Of a DNA stretch of 64,000 bases, positions 1 to 64,000 are shown piece by piece (the stretch's first letter is position 1; the number at the start of each line of letters is the position of its first letter). Below the pieces are notes generated by a model that was not told where the DNA came from, did not search any database, and worked only from the letters and a program-made list of their open reading frames with translations. Source of the stretch: an uncultured archaeon (GTDB lineage Archaea; Thermoplasmatota; Thermoplasmata; Thermoplasmatales; Thermoplasmataceae); the NCBI GenBank assembly GCA_000965745.1, contig CP009479.1, positions 128,001 to 192,000 on the forward strand. Reading direction: 5' to 3'. Made by a program: the position numbers and the translations under genes.

Positions 1-593
1 TTGATCTTTATGTCGCACTTGTTTCCCGGCTGCTTCTCTGCAACCTTGTAGCTGCCTGGCCTGGACGTGATTGTCTGAGGCCTGTGCTTCCGGCAGAGGA
101 TCTGGTCGATTGTCTTGTCCCCGAATGATGGCCTCCACGCACTGAGTATCTTTGTGTTTTCCACAATGTCGAGCTCTATGCAGTCTGCAGCCACCCCGGT
201 CATGACCCTGATCGCGATCCTTGACACAAGGTCCCTTCCTTCCCTTGTTCCGGACATGAGGAATATGTTCGGCTTGTAATCCTCGATCATCTCTGCAAGG
301 TAGTTTGTGTATGGCACGCTTGCAAAGTCCTTCAGGTCCGGAGATTCTGTGCCGAGGAAAATGTCACAGCCGTACTCTTCAGCCTCCTTTGCAATTGGCG
401 TGAGCTCTTCACCAACTGCAACTCCGACCAGCTTTTCGTCAGTCTTCTTTGCGAGCTTTTTCCCTTCTCCGAGCATTTCAAGTGTGGACTTCTTTATGTG
501 CCCGTCGCTGTGCTCAATGTACACGAACACATCCCTGTATTCATCAAGGTTTTCGGGTACAACACAGTTTATGAGTTCACGCATCTTCATCAT
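1..593 (-). CDS. fixB: Electron transfer flavoprotein alpha subunit (FixB/EtfA), runs off window start
   Basis: Manual translation (M)MKMRELINCVVPENLDEYRDVFVYIEH...GRDLVSRIAIRVMTGVAADC...RPSFG is an ETF-alpha N-domain. It overlaps the end of etfB. Start could be 593, 590 or 584. Confidence 0.88.
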   Translation of the reverse strand, partial: MMKMRELINCVVPENLDEYRDVFVYIEHSDGHIKKSTLEMLGEGKKLAKKTDEKLVGVAVGEELTPIAKEAEEYGCDIFLGTESPDLKDFASVPYTNYLAEMIEDYKPNIFLMSGTREGRDLVSRIAIRVMTGVAADCIELDIVENTKILSAWRPSFGDKTIDQILCRKHRPQTITSRPGSYKVAEKQPGNKCDIKI

Positions 594-1383
594 CCCCCAG
601 GACAATTGCCTTGTTCTCTATGAGCTCCTTTACCATTTCCGGGATCTCCTCCAGGGTGATCGTCTTATTGAGCCTCTTCTTCTCCTCGGGTATCTTGAGG
701 GACCCGACAATGGTGGGCGAACCCTTGATGCCGACCCATTCCGGCGGCAATCCGAGAGATTCGTGGTCCATGGTCTCGATTCCTTTCCTCATGGCGTCAA
801 TCCTCCTTCTAAGGCTTGACCTTCTGGGAATGTTTGCGTTAATCAGCATGGTGACCAGTGCAGGCATTGGAGTCTGAACAACCTCTATGCCATGCTCCAG
901 TTCCCTTTCCGCGATAATAGTGTCCCCCTCAATTTTCACCGACGTTGAATAGGTGACCTGGTCTGCCTGCATGAACTCTGCGACTCCCGGGCCCACGTGT
1001 CCCGTGCCTGAATCAGTTGTGCTCTCACCTGCAAGGATCAGGTCGAATCTGCCGATCTTTTTCACAGCGGCCGCAAGGGTCAGTGAAGTTGCATAGGTAT
1101 CCGCTGCAGCAAAGGCACGGTCTGTTATCAGTATCCCCCTGTCAGCCCCCCTTCCCATGCACTCGAGCAGGGCAGATTCAGCTGCAGGCGGCCCCATGGT
1201 TATGACGGTGATCTTTGCAGGAGTCTTGTCCTTTATCATGAGGGCAGCCTCCAGGGCATTTTCATCGGCAGGGTTTATAACCCCACGGGCCTGGGATCTG
1301 TTCAGCGTAAACTTTACAGGATCGATGAATATTTCTTCAGCATCTGGCACCTGCTTGATCATAACAATAATGTCCAACACCAT
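577..1383 (-). CDS. fixA: Electron transfer flavoprotein beta subunit (FixA/EtfB)
   Basis: IKQVPD, INPADENALEAAL, ADTYATS and G..GSPT motifs. Start trimmed from the ORF track (1479) to MVLDIIV. Confidence 0.92.
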   Translation of the reverse strand: MVLDIIVMIKQVPDAEEIFIDPVKFTLNRSQARGVINPADENALEAALMIKDKTPAKITVITMGPPAAESALLECMGRGADRGILITDRAFAAADTYATSLTLAAAVKKIGRFDLILAGESTTDSGTGHVGPGVAEFMQADQVTYSTSVKIEGDTIIAERELEHGIEVVQTPMPALVTMLINANIPRRSSLRRRIDAMRKGIETMDHESLGLPPEWVGIKGSPTIVGSLKIPEEKKRLNKTITLEEIPEMVKELIENKAIVLGDDEDA

Positions 1384-1388
1384 CAGTA

Positions 1389-1661
1389 TCACCCGTACTT
1401 GTATTTGACTCCGTGGCCACCTTTGGTATTGGTCCAGCTTACACTCCCGTGTGAGCAGGCTACGGCACACGTGCCACATTCAACACAGTCCTCGTACTTG
1501 AAATTGAGCTTGCCTTCTATGATCGTGTAGCATTTTGCCGGGCAGGCAAAAGTGCAGAAGTGATCCGGGCATTCCTCGCAGATGTTCGGATTAACCGTGA
1601 TGTGTTCGTATGACTTGTCCGTTTTATAATTGAGAAGTGACAACCTTTCCTCTATTTTCAT
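1389..1661 (-). CDS. fixX: Ferredoxin-like protein FixX
   Basis: CEEC..CTFACPA and CVECGTC motifs, GG.GV.YKYG end, adjacent to fixC. Confidence 0.9.
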   Translation of the reverse strand: MKIEERLSLLNYKTDKSYEHITVNPNICEECPDHFCTFACPAKCYTIIEGKLNFKYEDCVECGTCAVACSHGSVSWTNTKGGHGVKYKYG

Positions 1662-1663
1662 GA

Positions 1664-2956
1664 CTACATCCTCCTGAGCATTCTGTAACCCTGAAGCAGC
1701 ATGTCCTTGCTCTTTATTTTGGAAGATGACATTGAGTCGAGGACCAGCTGCATCATGTGCTTCTTTGGTTTCCCTTCCTCTTTGAAGAGTCCCATCATGA
1801 CGTTTTCAAGCATGCTTGGGAAAGTCTTGTGGATCATCTTGCTCCAGGTTACATTTTCTATTCCCTTAAAAGTTCTCATGTCCTTCATTACGTAGCTTTC
1901 CTCAAGTTTCTGCTGGTATCTTGAAAGTGATGCCGATGAAAAGTCGCTTTTCTGCTTCGCTTCAACAAGTGCCTCAGCTGCAGATATTCCCGATGATATG
2001 GCATAGTTCATGCCCTGGAGAACAAGGCCGTTGCTGAATGAGAAACCTGCGGCATCGCCAGCTATCATGTATCCGTCACCGTACAGCTTGGGTATGGATG
2101 AGAGGCCTCCCTCCTGCACCAGGTGTGCGCTGTACTCGTCCACTCTACCCTCCTCGAGGAGAGGTGCAATGAACGGGTGGCTGGCAAACTCTTCCATTAT
2201 GTCGAATGAGTATACCTGGTTGCTCTGCCTTAGATGCTTCATCGATATCACCGCACCTATTGAGATGCTGTCCTTGTTTGTATAAAGGAATCCCCCGGCC
2301 TCTACTCCGTCCTTCAGGAATCCGAGGACATATTCACAGGCATATCCGGCTTTTCCCCTCAGGTTGAACCTCTCGTTTATTGTCTTCTCCGGGAGCTTTA
2401 TGACTTCCTTTACGCCAATGGCCACATCGTGGTCCTTCAGTGGTTCCCTCAACCCTGAGTCAATAGCCACCCTCGGGTTTGCCCCCTCGGCCAGTATCAC
2501 TGCATCAGCGGTTATCTCATCGCCGTCCTGGATCACTCCCACGACTTTGCCGTCCTTCTTGCTCAGCCTGTCAACAGTGACTCCTGTGACGACCATCGCT
2601 CCGGCTTCCCTTGCCTTCTTGACGAGCCACGGGTCAAGTTTTGCCCTCAGTACAGTATATCCAGTTTTCTGCTCCTCAAAATTCTTTGTGCTGAAATCGA
2701 TGTTAATCTTGGATTTTTCAGTAAGAAATGCAACTGATTTTGACTCAAGGTACCTCTCCAGCGGCGCCGTTTTCTCCCAGTCATCGCTCAATTCCCCCAG
2801 GCCGGTACCCCAGAGAACTCCTCCGGAAACGTTCTTGCTTCCGGGCGGATCTCCGCGTTCCACCAGAAGTACATTCATGTTATTTTGTGCAAGCTTAATC
2901 GCGGCGGAAGCACCCGCGGGTCCTCCTCCCACCACAATAGCATCAAACTCACTCAT
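1664..2956 (-). CDS. fixC: FAD-dependent oxidoreductase FixC (ETF-quinone oxidoreductase family)
   Basis: FDAIVVGGGPAG, ERGDPPGSKNVSGG, GFLYTNKDSISIG, GDAAG. Start trimmed to MSEFDA. Confidence 0.92.
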   Translation of the reverse strand: MSEFDAIVVGGGPAGASAAIKLAQNNMNVLLVERGDPPGSKNVSGGVLWGTGLGELSDDWEKTAPLERYLESKSVAFLTEKSKINIDFSTKNFEEQKTGYTVLRAKLDPWLVKKAREAGAMVVTGVTVDRLSKKDGKVVGVIQDGDEITADAVILAEGANPRVAIDSGLREPLKDHDVAIGVKEVIKLPEKTINERFNLRGKAGYACEYVLGFLKDGVEAGGFLYTNKDSISIGAVISMKHLRQSNQVYSFDIMEEFASHPFIAPLLEEGRVDEYSAHLVQEGGLSSIPKLYGDGYMIAGDAAGFSFSNGLVLQGMNYAISSGISAAEALVEAKQKSDFSSASLSRYQQKLEESYVMKDMRTFKGIENVTWSKMIHKTFPSMLENVMMGLFKEEGKPKKHMMQLVLDSMSSSKIKSKDMLLQGYRMLRRM

Positions 2957-3151
2957 CGTCGAGTTATAGCAAAATAATTTATAATCATTTTCTAGAATGT
3001 GAGAAATTTTGTCGAATATTGATATTATGTGTCGGATAACGACATGTCTTATACTCTTCTCGACCCTCCATGCACATTCCATTTGACGCCCACTTCAGCG
3101 TATTGCGTCCAGAAATTCAATTTAACCAGTTTTGCATGATGTCAATGAAAG

Positions 3152-3808
3152 ATGAACGTCAAGGAAATCTACAGAGTGCTGTACTCTGACATGGGCGATC
3201 TTGGCTGGTGGCCGGCAGAATCTCCGGATGAGGTTGTGATAGGGACTGTACTGACCCAGAATACAAGCTGGAAGAATGTTGAGAAATCTCTTGAGAAATT
3301 GAGGGAGTCGGGGATGATGTCCCTAAGGAGGATATCAGAAGCCGATGTTGAAAATCTTTCCTTGCTCATAAAGAGTTCCGGCTTCTACAACCAGAAGTCT
3401 ATGAGGCTCAAGGACCTTGCCTCAAGAATAGTGGAGAGATACGGGTCGGTTGGCATGATGTCCATGGACCGTACTGATAGCCTCGCTGAGTTTCTGAAAA
3501 ACATCAAGGGGGTCGGGCAGGAAACCATGGATTCGATTCTCCTCTATGCGCTGGAAAAGCCTGTCTTCGTGATCGATAAATACACGGAGAGGGTGTTCTC
3601 ACGAGTGGGTGTATTGGATTCCGGTATGACCGCAGGCGATTTCAGGGACATTACCCCGGTTGACCTTGATCATGACGTGGGAAAACTGAAGAATTTTCAC
3701 GGCATGATAGTCCAGCTTGCCAAGGAACACTGCAAAAAAGAGCCGTTGTGTGAGGGGTGCCCTTTATCCGGCAATTGCAGATATTATACAGAAGTGATGT
3801 TGCCGTAG
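3152..3808 (+). CDS. Endonuclease III-related HhH-GPD DNA glycosylase with Fe-S cluster
   Basis: WWP, LTQNTSWKNV, IKGVGQET (HhH), FVIDKYT, C-x6-C-x2-C-x5-C. Confidence 0.88.
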   Translation: MNVKEIYRVLYSDMGDLGWWPAESPDEVVIGTVLTQNTSWKNVEKSLEKLRESGMMSLRRISEADVENLSLLIKSSGFYNQKSMRLKDLASRIVERYGSVGMMSMDRTDSLAEFLKNIKGVGQETMDSILLYALEKPVFVIDKYTERVFSRVGVLDSGMTAGDFRDITPVDLDHDVGKLKNFHGMIVQLAKEHCKKEPLCEGCPLSGNCRYYTEVMLP

Positions 3809-5007
3809 CCGATAAGTCTCCATCTGTTCGAGATTCTCCTGCCTATTGCAACCCTCTCATTGAGTTCGGCTGCCACTGGGTATTTCAGCATTATCTCGAC
3901 TTTATCGTCCCTTGCGGAAGTAACAACACCGACTGTGTTTGATGTTCCCACGGTGATCATTATGCTTTCCTTGGACCTGATAGGCTCAACATTCAGCTCT
4001 TCCTCAAAGCCCACTACACGCTTGAGAAGGAATGTGTCAAGTGAAAGGTTGAACAGCAGTGGCGGCACTTTTCCAACTGCACCTGCAATTCTGCCGGTGA
4101 ATGAATCACCCTTGGTGAGGAAAGGGTCAAGTTTTGTTCCTACCGCTGCGAGGCCTCCGGGCTTTATTGTGTCGTAATGGTAGCTTCCGGCCATGAGGCT
4201 CACTATTTCTGTGGTAACGTTTTCCCATACCTGCTTGCCGCCTTTTCCAGTCTGGATGCCGGGGACTATTTCAATTTCCTGGCCCATCCTGAGCTCCCCC
4301 TCAACCAATGAGCCCCCGAGGACTCCGCCAACAAGCTTCTCCGGTGGTGTACCGGGCTTGTTCACATCGAAGGATCTGGCTATGAACATCTTTGGGTCAT
4401 GGGACTTGTCCAGTTTTGGTGGCTGGATCATTTCCACTATCATTTTGTATAGAACGTCTATGTTCGTGTTGTGGTATGCACTTACAGGTATGATGGGTGC
4501 AGATTCTGCAATGCTTCCCTTAAGGAACTGCTTTATTTCGTTGAAGCTCTCTACTGCCCTTTCCCTGGTGACAAGGTCGATCTTGTTCTGCACTACAATG
4601 ATGTTCTTTATCCCCATTATCTCAAGGGCTGTTAGGTGTTCCCTTGTCTGGGGCTGGGGGCACTTTTCATTTGCGGCTATTACGAGGAGGGCTCCGTTCA
4701 TTATAGAGGATCCTGAAAGCATTGTCGCCATCAGGGTCTCATGCCCCGGTGCATCCACGATTGATATTACTCTTGCCAGTTCGCACTCGCCTTCCTTGGA
4801 TTCGTTGGAATAATATTCCCCGCCTTCAGCGCTTGTGCATTTGTATATAGGTGAGTCCGCATATCCAAGCTTGATTGATATGCCCCTCTTGATTTCCTCA
4901 GAATGAATGTCAGTTTTTTTACCAGTTAAGGCCTTGGTCAGCGTGCTTTTGCCATGGTCGACATGGCCGACCATCCCTACATTAACTGAAGGTTGTGGCA
5001 GGCTCAT
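3784..5007 (-). CDS. eif2g: Translation initiation factor aIF2 gamma subunit
   Basis: GHVDHGKST, DAPGHETLMATMLSG, QPQTREH, NKID, RSFDVNKPG, WRLIGYG. Confidence 0.97.
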   Translation of the reverse strand: MSLPQPSVNVGMVGHVDHGKSTLTKALTGKKTDIHSEEIKRGISIKLGYADSPIYKCTSAEGGEYYSNESKEGECELARVISIVDAPGHETLMATMLSGSSIMNGALLVIAANEKCPQPQTREHLTALEIMGIKNIIVVQNKIDLVTRERAVESFNEIKQFLKGSIAESAPIIPVSAYHNTNIDVLYKMIVEMIQPPKLDKSHDPKMFIARSFDVNKPGTPPEKLVGGVLGGSLVEGELRMGQEIEIVPGIQTGKGGKQVWENVTTEIVSLMAGSYHYDTIKPGGLAAVGTKLDPFLTKGDSFTGRIAGAVGKVPPLLFNLSLDTFLLKRVVGFEEELNVEPIRSKESIMITVGTSNTVGVVTSARDDKVEIMLKYPVAAELNERVAIGRRISNRWRLIGYGNITSV

Positions 5008-5399
5008 TGAGCTTCCTTCGGTTCTTCTTCCTGCTGCTGCTCAATGGGCTTTGGTCCGTACTGTGTCACCTTAAGGTTGAGTTGTGCTATATCTGTCCCT
5101 ATAACTGACCCCCTGAATGTAACTCTCTTCCTATATCCGTTCTTGGCTCTCCTTCCAAGGGAATATGTCCTGAGAATTCTCTTCCGGCCGGATACCTGTA
5201 GATCGGACTTCATCGGGAAGCCGTCTATGGATGTTCCGCCAGTTATCTTGAGCTTATATCCGGGGAGTTCGAAGAATATCCCGTCAACTTCCTCGCCTAT
5301 TCTCCTTCCGACGAGAGCATTCAGATTATCAGATGATACTTCTTTCTTGTGTGTTTTTCCACTTTTTGGATCTGCGATAACCGCTACTGAATTTGCCAT
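5004..5399 (-). CDS. rps6e: 30S ribosomal protein S6e
   Basis: DPKSGK, GYKLKITGGT..DGFPM, RKRVTFRG; conserved linkage to aIF2-gamma. Confidence 0.95.
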   Translation of the reverse strand: MANSVAVIADPKSGKTHKKEVSSDNLNALVGRRIGEEVDGIFFELPGYKLKITGGTSIDGFPMKSDLQVSGRKRILRTYSLGRRAKNGYRKRVTFRGSVIGTDIAQLNLKVTQYGPKPIEQQQEEEPKEAQ

Positions 5400-5578
5400 A
5401 TTTACCTAACCTTTGCGATACGTTTTTAGCGTCTTTTTTCGGCTTGAGTGAATTATATTGTTCTTTATAAAGGTTAAGCAATCCATTTACAGGGCTCAAA
5501 CTGGCATGGATTACAGCGGGGATTCCGGTTCCTGATTTAGGTCAAGAATATATCATGTGATGCAATCAACCATGAAAA

Positions 5579-7174
5579 ATGATAGTGCTTGGACTGGAAG
5601 GTACAGCTCATACTGTCAGTGCAGGAATCATCGACGAAGAAAGAATACTGTCAACAGTTTCTTCCACGTACGTCTCCGGAAACGGGGGGATACATCCTAG
5701 AGAGGCTGCTGTACACCATTCAGATAAGATTGTGCCAATAATCCGGGAAGCCCTGTCCAAGGCAGGCATCTCCATGAATGACGTGGACCTTATTTCATTC
5801 TCCAGGGGTCCTGGCCTGGGCCCATGCCTGCGGGTTGTCGGGACGGCGGCCAGGTCACTGGCCCTCAAGTTTGACAGGAAGATAGTGGGTGTGAACCACC
5901 CTCTTGGCCACGTGGAAATAGGCAGAAGGCTTGGGAAAATGAGCGACCCCATAGTGCTCTACGTTTCCGGCGGAAATACACAGGTTCTGGCACACTCAAA
6001 CGGAAGGTACAGAGTCATGGGGGAGACCATGGATATCGGCCTCGGAAACATGCTCGACAAGTTTGCCAGGGATATAGGGATAGGATTTCCTGGAGGGCCA
6101 AAAATAGAAGAGATGGCCCGGGATGGAAAAAAGCTGCTCGACCTTCCATATTCAGTCAAAGGGATGGACACCTCGTTCTCCGGCATTTACACTGCCGCAA
6201 AGGCGTACCTGGGGAAGGGCGAGTCCGTTGAGGATGTCTCATACAGCATACAGGAAACCGCCTTTTCCATGCTGGTCGAGGTTCTGGAGAGGGCCCTTTA
6301 CTACTTCAACAAGCGCGAGATCCTGCTTGCGGGCGGAGTTGCTGCAAACGGGAGGCTCAGGGACATGCTGTCATCCATGGCTCAGGACAACGGGGTTGAC
6401 ATATACCTTACGGACAGGAAGTACTGCATGGACAACGGGGCCATGATTGCACAGGCCGGCATGCTCATGTACCAGAACGGGGAACACCACAGCATAGATG
6501 AAACCACTGTAGATCAGAGATTCAGGATAGACCAGGTTGAAACTCCCTGGATAAGGAGCAGCGACGATGCAGTTGACAGAATGAAAGGTGCCGAATCAAA
6601 AATATTCCTTGATACCTACTTCGACAGGGACATTGTCCTGAAGAAGAGGCTACAGAAAAGCTATCGCGTTGCAGGGATGGATTCAAGGCTCAGAAAGGAG
6701 AGGACGAGAAACGAGGCTGCAACACTTATCAGGCTCAATGAGGCCGGAATAAGGGTCCCGAAGGTGTATGATGTTGACGGCTACAATTTCGAGATAAAAA
6801 TGGAGCATATCAATGGAGTCACAATGAGAAGTTTCCTCAGGTCTGGCAATGATGGAGTTGACAAGGTATCAGAACTCGCAGGCATGGTATCAAGGATGCA
6901 TTCGATGGGGATATCTCACGGGGACCTTACAACGAATAACATCATAGTCTCCGACAGTGTATATCTCATAGATACCAGCTTAAGCAGGCTTTCCACAGGA
7001 GATGAGGATCTTGCAACCGACCTCTTCCTCCTCTTTGAATCCTTCAAGAGCAACCACAGCGACAGGCCTGAACTGCCAAAGCACTTCTGGGAAAATTACA
7101 AGAAAAGCTTTCCGGATTACCAGAGGGTTTCAGATGTTCTTGAAGCCATAGAAAAACGGAGAAGATACGTGTGA
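5579..7174 (+). CDS. kae1: Bifunctional Kae1 (t6A synthase)-Bud32 kinase
   Basis: [43 protein letters not shown]; C-terminal kinase with GAES and HGDLTTNN. Confidence 0.95.
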
Positions 7175-7722
7175 TCACTTTTGTTACAAGCAACAGGCAC
7201 AAATTCGAGGAAGTCAGTGCAATATTCAATGATGCGGGCATAGAACTTTCATGGGAGCAGATGAAGTATGAGGAGATCCAGGCAGACACGACCGAAGAGG
7301 TGTCCAGAAACAGCTGCATCAAGTTGATCGGGCAAATCCACGGCGATTTCTTCATTGAAGATACCGGCCTTTTCATAGATTCTCTCAAGGGCTTTCCGGG
7401 AGTCTATTCATCCTATGTCCAGAAAACCATTGGAAACGATGGCATAATCAGGCTCCTGAAAGACAGGCCGGACAATGCAATGTTCAAGACCGTTCTGACT
7501 GCATACATAAACGGTACGATCAAGCAGTTCACCGGAATTCTGGAAGGAAGCATAGCCTCTGATGAGAGGGGTGAGGGAGGATTCGGCTACGACCCTGTTT
7601 TTATTCCCTCCGGCTACGGCAAGACCCTGTCAGAAATGGATCTCACAGAGAAGAACAGGGTATCCCACAGGTTCAGGGCGGTGAAAGGCCTCGTCGAAAG
7701 CCTTGCCCGCAATGATCATTAG
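7171..7722 (+). CDS. rdgB: Non-canonical purine NTP pyrophosphatase (RdgB/HAM1)
   Basis: [36 protein letters not shown]. Confidence 0.95.
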
Positions 7723-7805
7723 AGAGTGCCTCCGGGCCTAACTCCCCTTCGTCTCTTCAGCCTGACCCTAAATTATTATAGCGCCTAAATGCTTACTTTG
7801 ACAGA

Positions 7806-8168
7806 ATGACTTCAAAGATAAGGGAGTATCAGAGTTTTCTATACATACTTGGGGCAGCGATAGGCGTCGTGCTGTTTGTGCTCACATCAAACGAGCTCAT
7901 TTTCAAGAGCAGTGCCCTCCCTGGACTTTCATCTCTTGGAAACTGGGGGTACTGGGTCTTCACCCTGGGGCTTGTCATGATGATAGCATTCTTCTATCTT
8001 TACTACAGACTCCTGTCAGATACAAAGAAGTTCGAAACTCTTATCAACAGTGAGAGCAAGAATACCTTTTCCAAGAATCTCAGGGAGCTTGACAGGATAT
8101 CAAAAAAGCTCGGGCCCAGATACGTGACTGAGCTGAAAGAGACAAAGGAAAAATGGAAATTAAGATAG
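7806..8168 (+). CDS. Small two-TM membrane protein (DUF3198-like)
   Basis: Two hydrophobic helices, GNW.YW, basic C-terminal tail. Confidence 0.6.
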   Translation: MTSKIREYQSFLYILGAAIGVVLFVLTSNELIFKSSALPGLSSLGNWGYWVFTLGLVMMIAFFYLYYRLLSDTKKFETLINSESKNTFSKNLRELDRISKKLGPRYVTELKETKEKWKLR

Positions 8169-8172
8169 AAAA

Positions 8173-9003
8173 TTATGTTTTTTTCAATAATTCCCTGACA
8201 AACTGTGGGAGCTTGAAGGATCCCTCCAGCACCTCACCGTTGAAGTACTGCATGCTTTTTACTTCCTCATTTCTAGGGGAAAGGGTGCCGCTTGATGCCA
8301 TGGTAAATGACCAGAACCCGCTCGGGTACGTCGGTATGAAGGCCGTGTATACCCTGACGTCATCGAAAACTTCCTTCATTCCGCTGTATGCCAGTTTGAG
8401 CGCATTTGGCTGGTAAAAAGGAGAACCGGACTGTGAAACTACCACACCCCGATCAGAAATCAGGTTCTTCACGCCCTTGTAGAACTCCTTGTTGAAGAGG
8501 CCCTCTGCAGGACCAACCGGGTCGGTGGAGTCGATTATCACAACATCAAATTTCTCATCAGAAGTCTTGGCATACTTGATCCCGTCGCCTATTATCAGCT
8601 CAACTTTCGGATCATCGAATGCAGAGGAGAGTTCCGGGAAGAATCTCTTTGAGACTTCCACCACCTGGCTGTCAATCTCAACGTTGACAATCCTCTTGAA
8701 GCCAAGGCCCAGCAGTGTCTTGGCGGCACCACCGTCTCCTCCCCCTATGATAAGGGCCTTTTCAGGCTTTTTCTTAGTGAAGTAGTAGGGCACCATCGTT
8801 ATCATTTCATGGTACACGAATTCATCCCTGTCGGTAAGCTGAACAGTTCCGTCTATTGTCAGGAGCTTTCCAAAATCATAGGTATCAAAAAGATCGATCC
8901 TCTGGAAATCTGTTTTGACCGAGAGCAATTGATCCTTTATCCTGAATGAAAGCTGAAGATTGTCTGAATAACGCTCTGAGAACCAGTTCTCTATCATTTT
9001 CAC
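8173..9003 (-). CDS. speE: Polyamine aminopropyltransferase (spermidine synthase)
   Basis: [38 protein letters not shown]. Confidence 0.95.
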
Positions 9004-9373
9004 AACATTGGATAATTACACGATATATAACCCTGTCCGAGAAATTTCGCAATGAATCTGACCGAAATTATATCTAGAGGCTGGAATTTTCAGCCCCGGA
9101 ATGAACTACCTGTGCATGTGATGATGTAGCAGTCCCGGTGCGTTCACTTTTCCCCGCTTTTTTTCTTCTGACGCACCATTTGCTGTGTTTTAAGAGGTAC
9201 CAATCCATCTTAAAATACGGATGACTTGGGGTGAATATGCAATTTAAATGTATTTAGATTATTTTATTATAATATTGGAATATCCGCAGAGTCACTTTTA
9301 GATGCTATCTACTAAAAATGCGATACAAATATTTTAATACAAGCAATCATATTATCAATAGGAGGATTTAAAA

Positions 9374-9643
9374 ATGGTAGGAATAAGCGAGATCTCTAAG
9401 ACAGTTTCCAAGAAGACGGGAACAACACAGAAGGTTGCCAGAAATGTTATTAAGCACTTCCTGGACACCGTGATTGCAGAGGCAGACAAGGGAAACAAGA
9501 TCAACCTTGCCGGATTTGGAATCTTTGAGAGAAGAACTCAGATGGCAAGAAAGGCTAGAAACCCACAGACAAAGAAAATCATTGAAGTACCATCAAAGAA
9601 GAAATTTGTCTTTAGAGCCTCAAGCAAAGTAAAGTACAAGTAA
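9374..9643 (+). CDS. HU-family DNA-binding protein (HTa-type)
   Basis: GFGIFE, ARNPQT, KFVFRAS; GGAGG SD at 9361-9365. Confidence 0.93.
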   Translation: MVGISEISKTVSKKTGTTQKVARNVIKHFLDTVIAEADKGNKINLAGFGIFERRTQMARKARNPQTKKIIEVPSKKKFVFRASSKVKYK

Positions 9644-9660
9644 TTCTGAAAAGAATTCCA

Positions 9661-9703
9661 ATTTTTTTTGATCTTTTTTTAACCTGTTTTTTTACGATTT
9701 TTC
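9661..9703 (+). terminator. Oligo-T terminator after the HU gene
   Basis: Four consecutive T-runs directly downstream of the stop. Confidence 0.6.
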
Positions 9704-9792
9704 AAGTTCTTTACTGTAGTTCCGTACAGCAAATCATGCATATTGACTCAAATAGTATTGTCACAGAAAAAGGGAACTGTGGCATAATGGGA

Positions 9793-10086
9793 TTAGGACT
9801 TGGAATACTTCTTTTTCCTTTCCTTGGACGAGTATCCGGTAAGATTCTCAATCAACTGGTTGTACAATTTTATCGTCTGTGAAAAATCCTTGTGAGTAGT
9901 GTCGGCTTCGGTTTCAGCAAAGAGGCCCTTGCCGTCTGTGTAGAGGTCTACAACCTTCATTCCGGGTATGTAAGCCAGGACATGCTCGTCCTTTATCTCT
10001 GCGCTTTCTGCAAGCTTCTTTGTTTCTTCCAGTATGTAATCCGGAGTTATCTTGATTCCTTTCTTCACGGGATATTGCCTTGCCAT
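9793..10086 (-). CDS. Conserved archaeal protein (DUF5611-like)
   Basis: YPVKKG N-terminus and LTGYSSKERKKK C-terminus. Confidence 0.65.
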   Translation of the reverse strand: MARQYPVKKGIKITPDYILEETKKLAESAEIKDEHVLAYIPGMKVVDLYTDGKGLFAETEADTTHKDFSQTIKLYNQLIENLTGYSSKERKKKYSKS

Positions 10087-10095
10087 ATTTTCACC

Positions 10096-11118
10096 TCATG
10101 CTACCTGTTTTTTTACCGATGCTTTTCTCTGCATCTTCTTTCCCAGAGCTCTCAGATATATAAGGTACATATACTGAGCATCATGTTCAAGAAGCGGGGA
10201 ACTTGAAATTATTGTCATGTCATCCTGGAAGTCAACAAGGCTTTCGGCAAGGGTTTCAAACTTCAAATCCCCATGTTTTATCGCCGTCAGTTTCACTTCA
10301 TTATTGTCTTTGTACTCCACCCCGGCAAATTCGCTGTAGAGGTCTCCCTTGCTGTATTTCTTGAATTCGCTGACCACAGCTTCAAAGTCCTTTATCTCTA
10401 TCAGTGACCCATCACCCTGGGAGTGGACATGTGGGAAATTCAGGATTGGCTCGATATCCTTGACTTTCTTTGCCAGAGAGATTAAATCGCTCGAATTCCC
10501 AAAGATTTCGGATTTTCCCGCGACTTCGACTCCAATGTGGGGGAAACCCTTCGATACGGGGAACGCCTTAGAAATATTCTTATATACAGATGTGGCCTTC
10601 TCAATGCTCTCTTTCTTGGTCTGCTTGTAAAATCCGGTGTGGGTAACTACACGCTTGCATCCCATTGCCTTCCCTATTATCAGGGTCCACTTCAGGTGGT
10701 TGTATGATTTGTCCCCAATCTCCCCTTCATCCAGGAGGTCCATGTAGTAAGGTGCGTGGAGGGACAACTGCACATCAAGCTCCTTTGCCAACTTGCCGCC
10801 ATCAAATAGATCATCATAATTCCGGGCCATATTCCAGAAAAGCTCCTGGACAATGTCGTCCTCCTCGATGATTGTGTCCACGCCAACCCCTTCATAGTTG
10901 CCGTCCTCATTCTGCCTGAGGACATCAACTATTATTGATCCGCCCACATCATGGGGCCGCATTCCGGCAAGGTCGAGTGCCGGCCTCTCTTCGACGTTGA
11001 CCCTTAGCAGCTGAACCTCCAGTGCATTAAGACCGAGCATGTTTGTATCTTCAACCGATTCAATAAAAGTTCTGCCCTTGCTAGTAAGAGGTATACCTGC
11101 TATGCCGAATCTAATCAT
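10096..11118 (-). CDS. Endonuclease IV-like TIM barrel protein
   Basis: IRFG.AGIP, LSLHAPYY, THTGFY, GVE..GK...FG, FPHVH. Start trimmed to MIRFG. Confidence 0.8.
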   Translation of the reverse strand: MIRFGIAGIPLTSKGRTFIESVEDTNMLGLNALEVQLLRVNVEERPALDLAGMRPHDVGGSIIVDVLRQNEDGNYEGVGVDTIIEEDDIVQELFWNMARNYDDLFDGGKLAKELDVQLSLHAPYYMDLLDEGEIGDKSYNHLKWTLIIGKAMGCKRVVTHTGFYKQTKKESIEKATSVYKNISKAFPVSKGFPHIGVEVAGKSEIFGNSSDLISLAKKVKDIEPILNFPHVHSQGDGSLIEIKDFEAVVSEFKKYSKGDLYSEFAGVEYKDNNEVKLTAIKHGDLKFETLAESLVDFQDDMTIISSSPLLEHDAQYMYLIYLRALGKKMQRKASVKKQVA

Positions 11119-11417
11119 AACTAAATCAGTGATCTCTATCATCTCGAGTTATATAAGTCTTAGAGCGAAGTTTTTGTCGAATCACCTGAATCCCTTGGCA
11201 GAGTGACATCCAGGCCGCCCATCACTGTTAAGGATCCACATGTTGAAAATATAGCAATCCGGACTGGCATTTTACGCAATTTTTCCTGCCAGCCACCATG
11301 TGAAAGGCCTCGCCAACAGAGTTAAATACCGTTTTTGTATACATTCTTCAATGGTGATGGAACAAAGAGGCAATTATTCAATTGTTATCTCAAAAAACAC
11401 CATTTCGGGTGATACTA

Positions 11418-12740
11418 TTGAACGTAGATCCAAATATAACAAAATACATGATCAAAGCAAAGATATTTACAGATGGGGTGGTTGAAAAACCAGATGTCGT
11501 AGGAGCTATTTTTGGTCAGACCGAGGGTCTTCTTGGAGAGGAACTTGATCTCAGAGATCTTCAAAAAAGTGGCAAAATTGGAAGAATTGAAGTCGAGATA
11601 GACAGTAAGAAAGGCAGAACAGAAGGTTTTGCTTTAATTCCCTCCGGCCTTGACCAGGTTGAAAGCTCCATACTCGCGGCATCCCTTGAAACCATAGACA
11701 GAATAGGGCCATGCAAAGCTAAGGTAGAAATCGAGATAATCGAGGACGTAAGGATTCAGAAGAGACAGAAAGTTGTCGAGCGCGCTGAGGAACTCTACAA
11801 GAGAATGAGTGAGGCAGGAAAGAGTGTCAGCGAGAGCATAATCCAATCCGTGAGGGAAGAGGTTGAGCTTGGCGAGATCCTCTCATACGGTGAGGAAAAG
11901 CTGCCTGCCGGACCCGCCATAAAGGATTCAGATTCTATCATCGTGGTTGAAGGAAGAAGCGATGTCCTGAATCTTCTGAAGTATGGAATAAAGAATACAA
12001 TCGCTGTCCAGGGGACAAACATACCGAAGACTGTTCAGAAACTTTCAAAGGAGAGGACCGTCACAGTATTCCTGGATGGAGACAGAGGCGGAGACCTGAT
12101 TCTCAGGGAAATGCTCCAGGTTGCAGAAGTGGACTTCGTTGCAAGGGCACCTCCCGGTACTGAGGTGGAGGAGCTTACCTACAAGCAGATCGTAAAAGCT
12201 CTCAGGTACAAGACACCAGTAGAGCAGTACCTTTCCATGAAGGGGATGTCAGAGGAGCTGAAGGAACTCACGGAGAAGACAAGATCAGAGGAGCCAAAGC
12301 ACCAGAGACCTGCCCCAAAGGAAAAGGAGCGCGAAATAAAGGAGATTAAAGTAGCCAAAGTTGAGAAGAAGCAGCAGCAGCCTGAAGTTGTTGAGCAGAA
12401 GAAAGAGAACGGATTCAAGGAAGAGGAAGATCCTGGAAAAGTCTCGCTTGACAATCCTAAGTCCATAGAGAAAAGGGCTGAGTTTCTCCTTCAGGAGAAA
12501 ACAACGGAAATATACTCGGACGGCGGGGAAGTTGTCGCTTCATTCCCGGTTGCTGATGCAATCGACAAACTTGCTGAAGTAGCAAACGGAAATACCATCA
12601 TTACCGGCGGCGTTATTTCACAGAGATTAGTGGATGTGGCTTACAAGATAGGAATCAAGAATATATATGGAGTCAAGCTAGGACACATTACAAAGAAGCC
12701 GACCGAGGTAAGGGTAGTAGCATGGGATCATCATACGTAA
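11418..12740 (+). CDS. dnaG: Archaeal DnaG (TOPRIM; exosome-associated primase-like)
   Basis: GVVEKPDVVGAIFGQTEGLLG, VVEGRSDV, FLDGDRGG. TTG start at 11418 follows a GGGTGA SD. Confidence 0.95.
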   Translation: MNVDPNITKYMIKAKIFTDGVVEKPDVVGAIFGQTEGLLGEELDLRDLQKSGKIGRIEVEIDSKKGRTEGFALIPSGLDQVESSILAASLETIDRIGPCKAKVEIEIIEDVRIQKRQKVVERAEELYKRMSEAGKSVSESIIQSVREEVELGEILSYGEEKLPAGPAIKDSDSIIVVEGRSDVLNLLKYGIKNTIAVQGTNIPKTVQKLSKERTVTVFLDGDRGGDLILREMLQVAEVDFVARAPPGTEVEELTYKQIVKALRYKTPVEQYLSMKGMSEELKELTEKTRSEEPKHQRPAPKEKEREIKEIKVAKVEKKQQQPEVVEQKKENGFKEEEDPGKVSLDNPKSIEKRAEFLLQEKTTEIYSDGGEVVASFPVADAIDKLAEVANGNTIITGGVISQRLVDVAYKIGIKNIYGVKLGHITKKPTEVRVVAWDHHT

Positions 12741-14227
12741 ACGTGGATTTTGACAAATTTCCGGACACATCATACATAAGTATACCATCAAATCCCCTTG
12801 AGAGGGTGATTGGCCAGGCAGAAGCTGTCAGAATGGCCAAGATTGCAGCCAGACAGAGAAGGCACCTGTTGCTTGTAGGCCCTCCCGGTGTCGGCAAGTC
12901 AATGATCGCCCAGGCCATGTCGTTTTATGTGGAGAGGCCAAAGGAAGAGATACGCGTGGTGCATAACCCCCAGTACCCCGAAAGGCCTTTCACTGAAGTC
13001 AAGACATTTCAGGAGATCAATAAGGAAAAGGAGGAGATGAACTCCGTTGAGGGGGAGACGATAGATCCGAGGGATGCCCCGACATCAGTAGCGGAGAGGC
13101 TTGGATACAGATGCCCCAGATGCAGTTTTTATTCTCAGCCTTCAGACAGTATATGCCCCAACTGCAACAATCCGAAGGTGCAGGGGGGAGTTACCCAGCA
13201 GGGCCCCTTTGGTGACGTTTTCAATGTCATAGGCGCGGCCTTTGGAGTCCAGAACAACACAGAAAGGGTTACATCTACGAGAAGGACTGGCGACCACGAG
13301 GAAGTGATCGTTTACGAGAGGGCCGGCGAAAGAATAAAGATCCTGGATGAAAAGACTCTTGAAAGAAAGAGGAGGATGGAGAAGAAAAGCCCAAGCAAGA
13401 CAATAGTGCCAATCAGCAGGAACCCGTTCGTTCTTGCGACAGGGGCCAGCGAGACTGAATTGCTTGGAGACGTAAGGCATGACCCATATGGAGGGCATCC
13501 GCAACTCGGAACTCTCCCCTATGAGAGGGTCATCTCAGGAGCAATTCATGAGGCCCATGAAGGGGTGCTTTTCATAGACGAGGTCACCCACCTCGGAAAC
13601 ATACAGAGGTTCATACTTACAGCCATGCAGGAGAGAAACTTCCCCATAACAGGAAGAAATCCACAGAGCGCAGGAGCAAGCGTGAGAGTTGACAATGTGC
13701 CCACTGATTTCATACTGGTTGCTGCGTGCAACATACAGGACCTTCGGCATATTCTCAGCCCCCTGAGGTCAAGAATAGTCGGGAGCGGTTACGAAATACT
13801 TATGGAAATCGCAATCCCGGACACTCCTGAGAACAGGATGAGGTATCTTCAGTTCATAGCACAGGAGATAATCATAGACGGGAAGATACCCCACATGACA
13901 ATAGATGCTGCGAAGCTGATAATCGATGAAGGCAAGAGAAGGGCCAAGGAAATAGACCACAAGGACAATGCTCTGACACTCAGGCTGAGGGAACTCGGCG
14001 GGCTGATAAGGGCCTCAGGCGACATCGCTGTTTCCAAGGAAAAGAAGCTCATCGACATAGAAGACGTGAATGAGGCACTCCAGACTTACCTACCGGTGGA
14101 AGAGAAGATCAAGAAGTACTATGGGAACATGGGTGCAGCACTATCCACTGAAACTACGATTTCCCAGAGGGCGGAAGAGTATTATTTCAATTACCACGAC
14201 TACAACAGCGACCGGTCATACGACTGA
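12722..14227 (+). CDS. LonB-like AAA+ ATPase with Zn ribbon, no protease domain
   Basis: VIGQ, GPPGVGKS, LLGDVRHDP, GVLFIDE, LRSRI, LTLRLRELGGL; CPRC...CPNC. Confidence 0.85.
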   Translation: MGSSYVNVDFDKFPDTSYISIPSNPLERVIGQAEAVRMAKIAARQRRHLLLVGPPGVGKSMIAQAMSFYVERPKEEIRVVHNPQYPERPFTEVKTFQEINKEKEEMNSVEGETIDPRDAPTSVAERLGYRCPRCSFYSQPSDSICPNCNNPKVQGGVTQQGPFGDVFNVIGAAFGVQNNTERVTSTRRTGDHEEVIVYERAGERIKILDEKTLERKRRMEKKSPSKTIVPISRNPFVLATGASETELLGDVRHDPYGGHPQLGTLPYERVISGAIHEAHEGVLFIDEVTHLGNIQRFILTAMQERNFPITGRNPQSAGASVRVDNVPTDFILVAACNIQDLRHILSPLRSRIVGSGYEILMEIAIPDTPENRMRYLQFIAQEIIIDGKIPHMTIDAAKLIIDEGKRRAKEIDHKDNALTLRLRELGGLIRASGDIAVSKEKKLIDIEDVNEALQTYLPVEEKIKKYYGNMGAALSTETTISQRAEEYYFNYHDYNSDRSYD

Positions 14228-14385
14228 TATTGCAGAATTACTCCCATCCCCCCACCATCTTTTAATCATTTCTAGAGCAGGAATTCACAGCCTCTGAACA
14301 GACCATGCACTGCATTTTTTTCACTATCCCGAATGCAATTGCAATAACTAATATATTGTAATTCGTTTGCCGAGACGGAGATCAA

Positions 14386-16152
14386 ATGAATATATCATAC
14401 ACTGTTGAAATGAAAAAACCACAAACACATTTCTTCCAAATCACAATGGTCGTTGACGAGGTCGGGGAGGACTCCGTTACAGCAACAATGCCGGTCTGGA
14501 CTCCGGGAGCCTATGAAATAGCCGATTTTCCAAGGCATGTAAGGAACCTCAGGGTCGTTACAGGCGAAAAGAAGCCTCTGCCTGTGCAGAGAAAGGACAA
14601 GGCTTCATGGAAAATACTCAACGGTAATGTAAGATCATTCAAGGTGACCTACGAAGTATACGCGAACGAGCTTTCAGTCCACACAAGCCATCTTGATTCA
14701 TCACATGGGTACATAAACGGCGCTGGAATGTTCCTCTACCTTGACGGATACAAGGACCAGGTATCCGAAGTGAATATCAAGCCGCCACAGAACTGGAAGA
14801 TATCCACAGGGATGGAAAAAACAGGGGATAACAAGTACAGGGCAATCAATTATGATATCCTGATAGATTCGCCAATAGAGATAGGGACGCACAGATCCCT
14901 CTTCTTCGAGGTGGCTGGAAAAGAGCATGAGATCGTCCTCTACGGAAGTGGAAACGAGAACGAGGAGAAGCTCAAGCAGGATGTCCAGAAGCTTGTTGAA
15001 TCATATTACGGGCTTATGGGGTCACTTCCGTACAAGAGATATGTGTTCATTTACCACCTTGTCAATGAGCCGGATTTTTTCGGTGGACTCGAGCACCTGA
15101 ATTCTACCTCTATAGACGTATACAGCCAGACATTCGCGCCGAAGGACGAATACAACAAGTTTCTCAGTGTTACTTCCCATGAATTCTTCCACCTCTGGAA
15201 CGTAAAAAGGCTGAAGCCCGTTGAGCTTGGGCCCTTCAACTACCAGCAGGAAGTCTACACAACGCTTCTCTGGCTCAGCGAGGGAGTTACAAACTTCTAC
15301 ACATGGGTCATGATGCTCAGGTCGGGAGTTGCAACAAAGGAGGAATACCTTGAACACCTGATGGAGACCATAAGATACTACGACATTCTCCCGGGCACTG
15401 CAGTGGAATCTGCCGCAGACTCTTCATTTGATTCGTGGATAAAGCTCTACAGGCCGTCCCCCAATAATGTGAACAGTTACGTCTCATACTACCTGAAGGG
15501 CGAGATCCTGGGCATGATGCTGAGTGCAAGGATTGTTGAGGCAACAAACGGGTCCAAGTCACTGGACGAGTTCTTCAGGCTGCTTCTCGACAGGTACAAC
15601 AAAGACGGGAAGGGGTTTACCGAGAAGGACATACTCGGCGCCCTGAAAGAAGTGTCAGGGAAGGATTTCATCGAATTCTTTGACAAATACGTACGCGGCA
15701 CGCAAAAGATAGATTTTGATGATGAGCTCAAGAGAATTGGCTACAATATAAAGAGGGGTTACAAGAAGGTTGATAATGTGGAACCCGAGACCAAGGCATT
15801 CATGGGTCTTTTCGTAAAGGGAAACGGAGGAAAATTCTCAGTGGAAGCTGTTCTTGAAGGGACACCCGCCTTCGAATACGGGATAAATTACAAGGACGAG
15901 CTTGTCTCGATCAACAAGCAGAAATTCGGCGACAGATACCTGAAGAACATCAGGGAAGATTTCCGCAGGTTCAAGATCGATGACCTCAAGGATTACATGC
16001 CCGGAGACAGGGTAAAAGTCCATCTCTTCAGGAGGGGGCTGCTCACGGATGTTGATGTTGTGCTCGGAAAAGCCCCGTTTGAATATTATAAGGCAGAGGA
16101 AATTGATGACGATGCCTTCAGAAAGTACTCTGAAAAATTCCTGATTGGGTAA
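14386..16152 (+). CDS. M61 family glycyl aminopeptidase with PDZ domain
   Basis: PVWTPG.Y, DSPIEIG, GGLEH, HEFFHLWNVKR, LW.SEG.T, SYYLKG, C-terminal PDZ-like segment. Confidence 0.92.
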   Translation: MNISYTVEMKKPQTHFFQITMVVDEVGEDSVTATMPVWTPGAYEIADFPRHVRNLRVVTGEKKPLPVQRKDKASWKILNGNVRSFKVTYEVYANELSVHTSHLDSSHGYINGAGMFLYLDGYKDQVSEVNIKPPQNWKISTGMEKTGDNKYRAINYDILIDSPIEIGTHRSLFFEVAGKEHEIVLYGSGNENEEKLKQDVQKLVESYYGLMGSLPYKRYVFIYHLVNEPDFFGGLEHLNSTSIDVYSQTFAPKDEYNKFLSVTSHEFFHLWNVKRLKPVELGPFNYQQEVYTTLLWLSEGVTNFYTWVMMLRSGVATKEEYLEHLMETIRYYDILPGTAVESAADSSFDSWIKLYRPSPNNVNSYVSYYLKGEILGMMLSARIVEATNGSKSLDEFFRLLLDRYNKDGKGFTEKDILGALKEVSGKDFIEFFDKYVRGTQKIDFDDELKRIGYNIKRGYKKVDNVEPETKAFMGLFVKGNGGKFSVEAVLEGTPAFEYGINYKDELVSINKQKFGDRYLKNIREDFRRFKIDDLKDYMPGDRVKVHLFRRGLLTDVDVVLGKAPFEYYKAEEIDDDAFRKYSEKFLIG

Positions 16153-16184
16153 AAACCATTTAACCTATATATATTCGGACAATA

Positions 16185-16796
16185 TTGTCAACCAATATGA
16201 TCCTCATACTTGAAGAATACTTCAAAGATCTGCCAGTCAAGAAGAGGATTGTGGAAGGTCTCTACAGCCATGGCATTTCAGTAAGGAACGGAAAGTTCTA
16301 CGTGGGGGATATGGAGCTCTCCGTCACGGAGGTCTCCAAGGCCTTCAACGTAAACAGGAGAACGGTATACGATACCATAAGGGTCATTGAGGAAAGGGAG
16401 GAGATCAGGAAGGTAATGGCAGAACTCCGCCCGGTTGCAGACATCGCGGACATTGCACCACTCCTCGGAAACCAGGTGGTCCTGGCCTACACCTCCCCTG
16501 GGTCATTTACCGCAAGCTACGGCAAGTTTGTGGACGTGATACAGAAATACGGCTGCTACGTAAAGGAAGTCACGGGAAGGAACATAGGCAAATCAGAGAG
16601 CTTCATGAGGGCCATATTCTACCGCACTGTGCCCGCAAGAATTTTTGACGAAATGGCTGCAATAGAAGGAATCCAGAAGATGATCATAACAACCCCCGAA
16701 AACATCCACGTTGAGCCTGTCTGCAACAAATGCGTCGTCAAGGTCTGCCCAAACAAGATTTCCACCGGGGTCGCAGAATCCATGTACGATCTCTGA
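16185..16796 (+). CDS. HTH + ACT-type regulator with Cys-rich tail
   Basis: HTH (VSKAFNVNRRTVYDTI), ACT-like beta-alpha region, CNKCVVKVCP. Start may be ATG 16197. Confidence 0.7.
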   Translation: MSTNMILILEEYFKDLPVKKRIVEGLYSHGISVRNGKFYVGDMELSVTEVSKAFNVNRRTVYDTIRVIEEREEIRKVMAELRPVADIADIAPLLGNQVVLAYTSPGSFTASYGKFVDVIQKYGCYVKEVTGRNIGKSESFMRAIFYRTVPARIFDEMAAIEGIQKMIITTPENIHVEPVCNKCVVKVCPNKISTGVAESMYDL

Positions 16797-16823
16797 AATT
16801 TTCTGTCTTTGCAGCCTTCTCTC

Positions 16824-17261
16824 CTACTGGACTGTGTTAATGCTTACCCTGCCGTCCGGAAGTATGATGGCTTCAAGTGAAACAGTTACGATCCCGTTGT
16901 CGAGGTATGATGATGCAGCAGCCTGGATAAGTGTCATTATGCCCAGCGCGGTGCTCTTGATTTTAACTTGCTCCCCGTCTGCGAACCTTATGATCTCCTT
17001 AGCGACATCCAGTATGTGAAGGCCGGATCCGATCCTTGCCCTTTTTATTAAACCAACATTTTCAGCCATCTGGATCGTGTCCGCTGCAGTGTTTATGTTT
17101 CTCAGGGCCCTTCTTTCAAGTATTGAGACGTCCTGCCTCGATATGCCCAGCTTCCTTGCTGTCTCTTCCTGAGTAAGATTCTGTTTTCTCAGTTCGAGGA
17201 TCTGAAGCTGCCTCTCAGTCAGTAGCCCGCCGATCCTGTGCTGCCTGTCCCCTTCGCTCAA
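16824..17261 (-). CDS. Tfx-family DNA-binding protein
   Basis: LTERQ.QILELR...LTQEE.A..LG.SRQDVS.LERRA..NI. Confidence 0.85.
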   Translation of the reverse strand: MSEGDRQHRIGGLLTERQLQILELRKQNLTQEETARKLGISRQDVSILERRALRNINTAADTIQMAENVGLIKRARIGSGLHILDVAKEIIRFADGEQVKIKSTALGIMTLIQAAASSYLDNGIVTVSLEAIILPDGRVSINTVQ

Positions 17262-17346
17262 CAGGGTGGAATATTCTGCTAGTATTTATGTTTACAGTGA
17301 TAACAGAATCTAACACTATCGTAATCATTAATAAATCCATCATATT

Positions 17347-18396
17347 ATGAGGTTCGTGAAGAAGCTAACAGCACAGACAACTTCAGTAATAGTGGCCCTG
17401 ATTGTTGTGGGAGTTGCAGCCTATGCAATCACTGAACACAACAGCACTGGAAAGGCATCGTCACCGCTTATCGTCTATTCCGCAGATGCGTATGTCAAGG
17501 AATCCAGCACGCTGTTGAGCCAGTTCCACAACAAGAGTGGCGCATCAGTCGCGCCAGTGAAGGGGGGAGGTTCCCTAACGGATGCAAGGCAGATAGGCCA
17601 GGGATCGCCAAGTGATGTTTTCATATCAGTCTCGCTCAGCTCCTATGGAAAATCATATCTGCATAGCCGTTACAGCGGATGGGCAGTCGCCTTTGCTTCT
17701 GACCAGATGGTTCTTGCATATTCTTCAGCCACCAAGGCCAATTCATCTGCAGGCAGTATAATCAGCCAGTTCAGCAACGCGTCAAGATCCAACAGCACAT
17801 CTGGATACAATGCAGCATTCACCAGCCTTACGTCGGGAAATGTGAAAGTCGGAATCGCAAATCCCAACAGCGATCCTGCGGGGTTCAGGGGATGGCTTAC
17901 CCTCGAGATAGCCGGGTATGTGTTCCATGACAACAATACATCATACTACACGCACAGGATTTCAGCCAACGGGGGGAACATATCGGCAGGAGATGCGTCA
18001 CAGCTTGTATCGCCACTTGAAAGCGGAAACATCCAGTTCCTCTTCATATACAGGTCTGCTGCCATTGTCAAGGGGCTGAATTATATAGCCCTGCCGGCAT
18101 CGGTGAACCTGGGCAGCGTGAACTATGCAGGGTTCTACTCCGGGTTCAGCTACAATCTTTCCTCCGGGAGCGCAACTGGAGCGCCAATTTACCTCTACAT
18201 CACTGCCCTCAACGGCTCTTCAGACATGCAGACAGCAATGAGCTTCACTGAGTACGTGCTCAACAACACGGCGCTGCTCAAGGCCTACGGGCTTACGCCG
18301 ATAACGCCTGCACTTTTGTACAACAGCACCGCCCCTCCTCCGGGGATATCGGAGTACCTTAGCTCTGGAAAGGCGGCACATGCAGGGGGCATCTGA
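17347..18396 (+). CDS. wtpA: Molybdate/tungstate ABC transporter substrate-binding protein
   Basis: N-terminal anchor, GGS...ARQI, DVFISV, FASDQMVLAY, NPNSDPAG.R, FIYRS.A. Confidence 0.8.
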   Translation: MRFVKKLTAQTTSVIVALIVVGVAAYAITEHNSTGKASSPLIVYSADAYVKESSTLLSQFHNKSGASVAPVKGGGSLTDARQIGQGSPSDVFISVSLSSYGKSYLHSRYSGWAVAFASDQMVLAYSSATKANSSAGSIISQFSNASRSNSTSGYNAAFTSLTSGNVKVGIANPNSDPAGFRGWLTLEIAGYVFHDNNTSYYTHRISANGGNISAGDASQLVSPLESGNIQFLFIYRSAAIVKGLNYIALPASVNLGSVNYAGFYSGFSYNLSSGSATGAPIYLYITALNGSSDMQTAMSFTEYVLNNTALLKAYGLTPITPALLYNSTAPPPGISEYLSSGKAAHAGGI

Positions 18397-18454
18397 TTCC
18401 TGCATCATAAATAATTTAGAGGCGCCCCCACTATGGGTATTTGAGGTATGACAG

Positions 18455-19276
18455 ATGGTTCAGAGGAGAAAAAGGCAGCCGGACAGCCTGAGCATCATAT
18501 CGGGCATTTCCGTTTTCCTCCTTTCAATACCAGTCATCATTATCCTCATTTACGGCTTCATTGTTTTCAGGAGCGCCCAGGGCTTCTCCCACACAGTCCT
18601 GCTGTCTATCTCACTGACCCTTGCCTCTTCCGCAACTGCAGCGGCAATAGTTTTCGCTGTTTTTACACCCCTGGCCTATGAGCTTGCACGGAGAAGGAAT
18701 TCGCTTCTAGAGACTGCTTCTGACATTCCGGCTTCAATTCCACACCCTATAATCGGGATTGCACTCCTGATACTTGATTCGCCTATCACTCCTACTGGCA
18801 GATTCCTGAACTACATAGGGATAAATTTCTTCGATACCTTCCAGGGGCTCGTTGCAGCACTGGTGATTGTCTCAGCCCCGGTTTACATCCGTGCCGCACA
18901 GTCATTATTCTCTTCACGCAGGGTGGAGCCTGAGCTACTTGCCTCCTCACTGGGGGCATCACGGCTGAAAGTACTTTACACTGTTGTTGTTGCGGATTCG
19001 CTGCGGGGAGTCATGTCCGCCTCGCTTACTGCCATGAGCAGGGCCATGAGCGAGTTCGGATCCATTGCCATAGTTGCATATTACGTTCTTCAGGCACCCT
19101 TCAGCGGCGTGGAGCCGGCATCCGTGCTGATCTATGAATACTACGGGTATTACGGGCCGCAGGTTGCAGTAACCGTTTCAGCGTTGATGATTCTGATCTC
19201 CATGGCAGTGATTATCGCAATGCGCATAGTCAGCAGGGCAAAACGGAAGTATTCGTCCGGCAGGGTGGTGAGATGA
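18455..19276 (+). CDS. wtpB: Molybdate/tungstate ABC transporter permease
   Basis: TPLAY.LAR, DIP..IPH, EAA-like loop (ASSLGAS), RAMSEFG. Confidence 0.82.
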   Translation: MVQRRKRQPDSLSIISGISVFLLSIPVIIILIYGFIVFRSAQGFSHTVLLSISLTLASSATAAAIVFAVFTPLAYELARRRNSLLETASDIPASIPHPIIGIALLILDSPITPTGRFLNYIGINFFDTFQGLVAALVIVSAPVYIRAAQSLFSSRRVEPELLASSLGASRLKVLYTVVVADSLRGVMSASLTAMSRAMSEFGSIAIVAYYVLQAPFSGVEPASVLIYEYYGYYGPQVAVTVSALMILISMAVIIAMRIVSRAKRKYSSGRVVR

Positions 19277-19277
19277 A

Positions 19278-19871
19278 GTGATTGACATCCAGGTTCAATT
19301 CACCAGGGGGGAGTTCTCCCTTGAAGCCTCACTTAAGGATTCCGGGTTTGTTGGGCTTACGGGGGCAAACGGTTCCGGGAAAACAACCCTCCTGCACCTG
19401 GTTGCAGGTGTCGAGGTTCCGGACAGCGGGCGCATAATCGTTGGCAGCCGGGACATAACATTCCTGCCTATCAACGAGAGAAGAGTTGTTTACCTAAATC
19501 CGGAGACCTACTTCGGCCATGTTGATGTGGAAAGGCACCTTGCATGGGGAATCCGCGGCGGAAAAGAGCAGCATGAGGATTCCATAAACGAGATGAAGAG
19601 GGCCCTGGGAATAACATATACAGGAAAAGTATCCGTCCTCAGCCTTGGCCAGAGGGCGAGGGTCATACTAGGCACAGCTATGCTCGCACAGCCTGACCTG
19701 GTTTTGATTGACGAGCTCTTTGCAAACATAAGTGAGGCGGAGAGTGTTGTTGAATATGTGAAGGAGTATGCCGGAGGCGGGGGTTCGGACGTGATTTTCG
19801 TCTCCCAGGAACAGGGGGCACTGAGAGCTGCCGACACCGTCTACAGAATGGAAAATGGCAGAATTGTGTAA
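19278..19871 (+). CDS. wtpC: ABC transporter ATP-binding protein (short)
   Basis: GANGSGKTT, LSLGQ, LIDE. Confidence 0.8.
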   Translation: MIDIQVQFTRGEFSLEASLKDSGFVGLTGANGSGKTTLLHLVAGVEVPDSGRIIVGSRDITFLPINERRVVYLNPETYFGHVDVERHLAWGIRGGKEQHEDSINEMKRALGITYTGKVSVLSLGQRARVILGTAMLAQPDLVLIDELFANISEAESVVEYVKEYAGGGGSDVIFVSQEQGALRAADTVYRMENGRIV

Positions 19872-19978
19872 TCAATTGCGGTAGTGGGAAATGTTCGGGA
19901 TGCCCTTCCTGTACTGACCTGAACAGGACCTCCGGGCATGGGAAATTCGAAGATCCGATAAAAATTTTAATATATGAG

Positions 19979-20950
19979 TTGCAATACAATATATTCGTGG
20001 AAGATCCAAGAAGGTCGATGATCAAGACCCTTCGTGACCGTCTGGAGTCAAGGGGATTCAGGGTATCGGATCCGGAACTGGAAGGATTTGTCAGCTTCGA
20101 TCTGATTGCCAGGAGAGATTCTGAGCGGTACATACTCAAGGTGCTGCAGAACGTTGACACGTTCAAGAGCATCAATGCGGGCGAGATCATCAGGCTGGCC
20201 AGGATGACTTCATCAGCCGCAATCGTGATTGGCGGAAGGGGAGGAAGCGGCAGCCTGCAGAGGGGTGTAGTCTACTACAGGCACCATGTGCCGATACTTT
20301 CGCTTAAGACCTATCTGGACTACATCGATGGAGATGTGCCGTATGTTTACTCGGGCCCCGGAGGTTTCTACATCCCAATAGACGGCGAAGCAATGAGGTC
20401 CGCCCGTGAGGAAATGGGTTTTTCCATAGGCTTTGTTTCAAACAAGATTGGAACATCTAGAAGATCCATATCCCTCTATGAGTCCGGGAACGCAGCCACT
20501 GTGGATATATTTCTCAAGCTTGAGAACCTTCTCCTGCGTGACATAAGGAGGAGGCTTGACATGCTCAATGTACGCTCGGAAGCACCCATAACGAGCCCGG
20601 CAGAATTTGCCAACAGCTTCATTGAAGAAGTATTCAACATAATGATGCGGGGTGGCTACGATTTCCAGTCCGTGAAGAAGTCCCCATTCGATGCGATAGC
20701 CTACGAGACGCTGGAAACGCTCATGCTTGTCGGCCTCTTCGAAGACATGAGCAGCAGGACAGAGAGGGCTGTAGCGATACGGAACGTGAGCGAGATTTTT
20801 GAGAACATACCGCTGATAATCAGCAAGACGAATACTGACAAGGAACACATTGGCGGGTGCCCAGTGATAAACCTGTCAGAGCTGAGGCATGCACAGGACA
20901 AGAGAGATATAGTAAAAATACTGGTAAAGAAGAACAGATATGACATCTGA
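19979..20950 (+). CDS. Archaeal cro/C1 HTH transcriptional regulator (COG1395-type)
   Basis: SFDLIARR, GVVYYRH, GPGGFY..IDG, HTH GTSRRSISLYE, SPFDA. Start may be ATG 20018. Confidence 0.85.
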   Translation: MQYNIFVEDPRRSMIKTLRDRLESRGFRVSDPELEGFVSFDLIARRDSERYILKVLQNVDTFKSINAGEIIRLARMTSSAAIVIGGRGGSGSLQRGVVYYRHHVPILSLKTYLDYIDGDVPYVYSGPGGFYIPIDGEAMRSAREEMGFSIGFVSNKIGTSRRSISLYESGNAATVDIFLKLENLLLRDIRRRLDMLNVRSEAPITSPAEFANSFIEEVFNIMMRGGYDFQSVKKSPFDAIAYETLETLMLVGLFEDMSSRTERAVAIRNVSEIFENIPLIISKTNTDKEHIGGCPVINLSELRHAQDKRDIVKILVKKNRYDI

Positions 20951-21587
20951 GTCAACCTACACAATCAACGGTACCAGGGTGACTCTCTTTGGGGGAATAA
21001 AGGGACTAGTATCTGAGGGTGAGGCTCTGAGGCGCGGCCTGATCATAAACAGGCCGGATGTTATTTTAATTACCATATCGGAAGAACATGTTGAAGGGCT
21101 TTCAGAGTTCATGAAAGACCCGTTCGAGATGATCCTTTCCGATTATGAGATAATCTATGGGGTGCACCTTTCCGTTTATGGTGAAGTCATGACTCCGCCC
21201 CCCATATACACTGAAAGCGTAAGGTATGCCGAAGACAACGGGATAGAAATCATCGGCCTGGACATGAACGAGGGCGAGTTTTCAAAGCTTTATTCCAAGA
21301 AAGTTGGAACATTTGCACTGGTGCGCCATTCAGTAAGGAAGAGAAGGCTCATAAAGAAGGAGTTCAAGGATCGGACGCCTGATGAATTCGTGAAATCCTG
21401 GGAAGAAAGGGTGAACAACATAAGGGCCCTGAGAGAGGTTGATCGGATACGCGTGGAGAAGATGGAAAACTCCCTCATGGAACACCTTGAAGGATCGCGA
21501 TGGAAGAATGCATTTGTTGTCGTGGACTTTGAATTCTTTGACCATTTCAACGCTTTCCTGAAAGCTATGCCTTCTGGGAATGAGTGA
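20940..21587 (+). CDS. Conserved hypothetical protein
   Basis: 215 aa ORF overlapping the upstream gene; IKGLVSE, YGEV..PPP, GLDM.E. Confidence 0.7.
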   Translation: MTSESTYTINGTRVTLFGGIKGLVSEGEALRRGLIINRPDVILITISEEHVEGLSEFMKDPFEMILSDYEIIYGVHLSVYGEVMTPPPIYTESVRYAEDNGIEIIGLDMNEGEFSKLYSKKVGTFALVRHSVRKRRLIKKEFKDRTPDEFVKSWEERVNNIRALREVDRIRVEKMENSLMEHLEGSRWKNAFVVVDFEFFDHFNAFLKAMPSGNE

Positions 21588-22182
21588 TCCTGCCCTTCCT
21601 CTTTCCAGCGAATATCATGTAGAGTTCGCTGCTTCCCGAACGTGATGCTTTTGGCGTAGTCTTCTTTTTGAACCTGTACTTCCTCGCCCATTCCCTGAAG
21701 AACTCTTCTGTCATGTCCCCCTGGAACTGTTTGACTATGGCCTTTCCATCCTGCTCAAGAAATTCATCCGCGAGTTCCATGACCCTCCTGCATAGCAGGT
21801 ATGACGAAGAGTGGTCAATGTTCCTGTCACCGCTTGTCTTGACCATTGCGTCCGACAGGATAGCATCAAAATGGTCCCTGCCAAGCTCTGCAAGGATCTC
21901 CTTGAGCTTCCCTTCCAGTTCTCTGTTGAAAACGTTGCTCTTTATGAAAATAATGCCGGGGATCGGCTCCATCTTCTCGACGTCTACGGAAACCACGGTC
22001 TCTCCCGTTATTTCCCTGATTATCTGGGTCCAGCCGCCGGGTGAAGAGCCAATCTCCAGGACCAGGTCACCTTCCTGCAGCAGCTCGAATTTTTCCTGTA
22101 TTTCAAGGATCTTGAAGGATGCCCTGCTTCGAAAGCCCGCGTTCTTTGCCTTGTGATAGAACGAGTCTTTTCTCCTGTTCAT
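21565..22182 (-). CDS. rlmE: 23S rRNA 2'-O-methyltransferase RlmE/FtsJ
   Basis: RSRASFK..EI, GSSPGGW, SD, K.FQG, ASR..SSE.Y. Confidence 0.95.
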   Translation of the reverse strand: MNRRKDSFYHKAKNAGFRSRASFKILEIQEKFELLQEGDLVLEIGSSPGGWTQIIREITGETVVSVDVEKMEPIPGIIFIKSNVFNRELEGKLKEILAELGRDHFDAILSDAMVKTSGDRNIDHSSSYLLCRRVMELADEFLEQDGKAIVKQFQGDMTEEFFREWARKYRFKKKTTPKASRSGSSELYMIFAGKRKGRITHSQKA

Positions 22183-22186
22183 CTGA

Positions 22187-22567
22187 TTAATTTTCGCCTA
22201 TGATCTTCCTGTACTCGGGAGCGGACATTCCCTTCTCCGAGCCCGGGGAATCCAGCTTGATCTTCACAATCCAGTTGCTGTAGCTGTCTTCATTGACGAG
22301 TTCCGGCTTATCCTCCAGCGCACTGTTGACTTCCAGGACTGTTCCTGAGACTGGGGCATAGACATCTTCAGCTGACTTGACCGATTCGATTGTGAGAAGA
22401 ACATCTCCCAGCTTCTTCTTGTCCCCGACAGAGGGGACCTCAATGTAAACAATATCGGTCAGCTGGTTCTGGGCATAATCCGTGACACCAATGGTTGCAA
22501 TGTCTCCTTCAACTTTGAACCACTCGTGGCTTTTCGTATAGTTAAGGTCTTCCGGGACTTTTGACAT
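22187..22567 (-). CDS. gcvH: Glycine cleavage system H protein (lipoyl carrier)
   Basis: YTKSHEW, GVTDYAQ, IESVKSA (lipoyl Lys), PELVN. Confidence 0.93.
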   Translation of the reverse strand: MSKVPEDLNYTKSHEWFKVEGDIATIGVTDYAQNQLTDIVYIEVPSVGDKKKLGDVLLTIESVKSAEDVYAPVSGTVLEVNSALEDKPELVNEDSYSNWIVKIKLDSPGSEKGMSAPEYRKIIGEN

Positions 22568-22701
22568 GGTTACGAAATGCTTTGACACTTATAAAAATGA
22601 TTTCTTGTTTTTCAAATTCCATGCTTCCGTTGCTGAATCCACACTTCCCTCTGGACAAAGTAATTGAATGCGGCAATCTTCCGCTGCCTGCAGTCAAAGG
22701 T

Positions 22702-23526
22702 TCACGAATAGTGGGTGAGGGACTTCTGCATCTCCCTGGACTTCTTTCTGTTCGAATGCAGGGGAGCGACATAATTTTCCATGGCTTCAACAATCTCCAT
22801 GGACGAGCCGTTGAGCTCGGGTATGACAATGGATCTCACCGCCCTTTGCTCCGGCACTTCTCTGCACCGGTTGTAGACTGTGCCGTCCACTTTCAGTCCC
22901 ATGTTTTCTATGTCTTCCTTAATCTCCCCGGTCTGTACAAGGCTCAGTTCATCCATTGTTGTAACAATATGGAATCGTGTTTCCTGCATCCTGTCCCAGA
23001 CCCTGTTGGCGAGATTCTTCCATTCCTCCAGTATATTGAAAGTTTTTGATATCCGGAAACGGTTTTTTAATCTGAGGTATATCTTTATGTCCCTGTCGAG
23101 GTGCTCGTAAAATTCCCTTTCCAGGAGCAGAAGATGCATTGTTGATGAAGAAGCTGCCGTGTCCCACACCACATAGTCATACTTCCCGGATTCCTCAAGC
23201 TCGACGATGTTGGCAATCATGAATTCCTCTGCCACACCTGGACTGCTCGCGATATGGTCTATTATCCAGTCTTCAACTTCCACAAACTCCTTCAGAACCG
23301 CTGCGACCTGATCGCCGTAGCGGAACTTCCACCTCCCCGAGACTTCTTTCTCGGAGAGCTCGATAACATCCAGGTTTTCACGCTCCTCCCTGAAAATGTA
23401 CCTGAGTGATGGCATGAAATCGCTTGATACGATAGCCGTCCTGCCCCTCCTGGAGCAATACAGCGCGTATGCTGATGCCACACTGGTCTTTCCCACTCCA
23501 CCCTTTCCAAGGAAGGCGGTTATCAT
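22702..23526 (-). CDS. ArsA/GET3-family ATPase
   Basis: GKGGVGKTS, SPG..E, VVWDTA. Confidence 0.85.
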   Translation of the reverse strand: MITAFLGKGGVGKTSVASAYALYCSRRGRTAIVSSDFMPSLRYIFREERENLDVIELSEKEVSGRWKFRYGDQVAAVLKEFVEVEDWIIDHIASSPGVAEEFMIANIVELEESGKYDYVVWDTAASSSTMHLLLLEREFYEHLDRDIKIYLRLKNRFRISKTFNILEEWKNLANRVWDRMQETRFHIVTTMDELSLVQTGEIKEDIENMGLKVDGTVYNRCREVPEQRAVRSIVIPELNGSSMEIVEAMENYVAPLHSNRKKSREMQKSLTHYS

Positions 23527-23636
23527 CGTTAAATTAAATATCAACACGGAGAACTTAATAGTCTAACCTTAAATATTGCAAGTATTGGCGAAAAGCCTGC
23601 GCAAAGTATTTTGCCGGGTGTGGCCTACAATAACCC

Positions 23637-24158
23637 ATGAGGTCCTTTATTGCCGTTTCCATCCAGCCCAACGATGCAATAACTTCTTTGATGAAAGCCA
23701 TTGAACCCCTGAAGGGGTCAAAGGTCCCGCACAACAGGCTTATGCACATGACACTCGCGTTCCTTGACGAGATTTCTGAAGATGAAAAGAACCTGATTTG
23801 CAGCATTTTATCCGGCATAACCTACCAGTCATTTCAGCTCAAAACAACACATGTAGGCGCATTTCCCGACCTCAGGAAAGCCAGGGTTGCGTTCATAGGG
23901 GTGGACTCCCCTGAGGTTGTGCAGCTCCAGAAGATCCTTATGGAAAGGCTTCCTGAAAAGTTCAGGGAAAAAAGGGATTTCGTCCCCCATCTCACTGTCT
24001 CGCGCTTCAAGAGGCCCCCGGACATCAGAGGGCTTATCGGGGAAACAGGGAATGCCGATTTTGGAGACTATAAAGTGGATAAGCTTACACTTTACAGGAG
24101 TGAGCTTACCCCCCAGGGGGCTATTTACACAGAGATCTGCAGCGCTCAGCTGATATAA
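23637..24158 (+). CDS. thpR: RNA 2',3'-cyclic phosphodiesterase (2H family)
   Basis: MR.FIA, HMTLAFL, PHLTVSR, SELTPQG.IY. Confidence 0.93.
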   Translation: MRSFIAVSIQPNDAITSLMKAIEPLKGSKVPHNRLMHMTLAFLDEISEDEKNLICSILSGITYQSFQLKTTHVGAFPDLRKARVAFIGVDSPEVVQLQKILMERLPEKFREKRDFVPHLTVSRFKRPPDIRGLIGETGNADFGDYKVDKLTLYRSELTPQGAIYTEICSAQLI

Positions 24159-24457
24159 TTTGTCCTGTCGCCGTCTTCCTTGGCCTGCTTCGGCTTCAGG
24201 AGGTCCTCATCGCTGAACTCTATTGCGATAAGCCCGGATACAGGAATGAGCCTGAGAAATGACTTTTCGCCTTCCGTTATCCTGAAGCATATTGCCCCTT
24301 CCTCACCGAGAATCGTGTAGCCCACGAATTCCCCTTCTGTCTTCATTGGCTCGTCTCTTCCGCTGTTCGATATAACTACGTATTTTCCCCCTTTTCTTAT
24401 CTCAATCATTTCCATATTCATCATCAACTGTCGAATTAATTTGCTCTCAATTCCCAC
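24146..24457 (-). CDS. Small conserved hypothetical protein
   Basis: T.G.FVGYT.LG, RLIP; start uncertain (Met-rich region ~24400-24425). Confidence 0.65.
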   Translation of the reverse strand: MGIESKLIRQLMMNMEMIEIRKGGKYVVISNSGRDEPMKTEGEFVGYTILGEEGAICFRITEGEKSFLRLIPVSGLIAIEFSDEDLLKPKQAKEDGDRTNYIS

Positions 24458-24543
24458 GTGAATCTGGTACCTACATTAGTATATTCTTAAAAAAATATTT
24501 CTTTGGGCTATCCGGAATTCAGGGGATGAAAAGGCCTGACTCT

Positions 24544-24990
24544 TCATTGGCCTTTTTCCGCCCTTGCCTTGAGTTCAGATATCCTCTCTACATTCTTCCT
24601 GTAGTTGTCCAGCGCCATCTTTACGTTGACTTCGACCCAGCTCCAGGCCTTGAGGAGATCCCCTGATCTAAGCCTGTACTTCTTCATCTTTCCCTCCTGA
24701 ATCTCTTCAAGCATGTCCATGGATTTCAGCTTGTTCATGTGCCGGTAAAGCGTTGTCCTGCTCGTGTGAAGATATGACATAAGCTCATCTCCTGTCCAGT
24801 AACGGTCGCTGCGCATCAGGAAGCAATCCTTGAACAGCCTGAAATAGGCGGACTTAGAAATGGAATTGAAGTCAGTTTGGATATTGAGCCTGGGAATGTA
24901 CCCGATGTCGGAGAGGAAATAAGCTATGTTTCTGTCAAGATCATCACCGGGATCCCTTGTGGGGCTGGATACAATGGTCATTTTAAACAT
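24544..24990 (-). CDS. Winged-helix DNA-binding protein
   Basis: TGDELMSYLHTSRTTLYRHMNKL...KKYRLR. Confidence 0.8.
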   Translation of the reverse strand: MFKMTIVSSPTRDPGDDLDRNIAYFLSDIGYIPRLNIQTDFNSISKSAYFRLFKDCFLMRSDRYWTGDELMSYLHTSRTTLYRHMNKLKSMDMLEEIQEGKMKKYRLRSGDLLKAWSWVEVNVKMALDNYRKNVERISELKARAEKGQ

Positions 24991-25142
24991 AGGGAATCCA
25001 AGAGATAGCTACGCTATTTTAATAAAGTTGTTTATCAGAACCTCATGATGTTTATGAGCCGGACATCCTGCAAATACGTGAAAGGCGAAAGAATATTACT
25101 TATAAGCTGCAAGCGATAAACCTGCGGGGAGCAGGAGGAACA

Positions 25143-25838
25143 TTGCCGCTCATAAAATGCAACAGGACCAGTATAGGAAGGGTTGTGCTTGACGGGAGCC
25201 GAACTGAGATTGCAGCCTCCATCTTTGATGATGATTCCGCTTCATTAATGCGCAGCTTTGAAAGCGGAAGAAGGGATTTTTCCACCCTGTATGAGGTCAG
25301 GTACGACCTTTTTTCCAGCAGAAGCGGCAAGGAGCTGCAGAATGTTCTGGATTACCTCAACCACTACGGTGCGGACTACATTTTCACCTTCAGATCGGAG
25401 GATCCTGAATTGCTTTCCCAATACTACGGGATAGCTGCAGATTCCGGTGTCCCCGCAGCTGACATTGAGATCGCCGTGTATGAGGCGATAAGGAACGATG
25501 CGGGCTTCAACACCCTAATGCTCTCGCACCACTCCTATTCCGGGGAGAGCGTTGTGCCTGCCTATGAGGCAATAATGAAACAGGCACCCGATATTGTAAA
25601 ACTGGCTTCAAGATACGATGAGTACAGCTCATTCCAGGACGACTTTCTGAAACTGCAGGAGCTCAAGCAGGACAGCGGAAAATGCATGAGCTACATACCC
25701 ATGGGCCGGCCGAATTCATTCCTGAGGATCATGTCAGCATATGTTCTTTCAGACTTAGTGTATGCAAAGGAATCCGGTGAAACCGGCGAAGGCCAGCTCA
25801 CCGGGGAAGAGTATGCAGGATTCTTCAAACTTTTCTAG
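25143..25838 (+). CDS. aroD: Type I 3-dehydroquinate dehydratase-like protein
   Basis: EVRYD, IFTFRS, DIE, LSHH, DIVKLA, PMG, GQ. Confidence 0.7.
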   Translation: MPLIKCNRTSIGRVVLDGSRTEIAASIFDDDSASLMRSFESGRRDFSTLYEVRYDLFSSRSGKELQNVLDYLNHYGADYIFTFRSEDPELLSQYYGIAADSGVPAADIEIAVYEAIRNDAGFNTLMLSHHSYSGESVVPAYEAIMKQAPDIVKLASRYDEYSSFQDDFLKLQELKQDSGKCMSYIPMGRPNSFLRIMSAYVLSDLVYAKESGETGEGQLTGEEYAGFFKLF

Positions 25839-26473
25839 ATCCCCAGGGTCACCAGAACCCCGGCTATGCCCGATACTATAAACTCTATCCCTATTGCCGC
25901 CAGCAGGAGGCCCATTATCCTTGAAATTATGAGTGACCCCGTCTTTCCTATGCGGTTAAGGATATTCATCGAGAACTTGAGTATGAAGAACGCTATTATC
26001 ATTACGACAATAATGGCTATTATAACCGAAAACCTGTCAAGTATTCCGTTGCTCCTGGAATTGAAATATATGATAGCAGTTGTTATGGAGCCTGGACCTG
26101 CAAGCAGCGGCACTCCGATTGGCACTATCCCAACGGCCTCCCTCTCAACGTAGTCCTGCTGTTCGAGCGGGGTCAGCTTAGTCGTTGACAGCTTCCCCTG
26201 AATCATGTCGAAGGCGACCTTGAAAAGGAGTATGCCGCCGGCAATCTTGAAATCTGAAATGTCTATGCCGAGAACGCTGAATATATATTCCCCGAGGAAC
26301 ATGAAGCCCAGAATCATTCCGCCGGCCACCATTATTGCCTTTCTGATGACGCGGTTCAGTTCCTCTCTGGAAAATCCCTCCGTAAGCGCAACCAGAGTCG
26401 GCACTGCCCCTAGTGGGTTGACCAGGGCAAATATTGCCGCAACTACCGTGAGCATGAATATCACCGGGGACAT
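25835..26473 (-). CDS. MarC family membrane protein
   Basis: NPLG, FKIAGGILLF, PLLAGPGSIT, RIMGLLL. Confidence 0.93.
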   Translation of the reverse strand: MSPVIFMLTVVAAIFALVNPLGAVPTLVALTEGFSREELNRVIRKAIMVAGGMILGFMFLGEYIFSVLGIDISDFKIAGGILLFKVAFDMIQGKLSTTKLTPLEQQDYVEREAVGIVPIGVPLLAGPGSITTAIIYFNSRSNGILDRFSVIIAIIVVMIIAFFILKFSMNILNRIGKTGSLIISRIMGLLLAAIGIEFIVSGIAGVLVTLGI

Positions 26474-26579
26474 CGACCCTAGCCATGTTTCGGCCTCTAT
26501 TAATCCTATGCCATAGAGTGTCCATGCCCCATTCAGATTTTCTTAAAACAATATAAATAGAAATTCCTGTTGTAGAACA

Positions 26580-27260
26580 ATGGTCAACGTAAGCTTCCTT
26601 AAGCGTCTCCTCAGTGTGGGGGAGAAAAACGTCCTGAACCAGTTGACTGAATTCACTGATCTCGGCGGAGAGGCGAGTGATCTGCTCAAGATCATGCTTT
26701 CGGCAGAGGACAGCCTTGATCAGCTTAATGACGAGATCAGGGAGGTTGAAAGGAACGGAGACGATGTAGCGATCCGTGTGAAGAGAGATATAACAGGAGG
26801 AGCCATCAGCTCTAACCTGATGGAGAACCTGGTAACTGTCACGGAGACCTTTGATGACATCATTGACAAGGCTTACTTCATCAGCAGGGAACTCAGGAGG
26901 ATGAATCTTTACCACAGGGAGAGAAACGATACGGCCATAGACCTGATTGGAAGCTCGTACGAGATTTTTTCCAGGATGCTTGATCTCATAAAAGAGGCCC
27001 TCTCCTACGTGAAGAGGATGCTGAAGGCCAGCGACATTGACATCATGCGGGGCATCAGGGAGGACATTGAAGTTCTTGAGGAAAAGGGCGACGAGCTCAA
27101 GGACGACCTTATCGATGAAATATACAGGGTTGCCGATTCAATATCGTACCTCGTTTTCACGCACCTGACAGGGGTGGTCCACAAGATTGATGATATGCTT
27201 GACGGCTGCGAGGATATCTCTGACCTCGTTCTCACGATAAACCTCTCTCTTACAAAATGA
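26580..27260 (+). CDS. DUF47/PhoU-like phosphate transport regulator
   Basis: ERNGD and EEKGD repeats, DDIID/DDMLD; coupled to the Pit gene. Confidence 0.88.
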   Translation: MVNVSFLKRLLSVGEKNVLNQLTEFTDLGGEASDLLKIMLSAEDSLDQLNDEIREVERNGDDVAIRVKRDITGGAISSNLMENLVTVTETFDDIIDKAYFISRELRRMNLYHRERNDTAIDLIGSSYEIFSRMLDLIKEALSYVKRMLKASDIDIMRGIREDIEVLEEKGDELKDDLIDEIYRVADSISYLVFTHLTGVVHKIDDMLDGCEDISDLVLTINLSLTK

Positions 27261-28159
27261 TGCTTTACTTCATCCTGGTGGTCATCACCGCCGGAATTCT
27301 TACCGCGTTTGTAGCAGGAAACAACCTTTCAGCGGCCGTTGGTATGGTCATAGGGGGGAGGATAGTCACAAAATCCACAGGACTGGCTATAGGGATCGCA
27401 GGTTTTCTTGCCGGGCTATACCTCCAGGGGGCTGACCTGAGAACCGCTTCGGAAGCACTCCTGCCACATTCGTACAACATCATATTCTATGCACTCCTGA
27501 TCTCCTCGCTTATTTTTGCCATGGCATCCTTTGTGAGGGCGCCGCTTTCACTCATAATGGCCCTGCTTGGTGCGGCTGTGGGGCTATCGCTGCATTACGG
27601 CCACAGCATAGACATTGGTTTTGTGAGGTTCACCGTCCTCACCTGGGTCATTGCGCCGGTCGTATCCATCGCATCAGCATTTGCCCTGAACAGGGCCCTT
27701 ACAAGGCATGAGTTCAAGGATTCCTGGAGAACTGCTGTCATCTTCAAGGTGCTTCTGATCATCGTCTCCTTTTTCACTGCCTTTACCCTTGGGGCAAACA
27801 CCCTTGGCTTTATTGATGAAGTTTCAGGTTCCGGATACCTTGTGCTCGGAAGCATGACGGCAGGGATAATCGTTGGTTCTGTCTTTCTCAGCAGTGGCGT
27901 GATAAAGAGAGTAGGGCAGGAGATATACCTCATGAGGTACACGAATGCCTTTTCCGCCCTCTTCGTTTCGTCCATGATTGTAGAGGCTGCCACATTCTTC
28001 GGGATACCCGTCTCAAACACGCAGACCCTGACATCAAGCGTTTTCGGGACGGGAATATCATATAAGTTCAAGGCAATATACCTGAGGCCGTTCCTTATGA
28101 TAGTTATAACATGGGCCATATCCCCGGTTGCGGGATTTGTTCTCGGCTGGATAATATGA
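27257..28159 (+). CDS. Inorganic phosphate transporter (Pit family)
   Basis: GNN and GANT signature repeats, P.S..Q, W.I(A/S)P. Confidence 0.88.
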   Translation: MMLYFILVVITAGILTAFVAGNNLSAAVGMVIGGRIVTKSTGLAIGIAGFLAGLYLQGADLRTASEALLPHSYNIIFYALLISSLIFAMASFVRAPLSLIMALLGAAVGLSLHYGHSIDIGFVRFTVLTWVIAPVVSIASAFALNRALTRHEFKDSWRTAVIFKVLLIIVSFFTAFTLGANTLGFIDEVSGSGYLVLGSMTAGIIVGSVFLSSGVIKRVGQEIYLMRYTNAFSALFVSSMIVEAATFFGIPVSNTQTLTSSVFGTGISYKFKAIYLRPFLMIVITWAISPVAGFVLGWII

Positions 28160-28170
28160 AAAAATAGGTT

Positions 28171-29862
28171 TTACTGTTCTGATAGGTCCTCGAGAACAGC
28201 TCCTCTTGAAGCAGAGGTAACGAGCCTGGCATACTGGGCGAGGAGTCCCTTCCTGTGCTTGGGAGGCGGGGCTTTCCAGTCTGCAAGCCTTCTGTTTATT
28301 TCCTCTTCAGCAAGGTGAAGGTCGATCTTCCCGGTTGCTATATCAATTGTTATCATGTCGCCTTCCTTGACGATAGCCATGGGTCCGCCGACATATGCTT
28401 CCGGTGCCACATGCCCAACCATCATTCCTCTTGTGGCGCCTGAAAATCTTCCGTCGGTCACAAGTGCAACCGACTCTCCGAGGTCCTGGCCCACTATAGC
28501 TGCCGTGACTGCAAGCATCTCCCTCATTCCGGGCCCGCCCTTCGGCCCCTCGTACCTTATCACTACAACGTCCCCGCTCTTGATCTTCCTGTCGAGCACT
28601 GCCTGGAATGCTCCGTCCTCTGAATCAAAGACCTTCGCTGGACCGGTGTGCTTCTTTATCTTTGAGGCTGAACTCTTCAGGACACACCCCTCAGGCGCAA
28701 GCGATCCTTTCAGTATGCTTATGCCTCCTGTAGGCTGGTATGCAGAATCCATGTTCTTCACCACCTTTTCAGAGACCGCTGCCACTCTTACATCTGAGAG
28801 GTTCTGTGCAACAGTCTTTCCAGATACCGTGATGCTGTCGCCGTTCAGCAGGCCGGCATCAAGGAGTTTCTTCATTATTATCGGGACTCCGCCAACCCTG
28901 TTCAGGTCCGCCATTACGTATTCCCCTCCGGGTTTCATATTTACAATCTCTGGTATGCGCCTGCTTATTCTTTCAAAATCTTCGATTTCAAGCCTGACCC
29001 CTGCTTCATGTGCTATGCCAAGAAGGTGAAGGACGGCGTTTGTTGAACCGCCTGATGCCATGAGAAGGGCTATTGCGTTCTCAAAGGATTCGAACCCGAG
29101 GATATCCCTTGGCTTTAGGTCCGTTTCCAGCAGGTGCATGAGGGTCTCGCCAGTCTTGTGCGCGTATATGGACTTCTGCCCGTCAACAGCAGGAGGCGAT
29201 GCGCTTCCCGGAAGTGCAAGGCCGAGCGCTTCAGTCATCATTGCCATCGTGTTTGCAGTGTAGAGGCCGCCACATGCTCCGGACGTGGGTATAGCCTTAT
29301 CCTCCATGAGCTTCAGGTCTTCTATGCTCATCTTTGATGCGCTGAATGCGCCAACTGCTTCGTAGACATCCCCGATTGCTATGTCCTTCTCGAAGAAGGT
29401 CCCCGGAAGTGTTGTTCCTGCGTACATGACAACGGATGGTATGTTCATCCTGGCCATTGCCATCATCATTCCCGGATTTGTCTTGTCGCAGCCTGAGAGG
29501 GCTGCGAAGCCATCGTATCCATGGGCATTGACAGTCATCTCCACAGTATTGGCAACCATCTCCCTGCTTACGAGAGAGTATTTCATTCCTTCCGTTCCCA
29601 TGGCTATTCCATCTATAACAACGGGGGCGGTGAATGTCCTTGGGGTTCCCCCTGCAGATTCTATCCCTGCTTTTGTGTGCTGTGAAAGTGAAAGTGCATG
29701 TATGTTGCAGGGACCCGCCTCGTTCCAGGCAACAGCTATGCCGACAATGGGCTTTTCCAGGTCATTGTCGGATAATCCCATAGCCTTCATGAAAGCACGG
29801 TTAGGCGCACGTTCAGGTCCGCCGTAAACAACCTTAGATCTCATATACCCGTATCCTTCCAT
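28171..29862 (-). CDS. ilvD: Dihydroxy-acid dehydratase
   Basis: [42 protein letters not shown]. Start may be 29844. Confidence 0.96.
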
Positions 29863-29883
29863 TATTTTATAATGACGTGTTAT

Positions 29884-29959
29884 TGATGATCATTCCGCAG
29901 TTAGCGGAGGGCTGTTGATGCGGAGAAGGCTTGGAACCGCCAGGGCTGATCCTTTTTTT
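29884..29959 (+). ncRNA. Candidate small structured (C/D-box-like) RNA
   Basis: TGATGA ... CTGT-TGATGC ... CTGA, two internal hairpins, T7 run immediately downstream. Confidence 0.3.
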
Positions 29960-30092
29960 GCGGAGATACAAAGATTTAAATCTTCTGTTATGGAATACAG
30001 GTCTGCAATATTGCCTGGTACAGTTATGGTCTGATCATACAGTACAGTTTCAAGCCAGCAGGTCTTGCAACAAAAGGGGGTTTCTTGAGGAT

Positions 30093-31658
30093 ATGGGCAC
30101 TTTTTCGTATGAACTTAGAAGGACTCTGTCCAGTAAGACTGTCATTATTCTAACTGCTGCAGTTATAGCTATTTCAGTTTTTTCAGCCATAAATACCGCG
30201 ACCAGTTCTCCAGGCCCCATCGGATTCAACAACAGTGTTGCTTATGGATACGGCTCAAACGGCAGCTACAGCATTGTAGTTTATATCCACAACGGATTTG
30301 GCCAGCCGATACAGGGTTCCAGGGTGATCGTCGGCCTGGGTAACAGTTCCACACTGACGGGGACATCTGATGCGATGGGCTATGCAAATTTCACGCTTTC
30401 AGGCGTCAACAGCACTGTGATAGAAAACCCGTCAAACTCCACCCAATGGGGCTTGCCGTTCAATTATACGACAAGCCGGGGAATGGTCAATTTCGGGATG
30501 CTGGATATGTACAGCAACTATTCCAATCCCTATTTCTTCAGTATCAGTTACTCGTACAAATTGCCCAATGGAACCCTGTACAATAAATCTCAGGATATAT
30601 CCAGGTACAGCATGAATTCCGTCAGCGTTCCCAACCAGCCTACTAAGTCCGCTCTGGATGTACTTTACGAAGGAGATGTCAGCCAGGGGTCACCGGAGGT
30701 TCTCTTGTATGTGATGCCCGTGAACGGAACTATTGAGCAGAACGGATACTCTGTCGGCTATTCCGCTCTCAACATCTCAGAGCAGAATATGACCTACTTT
30801 GGCACATACAGAAGCTTTTCCCATGTTGAGCTGAATCCGAAGAACCTTACAGGATCCAACGTAAACTACTACGTTTTTGCACTTTTCACCCCCTCTGGAA
30901 AACTTCTAACATCATTGGGGTTGGCCATAAACACACCCGAACAGGGAAACCAGGTAAGTGAAGCGTTCTACGGAACCCAGATGTCCATCATGGGGCTGTT
31001 CATTCCACTGATCGCGGCGGTATCGGCTTACGCAACCTATGGAAAGGATAAGACCCTAGGGGTTCTGGAATCAGTCCTGGCACGGCCGGTATCGAGAAAA
31101 GGCCTGATCCTGTCCAGATACCTTGCAAACCTGTCAGCGGTATTTGCAGCAACCTTTGTGGCGTTCCTGGTTTCGTCTCTTGTTTATGGAATTTATCTTG
31201 GAAACAGGATACCGGCAGATACTTTCCTTTCAGGATTATGGTCACTGTTTGCCGCAAGTGCTGCATACATAGGCCTGGTATACATGGCTTCGAATTTTAC
31301 CAAATCCAGCGGGGCGCTCCTTGGATTTGCAATCGGGATTTTCATTGTGTTTGATTTCCTATGGACATTTGCTGGAGCAGACCTCATTCCGTTTCTGATC
31401 ACTTCGTTGTTGCTGCATATACCTTCAGGGAGCCTGCAGTATGTCCAGTCGTTCGTGGACTTGTATTACATATCCCCGGCTGGCCTTCCGAACATAACCA
31501 GCCTTATTATCACCGGTTCTGCCTACTCCACGATTTATGCCAGGAGCTCAGAATTTGTGCAGGTAGGCCTCACCTACTTCAATGTCATACTCATAGGTAT
31601 CCTTTGGAGCGTGGTTCCACTTGTACTGAGCGTCATAGCCTTCGTGAAGAGAGGGTGA
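30093..31658 (+). CDS. ABC-2 type permease with large extracellular domain
   Basis: N-terminal TM, N-sequon-rich domain, YGKD...GVLESVLARPVSR, C-terminal TMs. Start trimmed from 29931. Confidence 0.85.
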   Translation: MGTFSYELRRTLSSKTVIILTAAVIAISVFSAINTATSSPGPIGFNNSVAYGYGSNGSYSIVVYIHNGFGQPIQGSRVIVGLGNSSTLTGTSDAMGYANFTLSGVNSTVIENPSNSTQWGLPFNYTTSRGMVNFGMLDMYSNYSNPYFFSISYSYKLPNGTLYNKSQDISRYSMNSVSVPNQPTKSALDVLYEGDVSQGSPEVLLYVMPVNGTIEQNGYSVGYSALNISEQNMTYFGTYRSFSHVELNPKNLTGSNVNYYVFALFTPSGKLLTSLGLAINTPEQGNQVSEAFYGTQMSIMGLFIPLIAAVSAYATYGKDKTLGVLESVLARPVSRKGLILSRYLANLSAVFAATFVAFLVSSLVYGIYLGNRIPADTFLSGLWSLFAASAAYIGLVYMASNFTKSSGALLGFAIGIFIVFDFLWTFAGADLIPFLITSLLLHIPSGSLQYVQSFVDLYYISPAGLPNITSLIITGSAYSTIYARSSEFVQVGLTYFNVILIGILWSVVPLVLSVIAFVKRG

Positions 31659-31780
31659 GTGTATGTTAATATTTTCCATACATGCAATGACTGAACAATG
31701 GGAACGACATAGCAATTAACCACCAAATATTACATTCTTGCTACCTATTTTGCCTCCGTAAGAACATTTAAATTTTATGA

Positions 31781-32713
31781 ATGGGAATACCTACTGTGAT
31801 AGAGGTAGAAGATTTTACTAAGACCTTCGGCAGGAATGATGAGCCTGCTGTAAAGAGCATAAGTTTTGAGGTCCAGAATGGCGAGATACTCGGACTCGCC
31901 GGGTTGAACGGTGCAGGAAAAACTACTACAATTCGCGCCATTAGTGGCATAATCCTACCATCAACGGGAACAATAACTGTTGACGGGCACAACATAGTAA
32001 CCGATAAGATACAGGCATCAAGGGGCATTGGCTGGGTACCTGAGTTCCCAAATTTCGAGCCGAATGCACGGGCCATACCGCTACTGAAATATTATGCGGG
32101 ATTCTATGGCATAAAGGGGCAGGAGGCCGAAAAGCTGGCCAGGGAACTGCTTAGGCAGGTTGACCTTGAACCGGCGGTGAGGAAGAAACTTCGCTCATAT
32201 TCACAGGGAATGAAGAAGAGGTTCGCACTCGCATCTGCAATGTTCTCTTCCCCCCAGAACTTCCTCTTTGACGAGACCCTCAATGGCCTGGACCCTGAGG
32301 GCATAAATTATCTCAGGAAACTGATAGTAAAATTCAAAGAAGAGGGGAAGGCGATTTTTCTTTCATCGCACATATTGAATGAGCTCGAAAACCTTGCCGA
32401 CAGGACAATCATAATACACAGGGGAGAGATAATTGAAACTCTGAGCAGAGACAGGATGAGGAACCTTGGAAAGCCTGTCCTGAAGGTGAGGCTCAACAAG
32501 GTTGATAGTCAAGCAATAAAGCTTCTCGAAGAGTACGGCACAGTGTCAGTTGAAGGCGACACCCTCACCGTTATTAACCTCAAATCGGGCCCGGGTTCAG
32601 CGGATGATGTTAATGCTGAACTGATAAAGGCAGGCTACAAAGTCTCGATGTTCAACGTGCAGGGAGCCAGCCTCGAAGAGTATTTCTTCCAGCTTGTGGG
32701 TGAGAAGAAATGA
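31781..32713 (+). CDS. ABC transporter ATP-binding protein
   Basis: GLNGAGKTT, YSQGM, FDE..NGLDP, SSH, SLEEYF. Confidence 0.93.
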   Translation: MGIPTVIEVEDFTKTFGRNDEPAVKSISFEVQNGEILGLAGLNGAGKTTTIRAISGIILPSTGTITVDGHNIVTDKIQASRGIGWVPEFPNFEPNARAIPLLKYYAGFYGIKGQEAEKLARELLRQVDLEPAVRKKLRSYSQGMKKRFALASAMFSSPQNFLFDETLNGLDPEGINYLRKLIVKFKEEGKAIFLSSHILNELENLADRTIIIHRGEIIETLSRDRMRNLGKPVLKVRLNKVDSQAIKLLEEYGTVSVEGDTLTVINLKSGPGSADDVNAELIKAGYKVSMFNVQGASLEEYFFQLVGEKK

Positions 32714-34251
32714 TACCTCTCTTGTATGAATTTATTCGCGCAATTAAAAGCAAAACAGTCATAATACTGACCGTTGTGATAATCCTTTTCTCTCTAGGTA
32801 TAGCGTTTGGCCTTGCGACGGGCGTTACTACAACCTCTCCACAGAACCAGTACCAGACCTACGCCTATGGGTACGGATACAACGGAAGTTACAACTTCAC
32901 TGTTATAATCCAAAACGGATACGGTGACCCTGTGCAGGGGTCAGTGGTGAACGTTAGCCTTCAAGACGGAGTAGTTCTCCATAAGCCAACAAATGCCAAT
33001 GGAATTGCAAATTTTACACTGACAAATGTGAATAGTTCAGTTCTGAGTCCTCAGCCGGGAACAAACTTCGCACTCCTTCAATTTAACTACACAACTACCC
33101 TTGGATTTCCAATTACTAATTCCATGATAGTATACACTACCGAGCAGAACAATTCCTATTTCTTCCATCAATACAGCGGTCTGGACTCCCCGAAGTCGAA
33201 CCTGTACAACAGTAGCAGATACTCCATGAATACGGTTTCAATCCATAATTTGCAGAACAGAAGAGGCATAAGTTTCCAGTATATGGGTGGATACAACAGT
33301 TCCATTCCAACGGTGAGCCTGTACTACGAGAAGTTCAACGTCAGCAATGGATACAGTCTTAATTTCAGCGCGCTCACTGAAAACAACATGACTCATTACG
33401 GCACCTACAACTCATACTTCCAGAAACTCAATCTTGAGAACCTGTCAGGTGGGAATAATGAAATGTATGTTTTCGCACTGTTCACACCATCAGGACAGAG
33501 GGTCTCTATTGTGCAGGTATTTGTCCAAACCAGTGCAAGCAGCACTAATGTAAACAGCCTCTTCTTCTCCGGTGAGATGCTTCTCTTGGGTCTTTTTGTT
33601 CCTTTGATGGCTGCGGTTTCTGCGTATATGACGTATGGCAAGGATCGAACCGGTAATGTTCTGGAGTCCGTTCTGGTAAGGCCGGTATCTAGACGTGGGT
33701 TGTTGTTTTCCAGGTATGTTGCAAATACACTTGCTGTGCTGATAGCTGCTGTTGCTTCATTTGCCGTGACATCGATTGTTTTTGAACACTATCTGGGAAG
33801 AAGCCTGCCGGTAGATACCTTTACCTACGGCCTATGGGCATTATTCATAGGAATAGCCGGGTTCATAGGACTGGTTTATCTTGCTTCCAACTTCATGAAG
33901 TCGCAGGGAGCATTGCTTGGATTTGCGATGGCGATCTTCTTCGTGCTGGATTTCTTCTGGACATTCCTTGCCCTGATCCCAAACTTACTGGTGTCATATG
34001 TCCTCAGGCTCCCCATTGGAAGCCTTGCGTACGGAAAAGCACTCATCGCACTGGATTATTCCACGCCGGTGGGATTTGGCCAAATTGCAAACTACATACT
34101 CAGTGGAAGCACTGCGAGTCTTGTTGGGAATGTTCAAGGTGCAACGCTGGCTGATCTGGGCCTTACACCAACAGTTATGATTGCTCTTGGAATAGTGTGG
34201 ATAGTGGTCCCTATTGCCCTGGCAATATATTTCTTCTCCAAGAGGGATTGA
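32710..34251 (+). CDS. ABC-2 type permease, paralog of 30093..31658
   Basis: Shares AYGYG.NGSY, NG.G.P.QG, YVFALFTPSG and YGKD..G.VLESVL.RPVSR with the paralog. Confidence 0.87.
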   Translation: MIPLLYEFIRAIKSKTVIILTVVIILFSLGIAFGLATGVTTTSPQNQYQTYAYGYGYNGSYNFTVIIQNGYGDPVQGSVVNVSLQDGVVLHKPTNANGIANFTLTNVNSSVLSPQPGTNFALLQFNYTTTLGFPITNSMIVYTTEQNNSYFFHQYSGLDSPKSNLYNSSRYSMNTVSIHNLQNRRGISFQYMGGYNSSIPTVSLYYEKFNVSNGYSLNFSALTENNMTHYGTYNSYFQKLNLENLSGGNNEMYVFALFTPSGQRVSIVQVFVQTSASSTNVNSLFFSGEMLLLGLFVPLMAAVSAYMTYGKDRTGNVLESVLVRPVSRRGLLFSRYVANTLAVLIAAVASFAVTSIVFEHYLGRSLPVDTFTYGLWALFIGIAGFIGLVYLASNFMKSQGALLGFAMAIFFVLDFFWTFLALIPNLLVSYVLRLPIGSLAYGKALIALDYSTPVGFGQIANYILSGSTASLVGNVQGATLADLGLTPTVMIALGIVWIVVPIALAIYFFSKRD

Positions 34252-34485
34252 GAGCCTTAATATGAATGAGTTAAATTTTATTCCCTTTTTTATATTTATT
34301 TTCCTCTGAATTTTTCTTGTTCCTACAAGAGCAAATGGTAAAGCATTTACACAATTCAGCTAGTTTTCAATATAATAAAAGTTGTTATTCCTCCAACGGA
34401 TTAATGAACCTGCAGGGAGAGAGCCGACATACCCTCTGTCTACTGCGGTCCTGCTGATATCTGGTTTAGCGTTGAACTTTAATAT

Positions 34486-35740
34486 GGGTGTCCCCTAAAA
34501 GTTGGGGGTAACCTGAGACATCCTGCCAACAGATAGCTTATATTCTTGGGCACTGAAGCCATAGGACCGCTTGAATGCGATACGGATCCTGTTTTTTCAG
34601 GCCTTCAACAATGCCTGAACTTATGCCCGATCTTATTGCTTCGAGAATGCCTTCCATGTGCCGCCACATGGACTTTGCAAGCCTGATGATCTCGGGCATC
34701 CTTGACCTTCTTGCCCAGGATATCCACTTTGCAAGATAGTCCACAACCATCTCATTTCTCAGGGACCAGAGCCTCTGCAGTGACTCCTTGAAATGATATG
34801 CATGTGTGACCTGGAGATCGAGCTTCCTGATATCTTTCAGCTTCTCCTTCTGCTTTTCACTGAGCTTATCAGGATTCATGAACAATGTGTACCGAGTGCC
34901 CTTGAGTATGACATTCTCCCTGGCCTCCTTCCTCCTGATTTTATCAAGTGCATCGTTCATCATCTTGATCACATGGAAGTGATCAAAGACGATCTGAGAG
35001 TCGGGGATATACTTCTCAGCACCGGATATGAACGATGGATCCATGTCCATGGAGACATGCTCTATTCCTTTCGGATCAATGAACGGATTCTTCTGCAGGA
35101 ATCTGAGGAACACCTCCGATTCCTTTCCCTCCTCGATGTGAATTATCCTGCTGTTCCTTATGTCGTAGAACAGCGTCGCATAAACATGATGCTTTTCAAC
35201 TGAGAATTCATCAACTCCCGGCACTGAAATATCCGAGATATCCTGCTCCTTTCTTGCCTCTTCAACATAGTGCCTGAGGATTCTCCACACAGAATCGTCG
35301 CTTATTCCGATCATTCTTGATACGGCGAGTGGAGGCATTTCCCTGCACATCTCCACTATCATCGCCTCGAAGTGAAGGGAGAAGCCTGATCCCCTGCTTG
35401 CCCATGGCATGTCCACCGTCTTCTTCCCATGCTCGGAGCAGAGTATCCTAAGCTCCCTTGCATGCACGTACGTGGGGTACTGGAAAATGTTCAGGTGCCT
35501 CCATGTCCTCTCAGTTGTGTCGTGCACTCCCGCCGATTCATGACACACGGGACATGGGAATTTAGAGCCTCTGGGGAAATCAATGGTGATGTCCACCCTC
35601 TTCTCATTGTGATCAAACCTTATTTCCTTTATTTTCCAGGGTTCCTCAAGGCATAGAAGCTTACTGAACAATCCCTCTGAATCCATGGATTGTGATCGAA
35701 AAGGAATTTATTATTTACCCCCAGTGATCGAGAGAGAACC
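34486..35740 (-). mobile_element. ISL3-family insertion sequence, copy 1
   Basis: Imperfect 26-bp terminal IRs (GGTTCTCTCTCGATCACTGGGGGTAA at 35740 on minus; GGGTGTCCCCTAAAAGTTGGGGGTAA at 34486) enclosing the transposase. No target duplication seen. Confidence 0.85.
34538..35686 (-). CDS. ISL3 transposase, frameshifted near C-terminus
   Basis: CPVC zinc finger, WRHL, GVDE, SMDM, FDHFH, VEG. The canonical tail RIAFKRSYGF lies in another frame after an A6 run (~34592-34597). Confidence 0.9.
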   Translation of the reverse strand: MDSEGLFSKLLCLEEPWKIKEIRFDHNEKRVDITIDFPRGSKFPCPVCHESAGVHDTTERTWRHLNIFQYPTYVHARELRILCSEHGKKTVDMPWASRGSGFSLHFEAMIVEMCREMPPLAVSRMIGISDDSVWRILRHYVEEARKEQDISDISVPGVDEFSVEKHHVYATLFYDIRNSRIIHIEEGKESEVFLRFLQKNPFIDPKGIEHVSMDMDPSFISGAEKYIPDSQIVFDHFHVIKMMNDALDKIRRKEARENVILKGTRYTLFMNPDKLSEKQKEKLKDIRKLDLQVTHAYHFKESLQRLWSLRNEMVVDYLAKWISWARRSRMPEIIRLAKSMWRHMEGILEAIRSGISSGIVEGLKKQDPYRIQAVLWLQCPRI

Positions 35741-36373
35741 TCTTTTATTCAACACATCCTGAACCAATGGCATGAGTTCTTCAGGTATACGCAGGTCCCT
35801 CTTATCAAAATCTATAATTTTTGACAGCTCAAGTTCAGACAGCAATGTGTTGTAGCCCTGGCCTTTTACACCTTGTTTGAACCCTTTCCTCCCCGCCAGT
35901 GTCTGGTTCTCGTAGTAGTTTCTATATCTTCTCCCCTCTTCATTAAGTTCTAAAATCGCATTGAGGACTGATCCTCCTTGGTTTCCAAATTTTTCAAGGA
36001 ATTCTTTGATCCGATCTCTGAACATGTCCCAATTTGAACTTTGTGTGAACTCCTTATTTTTTCCATTAAACGTGTAATATTCCCCGTTGAAATCATAGAA
36101 ATCGTTGAGCATCTCCTTGTTTTGTGATAGCCAGTCATTTAACTTCTGATCTGAAATCAGCCTTGCAACCTCTTTGGTCACTTTGTCACTATCAAATCCT
36201 TTGTATTTGTCGTCGTAGCCGTTATCATTGAAGCCAAGACAGTAGTCCGATTTCAGTTCTCTGCACAACTTGAACAGTAGGTTTTCCTCCAGGGTTCTGC
36301 CAGAATAAGACTGAGGACATATTTTTGAAAGGAGAAGAAATCGCTCTTCCTCTTTAGAATTATGTCTGCTCAT
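35711..36373 (-). CDS. Hypothetical protein with C-terminal wHTH-like segment; last 9 codons supplied by the IS end
   Basis: AT-rich 220 aa ORF; GSLSITGGK* is the translation of the ISL3 left IR. Confidence 0.7.
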   Translation of the reverse strand: MSRHNSKEEERFLLLSKICPQSYSGRTLEENLLFKLCRELKSDYCLGFNDNGYDDKYKGFDSDKVTKEVARLISDQKLNDWLSQNKEMLNDFYDFNGEYYTFNGKNKEFTQSSNWDMFRDRIKEFLEKFGNQGGSVLNAILELNEEGRRYRNYYENQTLAGRKGFKQGVKGQGYNTLLSELELSKIIDFDKRDLRIPEELMPLVQDVLNKRGSLSITGGK

Positions 36374-36815
36374 ATTTTGTTAGCAGTAATCTGGATAAAT
36401 ATCTTTCCCTTCATGACATAATGTATTGACTCATGTGTTCCGACCCGTTAAAATCGCTTCTAATCGAACCAGAATGACACCTTGAGTTGAGTCTATGGGG
36501 CACCCTTTTTCTTTCCATTAATCTTCCATCACTTGTAACTTCACGGGTCAAGCTTGCACGGAATTCAAGAAGTCATTTCTTTCAGAGTAGACGCCGAGTA
36601 GGCAAGGATCAGACTGGAAAATGCAAATCACATGGTATCAGCAAAAGTAACCAAAAAATAGCGTAACAAAACTTCTCCCTGATGTCGGTGATTATGTGAG
36701 GGGGAAAGATCATCTGGAGTTCATATCATGCCTGATTAGTGCTTCACCGAATAGCTCTCGCCCTTCTGAATGGTAAAAATGTTTATATTCTATATCACGT
36801 AAATCCCGATAGAGG

Positions 36816-37913
36816 GTGTTTTTAATCGAGACTCAGAAGTTGACTGCAAAACTAAAATATGCTTTTAATGAACTGTCGAAAGACAGGGGTGTTGGATATA
36901 ACCTATTTTTCGTTTGGCCTGTATTCTCGCAAAACCTGATTTATACACTTCAGAAGGCTGGAGCAGAAAAGATCTCACCAAACCAATATCGTGTTATGTG
37001 TACTCAGAACGATGTCAGTTTCTATAGAACGAGGAAACTGTTCGGATCTGATTTTGTTGTAAATGTCTTGGAAGGTGATCAGTATGGCGTTGTAAATGGA
37101 GTTATTAATAAAACGAATTGGAGGGATATTGGAAAAGCAAAATTGGCATTACGCGAGGTTGGACTTAACAACGTTAGCATAACACCTACCTCGTTGTACA
37201 ATTTTTTACTTAACACTCATAATTACGAAGGTTTTCTTCTGAAAGAGTACAGAGCAGGTGCCCCCAAGCTTCAATCTTACTTTAAGGATGACCATGTAGA
37301 TGTTAATCAGAGAATTGTGCTAGAAAAATTAGAAAATGATTGGGCATACGGAATCCGCCCCTATCAAGCAACGCTTAAAGAACCCAGTAAGAGTGTCGAG
37401 ATAAGATTTTACAGTCAAGGTTTTATTTCTATGGCTGTTCTTCCAAAGAGCTTTGGTGTTGTTACAAAACTTATAAGCCACATGTTTAAGGATCATCAAA
37501 AGGCTTTAAATAAGGTATCAGAAGCTGGTAGAGAGCGTTTAAAAACTCCCTCGGTCAACTTGGTTAGACACAAGAATTTGATCCTAAGGCTTGAAGATTA
37601 TGATACTGCATCGAACGGCAAATCACAATCGGCCTTGAGTTACGATGAGGACCGTTTAAATAGCCTTCTTTTGTATCTATCGGAATTTGCCGAGATCTAT
37701 GGAAAGAGGATAGAGGGGCGTTCGTTGGTTTTTAACCTATTATATGAGAAGACACCAGAAAGCGATGAAGTTAATCCAACATTTTCAGTAGACATAACCC
37801 CTAAAAGAGTTCTCGTTAGCCCTACGGGCCCTGTGAACAAAGAGAACTTGATCCATCTGTATTACGGAATAGAAAGGTTCTATAACGTAACTTCAAAGAG
37901 TGATGTAAATTAA
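36816..37913 (+). CDS. Uncharacterised protein, module gene A (homolog of 49680..50567)
   Basis: 365 aa AT-rich ORF with TTTATA upstream (~36782). Shares three blocks with 49680..50567. Confidence 0.8.
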   Translation: MFLIETQKLTAKLKYAFNELSKDRGVGYNLFFVWPVFSQNLIYTLQKAGAEKISPNQYRVMCTQNDVSFYRTRKLFGSDFVVNVLEGDQYGVVNGVINKTNWRDIGKAKLALREVGLNNVSITPTSLYNFLLNTHNYEGFLLKEYRAGAPKLQSYFKDDHVDVNQRIVLEKLENDWAYGIRPYQATLKEPSKSVEIRFYSQGFISMAVLPKSFGVVTKLISHMFKDHQKALNKVSEAGRERLKTPSVNLVRHKNLILRLEDYDTASNGKSQSALSYDEDRLNSLLLYLSEFAEIYGKRIEGRSLVFNLLYEKTPESDEVNPTFSVDITPKRVLVSPTGPVNKENLIHLYYGIERFYNVTSKSDVN

Positions 37914-38952
37914 ATCTCCAAACAAAGAGAAGAGGGAAACTCATATCCGAAGAGCAATCGAACATGCAAAATTCAAATATGTAATTCAAAGGTTGTTCAA
38001 CGACGAAAATGCTACACACGGACACGCTTATCTGGCGTCAGACATTTTTACCTCATTAGAGGATAAGAAGGATGGGTCATGGGACCTCTTAATATGTGAA
38101 ATAGAGGGCTTAGTAAAGAATGAGATCCACCCTATATTTATTGAGGTCAAGTCAACCTTCGAAGACAATGAAAAGTTAGTGGGAGAGATTGTAGCCAAGA
38201 TCAAAAAAACTGAAGAGCTGGCCAAGAACAACGTTCAAGACCTGATACTATCTCAAATATCGGCTGTTGACCCAAAGAAATTCACAATGAGGTGGGATAA
38301 AGCCGAATATGTTGTATTCATTCCAGGCAGACTTTCCATGGGCATCGTTGACTATATTGCCTCTAATTCAAAGAAATGGAAGAATAAAACAGGACTGGTG
38401 ATTTGGTCATACGACAAGGGAGACACTGAACGAGATGTAATACAAATTCCTTATAACCATAGAAATGATATCAAGACTTGTCGAAATATTGACAATGCCA
38501 AATGTAACCTATGCCTATGTAATCATTATAGCTCAAAGATGGCCTCGTTCTTCAGGCATGTTGACAAGCAGGAATTGGAAAAGCCAAGAATAATGCCTTC
38601 TAAGCACAAGTATGTAGACCCAGTTGTAAACATTATTTCAATACTTCACGTGGGAAAATTATTCAGATCTAATGAGAAGAATCTCACCTTGAACGACATC
38701 AAGGAACGTGTTAAACGTTTTTTTATTGATTATAGTATCGAATTGGACAAACAAGAGATTGAATTTTTGATTTACCTGATGAATCGCGGAAAGATTATCC
38801 TTAAAACAAAGGGAGATCCAATGGGAGCTTATCACTTGAATAAGGATATTGCAGATGCTCTAGAAGATGAGAAGCTATTAACGGAAGAAATCGTGAAGCG
38901 AACAGTAAACAACAAGCTGCCTGACACCTTCCTCGAACAATTTGATAAATAG
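37909..38952 (+). CDS. Putative PD-(D/E)XK nuclease with Cys cluster and C-terminal wHTH, module gene B
   Basis: WDLLI...IFIEVKS motif, CRNIDNAKCNLCLCNH, wHTH-like end. The frame is open from ATT 37909; the ORF track start is TTG 37993. Confidence 0.72.
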   Translation: MKSPNKEKRETHIRRAIEHAKFKYVIQRLFNDENATHGHAYLASDIFTSLEDKKDGSWDLLICEIEGLVKNEIHPIFIEVKSTFEDNEKLVGEIVAKIKKTEELAKNNVQDLILSQISAVDPKKFTMRWDKAEYVVFIPGRLSMGIVDYIASNSKKWKNKTGLVIWSYDKGDTERDVIQIPYNHRNDIKTCRNIDNAKCNLCLCNHYSSKMASFFRHVDKQELEKPRIMPSKHKYVDPVVNIISILHVGKLFRSNEKNLTLNDIKERVKRFFIDYSIELDKQEIEFLIYLMNRGKIILKTKGDPMGAYHLNKDIADALEDEKLLTEEIVKRTVNNKLPDTFLEQFDK

Positions 38953-39070
38953 CCAAATCCCAGTCTTCACGTTAGAGAATTGTAACAGGTACAGAGACGA
39001 TGAGGAATGCATATAGATTTATCTGTGAGACATATTCAGGGCCTCCAGGGTAGGTAAAACCTGAACAGCG

Positions 39071-39096
39071 TGCATGGCATTGGCCTCGGCCATGCA
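39071..39096. terminator. 8-bp stem hairpin between convergent ORFs
   Basis: TGCATGGC-N10-GCCATGCA. Confidence 0.3.
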
Positions 39097-39152
39097 TATT
39101 GCCTTATTATTTAAAATTCTCAACCAGATAGATCTACTTCTGAATTACTGAA

Positions 39153-39353
39153 TTAACTGTGAGTTAATTCGTATTCTGCCAGTCTAAGGGCTGAAGTCAC
39201 CAAAGGATTGTACTCTCCATGTATGACATTTTCAAATAACCCTTCAACTTCCTTTACTGATCTTTTTGTAAGACCTGCATAATAATGCACAGCAATATCT
39301 CTGACGGCTTTTCCTGTTGATATTCTCGACTCTTCGGCTGTCAATTTTCTCAC
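39153..39353 (-). CDS. Small hypothetical protein
   Basis: 66 aa ORF with a TATA-like AT-rich stretch upstream; no motif recognised. Confidence 0.45.
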   Translation of the reverse strand: MRKLTAEESRISTGKAVRDIAVHYYAGLTKRSVKEVEGLFENVIHGEYNPLVTSALRLAEYELTHS

Positions 39354-39543
39354 CCGATATTCTTTAAATGAGAGGTAGATAAATATTTATGGACTTCCGT
39401 TAGGTCATTACGGCAAAAATTGAAAATACATTAGGTGAGATGTATCCATGTGTAAATGCCGGATCATAATCTCACTGAACATTTCTAGTTTATCTTCGAC
39501 GTCCTGACAAATAGGGTTTTATATCTACAAAGCTGGGATAGGA

Positions 39544-39912
39544 TCAGTATTGTTTTCTTTCTCTGGACTTATTTTCTAATCCGTATTTTTTAATTTTTTC
39601 GTAGAATGACTTTGGTTTGTTATCCACCTTCAATATAACAACTTTGATGTTATGTGGGCAGTCACCGTGCAGTCCTGAGTGCGCAATTTCACCGTCAATG
39701 TAGGAATCGCAACTCGCGTATGCATACAAGGATTCAAAGGGTGCCCGCATCCCAACTCCGCCACTGATAATGTCTCTGTGAAATCCGTTAAGGCTACTAA
39801 GCCTATATGTTGCTATCCGCCAGTCATTCCATTGTCTTCTTACCTTTACCAGAGTCTCTCTAGGATTCATCTCTTCGTTAGGCTTGCCCTTATCACTTTT
39901 CACTAAAATCAC
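39544..39912 (-). CDS. Small Cys/His-containing hypothetical protein coupled to hsdR
   Basis: GTGA 4-nt overlap with the hsdR stop; [14 protein letters not shown]...AHS..HG.CPH.IKV. Confidence 0.7.
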
Positions 39913-42900
39913 TCTCCCTTGGCAATCAATTCAGCCTGCTTGATGACAGTTTCTGTTGCCTTCTTCTGCTTATCAGGAGGATAGCCATATTTCCTGAGTA
40001 TTCTCTTGACAGCTGCCCTGAGCTTAGCACGAACGTTCTCCCTCACTGTCCAGTCTATTGTTTTATTCTTCTTTACAGTGTCAACGAGTTCCAGAGCAAT
40101 CTCCCTCAGCGTTTCGTCTCCGAGAACCTTTACTGCAGAGTCGTTCACTTCAAGGGCATCATAGAATGCGAGTTCCTCTTCCGTCATCTTGAGGTCCGAA
40201 CCACGATCCGCGGATGCCTTGACCTCCCTGGCGAGTCCTATGAGTTCCTCTATTACCTGTGCTGCTTCCACTGTGTGGTTCTCATATCTCTTTATTGCAT
40301 CTTTGAGCATATCGGAAAACAATCTGGATTGAACCAGGTTCTTCCTCATGTGCGTACGAAGTTCATCGTTGATGAGTTTTTCAAGCAGTTCGAGTGCGAG
40401 ATTCCTCTGCCGCATGCTCTTGATTGAATTCAGGAACTCATCAGACATTATGGGGGATACATCCGGTTTCTTTATGCCGGCAGCCTCGAATATGTCAATA
40501 ATGCCCCTAGAACCTATGGCTTCAGAAATGATCTGCCTTATGGCTGTATCTGTCTCCTCCCTGCTTCTTTCCGTCGATACCGTGTGCTTGACGATCTGTG
40601 CCTTTATCGCCTGCAGGAATCCAACCTCGTCTCTCACCTCCAGAGCTTCCCTCATGGGAACTGCAAGGGAAAATGCCCTTGACAGTTCCGTTACTGCCTT
40701 TACAAATCTCTCCTTCCCCTGATCAACGCCGAGAATGAAGTTCAGAGCGTTGACAATAATGGTCATCCTCTGGCTACTGCCGGATCTGAAATATATGGAA
40801 TAATCAAAGCCGTGGAAGATATCCCTGCATACTTCCAGTTTCTCCAGCATGACCTTTACTGCTTCTTCCTGGTCAATACCAACGTCCCTCCTGTCTGATG
40901 GAGAATATGAGATAAGAGCACTCTTGAGATTGTATCCTATGCCGATGTAATCGACAATGAGGCCTCCCTGTTTATCCTTGAATACCCTGTTAACGCGGGC
41001 AATGGCCTGCATCAGATTATGCCCTTGCATGATCTTGTCAACATACATCGTATGAAGGATAGGAGCGTCAAATCCTGTGAGCCACATATCCCTGACTATT
41101 ACAATCTCAAGTGGATCATTGGGTCTCTTCAATCTTGAGGCAATATGCTCCCTTCTTGCCTTGTTTCTGATATGAGGTTGCATTTTCTGGGGATCGCTAG
41201 CAGATCCTGTCATTATGACTTTAATAGCACCTGTATCATCCTGATCGGAGTGCCATTCCGGTTTGATCCTGGTGATTGCATCATACATTTCAACGCAGAT
41301 CCTTCTGCTTGTGCATACGACAAGGGCTTTGCCAACCAATGCTGATTCTCTGGCTTCAAAATGCCTGACAATATCAGAAGCGATCTCGTCAATCCTGCTC
41401 TGTGTTCCGACAATGGCTTCTAATCGGGACCACTTGCTTTTCAATCGATCCTGGACTTGTTCTCCCTCCCCTTCTGTTATTTCATCAATCTCCTTGTTGA
41501 TGGAATCCAGTTCATCACGCTTGACATGCAGCTTGACAAGCCTCGCCTCATAGTATATGGGCACGGTGAATTTATCCTCGACAGACCTTTCGATATCATA
41601 GATGTCGATGTAGTCGCCAAATATCTGGACAGTTGTTCTGTCGCTCAGTTCAAGAGGAGTTGCGGTGAACCCGATGAAGGAAGCATTCGGCAGTGCGTCA
41701 TGGAGGTGCCTTGCAAATCCGTCTATGAAATCATACTGCGAGCGGTGTGCTTCATCCGCTATGACGATAACGTTCCTTCTCCCGGTGAGGAGAGGATCCA
41801 TATCATCAGTATCTGGTACAAACTTCTGAATTGTCGTGAAAATTATGCCACCTGAAGCAACCTTGAGCAATTCACGGAGGTTCTTTCTAGTTTCGGCCTG
41901 CACAGGTGTCTGTCTCAGCACCTCATGGCATCTTGAGAAACCATCGAAGAGCTGATTGTCAAGATCATTCCGGTCGGTCATAACGACAATGGTTGGGTTT
42001 TCAAGCGCGGGGTGCTGAATGATCTTACCGGCGTAGAATATCATGGTGATGCTCTTGCCGCTTCCCTGGGTGTGCCATACAACGCCTATCTTCCGATCGC
42101 CATTTTCCGATATGGCATTGAGAGTATTGTTCACAGTGGCATTGACCGCATTGTACTGGTGATAGCCTGCAATCTTCTTTGAAATATTGGATTTATCAAC
42201 CTCGAACAGAATGAAATTAACAATGATATCAAGAATCCTGTCCTTTGAAAAGACATCGTGAACCACTGTGTTCAGATCCGGCTTCCCCACTGGAACATTG
42301 CTCTTCCCCTGAACTGATCTCCACGGCATGAATCTCTGCCAGTCTGAGGTTATGGCCCCAATCTTTGCATCAATTCCGTCTGAGATTACAACGATCTCAT
42401 TGTAATGGAATATGGTGGGTATGTCGTTCTTGTATGTCTGGATCTGGTTGAATGCATCCTCCATGGTTGCATTTTCATTTGCAGGGTTTTTCAGCTCCAT
42501 TATCGCAATGGGAATGCCGTTGATGAAGACAACAACATCAGGCCTGCGTTCCTGCTTCTCCGCAACTGTAAACTGATTCACTACAAGGAAGTCATTATTT
42601 CCAATGTTCTTTGAATCGATCAACTTGAGTGTATCATACCTTACCCTCCCATCTTGATCCTTTGATTCTATTGTGATCCCGTCTGTGAGGTAGCGATGAA
42701 AAATGTGATTGTTCTCAACGATGCTTGGAGCATGATATGTTGTGATCTTCTTGACAGCCTCTTCCCACAAATTGCTGTCAATATTGTTTATTCTTGATAG
42801 GGCAGATTTTAGCCTGTCATACAGGATAACTGACCTGTAATCTCTCCTTTCAGGTGCTGAACCATCATATGCAATGTCCGGTCCGTTCTTCACATCGTAA

Positions 42901-42965
42901 CCTACCTCTCTGAACCATTCAAGGGTAGCATTCTCTGCATCAGATTCAGTGAAGAAACTACTCAT
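39909..42965 (-). CDS. hsdR: Type I restriction endonuclease subunit R
   Basis: RRPDVV.FING.P...[46 protein letters not shown]. Confidence 0.97.
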
Positions 42966-44175
42966 CCGTATCTCCCAGTGGTACGCGGATTTTTCCTGAC
43001 ATAAGCTTTGGAAGAAGAAAATCTCTTATTGAGACCAGCAATGTGCTTTCTCTTTGCGATAGATCTATTTTTTCAAGGATTTTTGCAGATATGGCACCAA
43101 ACAAATTCACCAAAGAGGATGGTGGCTTTATGGATTTTCTATCCAATACTTGATTCTTATTCAATCCTGGAACAGCGCTATGGGAGTTCATCCGATCCAA
43201 ATTTAAGAAACTCAAGAGGTAGTACCAGAAAGTAATGTTTGTCCCGTTTTTTACTTCGACATAATATGTAGTATCAATAGGCCAGAAATCTGTGAAGGAA
43301 AACCTTACTTCGCCAACTGTACCCTTCCTTCCTATTATTATGCCCGGACCTTCAACAAGATGTTTATCGTTATATCCCACTACACCATTTGACCCGAAGA
43401 CCGGTACATAGCCTTCTTGCCTTCTGTCTTGGCGTAGAGATTTTCCATAACGCAGGTCGATAGACTGCGCAATTTTCTCAACATTCCATCCCTTTGGTAT
43501 CTCTCCGAGTTCAGAATCAACCATTTCTCCTTCACTCGACTTATATGGATTTCCATTCTCATCTGGAAACTCAAAATCGATGAACCAGTGCTTGAATATT
43601 GCCTGTGCAGTGGATTCTAAGGTTTTGTTCATTTGTTGGTTGAGTTCGATTTTGGAATCGAGGTCAGCAAGTATCTTGGATATTACCTTTTGTTCCTTTT
43701 CCGGGGGACAGGGTACGATAGATTCTGCTATGACTTCTGCGGTTATTGATGGATACGCAGTCGTGCTGGTCTCAGCTATAGCTGACAAATAACTTGTGTA
43801 TTCATTAGTTGTAATAGAATAGTACAAAAAATCCGAATCTATTTTTCTTGGAGTCAAAACAACGAACCCGGTTGAGGCGATAGTACACGACTTGGAGCCC
43901 TTAATCCTACAGTAATGCTTCAAGTTTGGTCTCACAGAAGAAATCAAGATGTCTTTGTCTTGGACCACTCTTTTTGCTCTAGTTGGAGCTTCATTCAAGG
44001 ATAAATTTGTAGTTTTCCTGATTACCCCCTCCTCTACAGAATCAATGTCAATGTACTCTATGTACCGACAAGCTGTGTTTTTTTTCAGATTCTTTTCATT
44101 GATTGAGGCGAGTTCCTTCACAATTCTAGCGCTCCAACCATTGGGCAAATCGAGAGGAGAGCCATTTTGGTTCAA
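42958..44175 (-). CDS. hsdS: Type I R-M specificity subunit S
   Basis: Two TRDs with the conserved spacer EQ..I..IL..LD.KIELN...N.TLE..AQA.FK.WF; LLPKLMSG. Confidence 0.95.
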
Positions 44176-44211
44176 GAGTAGCCATCTCCGTTATAACTTT
44201 CAGATTTGCGT

Positions 44212-45018
44212 TCAATTTTCACTCTCAGTTTCCCCCACAATAACCATTGTTAAATCAAATGCTGCATTCAGCAAATTGGCGACATAATATAATTCATCAG
44301 AAATACTCTCCGATTGCTTTGTCTCAATCAATTTTTCGATATTCTTTTGTTTCTTTGGTTCCGTGATTTTCATCACGGAATCCTCTGCTTTCTTAGCCAA
44401 TTTCTTTGTAAAATTGGCATTTATTGACTCAAAGCCTTGTTGCTTTTGTTCATAAACTTGGAACAATTCTTTCCCAAGAATAGAGCCACTTTTTTTGATC
44501 CGTTCTGAATGCTGAACGAAATCTTTCTCCCCTTCTTTAAACGTAATGTAGTGCTGTTTTTTCTCATCAATCGCGTAATCTTCGCAATCTCGCAACGGAA
44601 TAAGCCTAGAGTTCTTAGTAACTTGCCGACTTAGGAATGCATCCTCAAATCTTTCGCCAGAAGAAACTTCTGGTGCCACATAATATGTTTCTTCATTACC
44701 AAGAATCTGTGCGTGCGCCCATAGGTGTCGATGTTGTTGGTTGTTGTTGGCTTTGTGAAGCTTAAATCTATAATAAGGACCACTGTATGTGCCATCTGCA
44801 ATGAACATCGAATTGCCTCTCGAATATCGTTCACTCAGCTTGAATTGGTAATAAAAGTCCTTTCCTCTAGTTGGTAGTTTAACATCCCATCCTAATTTCG
44901 CTTCTCCTCTTAGGCTTGGGAGAATTGGAACTCCGATGACTTTTCTCCATTTACGAAGGGTTTGTTCGTGAAGGAATGCATAGCCAAAGGAAAACTCAGA
45001 TAAACCTATATCTGCCAT
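44212..45018 (-). CDS. Uncharacterised PD-(D/E)XK-like protein nested in the R-M operon
   Basis: SEFSFG, PSL..E..LGWD, YYQFK, QH..L, YYVAP; overlaps the hsdM stop. Confidence 0.7.
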
Positions 45019-46670
45019 CCTATATTCTCCAGATTTACCTTTATCTCTTCATCCAATCTATTGCTCTCTTCCATCTGCTGTTTCAATTCAGAAGTTAGCT
45101 TCTGCATCTTTTTCTGGAATTCTTCATCATCGTCCTCCTGCTCTTCAGAACCGACATATCTTCCAGGTGTGAGGACATAGTTGTTCTGTCTGACCTCGTC
45201 AAGCTTCGAAGAATTGCAGAATCCGGGAACGTTTTCATAATGCCCGAATTCTGACTCGCCCCTCCATGCATGATAAGTGTCTGATATCTTCTTTATATCA
45301 TCCGGGCAGAATACTCTGTGTGTTCTGTCCGTCATTGTGCCCGATTTCCTGGCATCGATGAAGAGAGTTTCTCCTCTCCTGTCCCTGAAGTTGTGATTCT
45401 GCCGGTCTCTGGAAAGAAACCATAAACACGCGGGGATGGCAACATTATAAAACAGATTCGTCGGCAGTGCGACAATGCAGTCAACAAGGTCAGCTTCAAC
45501 CATCCCCTTCCTTATGTTGCCTTCATTGCTTGTGTTTGATGATAATGAACCGTTTGCCAGAACAAAACCTGCTGTACCACCGGGAGCAAGGTGATGTATG
45601 AAGTGCTGCACCCAAGCAAAGTTGGCACTTCCCGCTGGTGGTATGCCATATTTCCATCTCATGTCTTCCCTGTGGTTCTGGCCGTTCCAGTCGCTGTCAT
45701 TGAAAGGCGGATTCGCAAGAACGAAATCAGCCTTCAGGTCCCTGTGCTGATCCCTGGAAAATGTATCTGCATTGGTCTCTCCCAGATTGCCGTCGATGCC
45801 CCTGATGGCAAGGTTCATTTTGGCAAGTCTCCAGGTTGTTGGATTTGATTCCTGTCCGTAGACGGATATGTCGCCGATTCTGCCCCCATGGGCCTGTATG
45901 AACTTCTCGGATTGAACGAACATTCCTCCAGAACCACAGCATGGATCGTAAACCCTCCCGTGATACGGTTCAATCATTTCCACCAGCAATCTGACGATGG
46001 ATGCAGGTGTGTAGAACTGTCCCCCCTTCTTTCCCTCGGCAGATGCAAACTGACCGAGAAAGTATTCGTAAACTCTCCCAAGAATATCCTTTGATCTGTT
46101 TGACGAATCACCGAGGCCAATGCTGCCAACTATATCGATCAGCTGCCCGAGTCTCTCCTTATCCAGGGTTGGCCTGTTGTAATCCTTTGGCAGTACTCCT
46201 CTAAGTGAGGTGTTTTCCTTCTCTATTGAGTCCATTGCCTCGTCTATCATCTTCCCTATGAGGGGTGTTTTGGCAGCATTCTGTATCACATGCCATCTCG
46301 CATTTTTTGGAACCCAGAATATATTCTCACCAACATACTCATCACGGTCTTCAGGGTCCGCACCTTCCACTTTTTCCTCAAGCAATGCATTGTAGCGTTC
46401 TTCGAATGAGTCAGATATGTATTTTAAAAAAATCAATCCCAGGACAACATGTTTGTACTCAGCTGCATCCATATTGCTTCTCAGCTTGTCAGCAGCAGCC
46501 CATAGTTTTTTTTCTAGGTCGTGACCCCGGAATTCCTTAATGCAATCTTCCTTGTCTTTGTTGGGAGACGTCCGACCTTGTGATTGGACATTGTTTTGGG
46601 TATTGGTGTAATTGTCTAGTTTTGAATCTACCACCACTGCATACCGATTTAACGGGTATAAAATTTTCAT
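45006..46670 (-). CDS. hsdM: Type I R-M N6-adenine methyltransferase subunit M
   Basis: [37 protein letters not shown]. True start may be a GTG near 46634. Confidence 0.96.
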
Positions 46671-46927
46671 CCTGCAACGATGTAGTTTTGTTTCTTCTTG
46701 AATATGAAATCAAACTGTTCAAACGTCAACTTGTTCTTGGTCTTCTCGATTTCTTAAGCCAGTTTCATAGCCTTTGTCTTCAGATCCTCTCTTGCTTCCT
46801 CACCCTTATTATATGCATCGAACGCGGTTTCACTCAGCATATTGTTCCAGAGAGGACATACAACAACAAATGTGCCTATCCTGTCCAGAATGAGGGGGAC
46901 CAAACCAATTGTACTTTTGAATTTCAC
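46667..46927 (-). pseudogene. Degraded ORF upstream of hsdM
   Basis: VKFKSTIGLVPLILDRIG...KAMKLA*EIEKTKNKL...IVAG* with an internal TAA at 46754-46756. Confidence 0.35.
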
Positions 46928-47005
46928 ATGGAATGTTCAACTTTCTGTATCCTGCAACTAAAAGATGGAAACATTAAAGTTTAGATAGCTTATATTTAGG
47001 GAAGA

Positions 47006-47497
47006 TTGTCAGAATATATGCCAGACTCAAAGGTTCCCATTAGTACGTTCATAGAATTGTATAAGATCGAGAGTGGGCTGATTCAAAGGAAGGTTAATCA
47101 GATATTGACCATTCGTTCGATTTCTGTCACTTTTTTGGTTGGAATTCTTACTCTGATTGGGGTTCTTGGTCAAACTTCAATATCAATGGGTGTAGCTTAC
47201 GCATTGATTCTCTTGTTCATACCATTTTATTTACTAGAATCGGTTTACGATTCTCACCTTATACCAATGCATAACCGTGAACTTCTTTTGAAGGAGGAAA
47301 TAGCAAAAATGTTGAACTCGATTTACCCGGGAAATACCATTTCAGACGCCTACAAGACAAGTGGAGTAAGCCTATTTGATTTGTCACTTCACTGGCCCCT
47401 TTTCTATGCCCTGACGAGAAAGATTAGGATAGTATACTACGCGATAATCGTAATAATTTATGTATTAGTTGTCACTCTTATCACAAGCGTTATTTGA
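47006..47497 (+). CDS. Membrane protein (about 3 TM), candidate effector of the adjacent cyclase
   Basis: Hydrophobic segments ISVTFLVGILTLIGVL, VAYALILLFIPFYLL and IVYYAIIVIIYVLVVTLI. Start may be ATG 47018. Confidence 0.75.
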   Translation: MSEYMPDSKVPISTFIELYKIESGLIQRKVNQILTIRSISVTFLVGILTLIGVLGQTSISMGVAYALILLFIPFYLLESVYDSHLIPMHNRELLLKEEIAKMLNSIYPGNTISDAYKTSGVSLFDLSLHWPLFYALTRKIRIVYYAIIVIIYVLVVTLITSVI

Positions 47498-48219
47498 GGG
47501 GAATGGAAATGGCATCATGGGCAGACTATTCAAGAGCATCAAGATCTAGAATTAATGAATATGATCGGAAACGAAAAAAATACCCACCTAAGACCGGTTT
47601 GACAATGCCAGATCTCGAAGATTTGCAAATCGGTGGATCTAGGATGTTTCAATTGGCGGTATTGTCGATTGATATAAGGGGATTCACAAAAATAGCCATG
47701 GCTTACAACAACAAGGGAGTTGAAAGTTTAGCGAGAATTCAAGCCTTGTATCTGGCTGAAATGTCTAACATCATTAAAGAATATGATGGAGTTACTGAGA
47801 AATATACCGGGGACGGAGTAATGGGACTATTTGGAACTGAGTCTGATACTAACGCTATAAACGATGTTTCTAATGCGATAAAGGCTGCACTGACAGTGAA
47901 GTTAGTTCTCAAGAACTCTTTGAATCCATATCTAAAAGAGTCAGGACTGACTGAAATTCAACTTGGAATGGGGATCGATTATGGAACCGTCATGATGGAG
48001 AGAGTTGGTCTTAGAGGAGAAAACCAATTCTCGCTTGCTGGGCCTACTGTCAGCCTAGCTTCCAAAATGCAAGCCCAGGCCGAACCGGGGCAAATTATAA
48101 TCGGAGAAGATGTGAAGAAGAGGGTTCAGGGAAACGACTTGAAATTTGTAAAACCTCATAAAATCAATTGGGACTTCACATACCCATTATACCTTTATGA
48201 TGCTACCTGGAAAGAATAG
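47494..48219 (+). CDS. Class III nucleotidyl cyclase (PycC-like)
   Basis: AVLSIDIRGFT, KYTGDGVM, GMGIDYG, ASKMQ. Likely start is ATG 47509 after GAGGGG. Confidence 0.88.
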   Translation: MRGMEMASWADYSRASRSRINEYDRKRKKYPPKTGLTMPDLEDLQIGGSRMFQLAVLSIDIRGFTKIAMAYNNKGVESLARIQALYLAEMSNIIKEYDGVTEKYTGDGVMGLFGTESDTNAINDVSNAIKAALTVKLVLKNSLNPYLKESGLTEIQLGMGIDYGTVMMERVGLRGENQFSLAGPTVSLASKMQAQAEPGQIIIGEDVKKRVQGNDLKFVKPHKINWDFTYPLYLYDATWKE

Positions 48220-48223
48220 TCAA

Positions 48224-48838
48224 TTCCCTCCTCGATGTGAATTATCCTGCTGTTCCTTATGTCGTAGAACAGCGTCACATAGACATGATGCTTCTCCACC
48301 GAGAATTCATCAACTCCCGGCACTGAGGTGCCAGAATAACCCTCTTTTCACGTGCTTCATCAACATAGTGTCTCATGATTCTCCACACAGAATCGTCGCT
48401 CATCCCGATCATTCTTGATACAGCGAGTGGAGGCATTTCTCTGCACATTTCGACTATCAATGCTTCAAAATGAAGGAAGAAACCTGATCCCCTGCTTGCC
48501 CATGGTACGTTCACAGTCTTCTTTCCATGCTCATTGCACAGTATTCTGGTATCTCTGGCGTGTACATAGGCTGGATACCGGAACACATTCAGGTGTCTCA
48601 ATGTCCTCTCTGTTGTGTCGTGCACTCCGGACGGCTCATGGCACACAGGAAATGGGAATTTCGATCCCCTGGGGAAATCTGTTGTGATGCCAACTCTCTT
48701 CTCGCTGTGATCAACGCTGATACCCTTTATTTTCCAGGGTTACTCAAGGCCTAGAAGCTTCCTGAACAGTTCCTCTGAATCCATGGATTGTGATCGAAAA
48801 GGAGCTTATTATTTACCCCGAATGATCGAGAGAGAACC
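48224..48838 (-). mobile_element. ISL3-family element, truncated and degenerate copy 2
   Basis: Near-identical to ~35125-35740, including the left IR. Transposase ATG at 48784 has an early TAA and a frameshift; the 3' half is missing. Confidence 0.88.
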
Positions 48839-48846
48839 AGTTTTAT

Positions 48847-49683
48847 TCAGAACGGGCTTTCAAAGTCAAAAAGTGTTCTTTTCCCAAGTTTTTCCACGTA
48901 ATCCCAGTATCTCCTGATAAAAGACCTCTGGAATTTCTTGCTGTTCTTCGGGAAATATATCTCATTGGCCCTTGCTGTTATCAGGCCAGCCTTGTCCAGG
49001 TCCTGGAGAAGCTCTGAAAAATCTGCCCTGATCATCTCCCTTTCCTCACCGACCGAGAATGCGTACGCCTCTGCAGAGGACTCGTAAAGGATGGTTGGAA
49101 GTGATGCTTTTCCCGTCCTTGCATAGTTGAGCGATATGAATGCAAACTTTACCAGAGGGTCAAGCTGGCTGATGTATGGATGAGGGAAGTTGCCTATAAT
49201 CCGCATACCCTCGTCAGAGGAAAGCTTCTTCAGGAATTCATCTGATGTTTCACCCTTGATCATTGCCCTGGCCGTAGATTTTTCTGTCGAGATCAGCCAG
49301 ATCATCTCAACCGGAAACAGATCAAAGGTTGATTCTCTCTTCAGGGGCTTCCCGTCTGCAATAATCAGGATGGAAGTGACCTTGTCCCTGCTTCCGGAGG
49401 TATCCTGCCTGTCATTTTCCATCTTCACCCTAAGGCCTTCTGCATCCTCAAGGTCGTCGGTGGTAGCATATGCGTAAAAAAACTCGTTTGATTCACTCCT
49501 AGAGACTGTCCGGACTGCCTTTATTCTTGAGTAGCCCTCCTCGATCCGGACATCTTTGACTGAAAGCTGGAGTTCACCGTAATTCTGCTGGATAAGGGAG
49601 TATGCTGCAGAGAGCAGCTCATGCTGCCCCAGGTTCCTCTCAGATTCTTCCTGGCGCTCCCTGATGATTTTCGGCGAGGTCAT
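48847..49683 (-). CDS. Uncharacterised protein, divergent homolog of gene B; wHTH-like end and PIP-like tail
   Basis: ATGA overlap with the upstream gene; IW, DPLV, LLQDLDKAGLI, KRTLFDF. Confidence 0.78.
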   Translation of the reverse strand: MTSPKIIRERQEESERNLGQHELLSAAYSLIQQNYGELQLSVKDVRIEEGYSRIKAVRTVSRSESNEFFYAYATTDDLEDAEGLRVKMENDRQDTSGSRDKVTSILIIADGKPLKRESTFDLFPVEMIWLISTEKSTARAMIKGETSDEFLKKLSSDEGMRIIGNFPHPYISQLDPLVKFAFISLNYARTGKASLPTILYESSAEAYAFSVGEEREMIRADFSELLQDLDKAGLITARANEIYFPKNSKKFQRSFIRRYWDYVEKLGKRTLFDFESPF

Positions 49684-50567
49684 CTAACAACATCTCCTTC
49701 AATGCTTTCAAGAATGTCCAGGAGCCCTTCCATCTTGGAGTTAAGGGTCGGCAGGAATTCCAGCGAGTTCCGGTCAAGGTCTATCCTGTATGTTGACCGC
49801 TCATTTCCCCTGTGGAATGCGTAAAACGAAGTGACGCTCCCGGAGCTTCTTATCTCCCCAACGTTGAAATTCCTCCTTATTCTTGAGAAAAATTCCTCTT
49901 TCTGCAGTTCACTTGCAAGCCTGACCGAAAGCTTCTCGACGGGGACAAATTCCTGGTGGTCCAGTTTCATCTTGAGCCTGAGGTGGCTCAGTTTCTCCAG
50001 CATGTCCATATCAGCCTCTATCACGGCAGTTGAGGTCCTGTAAATAAGTTCCATCGCGTCCCAGTACCCACCGTGTATGAAATAATTGAAATCCTTCCTG
50101 ACAGTGACCTTCGAGCTGTCCTTGCTGAACGTCAACAGGAATGGTTTCATCCCCTTCTCCTCGTTCTCCTTCATCAGGTTTATAATGTCTTCTGAATGCC
50201 CTGCACTCCCCGGGGACTTGACATCAAGCCTACCGTTTCCTGATGAGCTGAACCCGTAGAGATCGTATCCCATTAATTTCGCAATATCCATCAGCCTGGA
50301 AAATGAGCTCCCCCGGATCTTCAGGAAGTCAAAATCGTCATAAAAATCCTCCCTGAATGTGGCATACTCGCCATGGGTGAGGGAGGACTGAATAAATCTG
50401 TAATTCTTAATGACAGGTATCGACCTGAGATCGAGATACTGCTGCCTGTGGATCTTGCTTATGAAAAACTCGCCAGGCGTACGGACAAGCGTGTATCTAA
50501 CTGTTCTCCCGCGCGAGAGTTTCGGGAGTGATTGCAGTGCAAGTTCCCTGAATTCTTCAAGCTCCAC
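49680..50567 (-). CDS. Uncharacterised protein, divergent homolog of gene A
   Basis: 295 aa ORF; GMKPF..T, TYRIDL..PT..E.L..IE blocks shared with 36816..37913. Confidence 0.78.
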   Translation of the reverse strand: MELEEFRELALQSLPKLSRGRTVRYTLVRTPGEFFISKIHRQQYLDLRSIPVIKNYRFIQSSLTHGEYATFREDFYDDFDFLKIRGSSFSRLMDIAKLMGYDLYGFSSSGNGRLDVKSPGSAGHSEDIINLMKENEEKGMKPFLLTFSKDSSKVTVRKDFNYFIHGGYWDAMELIYRTSTAVIEADMDMLEKLSHLRLKMKLDHQEFVPVEKLSVRLASELQKEEFFSRIRRNFNVGEIRSSGSVTSFYAFHRGNERSTYRIDLDRNSLEFLPTLNSKMEGLLDILESIEGDVVR

Positions 50568-50636
50568 GCCGATATATATGAAATCAAAGTAAAAAGTTTG
50601 GCTCTCATCAGAGATCTGTTCAGGAAGAGAACTGGT

Positions 50637-51041
50637 TCAATGCCATTTCTTCCCGCCGGACGCTATTATGTCCTGTTTCCATATCGGAACTTCAGTCTTT
50701 ATGGTGTCAATCACGTGCCTGCACGCCTTGAATGCATCTCCCCTGTGCTCCGAAGAGACGCATATGACAACCGAATCCTCTGTGAGGGAAAGGTCTCCAA
50801 TCCTGTGGACCACATTTACATCATTCACGCCGAATCTGTCTACAGTGTCCTTAATGATCTGGTTCATTTTCTTCAGGGCCATATCCTCGTACGCTTCATA
50901 ATGCAGCGATACAACTTCTGTATCGCCCGAGAATCTCCTCACGGTTCCCTGGAATGTTACAAGTGCCCCGGAGTCCGCATTCCTGGTCGATTCTATCAGA
51001 TCAGAAAGATCGATCCTTTCCTTCTGTATTCTTGCAAACAT
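50637..51041 (-). CDS. moaE: Molybdopterin synthase catalytic subunit
   Basis: GA.VTFQG.VR, YEAY, HRIG, HRGDAF, K..VPIWK. Confidence 0.95.
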   Translation of the reverse strand: MFARIQKERIDLSDLIESTRNADSGALVTFQGTVRRFSGDTEVVSLHYEAYEDMALKKMNQIIKDTVDRFGVNDVNVVHRIGDLSLTEDSVVICVSSEHRGDAFKACRHVIDTIKTEVPIWKQDIIASGGKKWH

Positions 51042-51196
51042 GAATAATGGCCTCCATTAAGTGGCTGATGCAAGGCAACTCAACCCCTGTTGTGCTGCTG
51101 CACCGGTTTGTGCCTGCTTTATGGTATTGCAACAGGAATATAACACTATTTGTGAGAGCCAAGAAACAGTTTTAACCGGATTGATCATCTGCATTC

Positions 51197-51628
51197 ATGA
51201 TCGACATTTCGGAGAAGAAGGTCCAGGCGAGAACTGCTGTTGCTGAAGGAACTATCAGGCTCAAGAAAGAGACTGTTGATGCCATCAGGGCCAGCACGGT
51301 CAAGAAGGGCGACGTTCTTGAGATCGCCAGGACAGCTGCCATTATGGCATCAAAGTCAACTCCGCAGATAATTCCTTACTGCCACATAATACCCCTTGAG
51401 AAGACCTCAGTGGACTTCGACGTTGCAGATTCCAGCGTAAAGGTGAGATGTGAAGTCGGCTCCTCGTACAAGACGGGCGTTGAGATGGAGGCCCTGACCT
51501 GTGCTTCTGTGGCCCTGCTGACAGTGTGGGACATGGTCAAGTACATAGAGAAGGACGAGACCGGGAACTACCCCCTTACCTCTATCGAGAATGTCCATGT
51601 TGTCTCAAAGGTGAAAAAGGATGCATGA
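51197..51628 (+). CDS. moaC: Cyclic pyranopterin monophosphate synthase
   Basis: MIDISEK, KGDVL, IPYCH, TGVEMEAL, WDMVK. Confidence 0.96.
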   Translation: MIDISEKKVQARTAVAEGTIRLKKETVDAIRASTVKKGDVLEIARTAAIMASKSTPQIIPYCHIIPLEKTSVDFDVADSSVKVRCEVGSSYKTGVEMEALTCASVALLTVWDMVKYIEKDETGNYPLTSIENVHVVSKVKKDA

Positions 51629-52109
51629 GCATAGAATCCCGGGTTTGAAGCCGAGGTTCGCAGTCCTTGTCACAAGCACCACAAGAAGCAGGGAGACGGA
51701 TACCTCAGGGCAGCCACTGATGGAGTTCCTCAAGGGGAAAGGGTACAAAGTCTCTGCCTATGATGTGATAACCGATGACCCTGATGCAATAAAGGCGAAA
51801 GCGCGGGAACTGCTCGAAAAAAGCGATGCACTGGTGATATCAGGAGGAACCGGCATATCGGCCAGTGATTTCACTGTACAGGCCATAAGGGGCATTTCAT
51901 CCAGGGAAATTGATGGTTTTTCCAACATCTTCTCCATGCTGTCCTTCGAGGAAATAGGGACATCGGCAATCATGTCGTCCGCAAGCGCGTTTGTTGTCAG
52001 CAACAAGCCGGTATTCTGCCTGCCCGGATCACCATCCGGAGCAAGGATGGGTGTGGAGAGGATTATCCTGCCCGAAATAGACCATATAATTCACGAACTC
52101 AGCAAGTGA
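51621..52109 (+). CDS. moaB: MoaB/MogA molybdopterin adenylyltransferase-like protein
   Basis: DTSG, SGGTG...D.T, LPGSP. Confidence 0.9.
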   Translation: MHEHRIPGLKPRFAVLVTSTTRSRETDTSGQPLMEFLKGKGYKVSAYDVITDDPDAIKAKARELLEKSDALVISGGTGISASDFTVQAIRGISSREIDGFSNIFSMLSFEEIGTSAIMSSASAFVVSNKPVFCLPGSPSGARMGVERIILPEIDHIIHELSK

Positions 52110-52118
52110 GACGCCGCA

Positions 52119-53363
52119 TCAGCCCTTTATATGCTCTGAAAGGTAGTTCGCAATATCCGTCACGTCCCTGTCCCTGTTGAGATTTGCATAGCAGATCGGG
52201 CAGGCTGTGACCACCCTCCTGCCACGTCCTGCCTCCAGCTGTTCCCTTCTTCGCTCCGACACGCTGTGAGCAAGTTCAGGGTACAGGAGTTCTGAAGGGC
52301 CTCCGCAGCAGAAGTTGTTTTTTCCACTCCTCCTTGGCTTGTGGACATTTCCCGCCAGTGACAGTGTTTTTTCCGGCTCCCTATAAACCGGCTCACGTAG
52401 TGTGAAGTAGCATGGCTCGTGATATTCAATGTCCTCTTCGCCCGGTTCAAACATCTTATTGTCAAGCAGGTCAAGGTAGTAGACGATCTCAAAGTCGAAA
52501 TTCTTGACCACGCCAGGGTAGTTGTTCTTCAGGACATTGTGAGTGTGGGGGTCGATGGTGATTATCCTCCTCACACCCTCGGACCTGAACAGGTCCGCCA
52601 CTGTGTTGGCATACTCCTTGAACTCCTCCATGTAGCCGAGGTCATAAAGAAATGTTCCCGGATAAGGCTCTTTTTCACCCAGATAGTTGAAATCGGCCCC
52701 GGATTTTCTCAGAAGCGCATAGATGTTCCTGAGGGAGTTCTCCATCTCTTCCCTTGTGGTGCGGTCCTGGAACATTCCGGAAAGCTTGATGAACTGCGGG
52801 TGGGACTTGAAGTACCCGGCGATCCTTTCAGCGGCCCGGTTTCCCAGTTTAGCCTTCATGGCGCCCATGGACTTGCTGAAAGGCATAAGCTGGTACATGT
52901 TGCCGGTGTAGAGGAGAGTTTTCGAAGAGCCGTCAAACTCAAGGCCTTCCGACCAGGACGCAGCCTTTTTCCTCAGTCCCAGCGGGTTACCGTACTTCAT
53001 AGTAGAGTTGACAATCATGGTGGCAACGTTCTTCTTCTGTGATTCAAGGGGTGATCCGGTTGCCGTGATGATCTCCTTTGCGATATCGCTCACTTCACCT
53101 GCATTTACACCCGCAGGGCAAACATGAACGCATGCGAAGCAGTCAAGGCATGAGTAGAACGAGTCGGCAACGTTAACCTCCGTAGCACCCTTCTCCTTCA
53201 GGTCCTTGTAAAGCGCCCTGCCCAATAGCACCCTCCCTCTGGCGCCCCTGCTAAGGTCATAGTCCGATGCAGGGAGCGTCGGGCAGACACTTTCACAGAA
53301 ACCGCAGCTGATGCAGTCTTTAGTCGCATTGTCAAGAGATTCCAGAAGTCTAGCATCAATCAT
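52119..53363 (-). CDS. Fe-S oxidoreductase (GlcF-like, CCG domain)
   Basis: CISCGFCESVCP, CLDCFACVHVCP, H.PC, CCGG, TACP.C. Confidence 0.88.
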   Translation of the reverse strand: MIDARLLESLDNATKDCISCGFCESVCPTLPASDYDLSRGARGRVLLGRALYKDLKEKGATEVNVADSFYSCLDCFACVHVCPAGVNAGEVSDIAKEIITATGSPLESQKKNVATMIVNSTMKYGNPLGLRKKAASWSEGLEFDGSSKTLLYTGNMYQLMPFSKSMGAMKAKLGNRAAERIAGYFKSHPQFIKLSGMFQDRTTREEMENSLRNIYALLRKSGADFNYLGEKEPYPGTFLYDLGYMEEFKEYANTVADLFRSEGVRRIITIDPHTHNVLKNNYPGVVKNFDFEIVYYLDLLDNKMFEPGEEDIEYHEPCYFTLREPVYREPEKTLSLAGNVHKPRRSGKNNFCCGGPSELLYPELAHSVSERRREQLEAGRGRRVVTACPICYANLNRDRDVTDIANYLSEHIKG

Positions 53364-53405
53364 GATTCACCCACTCCATTGCATGAGGCATGTATGCAAG
53401 CATTC

Positions 53406-54800
53406 TCATCTCCTCAACAGCTTTCCCCTGTTCAGTATGTCCCCGGGATCGAACACCCTCTTTATCTTCTTCATCAACTCGAGTGTCCCCAGTGAGTGCT
53501 TGCCCTCAAACTCATCTATCAGAAGGTCCATCTTTTCCATTCCTATCCCATGCTCGGCCGATACACTCCCCTGATGCCTGATTGCAATGGCACCGAATTC
53601 TCGCTGGAACTTCTCCACCCGCTCCATCTCGTCTTCGTCTTCAAGATCGGCATATATGTTCGCGTGTATGTTCCCGTCCCCCACGTGCCCAACCAGGCCG
53701 GAGTGTATGCCAAGCTCCTTCATCTTCTCGATGGATTCCTTGAGCGTGTCCGCAAGTTTGCTCGCCGGGACCACAATATCGCCAATTACAACCCTCTGAG
53801 TTGAACGCTCCCTTTCTGTCAGAAGTGAGGCGTATGCCCCCTTCCTCGCCTCATACATGACTTCCATCTCACCACTGTCGGTGGTTGTTGTCACCTCAAT
53901 TGGGCCGAATTTTTTCAGCACGTCAGCGGCTCCCGACAATTCACGCTCAACAGACTCCCTGGTTGAAGCCACATCAATAATAAGCATGTATTCTGCATCC
54001 TGGGGGAACTTCAGCCCCTTGTTCCTGGTGATTGAATTCATTGTCAGCCTGTCAAGGAATTCCGCGATCATTGGCGTTATCCCGAGCCGCTTGAGCTCCG
54101 ATACCGCCTCTCCGACAGACTCTATTGATTTGTAGTATGCCACGGCCCGCCCTTTTGTCTCAGGCAGAGGCCAGATTTTCAGGATTGCCTTTGTTATTAT
54201 TCCCAGGGTACCCTCGGCGCCCACCATCAATGAGGTGAGGTCGTAGCCAGATGTCCTCTTCAGGGTTTTTCCGCCGAACTGCAGTACCTGGCCGTCAGGC
54301 ATGACCACCTCCATTCCAAGTACCCAATTCTTTGTAGTTCCGTACATTGCCGCCCTGAGCCCTCCCGCATTGGTGGACAGGCTTCCGCCTACAGTTGCAG
54401 CCCTTGAACTGGCTGGATCAGGGGGGTAGAAATGCCCGAACTGCTCAAGGTGGTAGTTAAGCTCGTCGAGCCTCACCCCGGGCTCCGCCACCACGTACTT
54501 GTCTTCGACACTAGTCTCAAGAACATGGTCGAACCTGTTCATGCTGATTACTATCCCATTCCCCTTCAGCACCGAGGCTCCGGTGAGGGATGTCCCGCCC
54601 CCTCTTACAACAACGGGCGTTTCAGTCCGGCTGCATACTGCCATGATTTTTGAAACCTCTTCGGCAGTTCCCGGAACTACCACTGCTATTGGCTCATCGC
54701 CTGTGAAATATGATGCGTCTGACAGGAACGGAATTATCTCCTCCTTTGCTGAAAAAACGTGGTTACCTGCAATGCTCCTCAATTCATCTTTTAAGTCCAT
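53406..54800 (-). CDS. FAD-linked 2-hydroxyacid dehydrogenase (GlcD/D-lactate DH family)
   Basis: RGGGTSL.G, PPDPAS, NAGG, GAEGTLG, GH.GDGN.H, AEHG.G, DP..ILN.GK. Confidence 0.92.
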   Translation of the reverse strand: MDLKDELRSIAGNHVFSAKEEIIPFLSDASYFTGDEPIAVVVPGTAEEVSKIMAVCSRTETPVVVRGGGTSLTGASVLKGNGIVISMNRFDHVLETSVEDKYVVAEPGVRLDELNYHLEQFGHFYPPDPASSRAATVGGSLSTNAGGLRAAMYGTTKNWVLGMEVVMPDGQVLQFGGKTLKRTSGYDLTSLMVGAEGTLGIITKAILKIWPLPETKGRAVAYYKSIESVGEAVSELKRLGITPMIAEFLDRLTMNSITRNKGLKFPQDAEYMLIIDVASTRESVERELSGAADVLKKFGPIEVTTTTDSGEMEVMYEARKGAYASLLTERERSTQRVVIGDIVVPASKLADTLKESIEKMKELGIHSGLVGHVGDGNIHANIYADLEDEDEMERVEKFQREFGAIAIRHQGSVSAEHGIGMEKMDLLIDEFEGKHSLGTLELMKKIKRVFDPGDILNRGKLLRR

Positions 54801-54971
54801 CAGGGATTTTACCTCCTCAAAGCTATCAGTCGCCAGCGTGTACAGGAACTCATGATCCTGCTTTCCAGTGCATTGGGCGACGTTTCTAGACGGATAGTAC
54901 TAAACTGTGTTTCCTGATATTAATCTTGACGGTGCCGTTACCAAAATAACTATTTGCACCATAGGGGTAAC

Positions 54972-55616
54972 ATGAGTGATCGTAATATGGCTGCCTCCGG
55001 TATTCAGATAAGAAACAGTGACAAGAGGATGGAGAAGGTTGGAAAAGCATATGAGGAGTTGATCAGCAATCATGAGGATTTCTTTCCCCATAAGTCAACG
55101 TTCATAGACTGTGGAGCTGGCAGTGGCCTTTTCTCGCTTCTGTGCATTTCCGTGCTCAAGGCGGAGAGAGTCTATGCGTATGAAGGGTACTACAGGAATT
55201 TCAGCCTGCTTCTGGACAACATAACCGAAAACTCGGCATTCAATGTAACGGCAGATGATCACCACATAATGGGGGATACTGGAAGGGAATGGCTGAATGT
55301 TGAATCTGGAGTGGTCAACAGTCTTGGAATAGGTGAAAAGATCCTGGTTGAAACCAGGAAACTTGACGATCTGACCCTGCCCGGCGCAGGCTTCATAAAT
55401 ATAGCAGTCCCCGGAGCTGCAAAGGGCATAATCATGGGAGGCCGCCGGAGAATCGGGAAGGAACAGCCTTCAATGATGGTCGAAATAATGTCTGGAAAAG
55501 AAGAGAGGGAGGTAAGGAAGATTGTGGAGGAGCTTGGGCTCGCCCATGAATTCACCGAGACGATTCAGAGGCTGGAGGGGGCCGAAAGCAGGATACTTTT
55601 CTTTTCTGGCAAATAA
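54972..55616 (+). CDS. FkbM-like SAM-dependent methyltransferase (divergent)
   Basis: FIDCGAGSGLFS, VYAYE, LDD, P...VEI. Confidence 0.65.
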   Translation: MSDRNMAASGIQIRNSDKRMEKVGKAYEELISNHEDFFPHKSTFIDCGAGSGLFSLLCISVLKAERVYAYEGYYRNFSLLLDNITENSAFNVTADDHHIMGDTGREWLNVESGVVNSLGIGEKILVETRKLDDLTLPGAGFINIAVPGAAKGIIMGGRRRIGKEQPSMMVEIMSGKEEREVRKIVEELGLAHEFTETIQRLEGAESRILFFSGK

Positions 55617-55674
55617 CAGATTTTCATCCTCAGATCGTTGACATTAATCTACTAGATTATAATTGGGTATAAGC

Positions 55675-56115
55675 ATGATAATGGACGAAGAGATGCTCTT
55701 TGATTTCATGTCCCAGTACAAGGTGATCGGGGAGATCGCCTTCGGCGGGACAGGCACACGGGAGGAGGACATACTTGTAGGGTATATCTACGGAGTTCTG
55801 TCGTCGAATCCCGGCAGTACACTTGAAAAAGCGGAAGTAGACTACGAAATGTTTTCCTTCGGCGGATACAAATATATCGTGTGGATGGACGAGATAGACC
55901 ACGAGGATGAAGATGATGAGGCTGAGGAGCCTTTAGAGCCTGTTGAAGAGAATCCATTGGTGAGAATTGAACAGGTCAGAGGTTCTATTGACGATTTTAC
56001 TGACGAAGACCTTGAGGACTTCATGGAAAATGTTGATGATGATCTTTTCCCGGTTGCCGTGGAAGGGCCGCTCTCATCAGATGAAGTAAAGGAAAAATTT
56101 GGGGATGAGTTCTAG
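55675..56115 (+). CDS. Highly acidic hypothetical protein
   Basis: D/E-rich ORF with YKYIVW and FPVAVEGP. Confidence 0.7.
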   Translation: MIMDEEMLFDFMSQYKVIGEIAFGGTGTREEDILVGYIYGVLSSNPGSTLEKAEVDYEMFSFGGYKYIVWMDEIDHEDEDDEAEEPLEPVEENPLVRIEQVRGSIDDFTDEDLEDFMENVDDDLFPVAVEGPLSSDEVKEKFGDEF

Positions 56116-56119
56116 AAAA

Positions 56120-56458
56120 TTATGATTTCCTGAATTCAGCTATTGCGTTTTCAAGGATGATCATGTGCATTGCCGCCGGGCCTCCGCCAAGTGCGGTAGC
56201 AACATAGCCGGATTCACGCAGTTCCTTTTCGGTTGCCTCAGCCTCGAGCGCCTGCCTTACATGATAAACAATGCACCACTCGCACTGCTGGACTATCGAT
56301 ACTGCAACCGCCATAAGTTCCTTGTTTTTCTGGGATATGGCGTCCCCCTTGAACATCTCCTGGTTGAAGGCCATGAATTTCTCGTTGTAGGAGGGCATGT
56401 GGGTTCCCATGTCCTGGAACTGTTTCCCGATCTCCTGCATTCTTTGAGTCGCTGTCAC
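56120..56458 (-). CDS. AhpD/carboxymuconolactone decarboxylase family protein
   Basis: K.KELMAVA.S....CEWCI.YH, GG.A. Confidence 0.9.
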   Translation of the reverse strand: MTATQRMQEIGKQFQDMGTHMPSYNEKFMAFNQEMFKGDAISQKNKELMAVAVSIVQQCEWCIVYHVRQALEAEATEKELRESGYVATALGGGPAAMHMIILENAIAEFRKS

Positions 56459-56469
56459 TATTATTCCTC

Positions 56470-57084
56470 CTAAGCCTTAGCCCTCTTGAGGTACCATCTC
56501 TCGGCACCCTCTTCCTTCTCCCTGACCAGTGCTGCCTCGAAGGTGTTAGGCGCACCGACGATTCCCTTGTCTCCGGGTTCCCAGTTCACGGGAGTTGCGA
56601 GCTTGCTGTCCCAGTTGAACTGGAACGCCTTGATCACCCTTATGATCTCGTTGATGTTCCTCCCGATCTCAGCGGGATAGTAGATCATCCATCTCACTGT
56701 CTGGTTCGGGTCTATTATGAAGACGCCCCTGACTGTGACACCGCTCTTTGGATCGTACAGGTTGTACGCGTCCGCCACTTCCTTCTCTATGTCTGCTATT
56801 ACCGGGAAGGGTATCTCTACACCGTACTTCTCCTTGATGTCCTTGAGCCAGGCGATGTGCGAGTATATGCTGTCAACACTCAGTCCGATGAGTTCTACTC
56901 CGAGCTTCCTGAATTCATCGTACCTCTCAGCAAATCCCATGAATTCTGTCGTGCACACGGGCGTGAAGTCCGCCGGGTGTGAGAAGAGAAGTACCCACTT
57001 TCCCTTGAGGTCCGAGAACGTCATTGGCCCTTTGGTCGTATTTACGGTAAAATCCGGTGCTTTCATTCCTAGATAGACTGCCAT
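56470..57084 (-). CDS. Peroxiredoxin (Prx6-type, single Cys)
   Basis: FSHPADFTPVCTTE, GRN..EI.R, TP.NW. Start trimmed to MAVYLG. Confidence 0.95.
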   Translation of the reverse strand: MAVYLGMKAPDFTVNTTKGPMTFSDLKGKWVLLFSHPADFTPVCTTEFMGFAERYDEFRKLGVELIGLSVDSIYSHIAWLKDIKEKYGVEIPFPVIADIEKEVADAYNLYDPKSGVTVRGVFIIDPNQTVRWMIYYPAEIGRNINEIIRVIKAFQFNWDSKLATPVNWEPGDKGIVGAPNTFEAALVREKEEGAERWYLKRAKA

Positions 57085-57133
57085 TATTATCTCCTGCATA
57101 GAGGATACCGGCATTGGGTTAGACAGTTGGCAC

Positions 57134-57152
57134 GTGTGCATTATTTGCACAC
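57134..57152. promoter_or_regulatory. Perfect 7-5-7 inverted repeat upstream of the peroxiredoxin (candidate operator)
   Basis: GTGTGCA-TTATT-TGCACAC. Confidence 0.5.
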
Positions 57153-57182
57153 ATAGCAAATAATAAATGAGAGGAGATCAGG

Positions 57183-57410
57183 TCACTTCAATTTGACACA
57201 GTAGAACCTTTTTCTTGTGTCGGATAAGCAAATCCTTGTCTCTATGAAATCCATCTCTCCGAGAATTTTCAGTGCATACATAAGGGCCCTTCTTGAAAGA
57301 CCGGATTCGTTCTTCAGCCTGTTGAGGTCGCATATCTTCACTTCCTGAAGAATCCTCAAAACGAGCTTGGCTGAAGGGGGCATCTCCCTTATGGCCTCTA
57401 GCGATTCCAT
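57183..57410 (-). CDS. Small winged-helix regulator
   Basis: PPSAKLV, SGLSRR...YALK.L, D.RKRFY. Confidence 0.85.
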   Translation of the reverse strand: MESLEAIREMPPSAKLVLRILQEVKICDLNRLKNESGLSRRALMYALKILGEMDFIETRICLSDTRKRFYCVKLK

Positions 57411-57563
57411 GGATCAAAAGTGTATAGATAAATTTAAATCATTCGTAAGGACGATAAATACAACATGAGATGAGATGAAACCGGAAACATCAAAATATCT
57501 GTGTTTCTGTCACGAGAGCTACGTCATAAACCTTATTTATTCTCTTTCATTTGTTATGACCAG

Positions 57564-58541
57564 ATGTCTTCGCTCCTTGATAATTATGGTAGGCCGGTAA
57601 AGAGCATGAGGGTTCAGGTGAATACCACGTGCAACTTCAAGTGCTTTTTCTGCCACATGGAGGGGACAGGCGTACATTCAGCATCCATGTCCCCAGAAGA
57701 GATAGAAAAAGTAGTCAAGGTGGCGTCAAAATGGGGCGTAAACAAAATAAAATTCACTGGCGGCGAGCCCACATTAAGAAGCGATATTGTTGAAATCGTT
57801 GAAAGAACCAGGAAGCACATTTCCGGAAACATTTCAATGACAACCAATGGGGTTATGCTGCCCAAGCTGGCAGAGAGGCTCAAGAAAGCAGGCCTTGATC
57901 GCGTTAACATATCAATGCACTCAATCGACAGGGAGGGATTTGAGTTCATAACAGGAACCGATTTTCTCGACAAGGTCATAGAAGGGATCAGGGCTGCAAA
58001 GAAAGCCGGCCTCTTTCCGATAAAGATCAATTTTGTTGTCCTGAAGGATGTAAACATTGACCAGATACCGAAGATGATAGAGCTAGCTGCAAAAGAGGAT
58101 GTGATCCTTCAGCTCATTGAGTTTGAGACAACACGGGAAGGGGAAGATTCCGATGAGTTCCTCAAGTACCACATGCCGCTGGAAGGCATAGAAAGAGAGG
58201 TGTCAAAGTCCTCTTTCAAGGTGGTGAAGAATGAGCTGCACAACAGGCCAAAATACTCAATGGAAACTGAAGACGGCATCGCCGAGGTGGAATTTGTAAA
58301 GCCCATGAGGAACGCAGATTTCTGCAGCCACTGCACAAGGATGAGGCTTACGTCCACGGGCCTGCTTAAGCCATGCCTCATGAGGGATGACAATTACACC
58401 AACATGATCGCCGGGATCAGGAACAGGAAAGATGATGGCTACCTTGATGATGTATTCATAAAAGCAGTCAAGAAGCGGGAACCATACTGGAAGCCGGAGG
58501 ATGAAATTGAAGGTAAAGATAAGATACTTCGCACTGTATAG
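57564..58541 (+). CDS. moaA: GTP 3',8-cyclase
   Basis: [34 protein letters not shown]. Confidence 0.96.
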
Positions 58542-58752
58542 AGACCTTTCAGGAAAGTCTGATGAGACAATGGACCTGAAAGACGGTTCAACCCTTGATT
58601 CACTCCTTGATGAGGTCAGGGAGTCTCACCCGATATTCAGAAAGCAGTCCGGGGAGTTCCTTCTGGCAGTCAATGAAGAGTATGCGGCGCCTGAGACTGT
58701 CCTGAAAGACGGTGATGAAGTTGCTATTTTCCCGAACGTAAGCGGGGGATAG
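58501..58752 (+). CDS. moaD: Molybdopterin synthase sulfur carrier
   Basis: YFA, AVNEEY, GDEVA.FP.VSGG terminus. Confidence 0.93.
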
Positions 58753-58756
58753 GCGG

Positions 58757-59308
58757 TTATTTTTTCAGTATCTTCAGGCTCTCGAGGTCCTCCTTGTAGT
58801 TTATGTTAAAGAAGGAGTTCTCGTATACTGCCCCAATGAGGACAGTGTCGTGCCTGCAGGACCTTATCAGTCCCCTCAGGCTTTTGCACCCGGATTCCCT
58901 GTATTCCCCGAGAGCCGCAGCCATTGTTGAATTGTAAATTCCATGCAGAGGCTCGATCCGCCCGTCTGAATGCACCGGGAACAGCGGATAGCCCCTGTAC
59001 ATTGAGAGCATCTCCCTTATGAAGTCCCGGCTGATCAGCGGCATGTCACCCGCCGCCACAAACACTTCCCCGAATGATTCCAGCAATGAGGCTATTGAAT
59101 CCAGTGCCGTACCCGAAGCGGTGTCGCGAAGTATCCGTGCCCCCTCAGCTTTTACATCTGGGTCCTTCGTGAAGACCACAACGTCATCAAAAGTGCCAGC
59201 GGCGAGAAGGGCACTCACTACGGTGCCGATAAGTGTGCCCCCGTCAATCCTGCACATATGCTTTCCGGGAAAACGCCCACTCCTCTTGGCAAGTACTGCA
59301 GCGATCAT
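58757..59308 (-). CDS. mobA: Molybdenum cofactor guanylyltransferase-like protein
   Basis: S.RFPGK, GDMP, EPLHG.Y, FFNIN..EDL. Confidence 0.85.
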   Translation of the reverse strand: MIAAVLAKRSGRFPGKHMCRIDGGTLIGTVVSALLAAGTFDDVVVFTKDPDVKAEGARILRDTASGTALDSIASLLESFGEVFVAAGDMPLISRDFIREMLSMYRGYPLFPVHSDGRIEPLHGIYNSTMAAALGEYRESGCKSLRGLIRSCRHDTVLIGAVYENSFFNINYKEDLESLKILKK

Positions 59309-59503
59309 ACCCAAACCACGACTGAAAAATATCTCAAAAAGGTATTTGAAATGATGCAATCATTGGAAATGGTGAGATATCCGGTGTGGATAACCCATTG
59401 AAAAATTCAGTGTTGCTGAAAGCATCAGGCAGGGAGAAAAGTTTATTTTAGCACTCGCCGAATAGCACCAGGTGAGGCAGTATGATGAAGAGAGGGGGTT
59501 GCC

Positions 59504-60361
59504 TTGAGCAAAACGGGAAAGGCGCCCGACGGAAGATCGACCGTTGAAGTCAGCATCATGGCGTTCGTGGAACGAAATATGCCACGTGGTGCGAGGGATG
59601 AGCTGACAGTCGAGGAACCCATGGAAATAAGGATCTGCAGGGAAGGGATGGCAGACTGCAGGACCATCTCAGTTACGATGAGAACTCCCGGCAGGGATGT
59701 GGAGCTTTCCGCCGGGTTCCTTTTCACAGAAGGGATCATAAAGAGTGTTGAAGACATTTTATCCATAGGGCATCCAGGTCCGGACGATCCAAACAGCAGG
59801 AACGCGGTTGAGGCCAGCATTTCGGATGAGCGGTACAGGGAGAGTTCGGGTTACACCAGAAGCTTTAATGCCAATTCCAGCTGTGGTGTCTGCGGCAAGA
59901 GCAACATAAACGAGATATTCCTGAAAGGAAGAAAAGTCATCAGGAGCACCCTTTCTGTTTCAGCATCGACAATATTGTCACTTCCGGGAATAATGACAGG
60001 GGAGCAGGCAATTTTCTCAAAAACCGGTGGGGCACATGCTGCGGCCCTTTTCAGCGTGGAAGGCAAATTGCTGGCCGTGGAGGAGGATGTCGGAAGGCAT
60101 AATGCAGTTGACAAGGCGATAGGAAAGTTGCTCCTCGGCAAACTCGCGGACCCTTCAGGCTGCATATTGCAGGCCAGTGGACGGGCCGGATTCGAGATAG
60201 TTCAGAAGGCCATAGTGGCCGGCATCCCGGTCATAAGCTCAGTCTCCGCTCCCACATCGCTCGCGGTTGAGGCTGCGGAGGCATTCAATGCCACCGTAAT
60301 CGGCTTTGCAAGGAATGGCAGGTTCAATGTTTACACACACAGTGAAAGGGTCGTTCCGTGA
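59504..60361 (+). CDS. fdhD: Formate dehydrogenase accessory sulfurtransferase
   Basis: EEP, MRTPG.D.EL..GFL..EG, SSCGVCG, TGG.HAA, EDVGRHNAVDK, SAPTSLA. Confidence 0.95.
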   Translation: MSKTGKAPDGRSTVEVSIMAFVERNMPRGARDELTVEEPMEIRICREGMADCRTISVTMRTPGRDVELSAGFLFTEGIIKSVEDILSIGHPGPDDPNSRNAVEASISDERYRESSGYTRSFNANSSCGVCGKSNINEIFLKGRKVIRSTLSVSASTILSLPGIMTGEQAIFSKTGGAHAAALFSVEGKLLAVEEDVGRHNAVDKAIGKLLLGKLADPSGCILQASGRAGFEIVQKAIVAGIPVISSVSAPTSLAVEAAEAFNATVIGFARNGRFNVYTHSERVVP

Positions 60362-60534
60362 AAGTATAGTTTCAGTGATTCAGGTAACCGGATACATTTT
60401 GAAGATTTCAACAACTTCCATGATTGGAAACAAGAAGAGTCCAGGCCTGCAGTTCCATAGGGTGCAGTCCGTGCTGCGCCCTGATGCATTCGGCCATGGG
60501 GATTTTCAGGCTTATGCGGCCAAAACGGCCTGCA

Positions 60535-62367
60535 TCATTCCATGAGCCGCTCAATGAACTTCATTTCAGCAAGCCGATCCTCTCTGCATATCACATGATA
60601 ATAATACGTTCCCAGGGGGGAAAAATTCAGCTTGTATTTTTCGGCGGTCTCATAGTTTGAAATGCCTGCAACGTAATAGCCCTCGGCGACCGCATATGAT
60701 ACCGAGTTGAAGTTTCCGACCTCAGCAGTCAGGCCATAGAACTCGTCCTGTGAAATGCCCGATGATTCTGCAAGTCCGTCAAGCATCTGGTATGCCCCTT
60801 CTCCACTGCCCGGTATTGCTATGGCACTTCCCGTGTCGATGAGCGATTTGAGTTTTGAGGCCCCTTCAGAGACGGGTTCCCTTGAAACTATCCCTATATC
60901 CTTTTTTGTCTTCCATATGCCGGCCAATCCGGAACCGCTTTCATCCGGAGCATACACTGGCAAATCTGCAGCTTCCGACCCCGTAATGATTCCCGCGGCA
61001 TCTGCGTACCCTTTCAGTACGGAGTTCAGGGCCACGTGGTGCCCGGTCTTGATTACTTTAAGCCTGTTATCCGCTGCGAGCCTGTCCAGGGATTCATCAT
61101 TCTCTCCAGTTACTACATACTGTGAATCTTCCACGCTCCTTCCGAACAGGACTATCTTCACACTTTCGCCTTCTTCGACCGTTCTCGTGTCCCCCTCCAC
61201 TGAAATGTAACCGTCTGCCCTGAGCAATCTCGATATAGAGCCTGAGCCGCCATGGATTGGAAATGCAATGACCCTGTCCCTCCTGACCACCGAAACAGGG
61301 ATGAGGTTCAGTTTTCCAAGGTCAAGGCTGAACTTTCCGGCGAGTTCCCCCTCAATGTATCGGTCCTCGGACCTGAGGCCGGCCTCCCTCAGTATCTGCG
61401 GGAAGAATATGGTGAGGAACGTCATCATTGCAGACACCGGGAACCCCGGAAGGCCAATGATGATCTTGTCCCCTTTCCGGGAAAGCAGGGTCGGTTTCCC
61501 CGGCTTGATCTTTATTCCATGGAAAACTATGCCCGGGTCATACTCGCCGAGTATCCTGTACACCATATCCTTTTCCCCGGCAGATGTGCTGCCTGAAACA
61601 ATCAGGATGTCATTTTCCTCGCTGTACGAGTTGAGGCTTGACCTTATCAGGTCCTCCCTGTCAGGCAGGGTTCCGTAAAGGGTTATGTCGAACGCAGGCC
61701 CTTCGGACTCTATGATCGATTTTATTGCCCTACCGTTAGACTCGTAAATCCTGCCCTTTTCAAGTGCTTCGCCCGGCTGAATCAGCTCGTCGCCGGTTGA
61801 GACTATTCCAATCTTCATCTTCCTGATGACCTCAACCTCACTGATCCCTAGTGTCGAAATCACAGCCAGCTCCCTTGGGCCTATACGGGCACCCTTTCTT
61901 ACGATAAGTTCGCCTTCCGGCACATCCGAGCCTGCCAGCGCTATGTTCTCGCCCTTCCTGACAGGCCTGTACACCCTCAAGGTGCCTTCATCCTCGTGGG
62001 TGTATTCAACCATTACAACCGCGTCAGCCCCTTCGGGCATGACCGCTCCAGTGGGAATGTAAACACAGGTCCCCGGCTCCACCTTTGCCGCCGGAGGGCT
62101 GCCCATAAGGATCCTTCCTGAGACCTTCAGTTCAGAGGGGCTGCTCTCCGAAGTGTCCTCAAGGTCTTCCGATCTCACTGCAAAGCCGTCCTTTACCGAC
62201 CTGTTGAATGGAGGGGAGTTTATTGGGGATATTATGCCGGATGCGAGAACCCTTCCAAGGGATTCGTCAAGCGATATACGCTCCGGAGGGAGTGAAAGAA
62301 CAATATTTTCAGAAGCAAGCCTCTTTGCATTTTCCGTATCGATAAGGCTGTGGAAAATATGGGCCAT
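60535..62367 (-). CDS. moeA: MoeA fused to a periplasmic-binding-protein-like domain
   Basis: PPFNRS..DGFA, TGA..P.GADAV, STGDEL, KPGKPT, LPGFPVS; extra C-terminal domain. Confidence 0.92.
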   Translation of the reverse strand: MAHIFHSLIDTENAKRLASENIVLSLPPERISLDESLGRVLASGIISPINSPPFNRSVKDGFAVRSEDLEDTSESSPSELKVSGRILMGSPPAAKVEPGTCVYIPTGAVMPEGADAVVMVEYTHEDEGTLRVYRPVRKGENIALAGSDVPEGELIVRKGARIGPRELAVISTLGISEVEVIRKMKIGIVSTGDELIQPGEALEKGRIYESNGRAIKSIIESEGPAFDITLYGTLPDREDLIRSSLNSYSEENDILIVSGSTSAGEKDMVYRILGEYDPGIVFHGIKIKPGKPTLLSRKGDKIIIGLPGFPVSAMMTFLTIFFPQILREAGLRSEDRYIEGELAGKFSLDLGKLNLIPVSVVRRDRVIAFPIHGGSGSISRLLRADGYISVEGDTRTVEEGESVKIVLFGRSVEDSQYVVTGENDESLDRLAADNRLKVIKTGHHVALNSVLKGYADAAGIITGSEAADLPVYAPDESGSGLAGIWKTKKDIGIVSREPVSEGASKLKSLIDTGSAIAIPGSGEGAYQMLDGLAESSGISQDEFYGLTAEVGNFNSVSYAVAEGYYVAGISNYETAEKYKLNFSPLGTYYYHVICREDRLAEMKFIERLME

Positions 62368-63603
62368 TTACACAGTTCCCCCGGTAAGGGTAACCCAGAC
62401 ATATTCGCCTTTTTCCATGCCTTCCACCGATTCCGGCACTACTGCGAGGCCGTTTGACATGAGAAGCGTGGATATCATTCCCGAGCCTGTAGACCTGAGA
62501 GGGGTGGCGTCAAGGGAATCTGTTGACCTTGAAAGAGCTATCCTCACAAAGGACCTCATGCCACCATTGTTTATCAGCCTCTCTGTAAGCCTTGCCCGTA
62601 TGACCTGCCTGCTGTCATTGTATTCCAGGATGTCGATCATGAAGCGGTCAAAGAAAGCCTCGAATGAAGTAAGTGCTGCAACCGGAAGGCCCGAAACGGA
62701 GAATACAGGCTTTCCACTTATCTCGAAGAGGGCTATTGTCCTTCCCGGCTTTATCATTACTCCCCTGAAGACCTGTTTCCCGATGTCCGAAAGGACTGCT
62801 GCGGAATAATCGCTCCTGCCTATGCTTGAACCTCCTGTTACAACAAGTATGTCCACGTTTTCAAGCGCATTCTGGACCCCCTTCTTTATGGCATCATATT
62901 CATCCGGGCAGACTCCCTCGTTTGTTGTGTTGATGTGCCCCTGCCTGAAGTAATTTATCAGCAGAGGCTGCGTAGTGTTCCTTATGCCGGAGAGTGAGCC
63001 CGGGACAATTTCATTCCCTGTCGAAATCACCCCAAGGTTGATTCTCCTGTAAACTTTTACCCTCTGCCTGCCCACTGCGATCATTGCAGCCACGTGCCAG
63101 GATTTGATCACATCGCCCCTGGCGATAATCCTCTTTCCCGACGCTATATCTTCGCCCTTTCTGGATACATTCTCCCATATTCTCGCGGACTGCTCCACGA
63201 AGAGAGTATCGCCGTACAACGATGCGTATTCAGCCATTATGACGGCATCTGCTCCGGGTGGCAGCCTTGCCCCGGTGTTAATCTCGCTGCATGTCCCGCG
63301 TTCAATTCGTGATGAGCCTTCAAATCCTGAGCTTCCTGTTACCGTGAGCGAAACAGGATTCTCTGCACTCGCACCCGAAACATCCCTCCGCCTCAGCGCG
63401 AACCCGTCAACTGCGCTTCTGTCGTAAGCGGGAACATCCTTCCCCGCCTTGACATCCTCCGCGATAACCATGTCCATGGATGATTCCACATCCACTTCAA
63501 TAATGCTGATTTTTCTCCAGGGGATGTCTTTGACTCTTGAGGTTGCCTCCTCGAAGGAGATAAGGTGCCTCAAACCGGACATTTTCCCCTTGACTCCGGC
63601 CAT
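62368..63603 (-). CDS. moeA: Molybdopterin molybdotransferase MoeA
   Basis: DRSAVDGFA, TGA.LP.GADAV, STGNE, TGGSS.G..D, KPG. Confidence 0.93.
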   Translation of the reverse strand: MAGVKGKMSGLRHLISFEEATSRVKDIPWRKISIIEVDVESSMDMVIAEDVKAGKDVPAYDRSAVDGFALRRRDVSGASAENPVSLTVTGSSGFEGSSRIERGTCSEINTGARLPPGADAVIMAEYASLYGDTLFVEQSARIWENVSRKGEDIASGKRIIARGDVIKSWHVAAMIAVGRQRVKVYRRINLGVISTGNEIVPGSLSGIRNTTQPLLINYFRQGHINTTNEGVCPDEYDAIKKGVQNALENVDILVVTGGSSIGRSDYSAAVLSDIGKQVFRGVMIKPGRTIALFEISGKPVFSVSGLPVAALTSFEAFFDRFMIDILEYNDSRQVIRARLTERLINNGGMRSFVRIALSRSTDSLDATPLRSTGSGMISTLLMSNGLAVVPESVEGMEKGEYVWVTLTGGTV

Positions 63604-63761
63604 AAGTACACTAACACCTTCTCGTTAATGAATGATTCCAACCTTGAAATCAATAGAGGCGGCATTGATTCCTGCATACCATTACTGCAATAAGGAAATC
63701 ATTTGGAATAAATGCTAAAATGCCCCTGCAATGGTTATATCCGCCCACAGGCTAGTTGTCC

Positions 63762-64000
63762 ATGTCCACAAGGACAGTGAATCCGTATAGCGGAGAAACA
63801 CTGGAAGAATACGAGGAGGACAACGATTCTGAAATCCGCAGGAAAATAAGCGGCCTGAGAAAGTCCCAGGCGGAATGGGGCAGAGACGTGGATGAGAGGA
63901 TAAGGTATCTTGAAAAGGAGCTGAGGCCGAGGCTTCAGAACAGCAGGATGAAACTTGCGAAGCTCGTCTCGACCGAGATGGGCAAGCCGATACAGCAGAG
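63762..64000 (+). CDS. Aldehyde dehydrogenase family protein, runs off window end
   Basis: Manual translation MSTRTVNPYSGE...ER...EMGKPI. Confidence 0.85.
   Translation, partial: MSTRTVNPYSGETLEEYEEDNDSEIRRKISGLRKSQAEWGRDVDERIRYLEKELRPRLQNSRMKLAKLVSTEMGKPIQQ

What the first reader, a model, noticed from the sequence alone, without database searches (positions are those of the whole stretch)
36816..50567. Unannotated two-gene module present twice: one island copy (A-B) and one divergent copy outside the island (A'-B')
Seen in sequence: A (36816..37913) and A' (49680..50567) share ordered blocks. These are ELSKDRGVGYNLF / KLSRGRTVRYTLV, LENDWAYGIRPYQATLKEPSKSVEIRFYSQGFI / MKENEEKGMKPFLLTFSKDSSKVTVRKDFNYFI, and PTFSVDITPKRVLVSPTGPVNKENLIHLYYGIE / STYRIDLDRNSLEFLPTLNSKMEGLLDILESIE. 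B (37909..38952) and B' (48847..49683) share IKSPNKEKRE / MTSPKIIRE, LVIW / EMIW, DPVV / DPLV, a wHTH-like segment and a terminal L-x-x-F. Gene order and tight coupling are conserved. B has a D...E-x-K nuclease motif and sits among R-M and cyclase genes. Inference: an undescribed nuclease-plus-partner system, probably antiviral or anti-plasmid. A may carry repeated beta-beta-beta-alpha (TBP-like) units acting as sensor or scaffold. I recognise no named system that it matches.
Basis: partly seen in the sequence, partly recalled or inferred. Interest (0 to 1): 0.85.

Follow-up and report, generated by a model that had tools for sequence, protein, structure and literature searches.

The report
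Clamp-riding nuclease pair with disarmed twin
Two linked genes in an acid-loving archaeon encode a predicted DNA-cutting complex whose tail looks built to hook onto the cell's DNA-copying ring; look-alike pairs travel on mobile DNA in archaea and bacteria, probably as an undescribed defence, and this archaeal family also keeps a non-cutting version in its chromosome.

Summary
Confirmed and extended. A/A' are remote homologues (profile E 2e-7); B/B' probably are (E 7e-6 to 6e-3, alignment-dependent). BLASTP sees neither. They are not a recent duplication.

A-B is rare mobile cargo: 14 of 14 loci are paired, including a third copy elsewhere in this genome, which the scan had noted separately. 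A models as an RdgC-like domain plus a KA1/TBP-like domain. B models as a PD-(D/E)xK nuclease plus winged helix with a PCNA-box-like tail. The predicted A-B complex scores 0.86 against controls of 0.00.

A'-B' is single-copy and chromosomal in about 40% of family genomes. B' lacks the catalytic motif but keeps the tail (31 of 33).

By fold and gene order the module resembles the function-less Pfam pair MJECL33-MJECL32, found on archaeal and bacterial mobile elements. There the tail is PIP-like in archaea and QLSLF, the beta-clamp motif, in two bacteria. The Thermococcus A-like protein TK0593 co-purified with replisome proteins in a published pull-down.

Best reading: a sliding-clamp-tethered nuclease complex acting against invading DNA (0.5), plus a domesticated dead copy. 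No described system matched. Nothing is tested experimentally.

The parts
36782..36789 (+). TATA-box-like element with an A-rich stretch upstream, 27 nt before the GTG of A; fits a leaderless archaeal transcript
   Evidence: sequence; inference from known archaeal promoter geometry
36816..37913 (+). Gene A, 365 aa: RdgC-like domain (about res 18-235) plus C-terminal KA1/TBP-like domain (about res 240-360) that contacts B in the model
   Evidence: AF2 model pLDDT 83; Foldseek RdgC E 2.7e-4 (71); VIA Z 6.7 and 7.5 (72); Atlas TM 0.61-0.62 to MJECL33-like clusters; complex
37245..37364 (+). Most conserved segment of the A family (res 144-183: EYR, Q-x-Y-x-K-D, G-x-x-P-Y); not among the named A-B interface residues; candidate nucleic-acid or self-binding surface
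   Evidence: alignment; interface list; role inferred
37898..37911 (+). Junction: SD-like GAGTGA, an in-frame ATG-TAA (37903-37908), then ATT (37909) overlapping A's stop; probable non-AUG start of B, or a nonsense change
   Evidence: reads unavailable
37909..38952 (+). Gene B, up to 347 aa: PD-(D/E)xK nuclease (D59, E79, K81; H19), winged helix (about res 233-333), C-terminal PIP-like tail
   Evidence: alignments; AF2 pLDDT 88; fold searches
38923..38943 (+). Degenerate PIP-like tail of B (DTFLEQF; Q-x-x-L/I-x-x-F in relatives)
34538..35751 (-). ISL3-like transposase copy at the left part of the island
   Evidence: ORF; 84% identical over 629 bp to the right copy (125); family name from my own knowledge
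39909..46670 (-). Type I R-M operon (hsdM, an inserted 268-aa gene, hsdS, hsdR) in the same island
   Evidence: PADLOC
47006..48219 (+). Small hydrophobic protein plus Pycsar-type cyclase; Pycsar-like pair
   Evidence: PycC E 3.6e-30; partner has no family hit
48224..48849 (-). ISL3 remnant, right border of the island, abutting the stop codon of B'
48847..49683 (-). Gene B', 278 aa: nuclease-like fold without the catalytic motif, conserved P-x-P-Y linker, winged-helix-like region, PIP-like tail
48862..48882 (-). PIP-like tail of B' (KRTLFDF)
   Evidence: 31 of 33 B' sequences; 15 of 2046 genome ORFs match a looser pattern
49680..50567 (-). Gene A', 295 aa, remote homologue of A, ATGA overlap with B'

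Best explanation
A and B form a heteromeric endonuclease that is tethered to DNA through the host's sliding clamp and is carried by mobile elements as a defence against invading DNA. B supplies the PD-(D/E)xK active site and a winged helix. Its C-terminal peptide docks on PCNA (on the beta clamp in the bacterial look-alikes). A's C-terminal domain holds B between its nuclease and winged-helix domains, and A's RdgC-like domain binds DNA and gates cutting. The likely targets are clamp-loaded, replicating or end-rich DNA of plasmids or viruses. B is probably made in small amounts by translational coupling to A. A'-B' is an old domesticated copy: B' lost catalysis but kept the A-binding linker and the clamp tail, so it acts as a non-cutting clamp-bound factor. 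Shown computationally: domains, motifs, pairing, distribution, a predicted A-B complex. Inferred: clamp binding, DNA cutting, the target, the defence role, the job of A'-B'.
For: Catalytic-type motif in 28/28 B and 13/14 MJECL32-like proteins but 4/33 B', with no conserved column. A is always followed by B: 14/14 loci. Complex score 0.86, best control 0.00; the mark was reached by 58 of 80 solved and 2 of 110 mismatched pairs; runs agree in at least 91% of contacts; partner pLDDT at least 83. Tail pattern: B' 14/14, B 9/27, A 0/16, genome ORFs 15/2046; a canonical Q-x-x-L-x-x-F-F in L051. In the look-alike family the tail is PIP-like in archaea and QLSLF in Lysinibacillus and an Anaerolineales genome; both consensus motifs are given in PMC3504372. 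TK0593, the MJECL33 relative identified by mass and gene count, co-purified with tagged Cdc6, Fen1 and RPA2 and was absent from untagged controls (PMC2962436). Contexts: type I R-M and cyclase island, tRNA-Glu island, integrase and primase elements, TA clusters, GmrSD, methylases, Hachiman, MazF, TnsD, KAP NTPase. A is found in only 3 of 169 genomes of the order, and one copy is broken.
Against: No experiment on any member. Two thirds of B tails fail my pattern and one subfamily ends without the aromatic residue. The B' tail usually has Lys, not Gln, at position 1. The link to MJECL33/32 is weak by sequence (E 0.003-0.006). TK0593 scores were low, it is not listed with tagged PCNA1 or PCNA2 in Table 2, and TK0592, which bears the tail, is not mentioned in the main text. 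Defence-rich neighbourhoods were noted, not tested against a background. Several loci look like integrated plasmids, where addiction or replication roles fit too.
Confidence: 0.5

Rival explanations
1. Clamp-coupled DNA repair or fork-processing nuclease, NucS/Hjc-like in logic, carried by mobile elements as useful cargo; A'-B' is its housekeeping, non-cutting descendant.
For: PIP-like tails; NucS among the fold matches of B (Z 7.3, rmsd 3.0, 103 aligned); TK0593 with Fen1, RPA2 and Cdc6; A'-B' lies next to an Nre-like repair gene (named from memory) in three genera; deleting TKV3, which holds TK0592-0593, slows growth (PMC6972569).
Against: The active version is rare, patchy and sometimes broken, while the vertically kept version is the dead one. 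Neighbours are mostly defence, TA and mobility genes. TKV3 holds many other genes.
Confidence: 0.22
2. Toxin-antitoxin or addiction module: B is a clamp-targeted toxic nuclease, A its antitoxin; A'-B' is a chromosomal anti-addiction relic.
For: Upstream partner predicted to bind the nuclease; tight coupling; weak or non-AUG starts in both B genes of this genome; location in TA clusters and on plasmids.
Against: A is large with its own conserved RdgC-like domain; the named interface residues do not include D59, E79 or K81; an anti-addiction copy would need A' only, yet B' is always kept.
Confidence: 0.15
3. Stand-alone restriction enzyme (type IIS-like or modification-dependent) with A as specificity subunit; the tail is incidental.
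For: Best whole-chain match of B is PaqCI (Foldseek E 1.4e-3; Z 7.2, rmsd 5.2, 221 aligned); methylases lie near several loci.
Against: No cognate methylase is part of the module; the tail is the most conserved feature of B' and changes with host domain in the look-alike family.
Confidence: 0.1
4. A'-B' is unrelated to A-B and the similarity is chance or convergence.
For: BLASTP not significant; B/B' probability drops to 6-35 with some alignments.
Against: A/A' E 1.7e-7 with reciprocal HMM hits; both genes match in the same order; cross pairs (A/B', B/A') give nothing.
Confidence: 0.05

Closest known systems
Pfam MJECL33 (PF25924) + MJECL32 (PF27326) gene pair (M. jannaschii plasmid; T. kodakarensis TK0593-TK0592 in TKV3; Bacillus plasmids)
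   Same: Gene order and overlap; full-length fold of A (TM 0.61-0.62, 307-310 aligned); partner with N-terminal His, D...E-x-K and a clamp-type tail; mobile contexts
   Different: Sequence similarity is marginal (E 0.003-0.006); A and B relatives carry no precomputed hit to these families; no paper naming them was found; the families have names but no tested function known to me
NucS/EndoMS
   Same: PD-(D/E)xK nuclease with a C-terminal clamp peptide, PIP in archaea and beta-clamp type in Actinobacteria (PMC8228993)
   Different: NucS has an N-terminal DNA-binding domain, a C-terminal nuclease and a single gene; B has an N-terminal nuclease, a winged helix and an obligate partner gene
RdgC
   Same: Fold of A residues 18-229 (Foldseek prob 1.0, E 2.7e-4; VIA Z 6.7, rmsd 4.8, 167 aligned)
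   Different: 8-10% identity, TM about 0.3; A has an extra C-terminal domain and a nuclease partner; ring formation not tested
Two-gene nuclease defence systems (Hachiman HamA, Shedu SduA) and type IIS enzymes (PaqCI)
   Same: Nuclease fold (Z 5.8-7.2), island context
   Different: No helicase, ATPase or methylase partner; no PADLOC match; clamp-type tail
RnlA/LsoA toxins
   Same: TBP-like domains resemble parts of A
   Different: No HEPN RNase domain was matched in A; the nuclease is on the separate gene B

Membership tests
PD-(D/E)xK nuclease superfamily (B) | Restriction-endonuclease-like alpha/beta core | tested here: met
   Model res 11-220 matches Upx, AF1548, NucS, Card1 and BglII at Z 6.8-7.7; middling Z but consistent
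PD-(D/E)xK nuclease superfamily (B) | Conserved D ... (D/E)-x-K catalytic residues | tested here: met
   D59 and K81 invariant, E79 at least 90% in 28 sequences
PD-(D/E)xK nuclease superfamily (B) | Metal-dependent cleavage | not testable with these tools
   needs an assay
Active PD-(D/E)xK nuclease (B') | Conserved catalytic D and E-x-K | tested here: not met
   No conserved acidic or Lys column in the N-terminal domain of 33 sequences
MJECL33 (PF25924) | Hit to the Pfam model above its cut-off | tested here: inconclusive
   Model absent from the local Pfam; precomputed column empty for A relatives; own profile comparison Prob 6-11 (106, 120)
MJECL33 (PF25924) | Same full-length fold | tested here: met
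   TM 0.61 and 0.62, rmsd 5.0, predicted models on both sides
MJECL33 (PF25924) | Followed by an MJECL32-type nuclease gene | tested here: met
   A always precedes B; MJECL33 precedes a partner in 15 of 19 genome loci, 5 plasmids and TKV3
MJECL32 (PF27326) | Sequence or profile similarity over the full length | tested here: inconclusive
   E 0.004 over 51 columns around the catalytic motif; Atlas feature score 0.79 for B', a lead only
PCNA-interacting (PIP-box) proteins | Terminal Q-x-x-[ILM]-x-x-aromatic(-aromatic) motif | tested here: inconclusive
   Canonical in one B, Q-x-x-L/I-x-x-F in several, degenerate in the window's B; Lys replaces Gln in most B'; strongly enriched over genome ORFs
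PCNA-interacting (PIP-box) proteins | Binding to PCNA | not testable with these tools
NucS/EndoMS | N-terminal DNA-binding domain plus C-terminal nuclease; hit to the NucS family | tested here: not met
   Domain order is reversed with a winged helix (77, 85); no Pfam or NCBIfam hit
RdgC | Pfam RdgC hit, stand-alone protein | tested here: not met
   No hit; extra C-terminal domain (72)
RdgC | Dimeric ring that binds DNA | not tested
Described defence systems in PADLOC 2.0 | Hit to a system's protein models | tested here: not met
   A, B, A', B' none; the MJECL32/33 relatives gave only one weak Cas6 hit, E 0.002 (132); systems described after 2023 are not covered
Type II toxin-antitoxin | Toxicity of B neutralised by A | not testable with these tools
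   needs an expression test

The most novel reading that the evidence does not exclude
A cross-domain family of defence nucleases that locate invading DNA by riding the host's own sliding clamp, swapping the PCNA peptide for the beta-clamp peptide when they move between archaea and bacteria, and that gave rise in Thermoplasmataceae to a catalytically dead, family-wide chromosomal clamp partner with a new housekeeping or guard role.
Probability: 0.3. Interest if true: 0.88.

Novelty: new variant of a known kind. Interest (0 to 1): 0.7.

Why it matters
If right, it adds a way of targeting invaders: a nuclease brought to replicating DNA by the host clamp rather than by sequence, guide or sensed protein. 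It also gives a testable function to two orphan Pfam families. Tractable hosts exist: T. kodakarensis TK0592-0593, with a published pull-down, and Bacillus plasmid pairs. The dead A'-B' copy would be an overlooked PCNA partner conserved across much of an archaeal family, and a clear case of a mobile nuclease being domesticated.

Tried and rejected
BLASTP of the pairs: not significant. Pfam, NCBIfam, PADLOC: nothing for the four proteins. PDB sequence search with B and B' profiles: only chance hits. The Atlas model of A' is too poor to use (pTM 0.33). Single-sequence comparisons with MJECL32/33 were blank (95-98). This is weak evidence against a viral core function. No paper was found for MJECL32/33, AF0896 or a clamp-tethered defence nuclease. 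Recent duplication rejected: identity is below BLAST detection and the distributions differ. Functional linkage from adjacency rejected: no other A-B locus fetched has A'-B' within its flanks, and the island is absent from three congeners. 'Non-AUG starts mark active B' is not established: it is firm only for the two copies in this genome, possible in two more loci, and three B' also lack a canonical start near the junction. One weak A' hit (G119) is a membrane transporter, a false positive.
Full report
Setting. The window is C1:128001-192000 of a complete 2.23-Mb archaeal genome. Gene content and a Cuniculiplasma label on a related B protein point to Thermoplasmataceae. A-B lies in a stretch of about 38-40% GC inside a region of about 14.5 kb that also holds a type I R-M operon and a Pycsar-type cyclase. 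The region carries two ISL3-like copies, 84% identical over 629 bp; the right one abuts the stop codon of B'. In three congeners the ABC permease gene lies directly beyond B', so the island is an insertion next to a resident A'-B'.

Check of the observation. The ORFs are as stated. BLASTP finds nothing between the pairs. Profiles do: A vs A' Prob 93.8, E 1.7e-7 over 209 columns, far above column shuffles, with reciprocal HMM hits. B vs B' gave Prob 84, E 7.5e-6 over 228 columns, but Prob 6-35 with other alignments, still above shuffles. Cross pairs give nothing. Homology is secure for A/A' and likely for B/B'. tblastn showed a third pair in this genome, closer to A-B, at about 1.135-1.137 Mb, at the end of an island that ends at tRNA-Glu (137).

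Two distributions. A is rare: 3 of 169 genomes of the order and about 20 clusters among 1.8 billion representatives. In all 14 loci with DNA downstream, B follows at once; one copy is broken by stops. Neighbours are integrases, primase-polymerase, TA pairs, transposases, GmrSD and methylases. A' was found in 43 of 102 other family genomes, one of them a false hit, and in none of 66 outside the family. It is single-copy and near-universal in eight genera. B' follows it wherever the contig allows. Four genera share a flanking phosphate transporter, named from the sequence by eye, and divergence from a congener is mostly synonymous (pN 0.13 and 0.26, pS about 0.8). So A-B behaves as mobile cargo and A'-B' as an old chromosomal locus.

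Anatomy. The A model (pLDDT 83) has an RdgC-like part, residues 18-229 (71, 72), and a KA1/TBP-like C-terminal domain (72); Z values are middling. The B model (pLDDT 88) has a restriction-enzyme-like domain and a winged helix (85). D59, E79, K81 and H19 are conserved. B' has no such conserved residues; its conservation lies in a P-x-P-Y linker, the last helices and the tail. The predicted A-B complex scored 0.86 against a best control of 0.00. That mark was reached by 58 of 80 solved complexes and 2 of 110 mismatched pairs; the runs agree in at least 91% of contacts and partner pLDDT is at least 83 (127). This supports binding but does not show it. A's C-terminal domain (240-338) contacts B around residues 28-42, 222-227 and 247-255. 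The stretch at 222-237 aligns with the conserved B' linker.

The tail. B' ends in K-[RK]-T-L-[FY]-D-[FY] or close variants in 31 of 33 sequences. The few proteins of this genome with similar ends include FEN1 and an Nre-like protein, both named from memory. A looser pattern matches 14/14 B', 9/27 B, 0/16 A and 15/2046 genome ORFs; I chose that pattern after seeing the tails, so the contrast is somewhat inflated. One B has a fully canonical PIP box. The PIP and QL(S/D)LF consensus motifs are given in PMC3504372.

A wider family. The A model matches MJECL33-like clusters over its whole length (TM 0.61-0.62), and a feature search with B' listed an MJECL32 cluster (0.79, a lead). On the M. jannaschii plasmid these two genes overlap in the same order as A-B. 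The same holds in T. kodakarensis, inside the integrated pT26-2-family plasmid TKV3 (PMC6972569), on Halobacterium, Lysinibacillus and Bacillus plasmids (100-103) and in 15 of 19 further genome loci. The partners carry D...E-x-K. Their tails are PIP-like in archaea, QLSLF in two bacteria, and a Q-L/M-T-I-D-E-F type in Bacilli. Sequence similarity to A and B is only marginal, so I treat them as a probable sister family, not as proven members. TK0593, identified with the MJECL33 relative by mass and gene count, co-purified with tagged Cdc6, Fen1 and RPA2 and not from untagged cells, at low scores (PMC2962436).

Start of B. No canonical start precedes conserved H19 in the window; an SD-like hexamer lies 5 nt before ATT 37909, which overlaps A's stop. 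The third copy has ATA in the ATGA-type geometry, and its first ATG falls after the catalytic Asp (24, 137). Two other loci may do the same. Reinitiation at overlaps is documented in archaea (PMC6728339). A nonsense change at ATG-TAA cannot be excluded without reads.

Mechanism and verdict. Shown by computation: homology, pairing, domains, catalytic motif in B and its loss in B', enriched tails, predicted complex. Inferred: B cuts DNA, the tail binds the clamp, A binds DNA and gates B, and the target is invading replicating DNA. I give defence 0.5, repair 0.22, addiction 0.15, plain restriction 0.1. No described system matched in PADLOC 2.0 or in the literature searched. Earlier scan notes on this genome proposed the PIP-like tail, the dead B' and the Ile starts by eye; I had noted these before reading them and tested them here. 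They are not independent support. The parts are known folds; the combination, the clamp-type switch and the domesticated dead copy appear undescribed. New variant of a known kind, interest 0.7.

Noticed in passing
window 47006-48219 (+): A 163-aa hydrophobic protein overlaps a cyclase with strong PycC hits (E 3.6e-30); a Pycsar-like system whose effector has no family hit.
   Followed up: partly
window 44212-45018 (-): A 268-aa gene inserted between hsdM and hsdS with a D...Q-x-K-like motif and no Pfam, NCBIfam or PADLOC hit; possible extra nuclease.
   Followed up: no
window 35711-36373 (-) and 39544-39912 (-): Two orphan island ORFs. The first runs into the end of the left IS copy, so its C-terminus may be IS-derived.
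   Followed up: no
window 29931-34251 (+): Two paralogous ABC permease genes flank one ATPase gene.
   Followed up: no
G000 C1:1,108,000-1,137,552 (L020): Island ending at tRNA-Glu with the third A-B copy, a DUF5906 primase/helicase-like gene, three genes of 885-1014 aa and several IS elements.
   Followed up: partly
G000 C1:211,785-212,600 (+): A DUF72-like protein (named from memory) ends in a PIP-like QKSLFDW; possible unreported PCNA partner.
   Followed up: no
L055, L056, L069-L075: In Bacilli the MJECL33/32-like pair usually lies just behind a MazF-like gene without a visible antitoxin, twice near TnsD; possibly a three-gene unit.
   Followed up: partly
L005, L006, L109, L111, L113, L114: A'-B' is divergent from an Nre-like gene, in some followed by a radical SAM-like gene, in three genera.
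   Followed up: no
L067, L068: MJECL33-like genes in Nitrosopumilus and Pseudofrankia had no recognisable nuclease partner directly downstream.
   Followed up: no
L043 11341-12171 and L060 2718-3497: Neighbours of the module hit PADLOC candidate families PDC-S05 and PDC-M19B.
   Followed up: no
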